DNA of 53,750 bases from Candidatus Thorarchaeota archaeon (GTDB lineage Archaea; Asgardarchaeota; Thorarchaeia; Thorarchaeales; Thorarchaeaceae): positions 1 through 53,750 of the forward strand of contig JAEORO010000184.1 in assembly GCA_016840855.1 (NCBI GenBank), written 5' to 3'. The translations under genes and the position numbers were made by a program. Positions 1 through 53,750 of this stretch are shown here, piece after piece. The notes under the pieces are model-generated. The model had not been told where the DNA came from and did not search any database. It worked only from the letters and a program-made list of their open reading frames with translations. How positions within the stretch are numbered: the stretch's first letter is position 1; each line of letters begins with the position of its first letter.

Positions 1-142
1 CTCAATAGACAGTTTAATAATGAACCATAGTGAATAGCGATTTAGCTTAGAGGATTAAACTCCCCTAATTGATGATTAGCGATAATGCCATTTTGAATCT
101 CGCTTTTGGTTCAGGCTAGAACCTCACATTGATTCATGTTGT

Positions 143-2902
143 ATGGTGGGTAATGATAAGATGAGTAAGGAGAAACACGTCTACACGTTTGGTGCAGGAA
201 AAGCAGATGGAAATGCCTCAATGAAGAACCTATTGGGAGGTAAAGGAGCATCGCTTGCAGGAGCAACATTACTTGGTCTCCCGGTCCCGCCAGGATTCAC
301 AATCTCCACGGATGTATGCAATATGTACCTCACATCCGGAGGATTAAGTGAAGAAGTCAAATCAGATGTCAAAAAAGCGATGGCACTGATTGAAGAATAC
401 ATGGGCATGAAATTTGGAGACCCCAAGAATCCACTTCTTGTATCTTGCAGGTCTGGTGCACGAAGCTCAATGCCGGGTATGATGGAAACCGTACTCAACG
501 TTGGTCTAACAACGTCCACAATCCCAGGTCTCGTTGAAACAACCCAAAACGAGAGATTCGTCTATGACTCGTATAGACGTCTCATTATGATGTTCTCCGA
601 TGTTGTCATGGAGAAGGCTGCAGGGATAGAGCCTGAAGAGGGTTTAGGCATTCGACAGCGACTCGAGAGAATCCTAGAGAGGAAGAAAAAGGACGTGGGC
701 TGCTTGACTGACACATGCCTGAAGGTGGAAGATCTAAAGGAAATTGTGGAGGATTTCAAAGACACCATCAAAAAGACAATGGGTGTTGAATTTCCAGATG
801 ATCCCTACGACCAGTTGTGGGCTGCAATTGGTGCAGTCTTCAAGAGCTGGGGAGGCGCCCGTGCTGTAGCGTATCGAAGGATTGAGAACATCCCTGATGA
901 GTGGGGAACAGCTTGCACAGTTCAGAGTATGGTCTTTGGCAACATGGGCGACAGCTCAGCGACAGGAGTGGCATTCTCTCGAAACCCAGCAACAGGTGAG
1001 AATAATTTCTATGGAGAGTTCCTCATAAATGCGCAGGGCGAGGATGTCGTAGCAGGTATACGAACTCCAAATGCGATGAATGAAGAAAGTAAAAATGAAC
1101 AAAGCAAGGATTTACCTACACTTGAAGAAACCATGCCTGAAATTTACGAACAGCTTGTTGACATAAAGAATACGCTGGAAAATGACACCAAAGACATGGT
1201 TGATATCGAATTCACAATTCAGGAAGGAAAATTGTTTCTAGTTCAGCACAGGGTAGGTAAAAGAACAGCTACTGCGGCACTAAATATTGCAATGGATATG
1301 CTTCATACCAAGTTTATTGATGAACCAGCAGCTATCCTTAGAGTTGATCCAGAACAGCTTGGACAACTCCTCTATCCAATACTAGACCCAAATGCAGAAG
1401 CTGAAGCCAAGCTAATTGCCAGAGGGCTCCCAGCAGGGCCAGGTGGCGCATCGGGTCAAATCGTCTTTACATCTGAGGCTGCAGTTGAAGGGCATAAGAA
1501 TGGTAAGAAAGTAATCCTTGTACGCGAAGAGACCAGTCCCGAAGACATCGAAGGTATGCGGGCTGCAAATGCTATTCTCACAGCTCGAGGAGGGATGACA
1601 AGCCATGCTGCGCTTGTAACACGCGGATGGGGCAAATGCTGTATTGTTGGTGCGGCAGGTCTCGATATTAATACATTTGAGAAAACGCTGACTGTTAACG
1701 ACAAGGTGTACAGAGAGGGTGATCTTCTAACCCTCAATGGCACCATGGGCTTGGTCTATGATGGCGAGTTACCAATGATTGAGGCAACTGAAAACCCAAA
1801 ACTAAAGGAATTCATGAGCCTAATCGATAAGTACCGTAGACTAGGAGTGCGAGCAAATGCAGATAATCCTGAAGATGCTGAGATTGCTTTAAAGTTCGGA
1901 GCTGAGGGTATAGGCCTTCTCAGAACGGAGCATATGTTCTACGGGGAAGGAAGCAGTGAACCTTTATTCCTTCTCCGGAAAATGATTCTGAGCAACACAA
2001 AGCGAGAGAGACAGCATGCGCTTCAAGAACTCGCACCGTATGTCAAAGAAGACATCAAGGCTACTCTTGCAGTTATGAATGGATTGCCAGTAACTATCCG
2101 TTTGCTCGATCCGCCCTTGCATGAGTTTGTCCCCCAGTCAAGAATTGGCCAAGAAAGACTGGCTCATTCATTGGGCATCACAGTTGATGATGTTCGGAAA
2201 CGCGGCGAGCAGATTCATGAACAGAATCCAATGATGGGTTTACGGGGCGTGCGCTTAGGGATTGTTTATCCTGAGGTCTATGAGATGCAGGTCAGAGCCA
2301 TTCTTGAAGCTGGCGCAGAACTAATGCAAGAAGGTAAGAAGGTTTCTTTAGAGATAATGATTCCAGTCACTATTGGTTCCGCGGAGCTCAAGACAATGGA
2401 GTTGATAGTTGATCGGGTCTACAAGGAGGTTCGGGATGAAGTTGGTTTTGACATCCCATACCTGTATGGTACAATGATTGAGATCCCAAGAGCCTGCATG
2501 CGTGCTGGAGATATGGCTGAATCAGCTCAGTTCTTTTCTTTTGGTACTAACGACCTCTCGCAGATGGGTTTCGGTTTCAGTAGGGATGACATAGATTCAT
2601 TCTTGCCAGAATACCTAGACCGTCATATCCTAAGAAATGATCCATTTGTTAGCATCGATAAAAGAGGTATAGGTCAACTCATTGAGATTGCAATTGAGAG
2701 AGGAAAAAAGACTCGACCTGACATCAAACTTGGAGTGTGTGGAGAGCATGGTGGAGACCCTCGATCTGTTGAGTTCTTCCACGATATAGGTCTAAACTAT
2801 GTTTCATGTTCACCATACAGATTACCAATTGCGAGATTAGCTGCAGCTCAAGCGGCAATAAAATCAGTTGATTGGTTACTTCTGAAAGATAGAACAAAAT
2901 AG
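143..2902 (+). CDS. ppdK: Pyruvate, phosphate dikinase
   Basis: LLGGKGA, PLLVSCRSGA, NAQGEDVVAGIRTP, phospho-His motif GGMTSHAA, GIGLLRTEHMF, FSFGTNDL, GVCGEHGGDP. Start may be ATG 161. Confidence 0.97.
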   Translation: MVGNDKMSKEKHVYTFGAGKADGNASMKNLLGGKGASLAGATLLGLPVPPGFTISTDVCNMYLTSGGLSEEVKSDVKKAMALIEEYMGMKFGDPKNPLLVSCRSGARSSMPGMMETVLNVGLTTSTIPGLVETTQNERFVYDSYRRLIMMFSDVVMEKAAGIEPEEGLGIRQRLERILERKKKDVGCLTDTCLKVEDLKEIVEDFKDTIKKTMGVEFPDDPYDQLWAAIGAVFKSWGGARAVAYRRIENIPDEWGTACTVQSMVFGNMGDSSATGVAFSRNPATGENNFYGEFLINAQGEDVVAGIRTPNAMNEESKNEQSKDLPTLEETMPEIYEQLVDIKNTLENDTKDMVDIEFTIQEGKLFLVQHRVGKRTATAALNIAMDMLHTKFIDEPAAILRVDPEQLGQLLYPILDPNAEAEAKLIARGLPAGPGGASGQIVFTSEAAVEGHKNGKKVILVREETSPEDIEGMRAANAILTARGGMTSHAALVTRGWGKCCIVGAAGLDINTFEKTLTVNDKVYREGDLLTLNGTMGLVYDGELPMIEATENPKLKEFMSLIDKYRRLGVRANADNPEDAEIALKFGAEGIGLLRTEHMFYGEGSSEPLFLLRKMILSNTKRERQHALQELAPYVKEDIKATLAVMNGLPVTIRLLDPPLHEFVPQSRIGQERLAHSLGITVDDVRKRGEQIHEQNPMMGLRGVRLGIVYPEVYEMQVRAILEAGAELMQEGKKVSLEIMIPVTIGSAELKTMELIVDRVYKEVRDEVGFDIPYLYGTMIEIPRACMRAGDMAESAQFFSFGTNDLSQMGFGFSRDDIDSFLPEYLDRHILRNDPFVSIDKRGIGQLIEIAIERGKKTRPDIKLGVCGEHGGDPRSVEFFHDIGLNYVSCSPYRLPIARLAAAQAAIKSVDWLLLKDRTK

Positions 2903-2912
2903 AAATTGGAGG

Positions 2913-2961
2913 AGCTTCTTATCTTGGAAGCTGCATCAACTATTTTCTCTTTTGACTTTTT
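2913..2961 (+). terminator. Possible terminator after ppdK
   Basis: AGCTTCT/GGAAGCT hairpin (2913-2932) followed by T-rich tract TATTTTCTCTTTTGACTTTTT. Confidence 0.4.
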
Positions 2962-3118
2962 CACCGTCTACAGTGGTTTCTTTATCATTATGGAATCACA
3001 TTGTGCAAAAAAGATGTCATAAAATATACGAAAGTAGTAAAGGCTGCGAGGTCAAAACTTAAAACTGAGATATCGCGGCCAAGGCACCAATTCACATCAT
3101 CTCCTAAGGGTTGATAGA

Positions 3119-4072
3119 ATGAAACGGATATTGGTGACTGGCAGTTATGGTCAAATTGGGACCGAGCTAATTGGTGCTTTGAGGAAGAAATATGGTGGCG
3201 ACAATGTTGTAGCCACTGGAAGAAAAAAGCCTCCTGAAATTCTCAAGAAAGACGGACCTTATTTACAGCTCGATGTACTTGACGAAAACCAGTTACATGC
3301 AATGCTCGTTGATAATGACATCGATATTGTGATACATAATGCATCCGTTCTTTCAGGGGTTGGTGAAAAGAACCCCCAACTAGCCTATAGGACCAATATT
3401 GAGGGGTCCTACAATGTCCTCGAAGCCGTTAGAATTCTTGAACTAGATCAGGTCATGATTCCAAGTTCGATTGCAGCTTTTGGACCTAGTACTCCAAAAG
3501 AAAATACACCAAATGATGTCATCACAAGACCGACAACAGCATACGGTGTTTCCAAAGTCTTCATTGAATTATGGGGAGAATACTATGTCAAACGTTATGG
3601 CGTAGACTTCCGCTCACTGCGTTATCCCGGTATTGTCAGTTCAGAGGCATTTCCAGGTGGAGGCACAACTGACTATGCTGTTGAGATTTTCTATGAAGCA
3701 CTAAGACACAAGAAGTACACCTCATTTCTTGACAAGGGAACCTATCTCCCTATGATGTATATGCCAGATTGCACCAAGTGCACCATAGACCTAATTGAAG
3801 CGGATGTGAGTAAGCTAAAGCATAGGAGTTTCAATATTACTGCAATGAGCTTTGCACCAGAGGAGCTTGCTGCGGAAATAAAGGAACACATTCCTGAGTT
3901 TGAAATAAGTTATGAGCCTGACTTCAGGCAGGAGATAGCTGAGTCTTGGCCAGCATCACTTGATGACAGTGCAGCCCGCCAGGAGTGGGGCTGGAAGCCA
4001 GATTATGACTTGCCAGCTATGACCAAGGATATGTTGGATAAGCTTTCAAAGAAGCTCGGAATCAGCTATTGA
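3119..4072 (+). CDS. tdh: L-threonine 3-dehydrogenase (extended SDR / NAD-dependent epimerase family)
   Basis: TGSYGQIG Rossmann motif, PSSIAAFG, YGVSK catalytic YxxxK, and the SDR-type TDH signatures PGGGTTDYAV and LPMMYMPD. Confidence 0.88.
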   Translation: MKRILVTGSYGQIGTELIGALRKKYGGDNVVATGRKKPPEILKKDGPYLQLDVLDENQLHAMLVDNDIDIVIHNASVLSGVGEKNPQLAYRTNIEGSYNVLEAVRILELDQVMIPSSIAAFGPSTPKENTPNDVITRPTTAYGVSKVFIELWGEYYVKRYGVDFRSLRYPGIVSSEAFPGGGTTDYAVEIFYEALRHKKYTSFLDKGTYLPMMYMPDCTKCTIDLIEADVSKLKHRSFNITAMSFAPEELAAEIKEHIPEFEISYEPDFRQEIAESWPASLDDSAARQEWGWKPDYDLPAMTKDMLDKLSKKLGISY

Positions 4073-4131
4073 AACTCAATTCCATCGTCACCTTTATGTC
4101 AAAGCATGCTGGTTGAGAAAACACTGAAACG

Positions 4132-5889
4132 GTGAACTTCATGGATAGACAGCCGCTTTACTTCACCATTTTCATCTTATCCATTCTAATCTGTTCTTCA
4201 TTCTATCTATCATGGGCTGGAGATAGAGGATTGGGAGAGGTTTCTGTGACAAGGTTGTCAGTTGAAAGTGCTCCCGGTAGATCTGTTGAAGTTCTCATTT
4301 ATTCACCAAGAACTGCAAATCACTACGAACCGATGCCAGTGATTCTGACTATCCATGGGCTCACAGGGTCAAAGGAAGGAATGTTTCCATTCAATATCGA
4401 GCTTGCACGACGAAACTTTACTGTGGTGTCTATAGACCTTCCAGGACATGGAGACTCACTTACGCAATTTGACATCTCTGATTTCTCCCAAATGGCACAA
4501 GATGCCTATGCCGCCTTGAGGTATGTGCAAACCACCTTCGCAACTGTTGACAATCAGAGCTATGGCGTTCTTTCGCACTCGCTTGGTTTTCGAGTAGCAA
4601 TTGAGCTTGAAAATTTTCCATTATCACCAAAGGCATATGCTGCAGTTGGAGATGTGGGTAAACTAACCCAAAATGAGTTCGTTGAATTTCCAAAGAACCT
4701 ACTATTTGCGATTGGATTGCTTGATGAGATAGTGAGCCAACAAGATGCGCTACAAGCAATCCGTGTAGCCACCGATAATGAATCAGCAGTTGCAGGCGTA
4801 ACCTATGGATCGTTAGATAACAAGACAGCTTATAGACTCTCATTTGGCATCTCAAATCATGCCTCTGAAATTGTTGATAGTACTTTAGTCAATGAAACAA
4901 TATCGTGGCTAGTTCAAGGTGTACAAGGAGAATCACAACTACTGCATACAAAACCACCTTCAGAGCAGGTTTACTCCAATGAAAATGTAGCATCAATAAC
5001 TGGTTCGTTCTTTATTCTTATTTCAGTAATCCCAGTTATGTGGCTAGTTTACAGTTTCCTTCCTGAAAGATTTAGACCTCGCCGAATATTGAACAAGAAT
5101 CATATCTATAATTTCAGAAAGACCTTGGGAATTAGCTCTATTCTTGGAGCAGGAATGGTAATTGTATACATTACGAGTGCACTTCTCGGATTGTATCTCG
5201 AGGACATTGGAATCACTTGGTTGAACTTAATGTCTGGGACGGGACTTATTCTATTCCTGATTTTTGAAGTAATTGCCATGATTTTGCTGATGATTTTGTT
5301 CATGGGTTCCAAGAATACAAGCACAATACTATCGATTGCAGGGGTGGAGGTTTCGATTGGTATCAAAGCAGAAGTTATGGATATTCTAAAGGGCTTTATT
5401 GTTGCGGGTTTTGGTATATCTTGGATTCTATTTTGGCTTACACTCGCTAAGAGTGTAGGACCTGGTGTACTTCTGTTATTGATCAAATTACCTATTGGAA
5501 TCCGAAGCGTTGATACAGCAATTTTGACAATTGTCGCGATTCCATTCTTTTTAGTTGAAGCTACTTGGATTAGATGGCTACTGGCAAACAAAATGAACCA
5601 GATTGAGATTTTTGAGCGGATTAGACAGATTGGAGTTCTCTTAATTTCCAGATTCGCAATGGTTGGAGTTTTGACTGTTTTAGTAATCATCGGTGCATCT
5701 GGAGCTGGCGTACCGCTAGGAAGAATCGTTCTTGTTGGTGTAATCTGGGTACGCATTATTATAGTCCAGTTACTTGCCACATTGATTTTGTCATGGGCTT
5801 CTTTAAAGTTTGAGAACACTTGGTCTGCAGTAATGGTTGTATCATTTATTTTCTCACTGGTGCTTGTAGCCACGCTACCTATTGTCTAG
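4132..5889 (+). CDS. Membrane-bound alpha/beta hydrolase (N-terminal TM, hydrolase domain, multi-TM C-terminus)
   Basis: IHGLTG oxyanion loop, DLPGHGDS, nucleophile elbow SHSLG, later Asp (LDEIV) and His (NHASE), then about 8 hydrophobic helices. Start may be ATG 4141. Confidence 0.8.
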   Translation: MNFMDRQPLYFTIFILSILICSSFYLSWAGDRGLGEVSVTRLSVESAPGRSVEVLIYSPRTANHYEPMPVILTIHGLTGSKEGMFPFNIELARRNFTVVSIDLPGHGDSLTQFDISDFSQMAQDAYAALRYVQTTFATVDNQSYGVLSHSLGFRVAIELENFPLSPKAYAAVGDVGKLTQNEFVEFPKNLLFAIGLLDEIVSQQDALQAIRVATDNESAVAGVTYGSLDNKTAYRLSFGISNHASEIVDSTLVNETISWLVQGVQGESQLLHTKPPSEQVYSNENVASITGSFFILISVIPVMWLVYSFLPERFRPRRILNKNHIYNFRKTLGISSILGAGMVIVYITSALLGLYLEDIGITWLNLMSGTGLILFLIFEVIAMILLMILFMGSKNTSTILSIAGVEVSIGIKAEVMDILKGFIVAGFGISWILFWLTLAKSVGPGVLLLLIKLPIGIRSVDTAILTIVAIPFFLVEATWIRWLLANKMNQIEIFERIRQIGVLLISRFAMVGVLTVLVIIGASGAGVPLGRIVLVGVIWVRIIIVQLLATLILSWASLKFENTWSAVMVVSFIFSLVLVATLPIV

Positions 5890-7964
5890 AAGCTTTCTTT
5901 CTTTGGTTTGCTTGCTCGATAGACTATCACCGAAGAAATAACAACAAGTTCGATTGATATTCCAATTATTAGAAAGAATCTCAATAGGTCAGGATTGCTG
6001 GGATTTAAGTCAACATCCTTGAACAAATCATAGAAGTATATCTCGTGCATGGGATTATGGACCAAGCCATCACCGTGCAACCAAGCTCGCCACACACGAA
6101 AATCTGTTTCTTGGGATAACCAAAGATATGGAAAATCATACGCTATTGTTTCCTGGAGAACATTGAGAACCTGTGTTCGTTCATCTTTATCAACTACAGT
6201 TCTTTGCTGTGTAAACAAAGAATTCACTAATGAGTTATTGTAACCTATTCTTCTAGCGAGAAAACCTTCATGATATATTATTGGAAACAAATAGTCATCT
6301 GGATCTGCAAAATCAGGAGTCCATCCTGTAAAATAAACAAGTATTCGTTGATTTCGTAACCAATCTACATAGACTGGCAATGGAAGACCTTCTTGTGTGC
6401 AATCCATCGGTTGGTGAAGTCCAGTTTGGTTGGCAAGAGGAGAAGCCCAGATGGTTATAAGAGCTTCTTCCATCAAAGTGTAAAACAGACTTGGCCCAGA
6501 TGAACTAAGAGCATAATTCAACTTGATTGTATTTTCAAGTGCATTAAGTACATTGACAAAGTTAGAATCTGTCATGGCCTGATTCCATTCTTCCACAGCC
6601 ATGGTCAGGTTTCGTGAAAATTCAAACAGAGTCCCATTGTGACCGTACATACCAATGGGGATTGGTCCCTGTGAGCGAACTCCGAAACGCAGTAGTTCTT
6701 GGTCCACAAAAGCATCAAACAGGAATGCAAAATATACCGCTTTCCTGAAGTGAATGTTGCTAAAGGGACTTTGATAATCGGTTTCGTTTATGCGTATGGT
6801 TGCCATATTGAATCCAGCGAAGAGAAGAGAAAAACTTAGGTCTCCAGTAGAAACAAACAGATCGGGGTTAGTAGTATTCCTGGATAGTGGACTCCAGGTT
6901 TCAAAAGCATCGGTTTTTAGCCAATCGCATCCGTCTGTTGTTCCAGCTTGAAGGTTTAGTTTTCTTGAATTTGAGTCTTGATTTATTTGAATTATGACAT
7001 TGATTATACTACCTGCCATTGGACTAGTTGAGCTTCTCCAATAGTTAGAATTCACCCCGAGTTCAATATAGTCATCCAAGAACCAATCAACTAATTTGTA
7101 CGGTCCTGTTCCACACATATCTTCAGCCATATGATTTTCAAACTCACCAAAATCGACCCCGTAATTTTCCCATGTCGCAAGTGAAGGATTAGAGGCGTGT
7201 AATAGCGCATAAGTTGGGCTCATAATGGATCCTGCTGAAGTTGATAATGCAGCAATAAAGGGAGAATATGGTTCTTCCAGAACAAACTGTATTGTGTAGT
7301 TATCTAGAATGTTAATCGCGCCTGAGGATGATATCCAATCGTTGAATGCATTTTGATATGCAATTGAAGTAGAACCTTCATTGTATGCAATGTTTTCTAA
7401 TGCAAATCCACCTTTTAGAGGCTCAGCAATCATCCACATGGGCCCCCATTCAGCAAAAATTTTCATCCCTCTCTCTATGTTCCATTTTACGCAGCTTGCA
7501 TTGAAAGGAGTCGCGTCATGAAAGCTAACGTCTTGCCGTAGCTCAATTGTGTATTCCAAGCCATCTGAAGATACAAGAGGAGAGGATTCTGCGAGTAATG
7601 GTTGAATAGGTTCAGAGTCGTTGATGCCAAATGGATAAGTATAGAGAGTTTCATAGACATTATACATTATCCAATTTCCGATCCTCTCATAATTTACATG
7701 AGGATCAAGGGAGTCAGGACCTGTAGATACCTCCCAAATAACAACGTCATTAGATGAGGAGGCTAATGACATTGGATCAAAATGCAGCCCGTAGGCAGTT
7801 TGCAGACTAGAGAGGGACACTCCTAATATTAGAATTACAACTAGACATGGAATGTAAGTCTTCGAGAACTCTATTATTATTCCCTCACACACTCTGTCAA
7901 ACACGATATCAGCAGAAACGGTATAAACTTGTCGCGATAAAGGTTGGACTACATGCATTTCCAA
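5886..7964 (-). CDS. ABC transporter substrate-binding protein, family 5 (OppA/DppA-like), C-terminal TM anchor
   Basis: PDSLDP, NVYETL, YTIELRQDVSFHDATPFNA, GTGPYKL, GWTPDFADPD, hydrophobic C-terminal anchor. True start is uncertain and probably downstream of 7964. Confidence 0.88.
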   Translation of the reverse strand: MEMHVVQPLSRQVYTVSADIVFDRVCEGIIIEFSKTYIPCLVVILILGVSLSSLQTAYGLHFDPMSLASSSNDVVIWEVSTGPDSLDPHVNYERIGNWIMYNVYETLYTYPFGINDSEPIQPLLAESSPLVSSDGLEYTIELRQDVSFHDATPFNASCVKWNIERGMKIFAEWGPMWMIAEPLKGGFALENIAYNEGSTSIAYQNAFNDWISSSGAINILDNYTIQFVLEEPYSPFIAALSTSAGSIMSPTYALLHASNPSLATWENYGVDFGEFENHMAEDMCGTGPYKLVDWFLDDYIELGVNSNYWRSSTSPMAGSIINVIIQINQDSNSRKLNLQAGTTDGCDWLKTDAFETWSPLSRNTTNPDLFVSTGDLSFSLLFAGFNMATIRINETDYQSPFSNIHFRKAVYFAFLFDAFVDQELLRFGVRSQGPIPIGMYGHNGTLFEFSRNLTMAVEEWNQAMTDSNFVNVLNALENTIKLNYALSSSGPSLFYTLMEEALITIWASPLANQTGLHQPMDCTQEGLPLPVYVDWLRNQRILVYFTGWTPDFADPDDYLFPIIYHEGFLARRIGYNNSLVNSLFTQQRTVVDKDERTQVLNVLQETIAYDFPYLWLSQETDFRVWRAWLHGDGLVHNPMHEIYFYDLFKDVDLNPSNPDLLRFFLIIGISIELVVISSVIVYRASKPKKESF

Positions 7965-8003
7965 CAGGGAAAATCTTGTGCCATTTACATGAAGTGTGAA
8001 AAA

Positions 8004-9227
8004 TCAATCTTCTACGACCTGAAATTCGAGACCCTTGTCGTGCAACAGTTTTAGCATAAGTTTCACTGCTTTATCATCAGGGACCTCTAGTATCATCTCA
8101 AGCTCAGCTCTATTTGGTGGGATATCTGGGTCGAATCTGTCTTGATTAATTTCTATCACACTCACACCAGATTGAGCTACAATACTGAGTACCTTATTCA
8201 TACTGCCAACCCTATCAAGAATTGAACCCCTTACTCTCACAGATCGACCTAGTCGGAACAACTCTTTCTCAACGACTCTTGACAGGGAGGACATATCGAT
8301 ATTGCCACCCGAAAGAACTGCAACTGCTTTCTTTCCTTTGATGTCTATCTTACCGTGTTGAAATGCTGCAAGACCGACGCAACCCGCTGGCTCAACAACA
8401 ATCTTAGCTCTTTCTAGAAGCATGAAGAGAGTTCGGGTGACTTCCAACTCTTCAACAGTGACAACTCCAGAAAGCAAACCCTTCGCGATCCTGAACGTCA
8501 GTTTCCCAGGTCTCTTAACTGCGATTCCATCACAAATAGTATCTAAATTTTGAACGTTGACTACTTTTCCCGCTTCAATAGATGCTTTCATTGATGCAGC
8601 TGAGGCAGCCTCAACTCCATAGATCTCTACTTCAGGACGTTGTTCCTTAACAGCAATTCCAATCCCTGATACGAGACCTCCACCACCAACAGGCACAGCA
8701 ATGATGTCAACATCAGGGCAGTCGTTAAGAATTTCTAGCCCTATGGTTCCTTGGCCTGCAATTACATTCTCATTATTGAAAGGATGTAGAAAGGTCGCTC
8801 CGGTTTTTTCTGCCAATTCTCGTGCATGAGCAAGAGCATCATCAAAAACAGCTCCATGAAGCACAACATTAGCTCCATACCCTTCTGTGGCTTGAATCTT
8901 GGCAACAGGAGAAAACACTGGCATGACAATAGTTGATTTTATTCCTAATCTTGTTGCAGCATATGCAGTTCCTTGTGCGTGATTACCTGCAGATGCAGCT
9001 ACAACACCTGCTTTCTTCTCTTCATCTGAGAGTTGCGACATCGCATAAGCAGCACCTCTGACTTTGAAGGATCCAGTTTTCTGTAAATTCTCCAGTTTGA
9101 GATAGACATCACCACCAGTAATCTGGCTAAAGGTTGATGTATGGTCAAGTCTGGTCACATGTTTAATACCTTGCAGAATCTCTTGAGCATCCAAGATTTT
9201 TGAATATACCTTGCTGTATTTTCCCAT
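8004..9227 (-). CDS. ilvA: Threonine ammonia-lyase (PLP) with C-terminal ACT domain
   Basis: KLENLQKTGSFKVRGA PLP lysine, ASAGNHAQG, PVGGGGL, LSGGNID, short ACT-like tail. ATG 9227 preferred to TTG 9257. Confidence 0.92.
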   Translation of the reverse strand: MGKYSKVYSKILDAQEILQGIKHVTRLDHTSTFSQITGGDVYLKLENLQKTGSFKVRGAAYAMSQLSDEEKKAGVVAASAGNHAQGTAYAATRLGIKSTIVMPVFSPVAKIQATEGYGANVVLHGAVFDDALAHARELAEKTGATFLHPFNNENVIAGQGTIGLEILNDCPDVDIIAVPVGGGGLVSGIGIAVKEQRPEVEIYGVEAASAASMKASIEAGKVVNVQNLDTICDGIAVKRPGKLTFRIAKGLLSGVVTVEELEVTRTLFMLLERAKIVVEPAGCVGLAAFQHGKIDIKGKKAVAVLSGGNIDMSSLSRVVEKELFRLGRSVRVRGSILDRVGSMNKVLSIVAQSGVSVIEINQDRFDPDIPPNRAELEMILEVPDDKAVKLMLKLLHDKGLEFQVVED

Positions 9228-9277
9228 TGTAGCCACAGTGTCAAATAAAACACTCAATCAGATTAATGATTCCTATA

Positions 9278-9805
9278 CTAGACTAGCATTAGAAGGCCAA
9301 GAACAGAGTTCATGAAAATTGGGAATAATAGCCAGATGATATAGTTTCCAGGTGGAGCTGTAAATCTATTGAGTTTGGTTGGAATAAACCTGAAGTACCC
9401 ATTCTCTACCGGTGTCCAAAGCCAAAGTTCCATTACTTTGCTCATGAAAGGTTCCAATAACACAAAATCAGCGAGTAACGCAAGCCATCCTGAGAACAAG
9501 CATGCCAATATTCCATCAAATCCTAGTGATAATGCAACTAGGTAGCTTGCTTGAATTGAGAATACCCAAAGGAAGATGATCCATATCGGTACATTCCTTA
9601 CAAAAGGACCATTTCTTTCCTGTCGAGTATAATAATAGTATCCTTGTGAAGAAACGAGATGTTCACCAATCATTGCAATGGTCATGATTAGGAATATGTG
9701 AGGTAGTATCCTCCAGCTAAATTCCTCCCACATAAGATTGGATGTAAAACTTGAAAGAATTACAAACGTCACTAAAAGTATGAAGTTTCTGACTTTGAAT
9801 GACAT
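9278..9805 (-). CDS. Membrane protein resembling the carotenoid biosynthesis hydratase family (CruF / DUF422-like)
   Basis: Multi-TM protein with E..GYYYY..GP...VPIWI..W, ADFVLLEP..LWLW and P.GNY.W, matching the motif order I recall for CruF-like proteins. Confidence 0.6.
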   Translation of the reverse strand: MSFKVRNFILLVTFVILSSFTSNLMWEEFSWRILPHIFLIMTIAMIGEHLVSSQGYYYYTRQERNGPFVRNVPIWIIFLWVFSIQASYLVALSLGFDGILACLFSGWLALLADFVLLEPFMSKVMELWLWTPVENGYFRFIPTKLNRFTAPPGNYIIWLLFPIFMNSVLGLLMLV

Positions 9806-9814
9806 AGACGACTA

Positions 9815-10099
9815 TCACCGTTTTAGCTTTCCTTTTGCAGTATCGATGAATTCCGATGTTCTCTTTCTAAGCGAAATGACCCAAGCTTTCCCCACTTTTT
9901 CTTTCTCGATTCTCTGAGTAGCTAGGCTCCTTTGTACCTTCAAAATAAGATCTACAGCCTTCCCGACTGTCCTGCGATCAATGCCTGTTGCTTTGGAAAT
10001 CCCCGCTATTGACATTGATGGTTTTTCTTTCAAAACTTGAAGGACTGCGGTCATCGCTTGAGCTAAGTCTACACGTGGAACAGTAAGTGGGAGTCTCAT
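9815..10099 (-). CDS. Small winged-HTH DNA-binding protein
   Basis: VLQVLKEKPSMSIAGISKATGIDRRTVGKAVD HTH followed by a wing (EKEKVGKAWVI). Confidence 0.78.
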   Translation of the reverse strand: MRLPLTVPRVDLAQAMTAVLQVLKEKPSMSIAGISKATGIDRRTVGKAVDLILKVQRSLATQRIEKEKVGKAWVISLRKRTSEFIDTAKGKLKR

Positions 10100-10135
10100 T
10101 TCTTTTCAGATATATTATCACTAAATTTACATATA

Positions 10136-10177
10136 TACATTATTATGTACACACAATAATGTTTACACTGTAGTGTA
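10136..10177. promoter_or_regulatory. Three tandem 14-bp palindromic operator boxes (YACA-N6-TGTW) upstream of the wHTH gene
   Basis: TACATTATTATGTA (10136-10149), CACACAATAATGTT (10150-10163), TACACTGTAGTGTA (10164-10177), next to a minus-strand TATA-like element ~30 bp above the ATG at 10099. Confidence 0.6.
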
Positions 10178-10181
10178 TATA

Positions 10182-10533
10182 CTATTGATTTTGTTTCTTC
10201 CAGATGTACATCGAAAATTCATTGACTTTATTGAATCCAATTGATTCACACAAATGACGTGCGCGAGTGTTCGTGGTAACAGCTAGTTTAATTTTCTCAG
10301 TTTTAGGTTCAACCTTGAGGATGCATTTATTGAGTTGTTCAATAAAAAATGTTTGAAGCCTTATTTCCTTTTCCTAGACCAACTAACAATATACTATTTG
10401 TCAGAAGTCAAGCCAGTTCTATACGAATCCAACAAGCTATCTAGAGTCGTGAAAGGATCTTTTGTTACTCGATATACGTCTTAATTAGCGATTCAACATC
10501 ATTGAGGTTATTAACAATCATCACTTGCAACAT
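10182..10533 (-). pseudogene. Degraded, internally deleted paralog of the adjacent GNAT acetyltransferase
   Basis: Manual translation gives N-terminal MLQVMIVNNLNDVESLIKTYIE/TKD (cf. MIREIRKDHFDDIDSIIKRYRELTKD) and C-terminal GLGK/..EPKTEKIKLAVTTNTRARHLCESIGFNKVNEFSMYIWKK* (cf. EPALSKVNLDVTLKNNARYLYASLGFEKVHENSIYSWRK*), with frameshifts and stops. Confidence 0.8.
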
Positions 10534-10568
10534 TTTCTAGTTTCTAATTGTCTTCTTGATCAATAAAT

Positions 10569-11480
10569 CTACTGCGCTTTTCTCCAACTGTAAATTGAAT
10601 TTTCATGTACTTTTTCAAATCCAAGCGATGCGTAAAGGTACCTAGCATTATTCTTCAATGTCACATCAAGATTTACTTTTGATAATGCAGGTTCAGATTC
10701 AGCAAGCCGTTTCATCGATTGTACAAGCAATGACTTTCCAAGTCCCCGACCCCTAAACTCCTTTTTAATCACAATATCTGGAATATATCCAGTGTCCCCA
10801 TCTCTTACTGTCATAAAACAAGCACCAGCAGGAGTATCATTACTGAACAAAATCCAGGATGATGATTCACGGTAATCTCCAAACCTGCTAGCCTCAATAC
10901 TCTCTAGGAGACGCGTGCTACCTTCTAAGGAACCAAAGAAATCAGGAAATACATTTTGGTCGACATGACCATCATTTCCTTCAAATACAAGTTGAGAAAT
11001 CTTTTCTCTTATTTCCGGAGTATATGGTTCGAAACTCATACCTTCCGAAAGCTCAGGCTCAGCTAGAGCTTCTATATCACTCCGAGGCAAGGTCATATGC
11101 ATCCTATCATATTTTGAAAAACCAATCTCAACAAAGTGCTTTGATAATTCTTCAGAAATCCAAGGACCTCCAGTTGTGATGTGGGGATAGTCATTTTTGA
11201 ATCTTTCAAATAATGCGCTAACAAGCCTCTTCTCTATCTCAACATCGCCAGCAGCGTAGGCAAAATTAATTCGAACACTCGCTTTCCCAAAAAGGGCCAT
11301 CCCTTTGAGAAAACCATCTTCTGAGTATTCACCATATACACAGGCTTTGTTTTCAGTAATTGAATCTTTGATTTGCTCTGCAAAATTATCTGGAAGGCTA
11401 TCATCTTTTGTGAGTTCCCTATATCGTTTGATAATAGAGTCAATATCATCAAAATGATCTTTTCTAATTTCACGAATCAT
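10569..11480 (-). CDS. GNAT family N-acetyltransferase (tandem GNAT-like domains)
   Basis: C-terminal acetyl-CoA motif FRGRGLGKSLL and NARYLYASLGF. ATG 11480 preferred to 11540. Confidence 0.85.
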   Translation of the reverse strand: MIREIRKDHFDDIDSIIKRYRELTKDDSLPDNFAEQIKDSITENKACVYGEYSEDGFLKGMALFGKASVRINFAYAAGDVEIEKRLVSALFERFKNDYPHITTGGPWISEELSKHFVEIGFSKYDRMHMTLPRSDIEALAEPELSEGMSFEPYTPEIREKISQLVFEGNDGHVDQNVFPDFFGSLEGSTRLLESIEASRFGDYRESSSWILFSNDTPAGACFMTVRDGDTGYIPDIVIKKEFRGRGLGKSLLVQSMKRLAESEPALSKVNLDVTLKNNARYLYASLGFEKVHENSIYSWRKAQ

Positions 11481-11632
11481 AAGGAAAAAGAATTTAGAGA
11501 TATCATAGTAGTTACCATTTACGCAATTATTAGGAGCCATTCTCGAAATCTTGTCAGTTTTGATAATTTCTTAAATCCATTCTTCTATTTCCCACCAATT
11601 AGATAGATTGTACCAATTAGGGGAATTCTAGG

Positions 11633-12775
11633 TCAAAACACTCTGTGTTTGATATCAATATCTCTCTTCCTAAGCTCATCAATGAAGAGGTTTGGAGGAA
11701 TGCATCTTTCTGGTGTAAGTACGCCACGCTTGGAGATTCTACCATCCGCCATCATAATGGCAGTAACTGAAGCTGGAAATGATGTTGTGCGCATCATAGA
11801 TGTCAATCCTGTTGTATCATCATAGTAGTCAATTACTTCATACTCAACATTTCTAGCCTCTGTCCCCTTCCAACCTTCGACCGTTACACGAATAAGAGTC
11901 ACATCTTTTCCTGAGGGGGGTAAGTTCTTTTCAAGAAGATTTTCAAGAACTCTACGCGGATTGATTTTCTTTCCATCAACATCAATTTCTTTGCTATCCA
12001 TTAAGCCCAGTTTCATTATGCACCACATCTTATGGCCATGACCTGGATAGCGAATGGTCTTGTAATCTAATTCTTTCACCTTCCCCTCGTAGGTATGAGG
12101 AAGTGTTGATGTCCCTCCACTTGTGTTGAATGCCTCTAGCTTACCAAACGGTTCTGGAAAAACTATCTCTTCAAATCCGACTAGAGGTTCCTCTATTGTG
12201 ATTTTCCCGTCCCGCAATGCAACACAAGGTTCAATGTACTCGTTGATCAAGCCTTCAACAGAGAATATTAAAGAATAATTGAGAGGTGGACGAGGTTCTT
12301 GCTGAAGACCACCTACACGGATTTTCACGCTCTCAGTACGATCAAGGTACTCAATCCCTTCCCTGGCAAGCACGCTCACCATTCCAGGTGCAAGACCACA
12401 GTCTGGCACTACTGTGACACCAGCGTCTTTCGCTTGATCGTTCATTTCAAGCTGTTTCTGAACTATGGTCCACCCACCACCCAAATCGCACATGTGAGTA
12501 CCAGTTTCAATTGCTACCTCTGTATGTAGGACATTTACGGTATAGCTGACTGCACTAATGACCGAATCAACTTTTGAAAACACTTTGACGAGTTGGTCAC
12601 GTTTCTTTGCATCAATCTTTTCAGCAATAGCCTTGTCACCTACTTCTTTTGCCAAAGCTTCTGCACACTTGATGTCAATGTCCGCAAGCACTATCTGCTC
12701 GATACTATCTTGCTTGACAAGATCGTAGGCAGCACCTTTACCCATCTGTCCAGATCCAAGTACTAGAACCTTCAT
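11633..12775 (-). CDS. Saccharopine dehydrogenase family oxidoreductase (lysine 6-dehydrogenase-like)
   Basis: GSGQMG, CDLGG, DCGLAPG, FSVEGLINEY, YKTIRYPGH, GVLTPE. Confidence 0.88.
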   Translation of the reverse strand: MKVLVLGSGQMGKGAAYDLVKQDSIEQIVLADIDIKCAEALAKEVGDKAIAEKIDAKKRDQLVKVFSKVDSVISAVSYTVNVLHTEVAIETGTHMCDLGGGWTIVQKQLEMNDQAKDAGVTVVPDCGLAPGMVSVLAREGIEYLDRTESVKIRVGGLQQEPRPPLNYSLIFSVEGLINEYIEPCVALRDGKITIEEPLVGFEEIVFPEPFGKLEAFNTSGGTSTLPHTYEGKVKELDYKTIRYPGHGHKMWCIMKLGLMDSKEIDVDGKKINPRRVLENLLEKNLPPSGKDVTLIRVTVEGWKGTEARNVEYEVIDYYDDTTGLTSMMRTTSFPASVTAIMMADGRISKRGVLTPERCIPPNLFIDELRKRDIDIKHRVF

Positions 12776-12903
12776 GACAAGCTCGCCTCAAGATACGATT
12801 GTCAAATGTGGAGCAACGGCATGTAAAAACAATTCCGTCGAGCGCTTTCTTTGTCTATAAATGCCGATATCATTCACTTATCGGAGAGAAGATGATCCTT
12901 CGT

Positions 12904-14796
12904 TCATACTTCTCTTGAAAAGATTGGTTGTTTTGATATTAGATTTGGAAGAAGCAGCCTCTGTTTCGGTGCGAAGCTTGTTTTCTTATCAATCTCTTTG
13001 GCTAATTCCTGAATGCTCATAGTGACTTGGTCTTTCATTTCGCGTCGTCGTATGACAAGCTTTCCACTATCCTTCTCTTTTGCCCCGACAACACAGATGT
13101 ATGGAATCCAGAGTTTCTCAGCACTCCGAACTTTCTTTCCGACAGTCTGAGAACGGTCATCAATCTCATATCGAACCCCATACTTATCAAGCGTCTTTCC
13201 CAATTCAATGCAATAGTCTATGTAGCTATCATCAACAGGTGCAAGACGCACTTGTACAGGAGTCATCCAGAGGGGGAGATGAGGTACTTTTCCAGCTAAT
13301 TTCTGCTTATGCGCATGTTCTAATACACCATAAAGTACTCTCTCAATTGATCCAGATGGAGAGGTATGAAGAATCAATGGGTATTTCTCTTTTCCATCTT
13401 CATCCACATATTTTATGTTAAATCGTTCACTATTCTCAACATCGATTTGGACAGTACCCAAACAAGCAGCTTTCTTCTGCTCATCAACCACGTTCCATTC
13501 GCCCTTGAAAATGAAGTACGCATATCTCTGGTCGAAAATCTCAAGCATCAGTGGTTTTCCAATTCGATTTACGACCTTTAAGACAAACTCTTTATTTTCC
13601 TCATAGAAGGATCTGAGAATTCTAAATGAAACCTCGTAGGAAACCTCGAACTCAGCATGGATTTTCTCGATGAATTCAAGTTGACGAAGGACAGCTTCTT
13701 TGGCTCCTTCTTCGTCGGCAACAATTTCATGGATATCAGGCATGGTGAAAACACGAGGACGACGCATACCAGCTAGTTCTCCACTCTGTTCTCTCCTGAA
13801 TGAAGGTGCGATCTCGAATAGCTTCAGAGGTAATTGTTTGTAAGACACGTGCGCTTGTGATATGAGGAGGAATTGTCCAAAGCATGCACTGAATCGGGCA
13901 AAGTATTCTCGGTCACCAGAGCGTACAACATATTGACGGGAAGGAAACCTCTGGAGATAAGATTTCAATGAGGGGTGTTGATAGTCATAGATGAGTGGAG
14001 TTTGGAGAACATGTGCCCCATAATCAACCATCTCAGTAATAACACGTTCCTCAATCGCCTTCTTCAAGGTCAGTCCTCGAGGAGGCCAGCGAAAATTACC
14101 GGCATCTGATCCAGGTTCATAATCGACAAGTTCTAGCTGCTTCATCAGCTCAATGTGCGGAGGAGGTTCTTGTGCAGTCCTGTCTTTTGCAGTTTCATAT
14201 TGCATGTAGAGTTCTAATTCCTTGTATTTACTGTAGTCGAAATCTTTGATTGGAGTCAATTTCCCACCGGGTTCCATGATGAAGAACTCTGAGGTGGACT
14301 TCTCTTCAGCAACAAGTGCAGTGAGATCCTCACCTTCGGTGATGTCAACATCCGCAACCTTTGAAATCTCCTTTGAAATATCTAAAACCTTCGAACGTTC
14401 AGCAAGAGGATGTCCTTTGCAGTGAATCTCAAATGCCTTATACCAGCCAAATGGTACTCTCACTACGTCGTATCCTCGCTCCTTGAGATCTTTTTCAACA
14501 GCCTTGAGAAGTTTCAGACCGACGCTTGGCTTTGATGGATTCTCAGTCAAGTGTACCCAAGGATAAACAATAATTTTCTCTTCTTTGACCTCGTCAGCTG
14601 CGCTAGCAATCATATCAGCAGTAGCTTTTGCAGCAGCTTGAATATTGTGAGCATCTGTTGTTTCAGCAGCGATGAAATTGACTAAGCAGGAATCATCAGT
14701 CTTGTAGACTTTCTCTTTTACATCTTCTGCATTCTTGAGCGCTTTTCTTTTGGCTTCATATGAAAAGCCATCGCTGTGAATTTGTAACATTCTCAC
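12904..14796 (-). CDS. thrS: Threonine--tRNA ligase, archaeal type with N-terminal editing domain
   Basis: MRMLQIHSD..VYPWVHL..PFGWYKAF.CKGHPLAERS editing domain; Zn ligands in SACFGQ, PDIHE and LHTSPSGSIER; anticodon-binding domain; GTG start. Confidence 0.97.
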   Translation of the reverse strand: MRMLQIHSDGFSYEAKRKALKNAEDVKEKVYKTDDSCLVNFIAAETTDAHNIQAAAKATADMIASAADEVKEEKIIVYPWVHLTENPSKPSVGLKLLKAVEKDLKERGYDVVRVPFGWYKAFEIHCKGHPLAERSKVLDISKEISKVADVDITEGEDLTALVAEEKSTSEFFIMEPGGKLTPIKDFDYSKYKELELYMQYETAKDRTAQEPPPHIELMKQLELVDYEPGSDAGNFRWPPRGLTLKKAIEERVITEMVDYGAHVLQTPLIYDYQHPSLKSYLQRFPSRQYVVRSGDREYFARFSACFGQFLLISQAHVSYKQLPLKLFEIAPSFRREQSGELAGMRRPRVFTMPDIHEIVADEEGAKEAVLRQLEFIEKIHAEFEVSYEVSFRILRSFYEENKEFVLKVVNRIGKPLMLEIFDQRYAYFIFKGEWNVVDEQKKAACLGTVQIDVENSERFNIKYVDEDGKEKYPLILHTSPSGSIERVLYGVLEHAHKQKLAGKVPHLPLWMTPVQVRLAPVDDSYIDYCIELGKTLDKYGVRYEIDDRSQTVGKKVRSAEKLWIPYICVVGAKEKDSGKLVIRRREMKDQVTMSIQELAKEIDKKTSFAPKQRLLLPNLISKQPIFSREV

Positions 14797-14913
14797 TTTA
14801 AAGACCTCAGCTGGTTATGTCATATTTCGTTTCTTACTTAAGCTTGGCGTATTGGAGCTTTCTATGTGAATATGATGTGATTAGGAATATGGATAGAGCA
14901 GATGTTCCATCAA

Positions 14914-15714
14914 TCAAGAGGGTGACTTGTACTTTGTTTTTGCAAGAATAGCAACAAGCACAACTCCACCTAACTCGATTCCAATACAAATTATCACCAC
15001 TACATCGAATAGAGGTGGGAGTGTTATCATCAACATGGTTGATGGAAACACATATACAAAGACTGTATCAGAAACTGAATTTCCTAAATCATCAGCTAGG
15101 ACTATAGTAAGATTATAGAAGCCATACCCAAGAAATGAGAGAGAAACAAAAATTGGCGTACCCGCAGTCCAAGTTCCTGAATCAAAAACTGTCCCATTAA
15201 GATAAACGGAATATGTATTGGGATCAGAATCAATTCCAACCCAACTGATACTGTTTGTTAGATCGCCAGCAAATAGAAACAAGTCAGAGGGGGTGCTTAC
15301 AACAGGTATCTGGTCAGTAGGATATACAATGACCACAACTTCTGATACTGCACTTTGTGAAAAGACATCATCAATATACAATGTATAATTGTAAGCGCCA
15401 ACACTCAATCCATCAACATTCCATGTAAGGCTTGTAGGATTATCAATAACTGCATCAGTGAATATTAGTGCTCCATCCAGGTATAAATTCACAGAAGCTA
15501 AATCTTCATCAAAATATTCCCAATAGAGATTATGTCCCGTAGTACCTTCTTCATAAATCAAATCCTCTGGTTCGACTGTGATTTCTGGCGGCTGCGTGTC
15601 CTGCAATATTGCATTGTGGTTCCCTACTACACGAGAAAAGTCAAACTGAATCCCAATTGTGGTAGCTATTAGTAAGATGCCAACCACTATTGAAACAAAC
15701 GAATTACTTTGCAA
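14914..15714 (-). CDS. Exported protein with two Ig-like beta-sandwich repeats and C-terminal TM anchor
   Basis: Signal-like N-terminus; two ~95-aa repeats (P...P.DL....G.....W...D.......Y.LDG/NG...G.YN.T....D..); C-terminal TM with basic tail. Confidence 0.75.
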   Translation of the reverse strand: MQSNSFVSIVVGILLIATTIGIQFDFSRVVGNHNAILQDTQPPEITVEPEDLIYEEGTTGHNLYWEYFDEDLASVNLYLDGALIFTDAVIDNPTSLTWNVDGLSVGAYNYTLYIDDVFSQSAVSEVVVIVYPTDQIPVVSTPSDLFLFAGDLTNSISWVGIDSDPNTYSVYLNGTVFDSGTWTAGTPIFVSLSFLGYGFYNLTIVLADDLGNSVSDTVFVYVFPSTMLMITLPPLFDVVVIICIGIELGGVVLVAILAKTKYKSPS

Positions 15715-15840
15715 GAAACTCCAATCTCCTTTGTTTTATACACTGTTGACTTTTAGAAATGTCGGTCTTTGGACAGTGGCACGCATCAAAGTTAATGCGA
15801 CCATTACCTTTTTATTAATATATTAACCATAGTTAATAAC

Positions 15841-17274
15841 ATGAAGAACTATGATCTCATCGTTATAGGTTCAGGTGCAGGAATGAACATTGCTTCATCT
15901 GCATATGAGCAAGGACTTAGGGTTGCAGTCGTTGAAAGTGGGCCCATGGGAGGTACTTGTTTGAATCGAGGGTGTATACCCACGAAGATTCTCACATATG
16001 TTGCAGACATAATCACGCAAGCTCAGCACCTCAAAGAGCTAGGAGTTGAGTTCAAGATTGAGAAGATTGACTATCCATGGATTATGAGAAGAATGAGAAA
16101 TGAAGTAGATGGGGATAGTAGGGAACAAGGCGAATCAGTGGATGCTGCAGAAGGAATTGACTGGTACAAGGGGACAGGAGCATTTGTAGATGATTATATT
16201 CTGGAGGTTAACGAAGAGAGAATAAAGTCTCCAAACATTATCATTGCAGCTGGTTCGAGGCCTTTGATTCCTAACATAAAAGGTCTCGACAAAGTTGAAT
16301 ATCTCACTAATGATGAAGCACTTCATCTTATGGAACAGCCCAAATCTATGCTTGTTATGGGAGGAGGTTATATTGCAACGGAATTTGGACACTTCTTTTC
16401 AGCGGTGGGCACTGAAGTGACGATAATAGGACGTAACGAATACCTTGTGAAGAATGAAGATTCTGATGTTTCTGAGATTCTTAAGCAGGAACTCTCGAAG
16501 AGGATGCATGTTCACACCAATCATGAGGTCATCGAAGTAAAGGAAGAGAATGGCGAGAAAATAGTGATTGCTTTAAATCGTGAATCTGGAGCCAAGACCG
16601 AGTTCCGAGGTGAAACATTACTTGTTGCGGCAGGTAGACGCTCAAATGCAGACTTGTTCAAACCCGACAAGACAGGTGTCAAAGTTGACAAGAATGGGTG
16701 GATTATTGTAGACGAATACTTCAGGACAAGCAAGAAGGGTATCTGGTCATTTGGAGATGCGATTGGACGCTATCAATTCAGACATGTCGCAAACGATGAG
16801 TCCCAAATTGTTTGGTATAACTTGGTGCAAACTCTAAATGCTCAACACAAGCGTTCCAAACCGGAATTAATGACTATGGATTACCATGCGATTCCTAGAG
16901 CGGTTTTCTCATATCCTCCGATTGCTACTGTAGGGATGACGCTTAATGAAGCTAAGGAATCGGGGCGTAGGTTATTGGTTGGTCAAGCAGATTATTCGAT
17001 CGCTGCAAAAGGATTTGCGATGGGAAATCCCGCTTCATTAGTTCGAGTGATTGCTGATGCAGATAATCGGAAGATTCTCGGAGCAACAATAATAGGTCCA
17101 TATGCGCCAATCTTGATACAAGAGATAATTAACCTCATGTATACTCACGATGGGACGTATCAATCAATGTTTCAAGCAATGCATATACATCCTGCACTCC
17201 CCGAGGTTGTTCAACGCACATTTGGAAGGTTAGCGCCAATTGATGGTGGACATGTTCATCATCATCATCATTGA
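15841..17274 (+). CDS. Pyridine nucleotide-disulfide oxidoreductase (dihydrolipoamide dehydrogenase / mycothione-reductase-like)
   Basis: GSGAG FAD motif, GGTCLNRGCIP redox disulfide, GGGYIATE, HIHPALPEVV His-Glu pair, C-terminal HVHHHHH. Confidence 0.9.
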   Translation: MKNYDLIVIGSGAGMNIASSAYEQGLRVAVVESGPMGGTCLNRGCIPTKILTYVADIITQAQHLKELGVEFKIEKIDYPWIMRRMRNEVDGDSREQGESVDAAEGIDWYKGTGAFVDDYILEVNEERIKSPNIIIAAGSRPLIPNIKGLDKVEYLTNDEALHLMEQPKSMLVMGGGYIATEFGHFFSAVGTEVTIIGRNEYLVKNEDSDVSEILKQELSKRMHVHTNHEVIEVKEENGEKIVIALNRESGAKTEFRGETLLVAAGRRSNADLFKPDKTGVKVDKNGWIIVDEYFRTSKKGIWSFGDAIGRYQFRHVANDESQIVWYNLVQTLNAQHKRSKPELMTMDYHAIPRAVFSYPPIATVGMTLNEAKESGRRLLVGQADYSIAAKGFAMGNPASLVRVIADADNRKILGATIIGPYAPILIQEIINLMYTHDGTYQSMFQAMHIHPALPEVVQRTFGRLAPIDGGHVHHHHH

Positions 17275-17443
17275 GCATAGTAAAAATTCAGACACGAACC
17301 TGGAATATAATACAATTCACTATTAGAACAGGTAAAATCATCAATTCTATCACAATAGTGTGGGTCAGTTCAAGCTTTCGCCACAATTTCAAAGAGGAGC
17401 AGAAGTAATATATCGGTTTGATAATAGAAAATGGTAGTTCGCT

Positions 17444-17576
17444 GGGCGGCCGAGGAGAGGAAGGTAGCTAGCGCGCGTTAGTTAAAACCACATGCAAGAC
17501 GCAATTTAGAGTGCCACCATTCTATACATGGTTTTGAATTCGCTTTCTCCCTCTGGACGTCTTAAGAGGAGGAGCG
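17444..17576 (+). ncRNA. Candidate structured cis-regulatory 5' leader RNA of the giant gene
   Basis: Outer helix 17444-17463/17543-17562, hairpins 17465-17484 and 17507-17524, stem 17484-17490/17529-17535. An alternative hairpin 17541-17576 buries the SD. G-U pairs indicate the + strand. Confidence 0.5.
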
Positions 17577-17577
17577 C

Positions 17578-20500
17578 ATGCATATGAACCGGAGACTGCG
17601 GAGGATACAACTAGTTTCTGTTATTTTTATCACTATGATGCTTGTGGGATTCATCCCGCAAGTTGTTTGGGCTGGCGAAATGATGCAGGAAGAAGAACCA
17701 ATATTTCGAGACCCATTAGCGAAGTATGAGATTGACCCTGTATACATCTTCTACGACCCAACAAATAAATTGTTGAGAACAATTGCAGAGAATGTTCACC
17801 AAGTTCTCGCATTTCGGCTTGAACACATAGAAATGGTGTCAATCTGCGAGTGGACCAAACTTCAATGTGAGTTGCTAGCGGAACCTTGGATCGCTATCTA
17901 CGCACTCAGTTCAGATTTGAGGAGCGTTCATTTCAATGATTTCAACGTTACTTGGAGTGAGTTCTACGGTTTATTGGCTCAACATGAAAATACAGAACAC
18001 ATTGTAGGAATGGGCAACACTTTAAGCTTGGAGCAATATCTTGGTGAAACAGACATAAATATCCGCACAAGCCAAGCAGAACAAGTAGATGGCTTACTTC
18101 TAGCATTCTATGATATGTGGACAATCCATGAAGCTGTTTCAACAAGAGCTCACATTAGCAGTGATTATGAGAATGCTGCAGGAGATCTTCGAACCATTGC
18201 CTTGAAGATTTATGGTGATAACTTTGGTATGTTTTTTGAGAGAGCCATTGAACCAATCGATGCTGTTGGTGAAATTGATGAAAATGACCTAAACAGAAGA
18301 AATGAAGAAATGTGGGAAAGGCATGCCCCAACAATAGAACCAACATTCTATCAAATGAGTGATGAAGGGAAGCTGATAGAGATAGATGAGGAAGAACTAC
18401 CAGAAGACTTCTCACCTGCAATCAAGATAAGCACTGCATCTGAAGTATCATCAAGTGATTATATTCTAGGCGAGATCCCTCTGCTTTCTGCACTAAGAGG
18501 ACCTATTGGCGAGATAATTGATGTTCTTTTGAGCGTCCTGGGTGACTCCGGTTCAACTGTTATTTCAATACCTACGGACCTTATCGAGACCATCAAAGGC
18601 TTGTTTGAAGTTCTTGAACCAATAATTGGAATTGTGAAGGATTTTGATCTCGAGTCTCCTCTAAAATCGATCATCCAAGCCATAGCGAACGAGTTCCCCT
18701 TCATGGCAGAATTCAAGGACTACTTGAATATTATATTGAAAGCTCTCTTCAACTTCAGGGGTGACCTAGAAAGCATTTTAGGAATAGTTGGAGAACTCAT
18801 ATCCGTACTTTTACCGGATTCTGTACCTCAGATTGCTAAGGACTTCATTGGTCAAATCCTTGGTACTGAGAATGGTCTATGGGATATCATCAGTCAAGTT
18901 GTTTCTGAGGGCAAAGGTGTATTCGACACTATATTCAGTTTCTTCACAAAGAATACGCTTCAGGCATTTCTGAACAAGACTCTTGCTGCAACACTCGGAA
19001 TGACTTCTGGGCAGGTTTCAACCCTTCTCCCTCGCGTAATCAGCTTTGTAGAAGCTACACTTGATTTCCTCACAGGCAAGGACTTCGTGAAGTTTGTTGA
19101 AACAATTGGATCTGACCTCTTGGGGTCCATCCTCTCAGTCACGGGTCTGAGCGATGCTGTCGACAAGGTAATGTCTATCGTGAAGATGGGGATGTCTGCC
19201 TTCAAGCTACTAGATGAGTTTGACACAACAACCTTCCTACAGTTTGGAGTCGAGATGCTGAATGAGATAGTTGGACCGTCCAACATCCCAGGTGGTGCTG
19301 AAGACCTCGCAAAGCAAATGATGGCAGTAATCAAAACATTCCAGGAAGGCGCATTTAGTGATATCAATGGTTTCAAGTCTCAGATTTCGAGCATCTTGGA
19401 TTCAGCAACGAGCGGAGTTACCCAGGCCATTAAGGATGTCATACGTGACACTATGACAATGCTCACTGGTTTCTTCAACGGGGCTTTTGACAAGAATCAA
19501 CTACCTGACCTATTCGAGATTGCTGCGAATTTGATTAATGAAGTAATAGGTGGCGGTGACGCAGCGCAAGTCATTGACGCACTGAATAGTGCTGTGAAGC
19601 CACTCATGGGTCTTATCGCCCTTGTTTCTGATAATGATGCTTTGAAGAATATGATCAGCAAAACGGCCAGTAATTTTGCTTCTGAGCTAAGTAATGCCCC
19701 GACCATGATTAAAAATGTTCTATCCTACCTAGATGTTGAGGATGTCATTAGTGGATTACCAGGGTCAGAAGATGTCCTGGATACTGCTGGTCAAATTGTC
19801 GGCGGCATCATCACGATGATCCAAGGCATCAAAGGTCAGTCATTCCAAGGTATCATGCAGTCAGTTTTAATGGCTGCTGGTTCTTTAGTTGGGACATTAC
19901 CGGCATTTGATGATGTCCCAATTGACGCTTTTCTGAAGCTTCTACAATCATTCTTCCCAGATGCTTTTGGTCTTAGTAAAGATGACATGCCTAGCTCTAC
20001 TGAGGTTATCAGCGAGATCCTTGGTTATGCAGAAGGACTTCTCGGAAGTGGTTTCGATGAATCTATGCTCGAGGATACTCTCGAGTTCTTTATGGACATC
20101 AAGGATATCTTCACCAATGGTGTGAAGTGGCTCCTTGGAAAGGTGTTCGATTGGTTGAGTGGGCTCATCAATCCAGTACTTGAAGATATAGAAAGTACAA
20201 TTGAGGGGTTATTTGCAGGTCTTGATGATTTACTTGGATTCTCAGGTAAGTTCCCAATTGGTCTTGGCGACTGGTCCCTCTTTGACTTGGAGTATGCCTT
20301 AGGAATCAAAGCCAATTTCGCTATTGATCTAAACCCGATTTTCGACATGATTGTGAGCATGATTTTCGATGCTCGCGAGGTCTTCTCCACGGACAATATT
20401 GGGGACTTCTTCAAGACAATCCTGAGTTTCTTTGAGATATCTCCCCAGTTTTACGCTGAACTTGGTATTGGTGGTTTTGACACTGAGAAGAACGCTCTCA

Positions 20501-23500
20501 TGAAAACCATGCTGACATCTCTTGGGCTGAAACTCTCCTTCGAAGGTTCCGCGAAATTCGTGGTGAATCTCTTCACCTTTAAAGGAGGTATGTTTGAATG
20601 GGACAATTTCTTCAAGATTGTGGAGTGGGGTCTTCACATAAAGATCCACATTGGGAAAGTGTTCACACTTCTTGACTTCCTAACAGCTGGAGTTGGTGGT
20701 GGCGCATTAAATGCGGTTGCTGAATTTCTGGGTCTTGACATGATTACAATCGAGGTATACTTCGAGATCGCCCTCGACATTGTGAAGAAAGCTGCCACTG
20801 CAATTGCTCCAGAAGTATCTAGTATGACCCTCACCATCATATTCGGGCTCTCGTTGCATATTCCAATAGAACTGATAATAGTAGCCATAACCATAGACGG
20901 GACGCTGGAAATCATACTGACGTTCTTCCAAGACTTTGCAGACCCAGCGCCAATGAAAATAACACTGCGGCTGATATTTACTCTTAAGGTCAAGTTCCGG
21001 TTCCTGTTCTTCAGCGACTCTGCGACATTCTCCTGGGAGCCAGGTGGTCCTTGGGATCTCTCACCCAACAAGGGTGAAACAGAGTATAAGGAGTCCGGAG
21101 TAGGGTTCGATACGGATGGAGACGGTCTAAGCGACGCTTTTGAGAATTCAACGCCGGGATTGGACTTTACTAAGGCTGATACTGATGGTGATGGAGCAAA
21201 CGACAAACTCGAGTTCCAGACGATGAAAACGGACCATACTAATCCTGACAGCGATGGAGACGGTCTCCTTGATGGCCGCGAGTGGGATCTTGGAACCAAT
21301 CCCATGAGACAAGATACTGATTGGGATGATGTGGACGACTACAAAGAAGTGGAAGTCTATGGTACCAACCCACTTGAGCAAGACACTGATGGAGACGGGC
21401 TCACTGATGCATACGAAATATACACCAAACTGGACATCTCAAATGTAACACCAACCGTCACAGAAGTCATCATAGGAGGGGAGTCATTCAATGACCGTAC
21501 TGACCCTCTGAATCCAGATACAGATGGAGACGGGCTTCTTGATGGAGATGAAGGCCCAATGGGTGCATTCTATGGAGACCCTTCACTCTACAATGCTACT
21601 GAAGATTCCAGCTCAGAAAGCGGTTGGGCAATGGACCCGAACCCGCTCTTCTTCAATGGTGGATTCACGCATCCTCTAGATGCAGACACGGATGATGACT
21701 CAGCATTACAATTGTATAATGGTGTTGTCGACTCACAGGCATATCTATTCCTCAAAGATATGAATGACGGCGCAGAAGTCGCAGGGTTCTGGATAATCGT
21801 CTATGATGAGGAAGGCGAGCCTGAGAACAAGCATGTGTTCACCAATCCATGTAACCCTGACACTGATGGAGACACCGGCGTCACTGACCGGACACCTCAA
21901 CCAGGAATGTGGCTCAATAGCGATGGGTATGAACTTGCCCAAACTCCGCCTACTGATCCAACTGACGGTGATTCCGATGATGATGGAATTTTGGATGGTC
22001 TAGAGGGAGTTCTTAATCCTTACAGCAACCATACTAATCCAAATGATCCTGATACCGATGACGATGGACTATTCGACCTCCAAGAGATCCTCCTCGGTTC
22101 TGACCCACGAGAGCAAGACACCGATGGAGATATGATTTCAGACGGTGATGAGTTCTATATCTTCTTCACAAATCCCAATGTCTGGGACTCTGATTTCGAT
22201 GGACTAGGAGACGGTGAAGAAGTCTTCATCTGGCACACAAATCCCCTCACAGACGACAGCGACGCGGATAAGATATACGACGGGGTCGAAGTGCTGATAT
22301 TTGGTTCAGATCCGATGGATGACGATTCTGATAATGATGGATTAACTGACTATGAGGAAATCTACGTCTATTACACAGACCCGTTCGACTATGACACGGA
22401 TGATGACCTCTTGTCCGATGGCGAGGAGATTGAGATCTACAACTGTGACCCACTTTCATGGGATACTGACCGCGACTCAATAACTGAGCCAAACGAGTTA
22501 GGTGAGATGACCTTCCCCCTAAGCGACTATCAAGAGGCTAAAGGCTTCTACATCTACAAGATGGATGAGTCAGGTGTCATGTATCAGGAGTGGGTGTTCA
22601 CAAACATTACACAATCAGATACGGATGAAGATGGTCTAAGTGATGCAATGGAACTGTATCTCGCTTCAGGGAAGATACCCTGGCTTGATCCCATTCCACT
22701 CGACCCTACAAACAAGGACACCGACCATGACTTTATTCCCGATGGAACTGAAATGGCGATAGAGAATGTCTCAGGACTCATTTATCCATATAGAGCAATG
22801 ACCCTTGTCTTCAGGTACAATACATCTCCTGTTGACCGAGACACTGACGATGACTTGCTTATTGATTACCAGGAAGTTCTAGTGTTCAACACAAATCCTG
22901 CAAACAATGACACTGATAATGATGGCATCACCGATTGGTGGGAAACCTGGGTATACAATACCTCAGCGTTGTACAATGACACAGATGGCGATGAGCTCTA
23001 TGATAATGAAGAAACGCTCGTAGAGGTCTGGCCGTATGGGCCATGGCCGCCATCTAATTGGTCCATAGGAATGGGCACTGAGGAGATGTTGGCGTATGCT
23101 GGAGCTTCTTCATTTGCCTTGGCTGAAGAGTCTCCAATATTGCAGTATGTTCCAGCACAGGCCATCTACGGAACTCTAGCGACGGATCCGGACTGTGACG
23201 ATGATTGGTTACCGGATGGTTCAGAAGTCAATTTTTACCATACAGACCCGCTAGATGACGACTCAGATAATGATGGTACGCCAGACACATTGGAGTTTGA
23301 CACAGACTTCGATGGACTTCAAGACGGTCTCGAGTTTCAATTGAAGCTCTACAGAACTGGTGGAGGGATATTGGACCAAGACTCGGATGGTGATGGTGTA
23401 TCTGACGGTGCAGAATACTACATCTACGGAACTGATCCCGCATCGGTGGATACCGATGGAGATGGCTATCCTGATGGTTTGGAGATAGCGATTGGAACCG

Positions 23501-26500
23501 ATCCACTGACCGCAACTACACCAACAGAGTATGAGGAAGCGATAGCAGTATCGCGTGGTGAGGCGTCAATGGACGTCTTGATGCCCTTGGCTGTGGTGAA
23601 CAACGCACAGACTGTCGATGTCAATGTTCTGAATTACACGTCTTTCAAGAGCATGAAGTTCAGGTATAACACAAGTGATGGGTGGAGCACCAACTATACG
23701 ATGACCTACAACCCAGCGACAATGACCTGGGTCTACACAGACATGCAATGGGATGTTGGCACCTACGAACTCCAAGTATTTGCTGTTGACTACAGTGATG
23801 ACGACCACATGGCTGTGAGAATCTTTAAGGTCGCTGCAACTCCGACCTATCCTGAACCTATTAGTCCACTTGTCTATCTTGCAATAGGGCTTGGTTTGGG
23901 AGCTTTTCTAATCCTATTCCTACTCTATGGAATGCCGCTGATAGTCAGGTACATGAAGAAACGAGGGAAAGAGCCTGATGAGAAGCCTCCTGAATTGGCG
24001 GCTCTCACTGAGGATGTTTCAGAGGAGAGTTCTGAGAAAAGCACCAAGAAGAAGACCAGCTCTTCAAAGAAGGAAACAAAGGGTAAGACTCCTAAGAAGA
24101 AATCTGGCAAGGGAAGCAGCAGTCTAGCTTTGATGTTTCTTGCGATGACATTCCTAGGAATGCTATTGGTCAGCTCATTTGGCTATGTTCCAAGCATGCC
24201 AATGAGAGGAATGGAAGATGACACATCATTATACGACGAATATCCTGCAGGATGGGAAGACCTCCCACCTGAACTTCAAGGTCAGATTGCCGAGATGTTC
24301 AATCCCACTGTCCAGAAAATGCCATCAGATCAAGACATCGGGCAAGTGCTTGGCGATAGGGTGAATGATTATGCCTTGAACTATGAGCCGTGGCGTTCAA
24401 AGGCTGCAATACATGCTGTTGCTTACGATGAGGGTACTGGCTTCCTAGCACTTGGTGGTGGCTATCTGTATGACAACCAGATTCATGTGTTTAGACTGAA
24501 TACAGAAACAAAACTATGGGACAAGGTTTGGGACACTGGAGACAGTGTTTTCCAGAGTGATGTCATGGCTCTCGACTTCGGTGACACAGACCTTAACAAC
24601 CTCATTGAGATTGTGGCTGGGTGTTCTGATGGTTATGTATATGTCTTCGAGCAACGGCACCTCTATGACCCATATGCAAACACAGAGAATCAGTTCGACC
24701 ATGTCTGGACATCACCAAAAATGTTCAGAGTCTTTGCATTGAAGGTCGATGATGTTGACCGTGACTACAGACCAGACATTATAGCAGGCGGATGGGATGG
24801 AAAGCTACATCTCTTTGAGTATGACAATCACTCAGGATATCCATTCGTCGAGGAACACTGGATTACCTATGATGAGGTAGCAACACTGAGTGTGGGAGAT
24901 AAAATATACAGTCTTGAAACTGGTGACACGAACTATAATGGTCTTCCAGAGATTATTTGTGGGACTCGAGATGGGACTGTCTATGTCTTTGAGAATGATG
25001 GTGTGACCATCATGATAAATGGTCAGCCGTTCCCATTGATATATGACAACCACTACTATCTCAACTGGACCTCTGAGAATTATACATGGACACCAATTCA
25101 ATCAATGGCTGTAGGAGAACTTGACAACACGCCAGGTGATGAAATTGTCCTGATAGCTCAGGGGCAAGGAGTCTTTACGCTGGAATGGAACCCTACAAAA
25201 CACACCTATGATTATCAAAAGGTATATCGTGACTTCAAGCCTTGGGAAACCTTTGGGTTCTGGGGTCTCGATAATTATGTTGATAGAATAATCTATGCTC
25301 ATAACGTGACTTATCACGACCCAATCAATCCCAGCATCATCGAGAATGAACCGATTCAGTATGTATGGAACGATATTCTCGAGATCTTTGAGCCAGATGC
25401 AAGCGTATATCCGTATAACTCAGGGATGGCGGGGCCAGTTCATCTTACTGCAGGTGCATTAGATGGAAACTTCTCTAATTTCAATGCGTTTCTTGTTGGT
25501 GTTGACAATGCCACTGCAATCTTGGACTTTGGTCTAGATGAAGAAGGAACAGGTGGAGCGAATAGTAATGATGACCTTGTTATCTACTTCAAGTCAGGTA
25601 CTGATTTGGGTCACCTTGGTTCTGACTTCTGGTTCTATATCTCACAGGACGGCACAGACTGGGAACTCATTCCATCAGACAAATTCTATCCAGGAACAGA
25701 TGTTGTTGGTGTCGATGTGGATGATGCTCTCTCGAAAAGAAGGTGGGATTGGTTCCGGTACGCAAAGATTATGGTGAATAACTCAGGGTTCTATCAAATA
25801 AATGGAATTGAACTCACGCAGGTCTATAATACCCTCACTGATGCCTTGAGTGTCACCGTTGGACCTCTGAGGTTGGATGGAATGAGCTATCTCCAAGGTT
25901 TAGATGAACCAATCAAAATCATTGTTGGCAGTGTAACTGGTGAAATCAATGCAATAATGTACAATAGTTCAACATACAAGTATGACGTGATATATGACTC
26001 AGGGGATGACTCGTTCTACACCTTTGGAGCTAATATCTGGGACATGGTCTATGTTGGTAATGAACCCGATGTACCAACATGGAACTGGCAATATGGAATG
26101 CCTTGGACTCCTGACGGTGGAACAACCTATAATTCGTGGAGTTATGCTACTCTAAATCCATGGCTATATGGAGGTGCTACGTTCAATTATTTGATGGGCA
26201 CTAATGAAGGGCAGATCAGAGCATTCACGGTTCCAGATGTTGTACCTGTTGCATCGCCACCTGAACTCGATTTTACTACTCAGGTATACTTGAATAATAT
26301 CAATATCGATTTACCATTGGAGGGATGGCAGAGTGTATCTGTTGAAGCACCATTCTTCATGAACGGTTATGAGTTAGCTAATCAATACAGCGTGTGGCCC
26401 TTCATTGCACTTGGTCTCTACAACCCATCAATTTCTATAGAGAGCATTCCACTGACTACAGAGGAAGATGCACCATCAAGAGCCACAGTTGCCTTCTATT

Positions 26501-29500
26501 ATAGAGACTCTGATACCCAACCATTCAATCATAGAATCAACCTCTATGAAATGGATACGACGGGTGAACTTACAGAGCTCATCAACCTCGCAAAAGCCGA
26601 GCCAAAAATGGACTTTGCTGATTTCGATAGAGATGGTGATCTCGATTTCATCATATCAAACGGATATGTTCAGATGGCTCGAAACATGTGGTATGAGGAT
26701 GAATCGCTTAACTTCACTTTGGTCAGGGGCTACTTTGACGAAATAAATTCGAAGGAAACCAGTAAAATCTGGGGTCAGCCTGAGATGGTGGATATCGACT
26801 CAGATGGAGATTTAGACATTATCCTGAGCTATGCAAATAGCATGGGTGCAACTTGTTGGATTAACGAGGGAACTGCTGAGGATCCAGTCTGGGTTGAAGA
26901 CAAGAAGATAATGTCTAACCCATTACCTGATACCAATATGAAATACCAAAACTTCACCGACATTCGAATTGTACCAAAGCTCGGTGGGTATGTTAGTGGA
27001 TACACACTAGAGAGATGGTACGAGTTCTGGGGGTGGGATATGGACTTCGATTGGACACTTGCTGGTTACCGCGAGTGGAATCAAAGAATAGCATGGGCTG
27101 CTCCAGAATTCGATACAACAGAGAGTTACATCGTTGCCAGCTATCCCAGAGTGGCTCAACTAGACTTTAGCCTCATGAGCGGTGGCTTAGTTGGATATGA
27201 AATCTATAGCAATATTGGATTCCATATTCACGAATCATGGAGCAATGATGCGGACCTTAAAGAGTGGACTCTGTCTATTGCCACTGGAGACATTGATGGC
27301 GATGGAAATGGAGAACTGATCATAGGTGACTACGACAATAATGTCTATGCATTCGAACACCTAACAAAGAACAACTACAAGAGAATGTTCCGTTCCTTCG
27401 ATCTCAATCATACAGAAGTAACAGATGTTTCTCCGTACCTCTATGAGGAATTAGAGGGTATCTCGGGAGACTTCAACAGAAGAATCTGGGACCATGCGAA
27501 GCACCTTGTTGCAGATGTTGATCTTGACCAAGACGGATTGAAAGAGATAATCGTTGCATCGAACCTTCAGATTTACGTATTTGAGGATGCTGGCTTGTAC
27601 GGGGGCGACTTGCTTACCTATCAGTACTCAATCGACTTGCGTGATTCAGCCTGGGCCGATAGAGATGAATTCATCGACCTAGTGACAGAGATTACTGCCA
27701 TGGCGGCGGGAGATGACCTCGATTATAATGGAGAGCTTGAGCTTGCTGTTGCAGCAGGACCATATCTCTTCATCTACAATATCCCGGTTGGTGAGTTTGA
27801 TGGATTTGAAGACAAGGAGTTCTTCGTAACATCTCCAGCATTAGAAGGGAGATACTACTTAGTTGGGAATCCAGAACTTCCTGAGTTCAGGTACTACTAC
27901 ATTAATGCGATAACACTTTGCGATACTGATCAGGATGGCTACAAAGAAGTCCTCATTGGAGGCATCAAGGACACTCGACTAATACGTCAGGATGGCTTTG
28001 TACATCTATATGAATGTCAGGGAGGTACTTTCTACAAAGTGTGGGAAGCTCCAGATGAGGTGACATATTGGAATCCAATTAGTGTATTAACACTTGATGA
28101 TCAGGATATGGATGGAGCTCAGGAGATTGTTATTGGACACACCAATGGTTTTGACCTGTGGGAATGGATAGAAGGTACTGATTCAAAATATCAGAAAGTG
28201 GAGTATGTAACTGCATCGCCAAACTATCCAGTAGTCCCATTAAGGTCAACAGCATATGATACTGGCGATTTTCCAGACTCCGCAACTACAGAACGGTCCA
28301 TCAAGGATATGGCTAAAGGAGTCTATGGAGCGATGGTGAATTGGACTCTCATGGTCTATGAGAACGGTAAGGAGATATGGTACAAGTGGTACTCAGAAGT
28401 CGCTGACGACTGGTTACCTGGTGCTAAGTGGATGGACCTAGCAGGACTTGCCTATACAACTAACTTTAGCACGATTATATCTGAAACACGCCCTAGTGTG
28501 TTAATACCTGCCAATGGAGACATCTACGCCTCATGGGAAGTTTGGGATTCAGGCGGCCAACACTACATTGCATTGTGTTGGGGTGACGTGTCAGCTGGTC
28601 TCTGGCATGGACCAATTCTTTGGCCAGATACCTATGGTATAATACCTATTGGTCAAACATCTTATGACCGATACTATCCGAGCCTCTTTGAATACGACTC
28701 AGGCAATATTGGTATAGTATTCATGTATGATGCGTGGAATGCGTTTACAGGAAATGTGTATGGTCGAGTTGGGGCAGCTTATGCAGCAAAGGATCTATCA
28801 AGTGGGTGGACAAATCGACATCCTGATTTCAATGATAAGACATACTTCCAAGCTCATGATGTTGATGTTGTAGAGCTTAGTGATGGTGACTTTGCTATCG
28901 CTATGTCAGCAGTTTACACTCGATCTTCAAAGGCTGATATCGATGTTTGGGTGGTTGTTGGTAACAGCAACTTCAACTTCACTGGTGCAAATCCACATCA
29001 GGCGACCACATCTTATGACGATGAAATGTTTGTTTCAGTTGAGGAATTGGAATCCGATGAACATGCAATCGTTGTGACATACGAATCCATTGGAGTAGAG
29101 CTCGAAGATAGAATTGGCATGGTTTCTAGCACTACAAAGGGTAGAGAGTGGAGTCTCCAAGAAACACTCAACACGATACCTAGATACATCTCAAGAACAG
29201 AGATGCCGGGAGGATACGTTTACTATTATATTGAGGGGTCCCCATTTGCGATCTATCAGCTTTCAATATTCTCACCCACTGTAGTTGCCAGGGATGGAGC
29301 AGGATTTTTGTATGCAGCTACTTTCAGCTATAAAGTCTACATTCCTCCAGGAGTAATCACAGACAAGGGAATCTGGCTCTGTGTCCACGACATTGTTTAC
29401 GGATTCAATCCACAGTCTGATTGGACATTGAACCATCTGAGAGATGTCATTGACCTAGATGTTGGAGATACTGACTCAGATGGGAGAAGAGAGGTCGTTG

Positions 29501-32223
29501 TTGGCTTTGGAAACCAAGTTGCTGTCTATGAGATGAAGCATTCTACAAACGGAACCGAATTCATGAGTTATGATGAAGCCTGGTTATCAGATCCATTTGA
29601 TAATCCAATTACTGGTGTGAGTGTGTATGATACAAATGGGAATGGTTGGGAAGAGATTGGTATTTCGTCTAAACAGGGTGATGTGTACATCTATGAGTAT
29701 ATTGATCCCTCCGAAGGAGCGATAACTCTTTGGTATTCAGAGCAGTCTTGGACCTACCCAGCAAATGGTGACCAAGACACGTTGATAGATGGTCTCTTGT
29801 ATCCAGACTTGCTTCAAGCTTATGACTTGGATCAGGATGGTAGAGATGAGATAATCTTAGCGTCTTATGACCTAGGCATAATCGAAGCAATCGATGAATA
29901 TGGCATTCAAATCTGGGAAAATGCTGGTAATGCAACCGACGGGTTCTCAAATGTTATCCTGAGCGATCTTAATGTCGATGGCATCCCTGAGATAGTCTGT
30001 ACCTCTAAGGATTCAAACCTGTATATCTTTAATGTAACAACAGGAAATCTAGCGTGGAGCTACATAGATGCTAGTAGCCCGCTAGTTTCAGTGATTTCGG
30101 GTGATCTCACAGGTGATAATTTCCCTGAAATTATCTTCACTGATGAGAGTGGGTACATTCATGTGATTAACTCCACAGGCAATCTCCTAGGTAGCTATTC
30201 CACTGGTGGAACCTACATATTCCGTTTAGCACTCGGGAATTTCACTGACGTTCCAGGAAAGCAGCTTGCCTACGTTGCGTACAATGAAACACTCGTTGTA
30301 ATGGATCCACTTAATGGAACCATCTACTACAAGAGTCCTGATAGCACAGCAACTCCATATGCAACATTTGTACCCTACGACTTCAACAACGATGGGTTTG
30401 AGGACATTGTGTTTGTACGGCAAAAGATACACATACTTGATGTATGCACAGGTATAGTCTATTATAACTCAACGACAGATCTAGGTTGGCCCCATGAAGT
30501 TTACGTTTATGACTTCGATGGTGACAACTCAACAGAGATTCTAACTCTGACATTTGACCAAGGTCTATACCTGGAAGAAGTCGCATCTAGAAGCCTTCAG
30601 TGGCACTACGATCTTGATACAGAGAACCATGTTATTTGGGATCTCGCCTTCGGAAATGCGGGTGGTTCCGGAGCACTTGACATATTTGTTGGTGCATCCG
30701 TATATCTTGGTGATGTAGGGATTGTAGCTGCAATCGATGGGAAGAATGGAATACCATTGTGGTTCAACTTCACTGGTGGTGATCTCGGTGAGATCATCGG
30801 TGTAAAGTTGAATGGTGCAGGCTATGATTCCCTTGTAGCTTGGGATATGCAGAATGAACAACTCATCGCAGTCACGGGCGTTGAACCAACTGAATACATA
30901 GTGACACCAGCTTATGAGAAGCATGACCTCTATTGGCAAATGGATGCTAGCACCGTTTATGGTGTCTGGGTAGACAATATTGATGGAATAGATCTTGACG
31001 AGATTATTGTCGCGGGCCGAAACAAAGATGGGAAGTACAGTCTTGCTCTCGTTGAAGGCTCAACGATGGAGGTTAGATGGAACATCACCTTTGATGTCAA
31101 GATATCTGCTATTCAGATTGGCTACATTAGTGACTGGACAACCAAGGATCTTGCTGTTTGGTCTGGACTACGCGATGTCTATGTCATGGATGGCCTGGAT
31201 GGTAAGGAGCTAATCCACATAAAAGCACCAGACACCCATGAAATCAAAGGCATTCAAGTTGCAGATTTCAGCAGCGCGGCTGGTAATGACTTTGAGGAAA
31301 TTGCTGTCTTGATCCGACAGTGGTCAGGTGGCAGTGAGGTATACATAGAATGGTACGATGAAGCAGGTAATGTTCTATATAACACCAAGGCAGATGGCTT
31401 TACATCGACTGCAACTTCATATTACATGGTAGTTGGTAATTTCAGAGGAGGCAGTACCGCAGATATAGCAATAGGAGCAACTTTGTTCAGTGCTCGTATC
31501 TATAATGGTGGAAATGGAGCTCTCTGGACAACAGTATCACCTTCATCAACCTATGGTCTGGTATCGGGTGATTTCAATGGCGACGGGTCTGGTGACTTAG
31601 CTGTAATGGACTCAGGAGATGACATTCATATGTTCGAGTTCGTTGGCGGTGGCAGCATGACTCTCAATTTCGCCACTGGTGCAGTGAGAGAGTTCTTTGC
31701 TGGAGACCTCTATAATAACGACACTGTAGATGAACTCGTTGTCAATCTTGAAAGATATGGCGCAATTGCGTATAGCTTTGCTGGGACAGAGGTCTGGAGA
31801 TACAATGCTCCATTGGTGTTGGGAGGCAAAGACACTCACATCATTCTCGAGGACATGAATGCTGATGGATGGACTGACCTTGTTCTAACCAACAAGGAAT
31901 ACATCAACGTTGTTGATGGACCTTCTGCTCGACTTATGTGGCATTACTGGAAGGATGACCTCAGAAGCAATTTTGACCCAAGAGTTGGATACATCTATAG
32001 TTCATCAGGTAGGGATGTGCTATGTTATGGCTACAATCTGGTTTACGTTGTAGCTCATGATATTACTGCTCCACCAGTACCTCTTGCTGCATTTCTCTAT
32101 CAGCCAAATGCAGTATATGTACCTCTTGATTTAGCTCTCTTTCTTGGGCTTGTCTGCTTCCAGCTTCTAGTGGTTGGTATTCCATACTCGAAGATGGTTT
32201 GGATACGGAGAAGAAGAAAATAG
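17578..32223 (+). CDS. Giant (4881 aa) cell-surface protein with DxDxDG Ca-binding (TSP3-like) repeats and FG-GAP/VCBS beta-propeller repeats, four hydrophobic segments
   Basis: Uninterrupted 14.6 kb ORF with strong SD (GGAGGAG); signal peptide ending VWA; internal TMs at ~aa 2097-2123 and ~2183-2204; C-terminal TM plus RRRRK. Start may be ATG 17584. Confidence 0.9.
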   Translation: MHMNRRLRRIQLVSVIFITMMLVGFIPQVVWAGEMMQEEEPIFRDPLAKYEIDPVYIFYDPTNKLLRTIAENVHQVLAFRLEHIEMVSICEWTKLQCELLAEPWIAIYALSSDLRSVHFNDFNVTWSEFYGLLAQHENTEHIVGMGNTLSLEQYLGETDINIRTSQAEQVDGLLLAFYDMWTIHEAVSTRAHISSDYENAAGDLRTIALKIYGDNFGMFFERAIEPIDAVGEIDENDLNRRNEEMWERHAPTIEPTFYQMSDEGKLIEIDEEELPEDFSPAIKISTASEVSSSDYILGEIPLLSALRGPIGEIIDVLLSVLGDSGSTVISIPTDLIETIKGLFEVLEPIIGIVKDFDLESPLKSIIQAIANEFPFMAEFKDYLNIILKALFNFRGDLESILGIVGELISVLLPDSVPQIAKDFIGQILGTENGLWDIISQVVSEGKGVFDTIFSFFTKNTLQAFLNKTLAATLGMTSGQVSTLLPRVISFVEATLDFLTGKDFVKFVETIGSDLLGSILSVTGLSDAVDKVMSIVKMGMSAFKLLDEFDTTTFLQFGVEMLNEIVGPSNIPGGAEDLAKQMMAVIKTFQEGAFSDINGFKSQISSILDSATSGVTQAIKDVIRDTMTMLTGFFNGAFDKNQLPDLFEIAANLINEVIGGGDAAQVIDALNSAVKPLMGLIALVSDNDALKNMISKTASNFASELSNAPTMIKNVLSYLDVEDVISGLPGSEDVLDTAGQIVGGIITMIQGIKGQSFQGIMQSVLMAAGSLVGTLPAFDDVPIDAFLKLLQSFFPDAFGLSKDDMPSSTEVISEILGYAEGLLGSGFDESMLEDTLEFFMDIKDIFTNGVKWLLGKVFDWLSGLINPVLEDIESTIEGLFAGLDDLLGFSGKFPIGLGDWSLFDLEYALGIKANFAIDLNPIFDMIVSMIFDAREVFSTDNIGDFFKTILSFFEISPQFYAELGIGGFDTEKNALMKTMLTSLGLKLSFEGSAKFVVNLFTFKGGMFEWDNFFKIVEWGLHIKIHIGKVFTLLDFLTAGVGGGALNAVAEFLGLDMITIEVYFEIALDIVKKAATAIAPEVSSMTLTIIFGLSLHIPIELIIVAITIDGTLEIILTFFQDFADPAPMKITLRLIFTLKVKFRFLFFSDSATFSWEPGGPWDLSPNKGETEYKESGVGFDTDGDGLSDAFENSTPGLDFTKADTDGDGANDKLEFQTMKTDHTNPDSDGDGLLDGREWDLGTNPMRQDTDWDDVDDYKEVEVYGTNPLEQDTDGDGLTDAYEIYTKLDISNVTPTVTEVIIGGESFNDRTDPLNPDTDGDGLLDGDEGPMGAFYGDPSLYNATEDSSSESGWAMDPNPLFFNGGFTHPLDADTDDDSALQLYNGVVDSQAYLFLKDMNDGAEVAGFWIIVYDEEGEPENKHVFTNPCNPDTDGDTGVTDRTPQPGMWLNSDGYELAQTPPTDPTDGDSDDDGILDGLEGVLNPYSNHTNPNDPDTDDDGLFDLQEILLGSDPREQDTDGDMISDGDEFYIFFTNPNVWDSDFDGLGDGEEVFIWHTNPLTDDSDADKIYDGVEVLIFGSDPMDDDSDNDGLTDYEEIYVYYTDPFDYDTDDDLLSDGEEIEIYNCDPLSWDTDRDSITEPNELGEMTFPLSDYQEAKGFYIYKMDESGVMYQEWVFTNITQSDTDEDGLSDAMELYLASGKIPWLDPIPLDPTNKDTDHDFIPDGTEMAIENVSGLIYPYRAMTLVFRYNTSPVDRDTDDDLLIDYQEVLVFNTNPANNDTDNDGITDWWETWVYNTSALYNDTDGDELYDNEETLVEVWPYGPWPPSNWSIGMGTEEMLAYAGASSFALAEESPILQYVPAQAIYGTLATDPDCDDDWLPDGSEVNFYHTDPLDDDSDNDGTPDTLEFDTDFDGLQDGLEFQLKLYRTGGGILDQDSDGDGVSDGAEYYIYGTDPASVDTDGDGYPDGLEIAIGTDPLTATTPTEYEEAIAVSRGEASMDVLMPLAVVNNAQTVDVNVLNYTSFKSMKFRYNTSDGWSTNYTMTYNPATMTWVYTDMQWDVGTYELQVFAVDYSDDDHMAVRIFKVAATPTYPEPISPLVYLAIGLGLGAFLILFLLYGMPLIVRYMKKRGKEPDEKPPELAALTEDVSEESSEKSTKKKTSSSKKETKGKTPKKKSGKGSSSLALMFLAMTFLGMLLVSSFGYVPSMPMRGMEDDTSLYDEYPAGWEDLPPELQGQIAEMFNPTVQKMPSDQDIGQVLGDRVNDYALNYEPWRSKAAIHAVAYDEGTGFLALGGGYLYDNQIHVFRLNTETKLWDKVWDTGDSVFQSDVMALDFGDTDLNNLIEIVAGCSDGYVYVFEQRHLYDPYANTENQFDHVWTSPKMFRVFALKVDDVDRDYRPDIIAGGWDGKLHLFEYDNHSGYPFVEEHWITYDEVATLSVGDKIYSLETGDTNYNGLPEIICGTRDGTVYVFENDGVTIMINGQPFPLIYDNHYYLNWTSENYTWTPIQSMAVGELDNTPGDEIVLIAQGQGVFTLEWNPTKHTYDYQKVYRDFKPWETFGFWGLDNYVDRIIYAHNVTYHDPINPSIIENEPIQYVWNDILEIFEPDASVYPYNSGMAGPVHLTAGALDGNFSNFNAFLVGVDNATAILDFGLDEEGTGGANSNDDLVIYFKSGTDLGHLGSDFWFYISQDGTDWELIPSDKFYPGTDVVGVDVDDALSKRRWDWFRYAKIMVNNSGFYQINGIELTQVYNTLTDALSVTVGPLRLDGMSYLQGLDEPIKIIVGSVTGEINAIMYNSSTYKYDVIYDSGDDSFYTFGANIWDMVYVGNEPDVPTWNWQYGMPWTPDGGTTYNSWSYATLNPWLYGGATFNYLMGTNEGQIRAFTVPDVVPVASPPELDFTTQVYLNNINIDLPLEGWQSVSVEAPFFMNGYELANQYSVWPFIALGLYNPSISIESIPLTTEEDAPSRATVAFYYRDSDTQPFNHRINLYEMDTTGELTELINLAKAEPKMDFADFDRDGDLDFIISNGYVQMARNMWYEDESLNFTLVRGYFDEINSKETSKIWGQPEMVDIDSDGDLDIILSYANSMGATCWINEGTAEDPVWVEDKKIMSNPLPDTNMKYQNFTDIRIVPKLGGYVSGYTLERWYEFWGWDMDFDWTLAGYREWNQRIAWAAPEFDTTESYIVASYPRVAQLDFSLMSGGLVGYEIYSNIGFHIHESWSNDADLKEWTLSIATGDIDGDGNGELIIGDYDNNVYAFEHLTKNNYKRMFRSFDLNHTEVTDVSPYLYEELEGISGDFNRRIWDHAKHLVADVDLDQDGLKEIIVASNLQIYVFEDAGLYGGDLLTYQYSIDLRDSAWADRDEFIDLVTEITAMAAGDDLDYNGELELAVAAGPYLFIYNIPVGEFDGFEDKEFFVTSPALEGRYYLVGNPELPEFRYYYINAITLCDTDQDGYKEVLIGGIKDTRLIRQDGFVHLYECQGGTFYKVWEAPDEVTYWNPISVLTLDDQDMDGAQEIVIGHTNGFDLWEWIEGTDSKYQKVEYVTASPNYPVVPLRSTAYDTGDFPDSATTERSIKDMAKGVYGAMVNWTLMVYENGKEIWYKWYSEVADDWLPGAKWMDLAGLAYTTNFSTIISETRPSVLIPANGDIYASWEVWDSGGQHYIALCWGDVSAGLWHGPILWPDTYGIIPIGQTSYDRYYPSLFEYDSGNIGIVFMYDAWNAFTGNVYGRVGAAYAAKDLSSGWTNRHPDFNDKTYFQAHDVDVVELSDGDFAIAMSAVYTRSSKADIDVWVVVGNSNFNFTGANPHQATTSYDDEMFVSVEELESDEHAIVVTYESIGVELEDRIGMVSSTTKGREWSLQETLNTIPRYISRTEMPGGYVYYYIEGSPFAIYQLSIFSPTVVARDGAGFLYAATFSYKVYIPPGVITDKGIWLCVHDIVYGFNPQSDWTLNHLRDVIDLDVGDTDSDGRREVVVGFGNQVAVYEMKHSTNGTEFMSYDEAWLSDPFDNPITGVSVYDTNGNGWEEIGISSKQGDVYIYEYIDPSEGAITLWYSEQSWTYPANGDQDTLIDGLLYPDLLQAYDLDQDGRDEIILASYDLGIIEAIDEYGIQIWENAGNATDGFSNVILSDLNVDGIPEIVCTSKDSNLYIFNVTTGNLAWSYIDASSPLVSVISGDLTGDNFPEIIFTDESGYIHVINSTGNLLGSYSTGGTYIFRLALGNFTDVPGKQLAYVAYNETLVVMDPLNGTIYYKSPDSTATPYATFVPYDFNNDGFEDIVFVRQKIHILDVCTGIVYYNSTTDLGWPHEVYVYDFDGDNSTEILTLTFDQGLYLEEVASRSLQWHYDLDTENHVIWDLAFGNAGGSGALDIFVGASVYLGDVGIVAAIDGKNGIPLWFNFTGGDLGEIIGVKLNGAGYDSLVAWDMQNEQLIAVTGVEPTEYIVTPAYEKHDLYWQMDASTVYGVWVDNIDGIDLDEIIVAGRNKDGKYSLALVEGSTMEVRWNITFDVKISAIQIGYISDWTTKDLAVWSGLRDVYVMDGLDGKELIHIKAPDTHEIKGIQVADFSSAAGNDFEEIAVLIRQWSGGSEVYIEWYDEAGNVLYNTKADGFTSTATSYYMVVGNFRGGSTADIAIGATLFSARIYNGGNGALWTTVSPSSTYGLVSGDFNGDGSGDLAVMDSGDDIHMFEFVGGGSMTLNFATGAVREFFAGDLYNNDTVDELVVNLERYGAIAYSFAGTEVWRYNAPLVLGGKDTHIILEDMNADGWTDLVLTNKEYINVVDGPSARLMWHYWKDDLRSNFDPRVGYIYSSSGRDVLCYGYNLVYVVAHDITAPPVPLAAFLYQPNAVYVPLDLALFLGLVCFQLLVVGIPYSKMVWIRRRRK
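21109..23505 (+). repeat. About 25 intragenic D-[TS]-D-x-D-G-x-x-D-x-x-E...T-[ND]-P calcium-binding repeats
   Basis: DTDGDGLSD, DSDGDGLLD, DTDGDGLTD, DSDDDGILD, DSDNDGLTD, DTDGDGYPD etc.; core period about 19-20 aa with variable insertions. Confidence 0.9.
24400..32050 (+). repeat. Intragenic FG-GAP / VCBS-type propeller blade repeats
   Basis: GDTDLNNLIEIVAG, DVDRDYRPDIIAG, ADFDRDGDLDFII, GDIDGDGNGELIIG, DLDQDGLKEIIVA, DTNGNGWEEIGI, DFNNDGFEDIVF, GDFNGDGSGDLAV, DMNADGWTDLVL and more. Confidence 0.85.
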
Positions 32224-32250
32224 AAAAGAGAACCAGTGTGCTTGTGGAAA

Positions 32251-32274
32251 GTTGGCTCTATTTTCAGAGCCAAC
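32251..32274 (+). terminator. Hairpin 3' of the giant gene (terminator or mRNA stabiliser)
   Basis: Perfect 9-bp stem GTTGGCTCT-ATTTTC-AGAGCCAAC, 27 nt after the stop; no U-tract follows. Confidence 0.45.
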
Positions 32275-32399
32275 AACCCTAGGTCGCTTCATGAGATTGA
32301 GCATACAAAAGGTGCGCTAGTACAGAAATTCAGAGACCATATACTAACCCTTAAACACCACAAAATCTCGTCTGTTGAAATATCAGAAGGAGAATAAAT

Positions 32400-33149
32400 T
32401 TGGACAGTTCTGTTCTAATATTAGCTGGATTAGTAGGGTTAATTGCAGGACTCGCTAGTGGGTTCTTTGGAATTGGAGGCGGATCCATAAGAATACCACT
32501 TCTGAATCTGATAGGATTTACATTAATTGCGTCATTTGGAATGAATCTAATTTCTCTTCCAGTATCAAGTCTTATAGGAGCCATAACTCAAAGGCAGAAC
32601 ATTGACCTTCATATTGGCTCATCCATGATTCTTGGAGGGATAATAGGAACAATAATTGGCACATTGATAGCTTTCAATCTTGCCACCTCTCCAATACTTC
32701 TAGCAATTATTTTCCTTCTTGTGTCTATTTTATCAATTATTGGAATGAATTTACGATATCTAGCACCAAAAAAGTCAGAAACCCTTTCACCATCATTCAA
32801 CAACTTGGTTTCAGGAACACTTGTTTTTAATATCCTTACAGGGATGCGAGGAGGTAGTGAAGGTTCATTGTTTGTTCCCCTACAAAGATTCCTCAATGTC
32901 GAAATGCACAAAGCAATAGCAACGGCGTTGTTTGCTGCAGTTTTCACCTCAGTTGTTGGCGTCGTGCTTTATTGGAGCTATGGGAACCTATTGCTTCTCC
33001 CTGGGTTCATTGTACTTGTTGGGTCTGCTATTGGTTCTCATATAGGAAGTCGATTCTCTCTCGAAACAAAGTCGAAATGGTTAGAGGTTGGTCTCACATC
33101 TTTGATTCTTATACTGGCTGGAATTCCTCTAGTGCAAGTCCTCATCTAG
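32400..33149 (+). CDS. Sulfite exporter TauE/SafE family permease
   Basis: AGLASGFFGIGGGSIRIP, repeated GxxGG half, HKAIAT, about 8 TMs; TTG start with AGGAG SD. Confidence 0.85.
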   Translation: MDSSVLILAGLVGLIAGLASGFFGIGGGSIRIPLLNLIGFTLIASFGMNLISLPVSSLIGAITQRQNIDLHIGSSMILGGIIGTIIGTLIAFNLATSPILLAIIFLLVSILSIIGMNLRYLAPKKSETLSPSFNNLVSGTLVFNILTGMRGGSEGSLFVPLQRFLNVEMHKAIATALFAAVFTSVVGVVLYWSYGNLLLLPGFIVLVGSAIGSHIGSRFSLETKSKWLEVGLTSLILILAGIPLVQVLI

Positions 33150-33243
33150 TCACCTAATCAAGAGTAATAGCTAGATTATAGCTCGCTAGCATTGAGAGAA
33201 GAAATGAAAAATAACTGCCTCTGAGGTAGGAACGGGGTTTTCG

Positions 33244-34041
33244 ATGGTTGACCATAATGGTATCTTGGTACGCAGAGCAGAAGATAGAGATGTTAAAATC
33301 CTTACACAGCTATGCAAGAGAGCATTTGATTCTGACAAGGATGTGGGTTCTCCAGGTCCAGGAGGACCTCCAGGATATGACTCAATTGAATGGAATGCAA
33401 ATCTGATTCACAATCAATATTTGCGATACTACAAGATTCTCTTTGAAGACAGCATTGTTGGAGGTTTCATCGCTGGAGATAGAGGACCCGGATATCAGGT
33501 ATGCGAGAGAATCTGGGTTGACCCGGATCATATGAGAAAAGGTATTGGAGCGAGGACCTTTGAGCTGGTTGAGGAAGGATATCCTGCTGCGGATTTATGG
33601 GCTTTGGGAACACCAGAGTGGAACACAAGAACAAATTCATTCTATAAGAAAATTGGATTTTCAATCATAGGAAAAACACATGATTATCCAACATGGAATG
33701 GGAATTATTACGAAAAGAGAATATCAAATAGATTCCCACAAGCTATGTCAACAATAGAGAATCTTCGCAAAGGTCTAAACCAAGTTGTTGTTGAAGGATT
33801 TGTCGACCATATGCCAAATGCACGAACTGTCACATCAAGAAAAACTGGTGAAGCATTGAAGGTTGTAAATACTTCTTTGAGAGATGACACGGGATCAATC
33901 AATCTTGTTCTTTGGAATGATCAAATTAGGCAGGTTAAAGCAGGAACAAAATTACGGATAGAGAACGGATATGTAAAAGATTACCTAGATGAGCTCCAAT
34001 TAGGTATTGGCGCATGGAGAATAATAATCACCTTACTCTGA
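33244..34041 (+). CDS. GNAT acetyltransferase fused to a C-terminal SSB/RPA-type OB fold
   Basis: GPPGYDS, RIWVDPDHMRKGIG, NSFYKKIGF (GNAT), then IENLRKG..V.VEG.V..LRDDTGSINLVLWNDQ..G..LRIENGYV...LQLGIG (archaeal SSB-like OB fold). Confidence 0.82.
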   Translation: MVDHNGILVRRAEDRDVKILTQLCKRAFDSDKDVGSPGPGGPPGYDSIEWNANLIHNQYLRYYKILFEDSIVGGFIAGDRGPGYQVCERIWVDPDHMRKGIGARTFELVEEGYPAADLWALGTPEWNTRTNSFYKKIGFSIIGKTHDYPTWNGNYYEKRISNRFPQAMSTIENLRKGLNQVVVEGFVDHMPNARTVTSRKTGEALKVVNTSLRDDTGSINLVLWNDQIRQVKAGTKLRIENGYVKDYLDELQLGIGAWRIIITLL

Positions 34042-34167
34042 ATCAACGCTTTGTGTGAGATTTGTATGTATTAAGTCGAGTTTCATTAGCTAGGAAATCT
34101 AAAAATTCTTGCTGACGAAGGACTTTTCTGATTGATTGTGACAACCAGTAATGCGGGTGCTTACAAT

Positions 34168-34422
34168 ATGGGAGAGAAGAAGCAAATAGGAATCATTACG
34201 CGATACTTTCACAAGATAGGTGTTGCAGCCATCATGCTTGATGATAAACTCAGTGTTGGTAACAAAATCCGCATCGAAGGAGCAACCACCGATTTGGAAA
34301 TGACCATTAGATCAATGCAAGTTGACAGGGAAAATATTGAATCTGGAAGGAAGGGTCAAGAGATTGCTATCAAAGTTCCAGATAGGGTTAGGGAAAAAGA
34401 TATCGTCTATCTTGCAGAGTAG
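34168..34422 (+). CDS. Small beta-barrel protein (U32 peptidase C-terminal / translation-factor domain II-like)
   Basis: IGIITRYFHKIGVAAI..LSVGNKIRIEGATTD...SMQVD..G.KGQEIAIKVPDRVRE.D.VY. ATG 34168 preferred. Confidence 0.75.
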   Translation: MGEKKQIGIITRYFHKIGVAAIMLDDKLSVGNKIRIEGATTDLEMTIRSMQVDRENIESGRKGQEIAIKVPDRVREKDIVYLAE

Positions 34423-34476
34423 AATTCGCAGGTATCGAAAGAGCCAGACACTCGATCATCAGAAAAAGTTTTGAAT

Positions 34477-35052
34477 CTAGTCCTTCTTTTGAATTCTGAC
34501 ACCATCTCTCGATATGAGCTGGTCGCCATCTCCCGCAATAATATTCTCATACCTTGAAAATACAAATAGGAGATCTGACAGTCTGTTTAGATATCCTAAG
34601 ACATTTGGATCAACATTTGATACCTTTGAAAGCGTGAGAACTCTTCTTTCAGCCCTTCGGCAAATTGTTCTGCAAATATGTAGATATGCGCCTGCATCAG
34701 AACCTCCAGGGATAACAAAATTTGTCAGTAATGGCAATTCTTCTGAGAGTTCATCTGCAAGTTTCTCAATTTTCTCAACATCTACATGTAAGACCTTTCT
34801 GACATTTTTATTTGCCATGCCGCTATCCGTAGATGCTAATTCAGCATTGATATAGAATAGGAGTATCTGAATATCATGAATATAGGTTCCTATTCTCTCT
34901 GAAGAATGTCTTTTTGCTAAGCCAAGAAATGAGTTTAGTTCATCAACTGTGCCATATGCCTCTACTCTGCTGTCATCCTTATCTATTCGTTCTCCAGACC
35001 AGAGACTTGTCTGTCCCTTATCACCAGCACGTGTGTAAATTCGTTTTGACAA
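34477..35052 (-). CDS. pduO: ATP:cob(I)alamin adenosyltransferase, PduO type
   Basis: IYTRAGDKGQT, RVEAYGTVDELNS, FVIPGG, RTICRRAERR, YLNRLSDLLF. TTG 35052 with GGTGG SD. Confidence 0.92.
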   Translation of the reverse strand: MSKRIYTRAGDKGQTSLWSGERIDKDDSRVEAYGTVDELNSFLGLAKRHSSERIGTYIHDIQILLFYINAELASTDSGMANKNVRKVLHVDVEKIEKLADELSEELPLLTNFVIPGGSDAGAYLHICRTICRRAERRVLTLSKVSNVDPNVLGYLNRLSDLLFVFSRYENIIAGDGDQLISRDGVRIQKKD

Positions 35053-35121
35053 ACAACCACCAAGCTTTGAGTTTAATTCACCTAAATGATTAGGCACACC
35101 ATACATGAAAATAGATCGCTT

Positions 35122-36285
35122 TTAAGAATCTGCCCAGACTGCAAGTGCCTTCGCAGCATTGGTTTCCTTTTGATGAAGCTCAAGTAGGAGGTCTTCAACT
35201 CCTACCAAAATTTTATCGAATTTTTCTACTTCAATAGATGCTTGATTAACAAGTGAAGGAATATCAACTAGACGGTCCTTTACTTCATCCAAAGATTTTA
35301 CACCTTTTTGCTCCATGTCAAGATTATTCTGGAGATAGATTTCTCTTAATTTTCCTAGACTTGGCAAATCATCAGGTGTAAGCTGGATGGCTATGTTAGA
35401 CCAGACATCGCAGATATCATCGTAGAGAAGAGATATCTTTTGAAGTTCTGAGTCATTCATAACCTTGGAAGCATCTTTCAAAAACTGTGAGTATATTCTG
35501 CGAAAGAAGGAACCTCCACTCCCACCTACCTCAATGTAAACAAAATGTTCGATTAAGGCTTGTGCTATTGTGCGATTATCCTTCAGAAACGTAGGATACT
35601 TTGGAAGTTCATCTCTCCACTTCAAAATCCCTTTTGACCCCATATTAGCAATTGGTGGATTAAGCATGAAATCTGCGTTCTCTTTTATAGCTCCGGGGAT
35701 TATTTCTTCTAATGGAGTTAAGTTCTCAGGCATGAATACTTGCATTAATTTATTCTCTGCTGGAAATGGATGATATTTTGAAGCACGAGCGGTCTGTAGT
35801 TGTACTAATGGAATTGTAATTGGAGTAGCAAATCTATCTGAAATATGTGCTTCATTGTTTGATTCATCGATTCCATATACAAGGATAGTATGCATACCAA
35901 AATGATCGTCGCCTCCGAGTGACAGATATTCTAGAAAACCAAGGTCTGCGCAAATTAAAGCAGGTTGATCCATCTCAAGAGTTTCTCGCAGGTGTTGATG
36001 AGCACGTTGCTTCGATGAAGACTTTAGTACTTTCCATTTGCCTCCCAACCTGTCAACTGCGATGCCTAAGATTGTCGGAAATCGACCGCCGTTCATACCA
36101 CCCACAAATGGAGTTGGCATCTGCTTCATTTTCCAATAGATGAATCCTAACCCTGAGGCAATTCCTACCAGCATCTCTTCAGTAATATCATATCCCAGAT
36201 GATGAAGTAGTTTCCATAGACAACTCGTCATACAGTTTTTTCCACCTGGAAGGTGTTCAAAGTCTAGCATTATTTTTTCATTCAA
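35122..36285 (-). CDS. BtrH-N / DUF4872 protein (C39 peptidase-like fold)
   Basis: NCMTS Cys, EEMLVGIASGLGFIY, D.GFLEYL..HFGMH..VYG.D His, EVGGSGGSFFRRIYSQFL. TTG start with GGAGGTGA SD. Confidence 0.82.
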   Translation of the reverse strand: MNEKIMLDFEHLPGGKNCMTSCLWKLLHHLGYDITEEMLVGIASGLGFIYWKMKQMPTPFVGGMNGGRFPTILGIAVDRLGGKWKVLKSSSKQRAHQHLRETLEMDQPALICADLGFLEYLSLGGDDHFGMHTILVYGIDESNNEAHISDRFATPITIPLVQLQTARASKYHPFPAENKLMQVFMPENLTPLEEIIPGAIKENADFMLNPPIANMGSKGILKWRDELPKYPTFLKDNRTIAQALIEHFVYIEVGGSGGSFFRRIYSQFLKDASKVMNDSELQKISLLYDDICDVWSNIAIQLTPDDLPSLGKLREIYLQNNLDMEQKGVKSLDEVKDRLVDIPSLVNQASIEVEKFDKILVGVEDLLLELHQKETNAAKALAVWADS

Positions 36286-36291
36286 AATATT

Positions 36292-36957
36292 TCACCTCCT
36301 ATTAGCATCCTTGAAGGTGAATCCCTCTCCTCGCTCTACTTGTTTGATAAACGAATCAAGCCAAGCAATCTGACAACGGATTGACATTGCTGGTCGATCA
36401 AACAGAGTTCTAACAGCACCTATGTTCTTTATATTATTGTACTCCTCAACAGTAAGCATTCCAACTCTACTTTCAGGTAGCTCGCGTCTTAATCGTTCCA
36501 AGTCGTCCAAGTTTCGGACATTTAGCTGCATGAAATTAAGATCTTGCTCAAGATTTGCCTTGTAAATTACAAGCGCTTCCAACACTTCCTCTTGAGTAAG
36601 GAAACTCATTGCAGAAACACCAAGATCAAACAGGGTTTTTGGTCTTGGTGGGTTGCTAAGGCACATTTTAATTTGTTTTTGGAGAGTAGCTCGTCCTTTT
36701 TTGGTCAACCGGTAGGTTTTCTTTGATGCCCTCTTACTAACGTCATCCTTCTTTCCTATTATTAAACCGCGTTTTTCAAGCTCTGAAAGAGCCTTGTAAA
36801 TTGAGGAAAACCGAAGCTCAACCCATTCCCTATAGCCAAACTGTTCAATGATGTTGTTAACCTGATACCCATATTCAGCACCACCTGCAATTATAATCAA
36901 TACAGCTAGATATGTTGAAGGCAACAATTCATCTGGAACACTATCTAATCGAGCCAT
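36292..36957 (-). CDS. PadR family transcriptional regulator
   Basis: YGYQVN..GYREWVELRFSSIYKALSELEKRGLI..KKTYRLTKKGR wHTH plus helical C-terminus. Confidence 0.88.
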   Translation of the reverse strand: MARLDSVPDELLPSTYLAVLIIIAGGAEYGYQVNNIIEQFGYREWVELRFSSIYKALSELEKRGLIIGKKDDVSKRASKKTYRLTKKGRATLQKQIKMCLSNPPRPKTLFDLGVSAMSFLTQEEVLEALVIYKANLEQDLNFMQLNVRNLDDLERLRRELPESRVGMLTVEEYNNIKNIGAVRTLFDRPAMSIRCQIAWLDSFIKQVERGEGFTFKDANRR

Positions 36958-36973
36958 CGTGTCCACTTTCAAA

Positions 36974-37013
36974 TATTATACCAGTAGAATATTATTATTA
37001 TACTAGTAGAATA
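36974..37013. promoter_or_regulatory. Two 18-bp near-palindromic operators (probable PadR sites) in the divergent promoter
   Basis: TATTATACCAGTAGAATA (36974-36991) and TATTATACTAGTAGAATA (36996-37013): 17/18 identical, 22-bp period. Confidence 0.7.
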
Positions 37014-37077
37014 CTAATAAGTGTTTTGAGCAATGAATCAGAAATGTTAATGTCATTGATTTTCGTTGAATCTGTCA

Positions 37078-39477
37078 ATGGTGGTCGAGAAACATCGTTC
37101 AGCTTGCGCATTGAATTGCCCAGATATTTGTGCATACATAGTCCATATTGAGAATGGCAAAATTATTCGACTTGAAGGGGATCCAGATCACCCATATACT
37201 CTTGGAAGATGTTGTCCAAAAGGATACGCACATGTGTTGAGAATGTATTATGATGACCGTCTATTATATCCCCAAAAGAAACAACCTGATGGGACATTCA
37301 CTAGAATTTCGTGGGATGAAGTATTTGATGAAATTGCTCACAAAATGAGAGAAGCAAAAAGCCAGGATGGATCACAAAGTGTTGGAATATATTCAGGCTC
37401 TGGTAATGACGGAATGGCTCCTCGGTATGCTGCTAGATTTGCCAATGCTTTTGGTTGCAGAATGATTCCAGGGATAGCTGAAATCTGTTTTGAAGGAGCA
37501 TATGAGGGAGCTCGATTTAATGTGGGTCCATTTCCGCCTCATGAACTTCAAGATTGGGCCAATTCAAAGTGCATTGTGATTTGGGGGACAAATAAATTCG
37601 AATCAAGTATCCATTGTAAGAGAGTAATCCAAGAAGCCATTGATAATGGTGCAAAGTTGGTAGTGATAGATCCGAGGAAAACCCCATATGCAAAGATTGC
37701 CAATCTTTATACAACAATACGACCCGGAACAGACGGAGCTTTAGCTCTAGGGATAGCTAACGAGATCATTCGTAGAAACCTCTACAATCATGATTTTGTA
37801 AGGGACTACGTATTTGGTTTTGAAGAATTCAAGAAACGTGTGTCAGAATACGATACGAAGTGGGTAAGTGAAATCACCTGGGTAGATGAGAGCACTATTA
37901 GAGAACTCGCAACCATCATCGCAACAAACGGTCCGGCATTGATTACTACTGCGCCTGCAGGGATGAATCACTACACGAATGGAACTTGGGCGGCAAGAGC
38001 AGTACATAGTCTTCTTGTAATTTGTGGTTACATCGGAGTATCAGGTGGTGGTTTTCAGTATCTATCATCTGACAATAGTCCCTTTAATAGCCCAGCGGTG
38101 ACCCTTCCTCAGCTGTTGAATGAAAATGAACAACCAATTGTACCTTCTGGCACCTATCTGCCCGATTATATTCTTAAACATGAAGAGAACCCCGTAAAGA
38201 TCCTTGTAATTCAAGCAGCTAGCCCAATGACTCAGTGGCCAAATACAAACAAGGTAAAGGAATCACTAGATCGTATTCCATTCAAAGTATGCATAGATCT
38301 TGAAATGACTGATACTGCAAAACTCTGTGATATTGTCCTTCCAGCCACCTTCATCTTTGAACATCACAACCTTGTTCATTCGGAACTTCATAGAATTGTA
38401 CAATATGCACCAAAGCTTGTAGAGCCTTTAGGCGAAGTAAAGAGCGAACTAGATATTTGGAAAGGAATTTCCGAGAGACTTGGCTTTGGAGAATATTTTC
38501 AACTATCTGAATTAGATGCAATCAAACTTGCACTTCAGAGTGAAGATTGCAAAAACATCAGTCTCGAGGAATTATTAAAAAGACCAGAGGGAATCAGGAC
38601 AAGAAGTCCAGCAATTCCATTCATAGATAGTAAGTTTGCCACTGAGACTGGAAAAATAGAACTCTATTCCAAGGAACTAGAAAATCAGGGATTCGATCCA
38701 CTGCCATTCCATGAAGAACCAGTAGAGAGTCCGGTTTCAACCCCTGAAGTCTTCAAGGAATATCCATTTATCATGATTACAGGACGCCTAAGAGAACGAC
38801 TGCATTCACAGTATACCACCCTAGAAGTGGGTGGCACTGTGAAGAGTTATGCTCATTGTACGACTTGTAGGAAATGTGTGGAGGAATGTCCTGACGAAGC
38901 CATCACATTGGCTCAACCTAGTACAAGTATCATTCTCAAAGGTGCCAAACACTCACCTCAAGAACAAGCTAAGCTTAGAAAGAAGCTGGGAGAACTTGTT
39001 GGCGGATTGGCTGTACAAGTGAGTAATGAAAGCCTTCACATTCCACCTGAAATCACAGGTTTACTTATTCCGATTTGGGAACCTACAAAATGTATTGGGT
39101 GCCGAGAATGTGCCATAGATGTCTGCCTGTATGATGTTGTTACTGAACCGATTAGATTGCTGACTAAAAAAGAAGCAGGGAAACGCCATGCGTTTCTAAG
39201 GATGCATCCCCAGAAAGCTGAGGAATTTGATTTAAGAAATGGCGACAGAGTTGATGTTGAATCAAGAAGGGGAGTTGTTAAGAATATGGAGCTTATTCTA
39301 ACTGAAGATATTGACCCAAGGGTAGTCTGGTCTTCAGATGGTTGGTGGAATGAAAATGGGAACATTAACCATCTGACTGAGGACAAACATACTGCATTTG
39401 GTCATACTCCTGGATTCAATTCTGTCTTGGTACGAGTCAAAAAGACAGCTACTTTGATTGATAAGAAAGCCTGTTAG
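37078..39477 (+). CDS. Molybdopterin (bis-MGD) oxidoreductase, DMSO-reductase superfamily, with inserted 2x[4Fe-4S] ferredoxin
   Basis: CALNCPDIC..CPKG N-terminal cluster, RISWDE, WGTN, VIDPR, IRPGTDGALALG, DIVLPA, LHSQY..RMHP..GDRV..SRRG. No TAT signal. Extra CxxCxxCxxxCP and CxxCxxCx4C motifs. Confidence 0.9.
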   Translation: MVVEKHRSACALNCPDICAYIVHIENGKIIRLEGDPDHPYTLGRCCPKGYAHVLRMYYDDRLLYPQKKQPDGTFTRISWDEVFDEIAHKMREAKSQDGSQSVGIYSGSGNDGMAPRYAARFANAFGCRMIPGIAEICFEGAYEGARFNVGPFPPHELQDWANSKCIVIWGTNKFESSIHCKRVIQEAIDNGAKLVVIDPRKTPYAKIANLYTTIRPGTDGALALGIANEIIRRNLYNHDFVRDYVFGFEEFKKRVSEYDTKWVSEITWVDESTIRELATIIATNGPALITTAPAGMNHYTNGTWAARAVHSLLVICGYIGVSGGGFQYLSSDNSPFNSPAVTLPQLLNENEQPIVPSGTYLPDYILKHEENPVKILVIQAASPMTQWPNTNKVKESLDRIPFKVCIDLEMTDTAKLCDIVLPATFIFEHHNLVHSELHRIVQYAPKLVEPLGEVKSELDIWKGISERLGFGEYFQLSELDAIKLALQSEDCKNISLEELLKRPEGIRTRSPAIPFIDSKFATETGKIELYSKELENQGFDPLPFHEEPVESPVSTPEVFKEYPFIMITGRLRERLHSQYTTLEVGGTVKSYAHCTTCRKCVEECPDEAITLAQPSTSIILKGAKHSPQEQAKLRKKLGELVGGLAVQVSNESLHIPPEITGLLIPIWEPTKCIGCRECAIDVCLYDVVTEPIRLLTKKEAGKRHAFLRMHPQKAEEFDLRNGDRVDVESRRGVVKNMELILTEDIDPRVVWSSDGWWNENGNINHLTEDKHTAFGHTPGFNSVLVRVKKTATLIDKKAC

Positions 39478-39980
39478 AATGTTTTGTACTCTGCTGTAGG
39501 AGGCCAGACACCTAGTATTTGCCGAGTGGCTACAATTTGACCTATATGGTATGAATTATGCTGACTAAGAACCATCAGAGCTCTAAATGGAGGAACTTTT
39601 GGCCAAGATGGTAAGGCTTCAACAGACTCAATATTTTCTGCTAATCGATATGCTTCTTCGATTCCTGATTTGAATCGCTGAACTAGCTCGTCCCAATTCT
39701 CCCAATCTTTTGGGAGATTCTTTAACCAACTCGCCTCATTATTCTTAGGCCAGTTCATATCCTTCTTTCCTCTCAAAGCTTCAAGCATTAAATCCTGCCA
39801 GTATACAATATGGTATAGAATATGCCAGCAAGAATGCTCACTGTTCTTGGGTATTTTAGATGCCATCTCAAAGTTGAGATTTAGAAGTGCCTCTATTGGA
39901 TCTACATGGATATGTTGCCCCTTAATCGAGTTCTTCAATGCAGCAGTAAGAATTTCGTTCATACATTGGATAAGAGTCAA
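39474..39980 (-). CDS. DinB/DUF664 family four-helix-bundle protein
   Basis: HSCWHILYHIVYWQ and HNSYHIGQI metal-binding His motifs. Start may be ATG 39962. Confidence 0.85.
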   Translation of the reverse strand: MTLIQCMNEILTAALKNSIKGQHIHVDPIEALLNLNFEMASKIPKNSEHSCWHILYHIVYWQDLMLEALRGKKDMNWPKNNEASWLKNLPKDWENWDELVQRFKSGIEEAYRLAENIESVEALPSWPKVPPFRALMVLSQHNSYHIGQIVATRQILGVWPPTAEYKTF

Positions 39981-40030
39981 TGAGCTAAATGAATGTAATC
40001 TAATGAGTAGAAGTTGGATTCAGTTTAATG

Positions 40031-41317
40031 TTATAGGAATAAAATTGCCACAAGAAAGGAGTAAATTGTACTAATTACGAGATGGATGAAACCAAGTGGT
40101 AGAGCCACCTTTGTAAATTCCATAAAGCTAATTGGACGACCACCCTCCTTAGCTTGAGTCACAGCAATCATATTGGGCGCATCTCCAAATGGAATCATAT
40201 ATCCCCCGACATTAATTCCGATATATAGAGTCAAAGGTACAATGGCATTTGCACTCGATTGACCCAAACTCAGTCCGACAGGAGCCAAGAGTGCAGCGAT
40301 TGGTACATTATCGATTAGTGATAGGAAGAAGCCAGGAATCCAAATGAGGAAACCCATTCCTAGAAATATATTATCTCCAATAAGACTAGTAATACCTCCA
40401 ACAAACTCATTTATGACACCAGACCTTTCAAGTGCAGCAACAAGTCCGAAAAGACCTACAAGGAAAAAGATTGTTCCCCACGATAACTGCTGAACTAATT
40501 TCTCTGATCGTTCATGAGCGAAAACAAGCATTCCAGAAGCCACCATCATGGCTATTAGAGAAGCCTCGACTCTCAGTGCCCCAATTGTGAAAGCAAGTAC
40601 CAAGATACTCATCGCTACAATTGAAAGATAGAAGTCACGTTTTGATTTTATCATTGCACTTGGCTTAACCATGTAGAGCATATTCCAATCTGAACAAATC
40701 TCTGCATCAAATTGTGGGCCATACCATCTTAGAAGAATGAAGAGTGTGACTATTAACAGAATAATGGACAGAGGGAATAGAACGATTGCCATTAACGCGA
40801 CATCAGTTTGAGCCCAGACAGCAATAACAAGATTCGGGATTGATCCCACAAAAGAGGGTATAGAGGCAAAGTTACCAACGATAACTTCCGATATTAAGAT
40901 AGGCCGAAAATCAAGATCAATTACTTTACAAACTTCAACGGTGAACACACCCATTACTAGCATTGTAGGTAATGGATCAAGGAATAATGAGATGACAAAA
41001 ACAAAACCCATGAATGTGATGAAAATCTTTCTTGGCTCGCCTTGAGTGCCCTTCAGAAGAATCAATGCAATATATTGGAACATGCCTGAAGATGTAGCTA
41101 TAGCAACTACAATTAACATGGCTGTGACAAAGAGAATGGTATCCCATTGCATCAGAAGCACAAATTCCCGAAAAGAAAATCCATAAGCAAACCAAAGGAT
41201 GGCTCCAGCAACAGACATTGCAAATAAAACTGCAGCAGTTTCGTTAATTTTCTCTGATAGCACAATCAGTAGTGTCGCAATCAGAATGATAACGATTACA
41301 AAGCCAGCTAAATCCAT
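40031..41317 (-). CDS. ArsB/NhaD (IT superfamily, P-protein-like) anion permease
   Basis: About 11-12 TMs, WDTILF, GNFAS..VGSIPNL, LIDNVP, NVGG..PFGDAPNM, ISFMEF. Confidence 0.85.
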   Translation of the reverse strand: MDLAGFVIVIILIATLLIVLSEKINETAAVLFAMSVAGAILWFAYGFSFREFVLLMQWDTILFVTAMLIVVAIATSSGMFQYIALILLKGTQGEPRKIFITFMGFVFVISLFLDPLPTMLVMGVFTVEVCKVIDLDFRPILISEVIVGNFASIPSFVGSIPNLVIAVWAQTDVALMAIVLFPLSIILLIVTLFILLRWYGPQFDAEICSDWNMLYMVKPSAMIKSKRDFYLSIVAMSILVLAFTIGALRVEASLIAMMVASGMLVFAHERSEKLVQQLSWGTIFFLVGLFGLVAALERSGVINEFVGGITSLIGDNIFLGMGFLIWIPGFFLSLIDNVPIAALLAPVGLSLGQSSANAIVPLTLYIGINVGGYMIPFGDAPNMIAVTQAKEGGRPISFMEFTKVALPLGFIHLVISTIYSFLVAILFL

Positions 41318-41463
41318 CTCAATCTTCTGAGATAGTTTCGAGTATTAAAAACTCGTGTTACTTTAAACCCAAAATAACTTGCTAGTCATGTAATACCTAT
41401 GACTAGGGGACGTCATAGTGAAACCTATATCCTGTATAGAATATTGTCTGATGGAGACCAACT

Positions 41464-41871
41464 TTGTCATCAGGTAAACGGATTGCGACCATGATTATAG
41501 GCATGATTATCATGATTGGTGGCTTTTTTGGTGGATTCATACTATTCTTCTGGATGGAAGCAAGAGATATCGTAACAGTAATGCTCTATATGATACTCAT
41601 ACCAATGATGAGTTTCTGCATCGGTGCAGGAATCATTGTCTATGGTAATAAAGATGCAATGCCTCTGGGAAGAGGGGGATTTGGCCTATTTGGTACTATG
41701 GCTCGTATGGATGAACCACCAAAAGAAAAATCGTTTATTCACGAACCCCCCAGTTTCTGTTCAGACTGTGGTGCTGCATTAAGTTCTGAGGGAATTGAAT
41801 GGGTTGGTCCTCTTACTGTAAAATGCCCATATTGTGGTGCAACTCACGCTACAGAAAAACGCGAAGTTTAG
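41464..41871 (+). CDS. Two-TM membrane protein with C-terminal zinc ribbon
   Basis: Two hydrophobic helices, then CSDCG...CPYCG; TTG start. Confidence 0.75.
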   Translation: MSSGKRIATMIIGMIIMIGGFFGGFILFFWMEARDIVTVMLYMILIPMMSFCIGAGIIVYGNKDAMPLGRGGFGLFGTMARMDEPPKEKSFIHEPPSFCSDCGAALSSEGIEWVGPLTVKCPYCGATHATEKREV

Positions 41872-41965
41872 AGCGACTTTCTTCCTTTAATCAACACAGT
41901 ACTATGATACTTACGAGTCTTATTGTTACTCGTCACGACATCTTTCATCTTGGAGATTTAACTCG

Positions 41966-43990
41966 GTGGATTTAAGACTACGATTTATGAAGGCACGAGT
42001 ATGGGTGAGTTGTGTGAATAATTATAGACATATTTTCTTTGTTACGCTATTCTGTGTTTCTCTTCTGATGGTGCCTTGGAGGATAACAGCACTTCATAAA
42101 ATGGACCCAGTGAATGGTTCAATGACTCAAGCATCTATTGATATCTTTTCAGTAATTCCAGACCCAAATCTAGAATCGCCACCTGATTCATATGTCAACG
42201 GTTCTTCAGGTGAGTTTCATTATAGTCATCAACCAAATGCGATGAGGCTCAACTGGACACATACCGCGGGGACTCCATTAGATCTTCACTCAACTGATGA
42301 TGGCACATTTCCCTTATTCAACGATAATGTCTATTTCACTCAATCATTCAACTGGCCGTACAACGATATGCCCACTGAGGTTATTGGGTATCTTAACTAT
42401 AGTACATCACTTACAGGCGATTTTCTGATGGAGGAATCAGGCTCGCAAATGTTTTGTCTATATGTGTGGTTCATAGACTCATCTGGAAATTGGCGCACAA
42501 TCTATCATTCAAATCCGCCATATCCTGACACTGAGCAATATAGACAATTGTATTCCTCATATTTCGATATTCTTGCAGGATGGGGAGGGATGATTGAAGA
42601 CGAGAACGGCATCCAGGAAGACCCACTGGATACTCTTTCGATAGGCATAGGGTTGGTACCTACTCTCGATTTTCTTGACTCTCAAGGCACAGAACCCTGG
42701 CAAGAGTACAATGGTTCAGTCAGTTTCATAATATCCTACATGGACATACAGGTTGTGATGGAAACAGAACCCGATCCTGCAAATCACCTAATACCGCTCT
42801 ACAACGTTTCATATAAAACGACACTAGGGGAAGTCTATTCATTATCCCCATTAGATCCATCAACTCCCTTGATGGATTCTGGATATGATCTCAGTACTGA
42901 TCCTACAGGGAACGTATACATCACAGGTTACACATCGATTCCATATGATATATACCATGAAATCGGGGTGTCCCAAAGGCATCAATTCCTGATTAAGTAT
43001 GATCCGATGCTGAATCGCCAATGGATTGTCCGGAATGACAATGGGACTCAAGGCACTGCAATCATTTTCAATGACGGATACATATTTACAACTGGAAGTC
43101 ATAGGTACAGCGACCCTGTTAGGAGAAATATGATAGTAACAAAATGGACCACTAGCGGAACTAAAGTATGGGAATCTGAGTGGGGAGAATTATATGACCA
43201 GATAGGGATCGCTCTAGGAGTTCATAAGGATGGTTCTGTTTATGTGATGGTTAGTGATTACAACTATGTGGAACCTCCAGGGTATCAAAGATCCAACTTG
43301 TTGAAATTTGATAGCTCTGGTTTATTTCTATGGAATAAATCACTACCACTCTCCTCGATTGAAGATGTACCCGGATCTCTGCATGTCTTTGATTCACACA
43401 TCTTCTATGAAATTCAGGGATTAATGATGACTATGGACTTGGAAGGGAATATCGTATGGGATGGTGCTGCCTGGGGTGCAACTACGGACGAGAACGGTAC
43501 AATTTATGCCATCACTAGTCAAGGTGCTGGTCTAGAGATAAACCAGTTTGACATTGAAGGAAATGAAACATGGACTGAGTACTATGAAGTGGAATATCCG
43601 ACAGGATGGATAGAATTTCTGAGAATGATTGACATTGCACTCACACCAACAGATGAACTTCTGATTCTGTATCAAGCTGACTTCATAGATGATTCGTATT
43701 TCCTACTCAAATATGATACAAACGGGACATTCATTGAATCTTGGGAAATTGGTGATGATAATTGGCCATATAGTACAAGCTATTCACCGACGATGGAGGT
43801 TGCATCAAGTGGACTCATGTATCTCTCACTCAATATGTACTCTTGGAATGTAGTAGTGCAGGGGTATGTGGTGGGAGAGTATGCAATTCCTATTCCTAAT
43901 CCAGACATCCTGCAATTAGCAGTAATCGGAGGTGGAGTAGGGATGATTCTTCTCGTAGGAGTGTATTGGTATAGGAAGAAGCAAGTTTAG
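41966..43990 (+). CDS. Exported beta-propeller (SBBP-like repeat) protein with C-terminal TM anchor
   Basis: DPTGNVYITG, IFTTG..KWTTSGTKVW, DGSVYV, LLKYDTNGT repeats; TM followed by RKKQV. Start uncertain. Confidence 0.72.
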   Translation: MDLRLRFMKARVWVSCVNNYRHIFFVTLFCVSLLMVPWRITALHKMDPVNGSMTQASIDIFSVIPDPNLESPPDSYVNGSSGEFHYSHQPNAMRLNWTHTAGTPLDLHSTDDGTFPLFNDNVYFTQSFNWPYNDMPTEVIGYLNYSTSLTGDFLMEESGSQMFCLYVWFIDSSGNWRTIYHSNPPYPDTEQYRQLYSSYFDILAGWGGMIEDENGIQEDPLDTLSIGIGLVPTLDFLDSQGTEPWQEYNGSVSFIISYMDIQVVMETEPDPANHLIPLYNVSYKTTLGEVYSLSPLDPSTPLMDSGYDLSTDPTGNVYITGYTSIPYDIYHEIGVSQRHQFLIKYDPMLNRQWIVRNDNGTQGTAIIFNDGYIFTTGSHRYSDPVRRNMIVTKWTTSGTKVWESEWGELYDQIGIALGVHKDGSVYVMVSDYNYVEPPGYQRSNLLKFDSSGLFLWNKSLPLSSIEDVPGSLHVFDSHIFYEIQGLMMTMDLEGNIVWDGAAWGATTDENGTIYAITSQGAGLEINQFDIEGNETWTEYYEVEYPTGWIEFLRMIDIALTPTDELLILYQADFIDDSYFLLKYDTNGTFIESWEIGDDNWPYSTSYSPTMEVASSGLMYLSLNMYSWNVVVQGYVVGEYAIPIPNPDILQLAVIGGGVGMILLVGVYWYRKKQV

Positions 43991-44057
43991 ATGAAATCGC
44001 TTGGTTCGGAAGCTATTTGACCACGAATAATACCGAACTCCATTGAGGAATCCAGAA

Positions 44058-45122
44058 ATGGACCCTAGATTAGAAGAACACGCAAAAATCCTTGTTGAAT
44101 GGAGCACCGAGATCAAAAAAGGAGACATGGTTGGTATCCGCGCTAGCCCTGAATCTCATGAGTTTGTTATTGCGCTATACAAGAAGATTGCAGAGAAAGG
44201 TGCTATCCCCATCACATTGATGAACACAGATGAAATGGGCAAAGCCTTCTTTGATGGAGCAGATGAGGATACGCTCAATACTGCTCCAAAACACTTTGAA
44301 GCATTTCTTGAGAACATTGATGTTTTCATTGCTTTGAGATCGCCAAGCAACATTAAGGCACTGGCAAATGTTGACTCAAAGCGAGTGATTCAACGAAATG
44401 TCGCAATGAAGAGAGTACAAGAACTCTATCTCTCCAAAAGGTGGTGCTTGACTGTTCATCCCACATATGCCCTAGCTCAACAAGCAGATATGAGCATGGA
44501 AGAGTACCAAAACTTTGTCTATGACGCGACTCTTCTCGATTGGAAAGAGGAGAGTCAGATTCTAAACAAGATGAAGGAACATCTTGAACGCCATAATGAT
44601 ATTCGATACACGGGTCCAGAAACTGACCTTTATGCTTCAACTGAGGGAAGAGTCTGGATAGCTTCAGATGGTAAACACAATATGCCCAGTGGAGAGGTCT
44701 TCACAGCTCCTGTGGACAATTCTGTGGAGGGCAAGATTTACTTCGACATCCCATTCCTTCAACAAGGCAAGGTAATCGAAGGAGTTCATCTTACATTTGA
44801 AAAGGGTGAGGTCGTAGACTTTTCAGCTGAGAAAGCTGAAAAAACACTGAAGGAAATTATTGAGGTCGATGAAGGTTCTCGCCGACTTGGTGAAATGGCA
44901 ATTGGTACTAATAGAGGGATTAAGAAATACACACTGAACATGTTATTTGATGAGAAAATAGGCGACACCATTCATTGCGCTCTTGGTCAAGCTTACAAAG
45001 AGAACAACGGAACAAATGAGTCTGCAGTTCACGTCGATATGATCAAGACGATGCACGAAGGCGAGATAATCGCTGGTGATGAATTAATCTATTGTAAGGG
45101 AAAATATTTCTACGAAATGTAA
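44058..45122 (+). CDS. Aminopeptidase, M29 (AmpS/AmpT) family, copy 1
   Basis: NMPSGEVFTAP, RRLGEMAIGTN, LFDEKIGDTIHCALGQAY, NESAVHVDMI. Confidence 0.93.
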   Translation: MDPRLEEHAKILVEWSTEIKKGDMVGIRASPESHEFVIALYKKIAEKGAIPITLMNTDEMGKAFFDGADEDTLNTAPKHFEAFLENIDVFIALRSPSNIKALANVDSKRVIQRNVAMKRVQELYLSKRWCLTVHPTYALAQQADMSMEEYQNFVYDATLLDWKEESQILNKMKEHLERHNDIRYTGPETDLYASTEGRVWIASDGKHNMPSGEVFTAPVDNSVEGKIYFDIPFLQQGKVIEGVHLTFEKGEVVDFSAEKAEKTLKEIIEVDEGSRRLGEMAIGTNRGIKKYTLNMLFDEKIGDTIHCALGQAYKENNGTNESAVHVDMIKTMHEGEIIAGDELIYCKGKYFYEM

Positions 45123-45132
45123 AAAAAAACAG

Positions 45133-46212
45133 ATGGAGATTGTAAAAATGGATCCTAGAATAGTTGAACATGCGAAGATACTCGTTGATTACAGCACACA
45201 AGTAAAGAGAGGGGACAAGGTTGTTATTCAGGCCAATCCAGATGCCCACGACTTGGCTGTAGCTGTAGCACGCCAGGTAGCGAAAGCAGGCGGTAGTTTC
45301 ACGGTCACTATGATTAGTGAAGAAATTGAGCGAGCTAAGTATGATGGAGCAGACGACGAGACTCTGAAGGTTTTTCCGGATCATGTAATGGCAATGACAG
45401 AGAAAACAGATGTTCTCATTTCCCTGAGATCTCCTGTGAACACCAAGGCTATGGCTAATGTTGATCCAAAGAGGAGAATGATCACTGCAAAGACAACAAA
45501 ACCGATTTTCGATCTTATAAACACAAAGAGATGGGTATTGACAGTTCATCCATGTGCAACTCTTGCACAGCAGGGTAATATGAGTCTTGAAGAATACCGG
45601 GAGTTCGTCTATGGTGCCTGTCTTCATGATTGGGAGAAAGAAAGTAAAAACTTGTACAAGATGAAGGAACACCTTGAGAGTCATAAGAATATTAGATTCA
45701 TAGGTCCAGAAACTGACCTCTATGCATCAACTGAAGGCCGGCTCTGGGAAGCAGCAGATGGGAAGTTCAATATGCCAGATGGAGAAATTTTCACAGCACC
45801 CGTAGAAGACAGCGTAGAAGGAAAGATCTACTTCGATGTTCCTTTCCTCGAACTTGGCAAGGTTTTGGAAGGAGTTAGACTGACCTTTGAGAAGGGAGAA
45901 GTTGTTGATTATTCAGCAGAGAAAGAGGAATCAACTTTGAAACAGATTCTTGAGGTCGATGACGGTGCCCGTCGCCTAGGAGAGATGGCTATAGGCACAA
46001 ATCGAGGAATTAAACAATATACACTGAATATGCTATTCGACGAGAAAATAGGAGATACTGTTCACTGCGCATTGGGCATGGCTTATCCTGAGTGCAATGG
46101 TGTGAATGAAAGTGCCATACATGTTGACATGATTAAAACAATGCATGAGGGAGAAGTCACTGCTGGTGATGAGGTAATCTATTCAAGAGGTAAATACTTC
46201 TACGAAAAATAA
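45133..46212 (+). CDS. Aminopeptidase, M29 (AmpS/AmpT) family, copy 2
   Basis: Same motifs (NMPDGEIFTAP, LFDEKIGDTVHCALG, SAIHVDMI); tandem paralog of the upstream gene. Confidence 0.93.
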   Translation: MEIVKMDPRIVEHAKILVDYSTQVKRGDKVVIQANPDAHDLAVAVARQVAKAGGSFTVTMISEEIERAKYDGADDETLKVFPDHVMAMTEKTDVLISLRSPVNTKAMANVDPKRRMITAKTTKPIFDLINTKRWVLTVHPCATLAQQGNMSLEEYREFVYGACLHDWEKESKNLYKMKEHLESHKNIRFIGPETDLYASTEGRLWEAADGKFNMPDGEIFTAPVEDSVEGKIYFDVPFLELGKVLEGVRLTFEKGEVVDYSAEKEESTLKQILEVDDGARRLGEMAIGTNRGIKQYTLNMLFDEKIGDTVHCALGMAYPECNGVNESAIHVDMIKTMHEGEVTAGDEVIYSRGKYFYEK

Positions 46213-46214
46213 TG

Positions 46215-46562
46215 TTATTTCATCAAAGCTTGCAGTTTGATTAAATCATTCATAGGACCTTTAGCTTTAACTTTTCCTGCCATGAATGCGCGCGTGGGAC
46301 CTAGGGTTCCATCAATAATCGCTATAATGGTCTCAGTTGTGGTTGTAATGACCATCTCAGCAGATTCATCAATACCATCATTAATGCTAGCAGTTCCCTC
46401 ATGGAATGTGATATAGCAGGCTGCGTCCTTATCATCTGTGAATTCAAGCTGGAGTGTCTTATTATAACTAGCAAAACGCTTCTTGTTTTTTGGGAGCTCA
46501 ATTTTCCCAACCATCTTTTCCAGTGATTCTCGCAATACCTGTTTGGTTGGCAAATTTTCCAC
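46215..46562 (-). CDS. SCP2 sterol/lipid-binding domain protein
   Basis: TLQLEF..CYITF..G...A.MVIT..IIDGTLGPTRAFMAGKVKAKG..LIKL SCP2 signature; GTG start with AGGA SD. Confidence 0.85.
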   Translation of the reverse strand: MENLPTKQVLRESLEKMVGKIELPKNKKRFASYNKTLQLEFTDDKDAACYITFHEGTASINDGIDESAEMVITTTTETIIAIIDGTLGPTRAFMAGKVKAKGPMNDLIKLQALMK

Positions 46563-46687
46563 TCCTAGAACTGATTGTTTTTAGTTTCATGTGCGACTTA
46601 AAAAATCTCTTGAGATAACCACTTTTGAAGAATCTTCGCTACCTTCATAACATTCATCGACGATATATCATTGGAAGCTATAATAGC

Positions 46688-47623
46688 ATGGACTCCATAG
46701 ACCGAATAATCATCGAGAAGCTCAAGCTCAATTGTAGAACTAATTTCCAAGACCTCTCAAAAATACTTGGCATCTCAAGCCATTCAATCAAGTCAAGGGT
46801 TGACAAACTGGTGGAGACGGGTATTATTGAGCGGTTTGTTGTCTATCTCAGTCCATTAATGACGAATGAGGATTCAGTGATTGCCATTCTTGAGTTTGAA
46901 TCAGAACAACACGAAAAACAGCTTCTAAGTCGCATAAGCAAGAATCCATCAATATCAAAAGTTTCTAGACTCATTGATGGGAGATACATTGTATTTGGAA
47001 TCTACTTTGACGCTGAGGAACTCTCTTCCCTCACTATGCAGCTAAGAAAGCTACCTGGAATAAGAACCGTCCATTTGCATTCTAGATTCTTGCATTACTG
47101 GGGCGGTAAGACAAACCTAGCAAACTCGCACCGCGAAATTTTAAGATGTTTAGTTATCAACCCTCGGATGACTATCATTGAAATATCCAAAAAAACTGGT
47201 TTGCCGTTTAATGAGATTAAAATGATTATTGATAAGATGAGAGAGAGTGAAACGGTTCTTCTCACTATCAGCACATCAGGTGATTTGGATGGAAGAGATA
47301 TTGAAGTACTTGCCAAGGTACAATGGAATGTTGGAAAAACGAGCAAGGAACAGGTGTTAACCTGGCTTCAAGGCAAATTTCTGTCGTCCTACCTTGGTGA
47401 ATATGTTTCTGCAACAGAACCAACGCTTTTTTTCAATTTCTCAGTAACTCATGTACAAGAAGTAGATGTTTTCATGCAGAAAGTAATAGATTCAGGGTTA
47501 GTCACACATGTTGAACCAATGATTATGTATCCTCGAACCACATTTTCTGATCCACGTCATCGGAGAGTCATTGCAATGCTTGAGGAAACAGGCTTCAGTC
47601 CGCAGGATGGACCTTTCTCATGA
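46688..47623 (+). CDS. Lrp/AsnC-like regulator with two tandem HTH-plus-effector modules
   Basis: MDSIDRIII.KL..NCR....LSKILGIS...RVDKLVETGII and a second HTH (EILRCLVINPRMTIIEISKKTG). ATG 46688 preferred. Confidence 0.8.
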   Translation: MDSIDRIIIEKLKLNCRTNFQDLSKILGISSHSIKSRVDKLVETGIIERFVVYLSPLMTNEDSVIAILEFESEQHEKQLLSRISKNPSISKVSRLIDGRYIVFGIYFDAEELSSLTMQLRKLPGIRTVHLHSRFLHYWGGKTNLANSHREILRCLVINPRMTIIEISKKTGLPFNEIKMIIDKMRESETVLLTISTSGDLDGRDIEVLAKVQWNVGKTSKEQVLTWLQGKFLSSYLGEYVSATEPTLFFNFSVTHVQEVDVFMQKVIDSGLVTHVEPMIMYPRTTFSDPRHRRVIAMLEETGFSPQDGPFS

Positions 47624-47664
47624 CTTAGCAGAAACAGAATTGAAGGAATTCGCATGTGAGGGGG

Positions 47665-47692
47665 GGAGTGACAAGAGTAGTCTCGTCACTCC
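47665..47692 (-). terminator. Hairpin overlapping the MFS stop codon, between convergent genes
   Basis: Minus strand GGAGTGACGAGA-CTAC-TCTTGTCACTCC: 12-bp stem with one G-U pair. Confidence 0.45.
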
Positions 47693-49203
47693 GGGCTCAA
47701 AACAACTTGCTCAACTTCATCGGCAAGCTCTTCTAGAAGCTCTTCAGCTTTAGAAGCGTCATCTGGTTCCCTTGCTAGAGATTCAGCAGTATCTTGGGGG
47801 ATTTCCCTTGGAATCACAGGTTTCTCTAGAGATAGAGCATACCTGATAATTAGAACACCTACTAGCGAAATAAAAGCGCAAATTATGAGAGTAGCAGGGA
47901 ATCCTATTATTGGAATCAACCATCCAAATACAACAATTTGCGGTGTTGCTAGAATCATGAGGATAGTTGGTTCGAGAGAGTAGAGAGAATTTCTATTACG
48001 ATCAGGAATTGCATCCAAGACCTGTCTTTGAGTCAATATATCTGCAAATCCTCCAAAGAACATTGTGCAAGTGAAGAGAGAAAAGAGGAAGACTATTGGA
48101 AATACATGCTGAAGAGGCAATTCAATGAGGACAATTGATGTAAATGGCAGAAATATAGTAGCCATTGCTGCAGCATCTTGGACAGGAGGGAAGAAGAACA
48201 TCATGGTGGCGAGTAGAATATAGAAAGCGAAACCGCACGCTTGTAATAACCGAAACCGAGGAATCCACTTTCGAGGTTCAAACCTTTGAGACCAGATTCC
48301 AGATCGCTCATTAGCTGCAACTCCAGGGAGGAATGCAAGTGTGCGGTATGAAGCAACCGCCACATCTGTAATGAGATAGCTGAAATACAGTGGGAAGAGG
48401 ATTAGTTCGCCCCACACCATAATTGTACTTGTTGTTAACATTGAGCCAATAACAAGATACTTGACAAAAGGAGTATGCCAGAGATAGCTGACACCCTCTT
48501 TCAAGAGAGCTGTGTATTGACTCATTGAAAGTCGTTCATCTCTCATTGCTTCTACTTCAGGAAAGTCACGGATGTAACGCAGGACTAGCATTGCAAAGAA
48601 AACAGCACCGATTGCCTCCAACTGGAACACGAAAGGTCTGTTGAAGACAGTTGCTAGTATACTCCCAGGTATCAGTGCCGCTGTTGCAGCAATCTGGGAA
48701 ATCATTCCCATTCTGCCCCAAAAGACACCATATTGCTTCCTCTCAGTATCATGAGGCATTGCTACGCGATAATTGTTATCGAACCAAGCGCCCCACGCTC
48801 CACTTATCTGAGATTGAGCAATCCCCTGAATCAAGTATATTATTGCAAGGTAGTAGAAGGGAGTCTCAGCAGTCACGAACGACACCATGAAGAAGACGAC
48901 TGCATACAACGAATTCCCAATGGCAATGACATACCTTTGACCTATTGCATCTCCAAGGGCTCCACTCGGATAATCGAGTAGAGTTTGAGTAATCATCTGT
49001 ATTGCGAGTAATATCCCCAGTAATCCAAGTCCCGCAATGAAATCTCCACCACCTAGAGCTTCTGCAACAAAGATTGTGTAGAATGTAGTACTGAGAGTGA
49101 AGATAATATTCGCTGTAGGAAGAAGTATCATCAGTACTCTGCCTAAGTGGAGTGCTTTTGTGTCGGCTGCTGTAAAGCCCATGAAGCTGGATGTCCTACT
49201 CAT
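47686..49203 (-). CDS. MFS transporter
   Basis: About 12 TMs, motif A-like LDYPSGALGDAIGQR, IPDRNR, acidic C-terminal tail. Confidence 0.85.
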   Translation of the reverse strand: MSRTSSFMGFTAADTKALHLGRVLMILLPTANIIFTLSTTFYTIFVAEALGGGDFIAGLGLLGILLAIQMITQTLLDYPSGALGDAIGQRYVIAIGNSLYAVVFFMVSFVTAETPFYYLAIIYLIQGIAQSQISGAWGAWFDNNYRVAMPHDTERKQYGVFWGRMGMISQIAATAALIPGSILATVFNRPFVFQLEAIGAVFFAMLVLRYIRDFPEVEAMRDERLSMSQYTALLKEGVSYLWHTPFVKYLVIGSMLTTSTIMVWGELILFPLYFSYLITDVAVASYRTLAFLPGVAANERSGIWSQRFEPRKWIPRFRLLQACGFAFYILLATMMFFFPPVQDAAAMATIFLPFTSIVLIELPLQHVFPIVFLFSLFTCTMFFGGFADILTQRQVLDAIPDRNRNSLYSLEPTILMILATPQIVVFGWLIPIIGFPATLIICAFISLVGVLIIRYALSLEKPVIPREIPQDTAESLAREPDDASKAEELLEELADEVEQVVLSPE

Positions 49204-49379
49204 CGGTGCCTATCCCCTTCTTCAACACTATAATAACTATCGTAATTGCGTAAGATATCAGCATATAATAGAAAGGCACAAGAGGGGGACACAGGATGAG
49301 GTCGCATCTTGTGACTTTTTTCTTAATAGCGTTAAGTAGAGGAAATTATTTTTCAATAGATGAAGCATCAGTATTCGTT

Positions 49380-50117
49380 ATGACGGACACTTTTGGTAGA
49401 ATTATGAAGGACTCACTTGAAGGAAAAGACTCTAGCTACATCATTGAGAGAGATGATGGGTTTATTCGACATACATCTGGAGAATCTTATGTCAAACCGT
49501 ATGAGGAGTGGAACGAGATAGAGAGGAAGGCTATGAAATACGTCAAAGGTCCCGTCTTAGATGTGGGATGTGGAGTAGCGCGTGTAGGTGACTACGTTAC
49601 AAGTAAGGGACTCGAGTATTATGGTGTGGACCTATCGCCTTTGGCTGTCGAATTGTGTCGCAAGCGAGGACACAAGAATGTCTATCTCATGTCAGCTGAT
49701 GATATCCAGCTGGATCGTTCAGACTTTAAGACTGTCGTTCTCTTTGGAAACAACTTTGGTATCATGGGTCAACCTGAAGGTGTAATCAGAATGCTCAAGG
49801 GATTTCATCAGATCACTGTAGATGATGCTATAGTTCTCGCAGGATCACTTGATCCATCTAAAACTGATGATGAAATGCATCTTGCATATCATGCTAAAAA
49901 CAGAGCAGAGGGAAAACCAATAGGGCTTGTAAAGTTGAGAAACAAGTACAAGGGAGATGTTGATGATTGGTGGTATCTACTTCTCTGTGGCAAGGAGCTG
50001 ATGTCAGAGCTTGCAAAGAAAGCTGGTTGGTACTTGGACAGGGTAATTGGTGGACCAACTCATCGAAGACCTTTGGAGCAGTATAATGTCGGTGTATTAA
50101 AGAAAAAAAGTGAATGA
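49380..50117 (+). CDS. Class I SAM-dependent methyltransferase
   Basis: VLDVGCGVAR motif I, GVDLSP, LFGNNFGI; N-terminal D.FGR...IIERDDG. ATG 49380 preferred. Confidence 0.85.
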   Translation: MTDTFGRIMKDSLEGKDSSYIIERDDGFIRHTSGESYVKPYEEWNEIERKAMKYVKGPVLDVGCGVARVGDYVTSKGLEYYGVDLSPLAVELCRKRGHKNVYLMSADDIQLDRSDFKTVVLFGNNFGIMGQPEGVIRMLKGFHQITVDDAIVLAGSLDPSKTDDEMHLAYHAKNRAEGKPIGLVKLRNKYKGDVDDWWYLLLCGKELMSELAKKAGWYLDRVIGGPTHRRPLEQYNVGVLKKKSE

Positions 50118-50224
50118 AACTACTGAGGATGATTAATGTCAATAGTGAGGTTGTTTCGTGTACATAACTTCATTATGGATAGTTAATTGAAATAGATGTC
50201 ATCACGCATCTATAGTCCAGAGGA

Positions 50225-50524
50225 TTATTTCCGCTTCAAGTTCAGGAATTTGCCATCTTTCACTTGAGCAAGGTACTTTCGTCCTTGCATGACCCACATT
50301 ATCTGATGACCTTCCTGAGCGAGTTTTGCCCATCGAGAGTCTTTACGGGGATTCTGTTCAATGTAGGTATAGCCATCTTTCTCGACAAGTCGCACTTTGC
50401 TTTTAGAGGTCTTCACTATCGGAAAAATTTCACCCTCTATCTCAACCTCGTCCAAACCATCAAATATCGCATTATATATTCTGCTCGCCACAGTTTCAAT
50501 TCTGTCAATATCTTCTTCTGACAT
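50225..50524 (-). CDS. Hypothetical protein (IEQNP..SRWA motif)
   Basis: 99-aa ORF with normal composition and a conserved-looking YIEQNPRKDSRWAKLAQEGHQIMWV segment; fills the gap between genes. Confidence 0.7.
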   Translation of the reverse strand: MSEEDIDRIETVASRIYNAIFDGLDEVEIEGEIFPIVKTSKSKVRLVEKDGYTYIEQNPRKDSRWAKLAQEGHQIMWVMQGRKYLAQVKDGKFLNLKRK

Positions 50525-50655
50525 CTTCGTTCAATAGTACAAGGAACTTAGCTGCTTTAGTCTTTGGGAATCAATTGTTGTGTGAAATATTTGCTTTTTC
50601 AGAAACTGCGACATTAAGCATTAGAGAGATAAAGGCTAATCTCAGACAAAGAGGT

Positions 50656-51255
50656 ATGACTCTCGAACGTCTTTCCAAACAAATTGATTTCATTATTGAA
50701 ATTGATAAACTCAAGCAGGTGATTCGACAAACAGCACTCACTGATGCCACGAGGCAAGAGAATATTGCAGAGCACTCATGGCATATCTCATTGATGGCTC
50801 TACTCCTAGCAGAATTCTCTGAGAGTGCAATAAATGTATTAAGGGTACTCAAAATGCTCTTAATTCACGATTTGGTTGAGATTGATGCAGGGGACACCTT
50901 TCTGTATGATGAGAACAAAAATAATGACAAATCAGAGAGAGAGAAAAAAGCTGCTGAACGGATATTTGGTCTGCTTCCTAACGACCAAGCAGCCGCGTAT
51001 ATTTCTCTTTGGAGAGAATTCGAAGAGGGAGTTACACCCGAGTCAAAATTCGCAAAAGCTGTGGATGCAATGCACCCTGTATTGCTGTGTTATTCTAACC
51101 AAGGTTGGTCTTGGAAGAAACATAATCTCAGTATATCAACTGTAATTGAAAAGAAGACGCATATTCGTGATGGTTCAAAAGAACTTTGGAAATTCACTGA
51201 AGAGCTCCTCCACCGTGCAAATGAGTTAGGCTATTTCCCACTAAAAAGTGAATAA
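50656..51255 (+). CDS. HD-domain phosphohydrolase (HDDC2/YfbR-like)
   Basis: IDKLKQVIR, ENIAEHSW, IHDLVEIDAGD, LWREFE..TPESKFAKAVD; GAGGT SD before ATG 50656. Confidence 0.88.
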   Translation: MTLERLSKQIDFIIEIDKLKQVIRQTALTDATRQENIAEHSWHISLMALLLAEFSESAINVLRVLKMLLIHDLVEIDAGDTFLYDENKNNDKSEREKKAAERIFGLLPNDQAAAYISLWREFEEGVTPESKFAKAVDAMHPVLLCYSNQGWSWKKHNLSISTVIEKKTHIRDGSKELWKFTEELLHRANELGYFPLKSE

Positions 51256-51378
51256 ATTAAGGATCCATGAAGATTGAGTATGCTAGACATAATCAATCTT
51301 AGTTCGAACATGTTCGTTACGAAACATTACCACCTCAGTTAGCTTTTTGTTCTAGTCAAATTCCTGCTACTGCAACAT

Positions 51379-52281
51379 ATGCAAATATCCTTTGACTTAC
51401 TCATCGGAAGTGCCATTAGCCTAGTTGCTGCTTTTCTGTGGGCAATAGCAATTAATGTATACAAATCTCAAAGCAAAGAAGCAACTCCACTTGCTATCAC
51501 AGCTATGAAAATGTGGCTATCGCTGGTTGTAATGGCAGTTCTAGTCATTGTACCATTTCGAGTGACACCATTCTACATGCCTCCTGATTCAATAGTATAT
51601 CTAGCATCTTCTGTAACAATTGGGTTGGTGTTTGGAGACATTGCGTATCTGACATCACAAGAAAGAATTGGAGTATCTTACGCATATCCAATTGCAACTA
51701 CATACCCAATTGTAACCTACATTATTGCGATATTTATTGTTGGAGAGGAAATTCTCGTAACACGCTTTCTAGGTATTATTTTAGCAGTTGCAGGTGTGAT
51801 GTTGATATCTCGAGAACAAGCGGTCAGCAACAATAGAAATAGACTAAAGACTTTTGATAAAGTAGGAATAGTTCTAGCAATCATTACAATTCTTTGCTGG
51901 TCAGTTGGAAGTGTCTTGCTTCAACTTGGTGTTGAAAATGTTGATCCAATTGATGCCAACTTTGTACGAATGCTCTTTGGCTCTGGTATCATAGTACCAA
52001 TTTTTCTAGGAGCAATTCATAATGGAATGTCGAAACCAACCAGACGTGCCACGAAGATAATTCTTGCTGCAGCCTTTTTTGGTATGGCTATAGGATCTTT
52101 GCTATATACATATGCAGTGAAGTTGGTTGGAGCCACAATTGCAGCTGTTTTGGGCTCAGTTTCACCTCTATTCGCATTACCAATATCAATACTATTTCTC
52201 AAAGAGGATTATTCAAACAAATCAATTCTAGGTGTAGTATTAACTGTCGTTGGAGTCGTGCTTGTTGTACTAGCAGTTTAA
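51379..52281 (+). CDS. DMT/EamA family transporter
   Basis: About 10 TMs in two repeats (IGVSYAYPI..GEEI and VGATIAAVL..SPLFA..LKE). Confidence 0.88.
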   Translation: MQISFDLLIGSAISLVAAFLWAIAINVYKSQSKEATPLAITAMKMWLSLVVMAVLVIVPFRVTPFYMPPDSIVYLASSVTIGLVFGDIAYLTSQERIGVSYAYPIATTYPIVTYIIAIFIVGEEILVTRFLGIILAVAGVMLISREQAVSNNRNRLKTFDKVGIVLAIITILCWSVGSVLLQLGVENVDPIDANFVRMLFGSGIIVPIFLGAIHNGMSKPTRRATKIILAAAFFGMAIGSLLYTYAVKLVGATIAAVLGSVSPLFALPISILFLKEDYSNKSILGVVLTVVGVVLVVLAV

Positions 52282-52284
52282 CCT

Positions 52285-53349
52285 TCAAATCCAATCAATT
52301 CTTTTGAAATACAAAACAAGAGTCAGAGATACTACTACCATTGCCGCGATAAAAATCGGATATCCAAATGTACCTAGTATTTCAATCTCAGGAATCCAGT
52401 GCCAGTTCATACCATAGATACTTGCCATAAGTGTAAGAGGAATGAATATTGTTGACACGACCGTTAGGACCTTCATGACATTATTCATCTTGTTACTTAC
52501 GCTTGAAAGATAAATATCAAGCATTCCAGTAATTGATTCTCGATAAGTTTCTACAACATCAGTCACGCGAATAACATGGTCATAGAGGTCTCGCAGAAAG
52601 ATTCCCATATCAGGATCCACAAACGAACGAGCATCTCGCTGCATCTTTAGAACAACTTCACGTAAAGGCCAAATATGTCTTCTAAACGACAGAAGATCCC
52701 TCTTTATTTTGTAGATTCGATTGAGCATGTCTGTAGTTGCTTGTACTATTAGTTCGTCTTCAATATCTTCAATGAGATCGCCAATCCGTTCTAGCACAAC
52801 GAAATATTTGTCAACTAATAGATCGAGGATTGTGTAAGCTAAATAGTCAGGACCACCAGAACGTATCTGACTTCCTGGATGTCGTGCTCGTTCCCGAATT
52901 GACTCGAAAAGATCATTAGATGACTCTTGAAATGACAAAACAAAGTTCTTGCCAAACGCAATTGATACTTGTTCAGAATGAAGCTTTCCGATTTCTTGAT
53001 GCAAATCATACCCACGCATAACAATGTAGATACTCTTTGGCATGATCTCTAATTTAGGTCGTTGGCCAACACTTGGTATGTCTTCAATTATTAGTGGATG
53101 TAATTTATAATATTTACAGACCTTTTCAACTATCTCAACATCATGAACCCCTCTCACGTGAACCCATTTTGTTATGTTCGAGTCGATTGGAGGACTACAA
53201 TCATCTATTGAGTCAGCTATGTACTCTCTCATTTGACCTTTTGATAATTCCATGATGTTAATGGTAACTTTCTCAGTACGTTCAATCCCGGTATGAACAA
53301 CAGTCCCTGGAGGAAGACCCACTTTTTCAGCCATATCGTCTTGACTCAT
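52285..53349 (-). CDS. corA: Magnesium/cobalt transporter CorA
   Basis: GLPPGT, LHPLIIEDI..QRPKLE, RDLYDH, MKVLT..FIPLT..IYGMN signature, two C-terminal TMs. Confidence 0.95.
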   Translation of the reverse strand: MSQDDMAEKVGLPPGTVVHTGIERTEKVTINIMELSKGQMREYIADSIDDCSPPIDSNITKWVHVRGVHDVEIVEKVCKYYKLHPLIIEDIPSVGQRPKLEIMPKSIYIVMRGYDLHQEIGKLHSEQVSIAFGKNFVLSFQESSNDLFESIRERARHPGSQIRSGGPDYLAYTILDLLVDKYFVVLERIGDLIEDIEDELIVQATTDMLNRIYKIKRDLLSFRRHIWPLREVVLKMQRDARSFVDPDMGIFLRDLYDHVIRVTDVVETYRESITGMLDIYLSSVSNKMNNVMKVLTVVSTIFIPLTLMASIYGMNWHWIPEIEILGTFGYPIFIAAMVVVSLTLVLYFKRIDWI

Positions 53350-53457
53350 TAGGACTCACTTGAATGGTCAAGTCGTGGGCATATTAGAAAGTGAGGAATA
53401 TTCGGATATGATGTATAAGAAAGAAGCCTAGACTTCATTAAGTATTAAGTTACTACT

Positions 53458-53655
53458 TTGAGCATGTTAAAAGAGCATATAGAAGGGTCACAAGAAGTCA
53501 AGACTTCGAACACATTTGAGGAATACAAAATTGGAGATGATAATTTCGAGAATTTCTGTCGAACGACAATTCGAAGAATGAATGACAAAGAGTCTTCAAT
53601 AGAGGTAACTGTCCGACAGATCAAGCGACTTAGGTCGGACCTAAGAAGAAGGTAG
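53458..53655 (+). CDS. Possible small hypothetical protein
   Basis: 65-aa ORF divergent from corA, charged and helical-looking; no recognisable motif. Start may be ATG 53464. Confidence 0.35.
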   Translation: MSMLKEHIEGSQEVKTSNTFEEYKIGDDNFENFCRTTIRRMNDKESSIEVTVRQIKRLRSDLRRR

Positions 53656-53750
53656 ATGTTATAGCTTCAGTCCCGATAGCACAGAAAGAGATGAATTTAG
53701 TGTGGTAAACAAGAGCTATCGTTCTATCTTACTCACTCTACTTCAATCCA

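Follow-up and report, generated by a model that had tools for sequence, protein, structure and literature searches.

A conserved structured mRNA leader, possibly a translational switch, before a giant surface-protein gene of one archaeal family

Our comparative data imply that the leader of a giant surface-protein gene in Candidatus Thorarchaeota is a new cis-regulatory structured RNA, specific to one gene in one archaeal family. We analysed it in a window of 53,750 nucleotides (the whole stretch under study, contig JAEORO010000184.1) and in a set of 40 non-identical leaders found upstream of orthologous giant genes. A long-range helix of this leader is clearly conserved beyond chance, and its two arms co-vary between homologous sequences. 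A two-state translational switch is the likely, though unproven, function, and we see about an even chance that the conserved structured leader works as a three-element translational switch of the giant gene. Ligand sensing by the leader is speculative, and we use the word riboswitch for a hypothesis only.

The giant ORF occupies positions 17578-32223 of the plus strand and encodes 4881 amino acids. By its sequence, the protein has a signal-peptide-like segment at the N-terminus, repeats of the TSP3 and FG-GAP types, and a membrane anchor at the C-terminus; its N-terminal domain gave no Pfam or protein-atlas lead, the N-terminal 1150 residues matching only sub-threshold hypothetical clusters. 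Alignment of leaders and N-termini places the conserved start codon (MNRRL...) at 17584-17586 and shows that only some members of the genus have the in-frame ATG at 17578. The Shine-Dalgarno (SD) region lies at 17564-17576 of the same strand. Its GGAGG core (17568-17572) stands 11 nt from the ATG at 17584, and genome-wide the GGAGG motif peaks 7-10 nt 5' of ATG codons, its distribution having a tail at 11-12 nt. All 40 leaders possess a GGAGG ribosome site, and GGAG is at least 90% conserved in their alignment. Counted from the putative transcription start, the untranslated 5' end of the mRNA would measure about 147 nt. A scan of the leader found no plus-strand ORF of 20 or more amino acids, and a coding explanation was therefore ruled out. 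No terminator-like site was found in the leader by a sigma-70/intrinsic-terminator scan, whose bacterial models are not relevant to an archaeon. The preliminary description of this DNA had seen here a GC-rich island in AT-rich surroundings; indeed, the GC content rises from 0.30-0.35 (17250-17400) to 0.46-0.48 (17400-17600), and every stretch of sequence quoted in that description was recovered in its place.

The leader is preceded on the plus strand by an archaeal promoter at 17400-17413, where a purine-rich BRE-like stretch is followed by the TATA box TAATATAT (17406-17413). In archaea the canonical TATA box has its centre some 26-27 nt before the start and follows a purine-rich BRE. The same arrangement emerges from the 40 leaders anchored at +1: TTATAT is located at -29 to -24, centred near -26/-27, with the consensus base in 26-31 of the 40 sequences at each position, an A/G-rich stretch is located at -36 to -32, and positions -22 to -1 are without conservation. 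The conserved 5' block of the leader comes directly 3' of this TATA box. We infer that transcription starts at the purine at 17437 (+), 24 nt past the last base of the TATA box, because the box sits at -29 to -24 from the onset of conservation, which falls at this very position in 40 of 40 leaders, though the upstream genes differ. BLAST similarity to the DNA of relatives begins at 17385-17400, again despite the differing upstream genes. Thus the earlier proposal of a TATA-like site near 17406, with a start just 5' of the structure, agrees well with the conservation of the TATA box and the start at 17437.

The N-terminal 500 amino acids of the giant protein have matches in 52 of the 87 genomes of the order. 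The leaders compared here were selected by the presence of the 5' motif, and 11 of 46 upstream regions were left out. A covariance model yielded 38 matches in 37 of the same 87 genomes (one genome with two), of which 37 adjoin a match to the giant gene and the remaining one is located at the end of a contig; the regulated genes revealed no shared metabolite or transport theme, since all matches but that one precede a single gene family. The model had no match in 124 genomes of 26 other families, sampled from the phylum. In 13 of 17 genera both the 5' block and the architecture have been retained, while the proteins are only 38-50% identical and the flanks have fully diverged. No second copy of the 5' motif was found in the genome, where matches with three mismatches stay at the control level (5 vs 4). 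Over a wider contig collection, the matches listed for the exact 15-nt 5' motif include chance ones in GC-rich bacteria.

The long-range helix joins the 5' arm at 17444-17463 (nt 8-27 of the inferred transcript, comprising the segments LR1 and LR2) with the 3' arm at 17543-17562, both on the plus strand. The 3' arm consists of a pyrimidine tract at 17543-17554, which is the candidate anti-SD, and of the segment 17552-17562, the partner of the 5' end. The preliminary description had proposed exactly this helix for its ON fold, and we recovered it in the RNAfold MFE and centroid structures of both 17404-17586 and 17437-17589; it is the MFE fold in this genome and in about half of the homologues. 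Exchanging arms between 17 clades supports it strongly. A full arm with its own partner is predicted to pair at -29.2 kcal/mol and with a swapped partner at -23.6 kcal/mol (0 of 20,000 permutations); for LR1 alone the values are -11.8 and -9.6 kcal/mol (1 of 20,000), and for LR2 the test gave 103 of 20,000. In a composition control with reversed partners LR1 was flat (z -0.8) and the full arm was not (z -3.3). The register of the helix is preferred as well, as 66-67% of cells pair in it and at most 57% when it is slid. Explicit compensatory changes occur among the leaders, for example GCGUCUA/UAGACGC in leader L014, ACCAGAU/AUCUGGU in L056 and GGUG/CACC in L040.

Column-wise covariation analysis of the same helix was negative, both on the MAFFT alignment A1 (67.5% vs 66.7%, with 94 of 500 shuffles as high) and on the covariance-model-fitted alignment A5 (66.1% vs 65.4%, 115 of 500), and RNAalifold predicted no pair at all, either for the 5' 62 nt or for the 3' 52 nt of the MAFFT-aligned leaders. 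The column-wise outcome we ascribe to registers and bulges that shift from one clade to another; it is still a negative result. The check for covariation in homologous leaders, which the preliminary description had asked for, is thus positive in the arm-swap tests of the long-range helix and negative in RNAalifold and in the column-wise tests. The middle domain enclosed by the helix (17464-17542, +) differs in length and sequence from clade to clade in the alignment, and a consistent consensus structure was not obtained for it from the homologous leaders; GCCACCA-like motifs (17513-17519 here) were seen by eye in many clades, not in all. The three inner hairpins described earlier do appear in the MFE and centroid structures of this leader, but they are not conserved in its closest relatives, which in place of the hairpin at 17465-17484 have a different one, CUUGCA/UGCAAG.

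The leader opens with a nearly invariant block. This block, RUUCGCUGGGCGRCCGA (17437-17453, +), holds the 5' strands of the short helix P1 (17440-17445) and of LR1 (17444-17453), and conservation reaches at least 90% in its columns T3, C4, G5, C6, T7, G10 and C14. Within it, TTCGCTGGGC is exact in 21 of the 40 leaders and single-copy in the genome. An SD-like purine tract follows at 17452-17464 (+), with GGAG or GAGG at nt 15-36 in 36 of the 40 leaders. The two folds treat this tract, the candidate anti-anti-SD, differently: one places it in the loop of a local 5' hairpin, the other pairs it with the pyrimidine tract. The hairpin, H5, spans 17440-17473 (+) with P1 at 17440-17445/17468-17473 and P2 at 17449-17451/17463-17465; it excludes LR1, the clash arising through P2, and the local fold of nt 1-66 is calculated at -14.8 kcal/mol. 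On alignment A4 its pairing reaches 69.5% of cells against at most 48% in slid registers, a percentage equalled by 17 of 500 shuffles, while its covariation score on A4 is not significant (67 of 500). Nor did P1, P2 or the inner helix LR3 give a significant signal when partners were swapped. In these models H5 is the sole candidate for capturing the anti-anti-SD.

The opposite fold would bury the ribosome site. The earlier proposal of pairing between 17541-17554 and 17565-17576 holds as a valid alternative, with a constrained energy of -40.2 kcal/mol against -44.5 kcal/mol for the ON fold. Across the 40 leaders the ON minus OFF difference averages -0.4 kcal/mol (sd 5.9); the ON fold is the more stable in 21 and the SD-paired fold in 19, and the two lie within 3 kcal/mol of each other in 18. 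CTCC or CCTC is present between SD-36 and SD-9 in 29 of the 40. We could not locate the 3' end of the 16S rRNA in the assembly, so for the anti-SD sequence of the ribosome we take the generally known one. The duplex between the leader's own anti-SD and its SD, at -14.1 kcal/mol, ranks 2nd among 241 GGAGG-led ORF starts of the genome, and the corresponding potential is at or beyond the 5th percentile of the genome background in 31 of the 40 leaders and weak in 9. On alignment A3, 72.5% of cells of the SD hairpin (H3) pair, a share that none of 500 shuffles attains, and 15 cells carry a change in both strands (6 of 500 shuffles); slid registers pair almost equally (about 71%). The swap test for this hairpin gave 495 of 20,000 permutations, with the composition control itself at z -1.8. 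The SD-burying hairpin thus appears to be conserved as a potential, and the covariation in its favour is weak.

Overall folding stability is ordinary. All energies come from models for 37 C. A folding energy no better than that of shuffled sequence had been named in the preliminary description as an argument against its own proposal, and this is what we observed: z is -0.18 for 17404-17586, with 76 of 200 dinucleotide shuffles as good, and -0.84 for the inferred transcript, with 40 of 200 as good. The mean z for the 40 leaders is -1.42, and 15 of them fall below -1.64. The same description had remarked on several G-U pairs that work only on the plus strand; this strand folds about 10 kcal/mol better than the minus strand (-44.5 vs -34.7 kcal/mol) and is the more stable strand in 32 of the 40 leaders.

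Three elements could make a translational switch of this leader, and both the SD-complementary tract near the SD and the upstream SD-like tract able to pair with it are present. The 5' end (nt 8-27) joins the 20 nt just upstream of the SD in the long-range helix, whose 3' strand includes a CCUCC-like tract complementary to the SD and whose 5' strand an SD-like purine tract; these would act as anti-SD and anti-anti-SD, respectively, with the SD as the third element. In the ON state the helix would form, hold the anti-SD off and leave the SD open. In the OFF state the 5' end would fold into its local hairpin, and the anti-SD would be free to pair with the SD. Some signal, be it a ligand, a protein, the ribosome, temperature or ions, would shift the balance between two states that are both presumably populated in the cell. 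Of the translational switch suggested previously, the conserved SD-freeing helix, the SD-complementary tract and the near-isoenergetic folds stand, whereas the evidence for the SD-burying hairpin, beyond its conserved potential, is weak. That the structure belongs to no recognised riboswitch class is also what the Rfam search indicates: none of the 4227 families of Rfam 15 matched the leader at E<=10, and a search of 12 homologous loci at E<=1 likewise ended without an Rfam match. It is rather unlikely, in our estimation, that the leader is a signal-sensing riboswitch, which would be the first Asgard-specific class and in which the middle domain and the 5' block would bind a ligand or ion.

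One would argue that the leader does not switch at all, that the long-range helix is its only functional fold and that the match between SD and anti-SD is a by-product of composition. The SD and the start codon would then be permanently single-stranded, and the buried 5' end would protect a 14.6-kb mRNA from decay that depends on the 5' end. This helix is indeed the only element with strong co-variation, H3, P1 and P2 being weak or absent in the swap tests; the SD core of this genome's leader is predicted to be unpaired with a probability of 0.62, and no more than 3-7 nt stay free at the putative 5' end, pairing beginning at nt 4 (P1) or nt 8 (LR1). However, a static helix leaves both the SD-like 5' tract of 36 of the 40 leaders and the SD-complementary 3' tract unexplained, because any complementary pair of sequences would serve it. 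Nor does it account for an anti-SD:SD potential that in 31 of the 40 ranks among the strongest 5% of the genome background, or for the leaders (19 of 40) in which the SD-paired fold is computed to be more stable. We hold a leader without switching to be possible, although doubtful. It is quite improbable that the purine tract serves as a standby or decoy site, where the small ribosomal subunit would bind in the 5' hairpin loop and move to the SD when the anti-SD hairpin breathes, so that regulation would come from ribosome availability and not from a ligand. The tract with its GGAG or GAGG does sit in a local hairpin loop, and the genome uses SD-led initiation with the GGAGG peak 7-10 nt before ATG; but the tract is not followed by a start codon at the distance usual for an SD, and the strongest co-variation lies in LR1, which such a mechanism does not require.

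Two further readings set the RNA pairings aside. Archaeal repressors commonly act around +2 to +17, and the part of the 5' block at 17438-17453 occupies just this zone; it could be conserved mainly as DNA, as an operator for a transcription factor or as a part of the promoter that overlaps +1 and is transcribed first, with the RNA pairings being secondary. Conservation of TCGCT and its neighbours at 90% or more, beyond the needs of a helix, speaks for such an element. On the other hand, bases 8-17 co-vary with a strand located 100 nt further 3', G-U pairs are frequent and, like the energy asymmetry between the plus and minus strands, point to RNA, and the block is without clear dyad symmetry and, as the upstream genes differ, without a conserved neighbouring regulator gene. 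We consider this reading very improbable. Functionless chance complementarity in a purine/pyrimidine-rich spacer would fit the ordinary z-scores of single sequences and the column-wise tests without significance, yet it is disfavoured by the comparison of homologous sequences: the arm-swap tests are significant, and block and architecture persist in the 13 of 17 genera in spite of fully diverged flanks and a protein identity of only 38-50%. Its probability seems to us close to negligible.

The three-element switch that we favour has a bacterial parallel. In the thiM TPP riboswitch of E. coli, an upstream tract pairs with the anti-SD and leaves the SD open, and when that tract is captured elsewhere the anti-SD closes the SD (PMC2018614). 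The logic of anti-anti-SD, anti-SD and SD would be the same in the archaeal leader. Unlike thiM, the leader belongs to an archaeal host and serves no metabolic gene but one for a giant surface protein; its anti-anti-SD occupies the very 5' end and takes part in a helix spanning about 100 nt. It has no sequence or Rfam relation to thiM, and an aptamer with its ligand would be hypothetical. Other known leaders resemble it in part. RNA thermometers such as ROSE and fourU are SD-sequestering hairpins, and an imperfect hairpin with G-U pairs could likewise occlude the SD here; however, the leader has no Rfam match and carries a competing upstream strand, which thermometers do not need. The ompA and aprE leaders are 5'-terminal stabiliser stem-loops of long-lived bacterial mRNAs. 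Given the start inferred at 17437, the archaeal mRNA, also a long one, would similarly enter a helix a few nucleotides after its 5' end, but the bacterial elements are short local hairpins without a pair of SD mimic and anti-SD. TPP and fluoride/crcB riboswitch classes occur in archaea and are, like the present leader, cis-acting structured parts of mRNA, whereas the leader is without an Rfam match.

To our knowledge, archaea have very few known structured cis-regulatory RNAs, and among the papers listed by our literature searches we saw none for Asgard archaea, judging by titles and abstracts. Here we describe a compact element of 153 nt whose promoter is defined, whose long-range helix co-varies and which comes with an explicit ON/OFF hypothesis. 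Should the helix be static, the leader would still be a new family-specific mRNA architecture and a possible annotation marker for the giant gene. If it is a true riboswitch, ligand binding would decide between local and anti-SD pairing of the 5' end, and would thereby gate the production of a giant integrin-like surface protein with calcium repeats.

The intergenic space at 17275-17577 lies between a gene for a pyridine-nucleotide disulphide oxidoreductase (15841-17274) and a giant ORF of 4881 aa (17578-32223), on contig C144 of an assembly of 3.36 Mb in 259 contigs with a completeness of 92%. Upstream in the window, a threonyl-tRNA synthetase editing domain of the archaea-specific type is encoded. 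The giant protein has a signal-peptide-like N-terminus, a C-terminal anchor, TSP3 repeats of the bacterial type, and FG-GAP and beta-propeller repeats; its residues 1-1150 matched no family in Pfam or the Atlas. The ORF resembles an in-frame fusion of two genes: at 23875-24183 (aa 2100-2202) a membrane-anchor-like helix (aa 2100-2118) is followed by a Lys-rich linker and the second signal-peptide-like segment of the protein (aa 2181-2202), and orthologous open frames are mostly about 2100-2260 aa long, with 4716-4901 aa in four genomes of the genus. The upstream oxidoreductase closes with a natural histidine run (...GGHVHHHHH, stop; 17254-17274).

The preliminary description had placed the transcript start from a TATA-like box, and conservation among 40 homologous leaders leads to the same putative position, about 17437. 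When these leaders are aligned at their first conserved base, TTATAT stands at -29 to -24 (consensus base in 26-31 of the 40 at each position) with an A/G-rich stretch 5' of it, positions -22 to -1 lack conservation, and strong conservation sets in at +1. This position of TTATAT relative to +1 is the canonical archaeal BRE/TATA spacing. BLAST similarity of the window to its closest relatives begins at 17385-17400, and the genes upstream differ. Of the two ATG codons, the second (17584) is the conserved start; it lies 11 nt after the GGAGG of the Shine-Dalgarno sequence (SD). Across the genome of the window, GGAGG is most frequent 7-10 nt ahead of ATG codons, and its distribution has a tail at 11-12 nt. 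This makes the SD credible, and the untranslated leader would measure about 147 nt. The annotated first ATG (17578), 5 nt from GGAGG, is found in only some members of the genus; ATG 17584, which the whole family has kept, is probably the true start. Genome-wide, GGAGG occurs 29-43 times per position 7-10 nt before the ATG codons of long ORFs, against a background of about 4, and only 241 ORF starts carry it; therefore SD-led initiation is used in this organism, by a minority of genes.

All sequence stretches quoted in the preliminary description are present where it had located them, and its long-range helix (17444-17463 with 17543-17562) and inner hairpins appear in both the minimum-energy and the centroid structures of RNAfold. 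It had also named a folding energy no better than that of shuffled sequence as evidence against the structure, and this is what the window sequence alone gives, its energy being ordinary for its composition. The plus strand of 17404-17586 folds at -47.1 kcal/mol (z -0.18; 76 of 200 shuffles equally good) and that of 17437-17589 at -44.5 kcal/mol (z -0.84; 40 of 200), the minus strand being weaker (-36.4, z +0.11, and -34.7, z +0.33, respectively). The case for the leader is made by comparing its sequence with those of relatives.

Of the 87 genomes of the order, 52 contain a match to the N-terminal 500 aa of the giant protein, and these include all 17 genera. From 46 non-identical upstream regions we kept 35 with the 5' motif (31 from a motif search at up to 3 mismatches, 4 positioned by eye). 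The 11 left out were L037 (lacking the N-terminus), L041 and L063 (truncated at contig ends), the orthologues L039 and L042 without the 5' motif, and the paralogue-type leaders L045, L046, L051, L058, L059 and L060. Five leaders were added from one further genome locus and a metagenome scan giving 14 loci, and the final set comprises 40 leaders in 17 clades; the counts describe motif-bearing leaders only, because the 5' motif defined the set. Over these 40 the mean folding z-score is -1.42 (below 0 in 36, below -1.64 in 15), and the plus strand is the more stable one in 32. A GCCACCA-like motif (17513-17519 in the window) returns in the variable middle domain of many clades, not all, and also in L039 and L042. 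Leaders of paralogous gene copies (L045, L046, L195, L198, L058, L059) lack the 5' motif; even so, a purine tract lies close to their 5' end and a pyrimidine tract complementary to it stands ahead of the SD, for instance ACGAGGAGAGCAAGAAA with UUUCUUGGUUCUCACUCGU in L058.

The long-range helix was put to an alignment-free test of co-evolution, in which RNAduplex energies of a leader's own 5' and 3' windows were compared with those of windows swapped between clades (partners exchanged at the level of the 17 clades, 20,000 permutations). The full arms reached -29.2 kcal/mol against -23.6 when swapped, with 0 of 20,000 permutations as good. For LR1, which sets nt 6-20 against the 22 nt preceding the SD, the values were -11.8 and -9.6 (1 of 20,000), and for LR2 (purine against pyrimidine tract) 103 of 20,000 permutations did as well; earlier runs with 16 clades agree. 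A composition control with reversed partners showed no effect for either LR1 (z -0.8) or LR2 (z -0.5) but did so for the full arms (z -3.3), so part of the full-arm signal is purine/pyrimidine composition. Compensatory pairs can be read directly: GCGUCUA/UAGACGC in L014, ACCAGAU/AUCUGGU in L056, GGUG/CACC in L040, CUG/CAG in L038 and AUACGUC/GACGUUAU in L005. Column-wise counts, however, were no better than shuffles, with 67.5% of cells pairing against 66.7% on the MAFFT alignment A1 (94 of 500 shuffles as high) and 66.1% against 65.4% on the model-fitted alignment A5 (115 of 500), although the given register stands clearly above slid registers (at most 57%). Our interpretation is that a model of single columns cannot accommodate bulges and shifts of register that differ from clade to clade.

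The minimum-energy structures of homologues show either the long-range fold or a 5' hairpin together with an SD hairpin, about equally often. In the 5' hairpin CGCUGG pairs with a CCAGCG-like segment (helix P1) and GCGRCC with a GGUCGC-like one (helix P2), so that the loop holds the purine tract. Of the hairpin's cells, 69.5% pair on alignment A4, against at most 48% when slid (17 of 500 shuffles reach 69.5%); its covariation score was reached by 67 of 500 shuffles, and swap tests of P1 and P2 were without significance. In one genus (L020, L021, L022, L026, L027, L030, L061, L193) a second CGCUGG(G/U)G lies about 65 nt 3' of the first, and the same CCAGCG segment is a possible partner for either copy, for one in the local hairpin and for the other in the long-range fold. 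The SD hairpin (H3, anti-SD with SD) has -14.1 kcal/mol in the genome of the window, and ranks second among the 241 starts that GGAGG precedes in ORFs of 150 aa or more. On alignment A3 72.5% of its cells pair (0 of 500 shuffles) and both sides are changed in 15 cells (6 of 500), with nearly equal pairing in registers +1, -2 and +3. P2 and H3 share bases with the long-range helix; P1 shares only three, and could form together with it as a pseudoknot.

The mutually exclusive, SD-burying fold of the preliminary description is upheld in part. Constrained folding of the 40 leaders makes the two states nearly isoenergetic (ON minus OFF, mean -0.4 kcal/mol, sd 5.9; ON better in 21, the states within 3 kcal/mol in 18), and the anti-SD:SD duplex lies at or beyond the 5th percentile of the background of 241 GGAGG-led starts in 31 leaders, not in 9. 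On the other side, H3 fares weakly when arms are swapped (111 to 495 of 20,000; composition control z -1.8), and RNAalifold gave 0 pairs on the sub-alignments of both the 5' and the 3' part.

The element is specific to its gene. A1 served to build a covariance model with 16 pairs, which gave 38 matches in 37 of the 87 genomes of the order and 13 of 17 genera, one per genome except two in G065. By coordinates 37 adjoin a giant-gene match and the 38th is separated from a contig end by 66 nt. When the phylum was sampled evenly, the model matched 10 of the 26 genomes from the same family and 0 of 124 genomes from 26 other families (E up to 0.01). The 5' motif is single-copy in the genome of the window. 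No plus-strand ORF of at least 20 aa lies within the leader, and we rejected a coding leader. Rfam had no match in the window leader or in 12 homologous loci, in agreement with the preliminary description, which recognised no riboswitch class in it.

Read from sequence, the leader has the anatomy of three-element SD control. Its 5' end bears a tract resembling the SD (GGAG or GAGG, 36 of 40 leaders), a second tract, 10-25 nt ahead of the SD, is complementary to it (CTCC or CCTC, 29 of 40), and the third element is the SD. Formation of the long-range helix would occupy the anti-SD and leave the SD open; folding of the 5' end into its own hairpin would free the anti-SD to close the SD. We give this two-state reading an even chance. 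Its main rival is possible but distinctly less probable: here the helix would be static, leave the SD accessible and protect a very long mRNA at its 5' end. Ribosome standby on the purine loop seems improbable to us, and it is a shade less likely still that the near-invariant 5' block serves as a DNA operator; either could hold alongside the two-state or the static reading.

[quoted passage not shown] Among the papers that text searches listed, none on Asgard riboswitches describes a comparable element, judging by titles and abstracts, and neither does any on Thorarchaeota giant proteins, on Asgard SD or leaderless initiation, or on archaeal anti-SD riboswitches. Switching by the leader is plausible but unproven. 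The leader is a real structured RNA, previously uncatalogued, that is specific to its gene in one family of archaea, and it adds to the known kind of 5' leaders that control the SD.

What the first reader, a model, noticed from the sequence alone, without database searches (positions are those of the whole stretch)
17578..32223. Giant surface protein organised as a two-subunit 'polyprotein' (Ca-repeat stalk subunit + FG-GAP propeller subunit)
Seen: one ORF with an N-terminal signal peptide, a ~2050-aa ectodomain A, a TM (23866-23946), a ~59-aa Lys/Ser/Glu-rich loop, a second hydrophobic stretch (24124-24189) preceded by KKKSGK that reads like an internal signal peptide, a ~2600-aa ectodomain B of FG-GAP propellers, and a final TM plus RRRRK. 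Known: FG-GAP blades build the integrin-alpha propeller; DxDxDG repeats bind Ca2+; internal signal sequences split viral envelope polyproteins into separately anchored subunits. Inference: two type-I membrane adhesins made 1:1 from one gene, either cleaved into a heterodimer or left as a double-ectodomain hairpin. This is a candidate cell-contact or receptor system in a probable Asgard archaeon, and I do not recognise the architecture.
Basis: partly seen in the sequence, partly recalled or inferred. Interest (0 to 1): 0.85.

Follow-up and report, generated by a model that had tools for sequence, protein, structure and literature searches.

The report
Two fused giant Asgard surface proteins
This 4,881-residue gene of a Thorarchaeota-like Asgard archaeon is a natural fusion of two neighbouring genes for giant membrane-anchored surface proteins that occur as a pair across Asgard archaea, and the signal peptide of the second protein survives in the middle of the fused protein.

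Summary
One ORF (17578-32223, 4,881 aa) carries an N-terminal signal peptide, ectodomain A, a TM helix, a 59-aa Lys-rich loop, a second hydrophobic stretch, ectodomain B and a last TM plus RRRRK.

New here: A and B are separate, adjacent, translationally coupled genes in most relatives. B then starts with an ordinary signal peptide, homologous to the "internal" one. A-like sequence lies directly upstream of B in 63 of 63 evaluable loci, from Thor-, Loki-, Heimdall-, Hod-, Hermod- and Njord-labelled genomes.

In the window's clade a net 1-nt loss before A's stop codon merged the frames. Trees show at least three independent fusions. An independent sample's contig spans the junction without a difference.

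A has a conserved ~1,120-aa head with no PDB fold match, followed by Ca-binding TSP3 repeats. B is a chain of FG-GAP-type propellers.

Topology rests on charge distribution and homology. Cleavage by signal peptidase, A-B binding and an adhesive role are inferred. No Pfam or NCBIfam family covers the architecture, and my searches found no paper on it.

The parts
17578..32223 (+). Whole fused gene A-B, 4,881 aa plus stop
   Evidence: Single open frame. Only one copy of half B in the window's own genome.
17578..17673 (+). Signal peptide of A (aa 1-32: n-region RRLRR, h-region, c-region VWA|G)
   Evidence: KD peak 2.34 at aa 12-30; sequence. The cleavage site is inferred from the -3/-1 rule and no predictor was run.
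17725..18477 (+). A head, alpha/beta subdomain (about aa 50-300)
   Evidence: AlphaFold model with pLDDT about 90 in this part. The same subdomain (profile positions about 12-196) also occurs at the N-terminus of other large proteins.
18502..20226 (+). A head, helical region (about aa 309-883)
   Evidence: About 30 helices in the model. The PDB profile search gave only designed helical repeat proteins, best E = 3e-4.
20227..21003 (+). A head, sheet of very long beta strands (about aa 884-1142), the best conserved part of A
   Evidence: Strands of 13-19 residues in the model. Highest column conservation of A, 0.57-0.67. Contains the hydrophobic peak at aa 1086-1117.
21025..23577 (+). Ca2+-binding TSP3-type repeat stalk (about aa 1150-2000)
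   Evidence: Pfam TSP3_bac 53 bits, 7 stretches. 32 DxDxD motifs against a shuffle mean of 3.3. NCBIfam CglD 120 bits, below its cut-off of 400.
23578..23865 (+). Membrane-proximal segment of A (aa 2001-2096), fold not determined
   Evidence: Conserved in split relatives just before the TM (A tails). Not modelled here.
23866..23946 (+). TM helix of A (TM2, aa 2097-2123)
   Evidence: KD peak 2.65. Present at the C-terminal end of free-standing A proteins.
23947..24123 (+). Cytoplasmic loop (aa 2124-2182), the former cytoplasmic tail of A
   Evidence: 16 K + 2 R against 8 E + 2 D. Free-standing A proteins of Thor relatives end in the same Lys/Ser/Thr/Glu-rich tail.
24109..24135 (+). Fusion scar: the place of A's former GGAGG motif, stop codon and B's former start codon
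   Evidence: DNA alignment of 7 fused and 5 split junctions. Split: AAG GGA GGT GCG TAG A GTG. Fused: one base shorter before the TAG, which is still visible out of frame in 5 of the 6 fused sequences of this clade; in the window it has since changed to CAG.
24124..24189 (+). Internal signal peptide / TM3 (aa 2183-2204), with a putative signal-peptidase site SSFG|Y between G2202 and Y2203 (nt 24183|24184)
   Evidence: KD peak 2.21. Aligns with the h- and c-regions of the N-terminal signal peptides of free-standing B proteins. Cleavage is inferred, not shown.
24382..26379 (+). B, first propeller module with an inserted beta domain (about aa 2269-2934), the best conserved part of B
   Evidence: AlphaFold pLDDT 85, pTM 0.81 for aa 2240-3400. 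Conservation 0.67-0.75 over aa 2280-2519. Pfam Beta-prop_BBS7 30.6 bits, cut-off 27. PDB sequence hit to ITFG2, E = 1.4e-6, over one 31-aa blade.
26380..32124 (+). B, further FG-GAP/VCBS-type propeller region (aa 2935-4849)
   Evidence: Pfam FG-GAP_3 and weaker propeller families. 12 Ca-loop motifs. Only aa 2240-3400 was modelled.
32125..32187 (+). TM helix of B (TM4, about aa 4850-4870)
   Evidence: KD peak 2.41.
32188..32223 (+). Short basic cytoplasmic tail (SKMVWIRRRRK) and stop codon
   Evidence: Sequence.

Best explanation
The ORF is a real, intact gene made by fusing two adjacent genes, A and B. These two genes form a conserved, translationally coupled pair in Asgard archaea.

Protein A has a signal peptide, a ~1,120-aa head of unknown fold, ~850 aa of Ca2+-binding TSP3 repeats, a TM helix and a Lys-rich cytoplasmic tail. 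Protein B has a signal peptide, a long chain of FG-GAP/VCBS-type beta-propellers, a TM helix and a short basic tail.

In the ancestor of the window's clade, a net loss of one base just before A's stop codon put A's frame into B's frame. Three parts of the fused protein follow from that:
- The cytoplasmic loop is A's old tail.
- The second hydrophobic stretch is B's old signal peptide. After the loop it now acts as an internal start-transfer sequence (N-in, C-out).
- Both giant ectodomains therefore end up outside the cell: out - TM2 - in - TM3 - out - TM4 - in.

I think it somewhat more likely than not (about 55%) that signal peptidase I then cuts after SSFG (G2202|Y2203). That would restore two type-I subunits in 1:1 ratio, with A keeping a small C-terminal hairpin. 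The two subunits probably work together as one Ca2+-dependent cell-surface complex for contact or ligand binding.

Shown: the gene, the fusion, its recurrence, the conserved pairing and the domain families. Inferred: topology, cleavage, A-B binding and function.
For: 1. Split forms. In G010, G001, G028 and G039 the A-like frame (2,073-2,304 aa) ends 1-11 nt before, or overlaps, the start of the B-like frame (2,654-2,908 aa) on the same strand.

2. Adjacency. One search returned 65 loci from a scan of one genome per species. A-like sequence lies upstream of B on the same strand in 63. The other two begin at a contig edge. The whole ~1,100-aa A head is collinear there in 50 loci, with at least 900 residues covered and no stop.

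3. Translational coupling. In all 49 loci where A ends in another frame than B, the first start codon the script picked in B's frame lies -11 to +20 nt from A's stop; some of the -8 GTG picks are the GTG inside the GGAGGTG motif, the more likely start then lying 1 nt after the stop. In 9 further loci B's frame opens just after A's stop in the same frame, as checked in L036 and L045. A commonly ends in ...GG[A/K/E/L/I], which encodes a GGAGG motif.

4. Signal peptides. Free-standing B proteins start with ordinary signal peptides, for example ...IPAFSA|ANG...SVQA|GT, and in Thor relatives x[AST]F[GS]|[VAI][IV]P. The fused stretch LALMFLAMTFLGMLLVSSFG|YVPS aligns with them.

5. Scar. The fused junction is one base shorter between GG and the TAG. 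The TAG persists out of frame in 5 of 6 fused sequences of the clade. GGAGGTG is kept in 5 of 5 split sequences but GGAGGT in only 1 of 6 fused ones.

6. Recurrence. The six fused sequences of the window's clade form one group (SH-aLRT 99), sister to split L029+L030. Fused L049 sits among split relatives in another clade. Fused P0012 and P0020 group with split L065. P0012 and P0020 have the same TM - basic loop - signal-like stretch.

7. Permuted order. In a paralogous copy the order is B then A, again with stop/start overlap.

8. Topology. The loop has net charge +8, the stretch after TM3 is acidic, the tail is RRRRK, and all 42 sequons lie in the ectodomains.

9. Not an artefact. Seven open frames carry the junction, and an independent contig spans it with 0 differences.
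Against: - No signal-peptide or topology predictor could be run. The topology rests on the positive-inside rule and on homology.
- Cleavage is unproven. In the window's clade the uncharged run before the putative site has grown from 16-17 residues in split relatives to 24, of which 20 are hydrophobic (sequences). That looks more like a stable TM helix and could reduce cleavage.
- No direct evidence shows that A binds B.
- The pair is patchy, not universal. 84 of 400 genomes of the phylum match B's first module at E <= 1e-40, 24 of 90 among high-quality genomes, and 0 of 135 in one large family.
- The trees are quick IQ-TREE searches with SH-aLRT only. The P0012/P0020/L065 group has long branches.
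Confidence: 0.8

Rival explanations
1. The same fusion and topology, but the internal signal peptide is not cleaved. The mature protein is one ~530-kDa chain with two ectodomains joined by a TM-loop-TM hairpin, and B is anchored at both ends.
For: In the window's clade the charged n-region (KLK) of B's signal peptide was replaced by uncharged residues. The hydrophobic run before SSFG lengthened to 20 residues, against 16 from the last charge to the site in split relatives L029-L035. That is the length of a full TM helix. Longer h-regions disfavour signal-peptidase cleavage (recalled general knowledge, not tested here).
Against: The c-region motif (small-F-G/S followed by V/Y-V/I-P) is kept in all six fused sequences of the clade. 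The other fused lineages keep signal-peptide-like lengths: 19 residues in L049 against 18 in its split relatives, and 18 in P0012. Only about 65 residues separate TM3 from the first propeller, so B's most conserved module would be held at the membrane, unlike in species with split genes.
Confidence: 0.4
2. The fused frame is open, but B is still made separately by translation starting inside the gene (at the in-frame TTG ATG, nt 24130-24135). The fusion would then matter little.
For: An in-frame TTG ATG, or GTG ATG in the G004 sequence, is kept in all six fused sequences of the clade. L049/G003 keeps GGAGG and an ATG 13 nt downstream.
Against: GGAGGT is lost in 5 of 6 fused sequences of the window's clade; the window itself reads GGGAAGC. 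A product starting at M2186 would have no charged n-region. Even with internal starts, ribosomes that translate A would read through into B, because no stop remains.
Confidence: 0.1
3. The long ORF is an assembly or sequencing artefact, that is, a missed base at the junction of two real genes.
For: The fused and split forms differ by a net single base at the junction.
Against: The same junction occurs in seven open frames from relatives of the genus and in database proteins of 4,684 and 4,887 aa. A contig from a run of a sample not flagged as the source spans 23661-24500 with 0 differences and 0 gaps at word depth 25.5. The sequence downstream of the scar has since diverged: the n-region is lost and the h-region changed. 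That takes evolutionary time, not one read error.
Confidence: 0.02

Closest known systems
Integrin alpha/beta heterodimer (metazoan)
   Same: Two type-I membrane subunits with N-terminal heads, C-terminal TM helices and short cytoplasmic tails. One subunit is built on FG-GAP blades with DxDxDG Ca2+ loops (Pfam FG-GAP_3; 12 loops).
   Different: - No beta-I/VWA domain and no integrin leg domains were found by Pfam.
- The tail is RRRRK, not GFFKR (GFFKR is recalled).
- B has several propellers. The top fold matches are multi-propeller proteins (DDB1, SF3B3, CPSF160), not integrins.
- A is unrelated to integrin beta.
- Heterodimer formation is not shown.
Astrotactin-1/2 (vertebrates)
   Same: The same layout: signal peptide, lumenal or extracellular N-domain, two TM helices around a cytoplasmic loop, and a large C-terminal extracellular domain. 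Both mature by signal-peptidase cleavage at the second TM helix (abstract of 10.1101/493858).
   Different: Eukaryotic ER. The domains are unrelated. There is no final TM helix. Its fragments stay linked by a disulfide bond. It is not known to derive from two genes.
Viral envelope glycoprotein precursors (bunyavirus Gn/Gc, flavivirus prM-E, HCV E1-E2)
   Same: Internal signal sequences divide one polyprotein into separately anchored type-I subunits that pair with each other. The titles and abstracts listed describe precursor processing; the details are recalled.
   Different: These are viral proteins cut by the host ER signal peptidase, and they are small. Here a cellular gene pair became a polyprotein secondarily, at least three times.
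Myxococcus CglD ('integrin-like adhesin', NCBIfam NF033765) and MtsD (NF047639)
   Same: Long runs of bacterial TSP3-type Ca2+-binding repeats in a surface protein (CglD preprint seen only in the listing).
   Different: Scores are far below the family cut-offs (120 against 400 bits, and 38 against 800) and cover only the repeats. Those proteins are lipoproteins of a diderm bacterium. They have no A-type head and no TM anchor.
'Badge' protein of Nerearchaeum marumarumayae (LOKIASV2_13140)
   Same: Described as a very large surface protein with a novel predicted fold and very large beta sheets, with homologues in all Promethearchaeaceae genomes (passages of 10.1101/2025.07.22.663070). The A head modelled here also ends in a sheet of very long strands without a PDB match, and Loki relatives carry the A-B pair (L045, L059).
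   Different: The preprint passages mention neither a partner gene nor a fusion.

Membership tests
Gene fusion of an adjacent gene pair (Rosetta-stone type) | The halves occur as separate genes in relatives | tested here: met
   Split frames in G010, G001, G028, G039 and G035. 57 of the 65 loci are split, 6 are fused and 2 cannot be judged.
Gene fusion of an adjacent gene pair (Rosetta-stone type) | The split genes are adjacent, on the same strand and in the same order as in the fusion | tested here: met
   63 of 63 evaluable loci. One paralogous copy has the order B then A.
Gene fusion of an adjacent gene pair (Rosetta-stone type) | A junction scar explains the fusion | tested here: met
   Net 1-nt loss before the TAG. 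The relic TAG is out of frame in 5 of 6 fused sequences.
FG-GAP / VCBS beta-propeller superfamily | Profile match above the curated cut-off | tested here: met
   PF13517 FG-GAP_3: 45.9 bits against a cut-off of 26.9, 4 stretches.
FG-GAP / VCBS beta-propeller superfamily | Ca2+-binding DxDxDGxxE loops in the blades and an all-beta propeller fold | tested here: met
   12 loops in B. All-beta model with pLDDT 85; 799 PDB fold matches at E <= 1e-3, led by multi-propeller proteins.
Integrin alpha subunit | Integrin leg domains after a single seven-bladed propeller, and a GFFKR motif after the TM helix | tested here: not met
   No Pfam integrin-alpha leg family at E <= 0.1. Several propellers instead of one. 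The tail reads SKMVWIRRRRK. The defining features are recalled.
Integrin beta subunit (for half A) | Beta-I (VWA-like) domain with a MIDAS site | tested here: not met
   No VWA or integrin-beta family in Pfam at E <= 0.1. The A head has no PDB fold match at E <= 1e-3.
Bacterial TSP3 repeat proteins (PF18884) | Profile match above the cut-off, and repeated DxDxD motifs | tested here: met
   53 bits against a cut-off of 25, 7 stretches. 32 motifs against a shuffle mean of 3.3.
CglD equivalog (NF033765) | Whole-protein score above the curated cut-off | tested here: not met
   120.1 bits against a cut-off of 400; only the repeats match.
Signal-peptidase-processed membrane polyprotein | Internal hydrophobic stretch after a cytoplasmic, positively charged loop, homologous to a real signal peptide | tested here: met
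   Loop net charge +8. The stretch aligns with the N-terminal signal peptides of free-standing B proteins.
Signal-peptidase-processed membrane polyprotein | Small residues at -3 and -1 of a c-region | tested here: inconclusive
   S-F-G|Y fits by eye. No predictor was run, and the h-region is long, at 20 residues.
Signal-peptidase-processed membrane polyprotein | Cleavage products observed | not testable with these tools
   Needs proteomics or immunoblots. No RNA or protein data were available.

The most novel reading that the evidence does not exclude
A and B are the two subunits of an ancient, Asgard-wide heterodimeric surface receptor built on the integrin plan: two type-I chains whose N-terminal heads meet far from the membrane on Ca2+-stiffened legs. 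This receptor would be (part of) the unidentified 'complex surface proteins' seen by cryo-tomography on Lokiarchaeia, and it would mediate contact with syntrophic partners. The fused versions would be true cellular polyproteins, cut by signal peptidase at a retained internal signal peptide. I know of no described case of this in archaea; that rests on recall and on one search.
Probability: 0.2. Interest if true: 0.85.

Novelty: new variant of a known kind. Interest (0 to 1): 0.6.

Why it matters
- Cultured Asgard archaea lack an S-layer and carry unidentified 'complex surface proteins'. These have been proposed to enable the cell-cell contacts relevant to eukaryogenesis (passages of PMC9834061; 10.1101/2025.07.22.663070).
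- The A-B pair is a concrete and conserved candidate: two giant membrane-anchored proteins, one with a head of unknown fold, found from Thor- to Loki-, Heimdall-, Hod-, Hermod- and Njord-labelled genomes.
- The repeated fusions are natural experiments. They argue that the two proteins act together, and that a signal peptide can work from inside an archaeal protein.
- The fused genes also offer a simple test system for internal signal-peptidase cleavage in archaea.

Tried and rejected
- **A-B complex prediction**. A head sheet (A2 residues 800-1120) against B's first propeller module (A3 residues 30-700). No verdict: score 0.00 against a mark of 0.32, and the controls were not run. This is neither support nor evidence against. 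Only this one domain pair was tried.
- **RNA evidence.** No RNA holder was listed for 23600-24500, so expression is untested. Of the four runs laid, X7 gave no contig and X9 covered only the ends.
- **A head, PDB by sequence.** Only designed helical repeats, best E = 3e-4.
- **A head, PDB by fold.** Nothing at E <= 1e-3. The top rows were microsomal triglyceride transfer protein, lipovitellin and vitellogenin (E about 5e-3, TM about 0.1). I regard these as too weak to claim a lipid-transfer fold.
- **A head, ESM Atlas.** Best score 0.82, below the 0.9 level.
- **Conserved third gene.** None across lineages within the flanks held, which reach roughly 3 kb upstream of A and 2-4 kb downstream of B.
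- **NCBIfam C-terminal sorting signals** (PGF-CTERM and the like). None matched at E <= 0.1.
- **Literature.** Searches found no paper describing this gene pair or its fusion. Liu et al. 2021 is cited in PMC9258230 for 'integrin repeat-containing ESPs' in Asgard genomes. It is not held, and supplements are closed, so family B may already be listed there.
- **Careful tree search.** It did not finish in the time allowed. The quick trees are reported instead.
Full report
**Observation**

The window is one whole contig of a 3.36-Mb genome bin that is 92% complete. Positions 17578-32223 on the + strand form one open frame of 4,881 codons.

A fifth peak at aa 1086-1117 lies on long beta strands in the later model and is not a membrane helix. 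A weak peak (1.68) at aa 4368-4386 inside ectodomain B was not examined further.

The 59 residues between the second and third segments hold 16 Lys and 2 Arg against 10 acidic residues. KKKSGK stands directly before the third segment, and the protein ends in RRRRK.

Pfam finds bacterial TSP3 repeats in the first half and FG-GAP-like repeats plus weaker propeller families in the second half. The TSP3 region holds 32 DxDxD motifs, against a mean of 3.3 and a maximum of 9 in 500 shuffles.

**What the relatives show**

I searched each half separately in 40 related genomes.

- In several genomes of the same genus both halves lie in one frame: 4,901, 4,716 and 4,839 aa, plus two frames cut by contig ends.
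- In others the halves are two adjacent frames on the same strand: G010 (2,304 and 2,698 aa) and G001 (2,252 and 2,671 aa).
- The same split holds in other families of the phylum: G028 (2,073 and 2,654 aa), G039 (2,240 and 2,908 aa) and G035 (1,553 and 1,830 aa).

At the split junctions, A ends in a basic tail whose last codons spell a GGAGG motif. B starts 1-11 nt later or overlaps A's stop (ATGA). B's product then begins with an ordinary signal peptide, for example MKLRQIKLLILNLFLIGILSLSSVISVQA|GT.

**Breadth**

A pattern scan of one genome per species, using an alignment of B's first module, returned 65 loci. Their record titles name Thorarchaeota, Lokiarchaeum ossiferum, Harpocratesius, Promethearchaeum, Hermod-, Hod-, Heimdall- and Njordarchaeota.

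- In 63 of the 65 loci A-like sequence lies directly upstream on the same strand. The other two start at a contig edge.
- In 50 loci the whole ~1,100-aa A head aligns collinearly without a stop, at 22-91% identity.
- Six loci are fused, 57 are split and 2 cannot be judged. By their frame lengths the six fused loci are probably the same assemblies as the fused genomes. I count them once.
- In every split locus A's stop and B's start lie within about 20 nt or overlap.
- A paralogous copy in G039 has the order B then A, again with an overlap.
- No third gene is conserved across lineages within the flanks held.

A census of 400 genomes of the phylum finds B's first module in 84: 24 of 90 high-quality genomes, 44 of 85 in the window's family, and 0 of 135 in one large family. 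The pair is widespread but patchy.

**How the fusion arose**

I aligned the junction DNA of 7 fused and 5 split sequences. Split relatives read AAG GGA GGT GCG TAG A GTG AAG. This is the end of A, one spacer base, then B's GTG start. The fused clade reads AAG GGT GGC AGT AGT CTT GCG TTG ATG.

The fused version is one base shorter before the TAG, and this carries A's frame into B's frame. The old TAG is still visible out of frame in 5 of the 6 fused sequences of this clade. In the window itself it has since changed to CAG.

GGAGGTG is kept in 5 of 5 split sequences, but GGAGGT in only 1 of 6 fused ones. This argues that separate initiation of B is no longer maintained.

**Recurrence**

Quick maximum-likelihood trees of B's first module give the following picture.

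- The six fused sequences of the window's clade form one group (SH-aLRT 99). It is sister to the split pair L029+L030 and nested among split forms.
- Fused L049 sits among split relatives in a different Thor clade.
- A search of 5.8 billion proteins added fused proteins of 4,355, 4,348 and 4,816 aa (P0012, P0013, P0020). P0020 is named Asgardarchaeia by its source.
- The junctions of P0012 and P0020 again read TM - basic loop - signal-like stretch. P0013 was not examined at the junction and is counted by its length and TSP3 domain only.
- P0012 and P0020 group with split L065.

So there were at least three independent fusions. The last group has long branches, and the careful tree search did not finish.

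**Artefact check**

The junction stands in seven open frames from relatives and in database proteins from other sources. Logan contigs of runs from other samples were laid on 23600-24500. One 1,044-nt contig (X6, word depth 25.5) spans 23661-24500 with 0 differences and 0 gaps. Pieces from X11 cover 23600-24120 and 24150-24393 without a difference. The sequence after the scar has also diverged from the split relatives. A misassembly is very unlikely.

**Anatomy**

*Head of A.* An AlphaFold model of aa 31-1150, built from 44 aligned sequences, has pLDDT 76 and pTM 0.53. It shows three parts:
- a confident alpha/beta domain;
- about 570 residues of helices;
- a sheet of very long strands, which is the best conserved part of A.

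Evidence on what this head is:
- Foldseek finds no PDB match at E <= 1e-3. The top rows are lipid-transfer proteins at TM about 0.1, too weak to use.
- The PDB sequence profile search and the ESM Atlas gave nothing useful.
- A profile search of 1.84 billion representatives finds only 210 relatives at E <= 1e-3. The full-length ones are mostly 2,040-2,330 aa, the size of free-standing A.

*First part of B.* The model of aa 2240-3400, built from 38 sequences, has pLDDT 85 and pTM 0.81 and is all-beta. It matches multi-propeller proteins such as DDB1, SF3B3 and CPSF160 at E about 1e-16, with low TM scores because the domains are arranged differently.

The best sequence-level hits of the first propeller are eukaryotic FG-GAP-type propellers: Pfam Beta-prop_BBS7 at 30.6 bits (cut-off 27) and PDB ITFG2 at E = 1.4e-6 over one 31-residue blade.

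*Known families.* NCBIfam gives only sub-threshold hits to CglD and MtsD through the TSP3 repeats.

**Mechanism**

Shown: two type-I surface proteins encoded as a coupled pair, fused here by a frameshifting deletion.

Inferred topology: the signal peptide of A opens export. TM2 stops it. The Lys-rich former tail stays in the cytoplasm (net +8). The former signal peptide of B restarts export (N-in, C-out). TM4 stops it again, and RRRRK stays inside. Three further observations support this:
- the stretch after TM3 is acidic;
- all 42 sequons lie in the ectodomains;
- free-standing B is clearly an exported protein.

Whether signal peptidase then cuts after SSFG (G2202|Y2203) is open.
- For cleavage: the c-region motif small-F-G/S followed by V/Y-V/I-P is kept in all fused forms, and the other fused lineages keep signal-peptide-like lengths.
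- Against cleavage: in the window's clade the uncharged run before the site grew from 16-17 to 24 residues.

I put cleavage at about 55%. Known precedents for such processing are astrotactins (abstract of 10.1101/493858) and viral glycoprotein precursors (listing; details recalled).

That A and B act together is inferred from four things: conserved adjacency in both orders, translational coupling, co-conservation and repeated fusion. It has not been tested directly. The single complex prediction I ran gave no verdict.

A role in Ca2+-dependent surface contact or ligand binding is inferred from the domain families only.

**Comparison and novelty**

The layout resembles integrins: two type-I subunits, FG-GAP blades and short tails. 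It fails the integrin membership tests, with no leg domains, no beta-I domain and no GFFKR.

Public names of the homologues are generic. Six literature searches found no description of the pair or its fusion.

Papers on cultured Asgard archaea describe unidentified 'complex surface proteins' and no S-layer (PMC9834061, passages; PMC11284389, passages). One preprint describes a very large 'badge' surface protein with big beta sheets that is conserved in Promethearchaeaceae (10.1101/2025.07.22.663070, passages). That protein could be A, but I could not test it.

PMC9258230 (passage) cites Liu et al. 2021 for integrin-repeat proteins in Asgard genomes. That paper is not held and supplements are closed, so family B may already be catalogued there.

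**Verdict**

The 'polyprotein' is a recurrent natural fusion of a conserved Asgard gene pair. It is a new variant of known kinds of thing (giant repeat adhesins, gene fusions, internally signalled membrane precursors). It comes with an uncharacterised, conserved head domain and a clear set of experiments.

Noticed in passing
L090 (G039:C23:3500-21000, reverse strand): A paralogous copy of the pair (about 31% identity) has the opposite gene order. A B-like frame of 2,711 aa is followed directly by an A-like frame of 2,195 aa, and the start overlaps the stop. The same genome also has a copy in the usual A-then-B order.
   Followed up: yes
window 24763-24999 (aa 2396-2474); homologues P0002-P0055: The first propeller of B scores above Pfam's cut-off for the eukaryotic BBSome propeller family (Beta-prop_BBS7, 30.6 against 27 bits). 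It also hits ITFG2 and BBS2 in PDB and Pfam. Most homologues (50 of 54 listed) carry PF23743, and many also carry PF14783 or PF15907, in the precomputed lists. This may bear on the origin of these eukaryotic propellers.
   Followed up: partly
L058, L060, L062, L064, L066, L075 (downstream of B): In six Heimdall-, Hod- or Hermod-labelled loci a third gene follows B on the same strand at a median distance of 10 nt (the longest example is 955 aa). It was not found in Thor or Loki loci within the flanks held. Its family was not examined.
   Followed up: no
e.g. G354:C29:26641-27633, G346:C6:687-1646, G365:C4:315277-316236: A second, shorter family (open frames of about 1,940-1,985 aa) matches only positions 20-340 of B's first module at E about 1e-60 to 1e-71. 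It is present in many genomes of the window's family.
   Followed up: no
window 17700-18260 (profile positions about 12-196 of alignment A2): The N-terminal alpha/beta subdomain of the A head also occurs alone at the N-terminus of other large proteins of about 800-2,500 aa. Examples are P0140, P0143, P0145, P0151, P0155 and P0157.
   Followed up: no
A tails in L045, L059, L074 against the window's 23947-24123: The cytoplasmic tail of A is long (60-75 aa, Lys/Ser/Thr/Glu-rich) in Thor relatives. In the Loki- and Heimdall-labelled loci it is only about 7-10 residues, for example ...LKKKKGGA and ...WRRKEGGI.
   Followed up: partly
L036; L042; G022:C38:10531-10995 against 10980-16733: Possible broken copies or assembly errors in relatives:
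- The B frame of L036 stops after 1,293 aa, well inside the locus.
- The A head of L042 contains one stop.
- In G022 the first about 155 aa of A lie in a different frame from the rest.
   Followed up: no
window 20634-21305 (- strand) and other antisense ORFs inside the gene: Antisense ORFs of 106-223 aa lie within the giant gene. They were not examined and are probably chance frames.
   Followed up: no
window 12904-14796 (-), 15841-17274 (+), 32400-33149 (+): The neighbours are housekeeping genes: threonyl-tRNA synthetase with the archaeal editing domain, a pyridine-nucleotide disulphide oxidoreductase and a TauE/SafE exporter. Nothing links them to the giant gene.
   Followed up: partly
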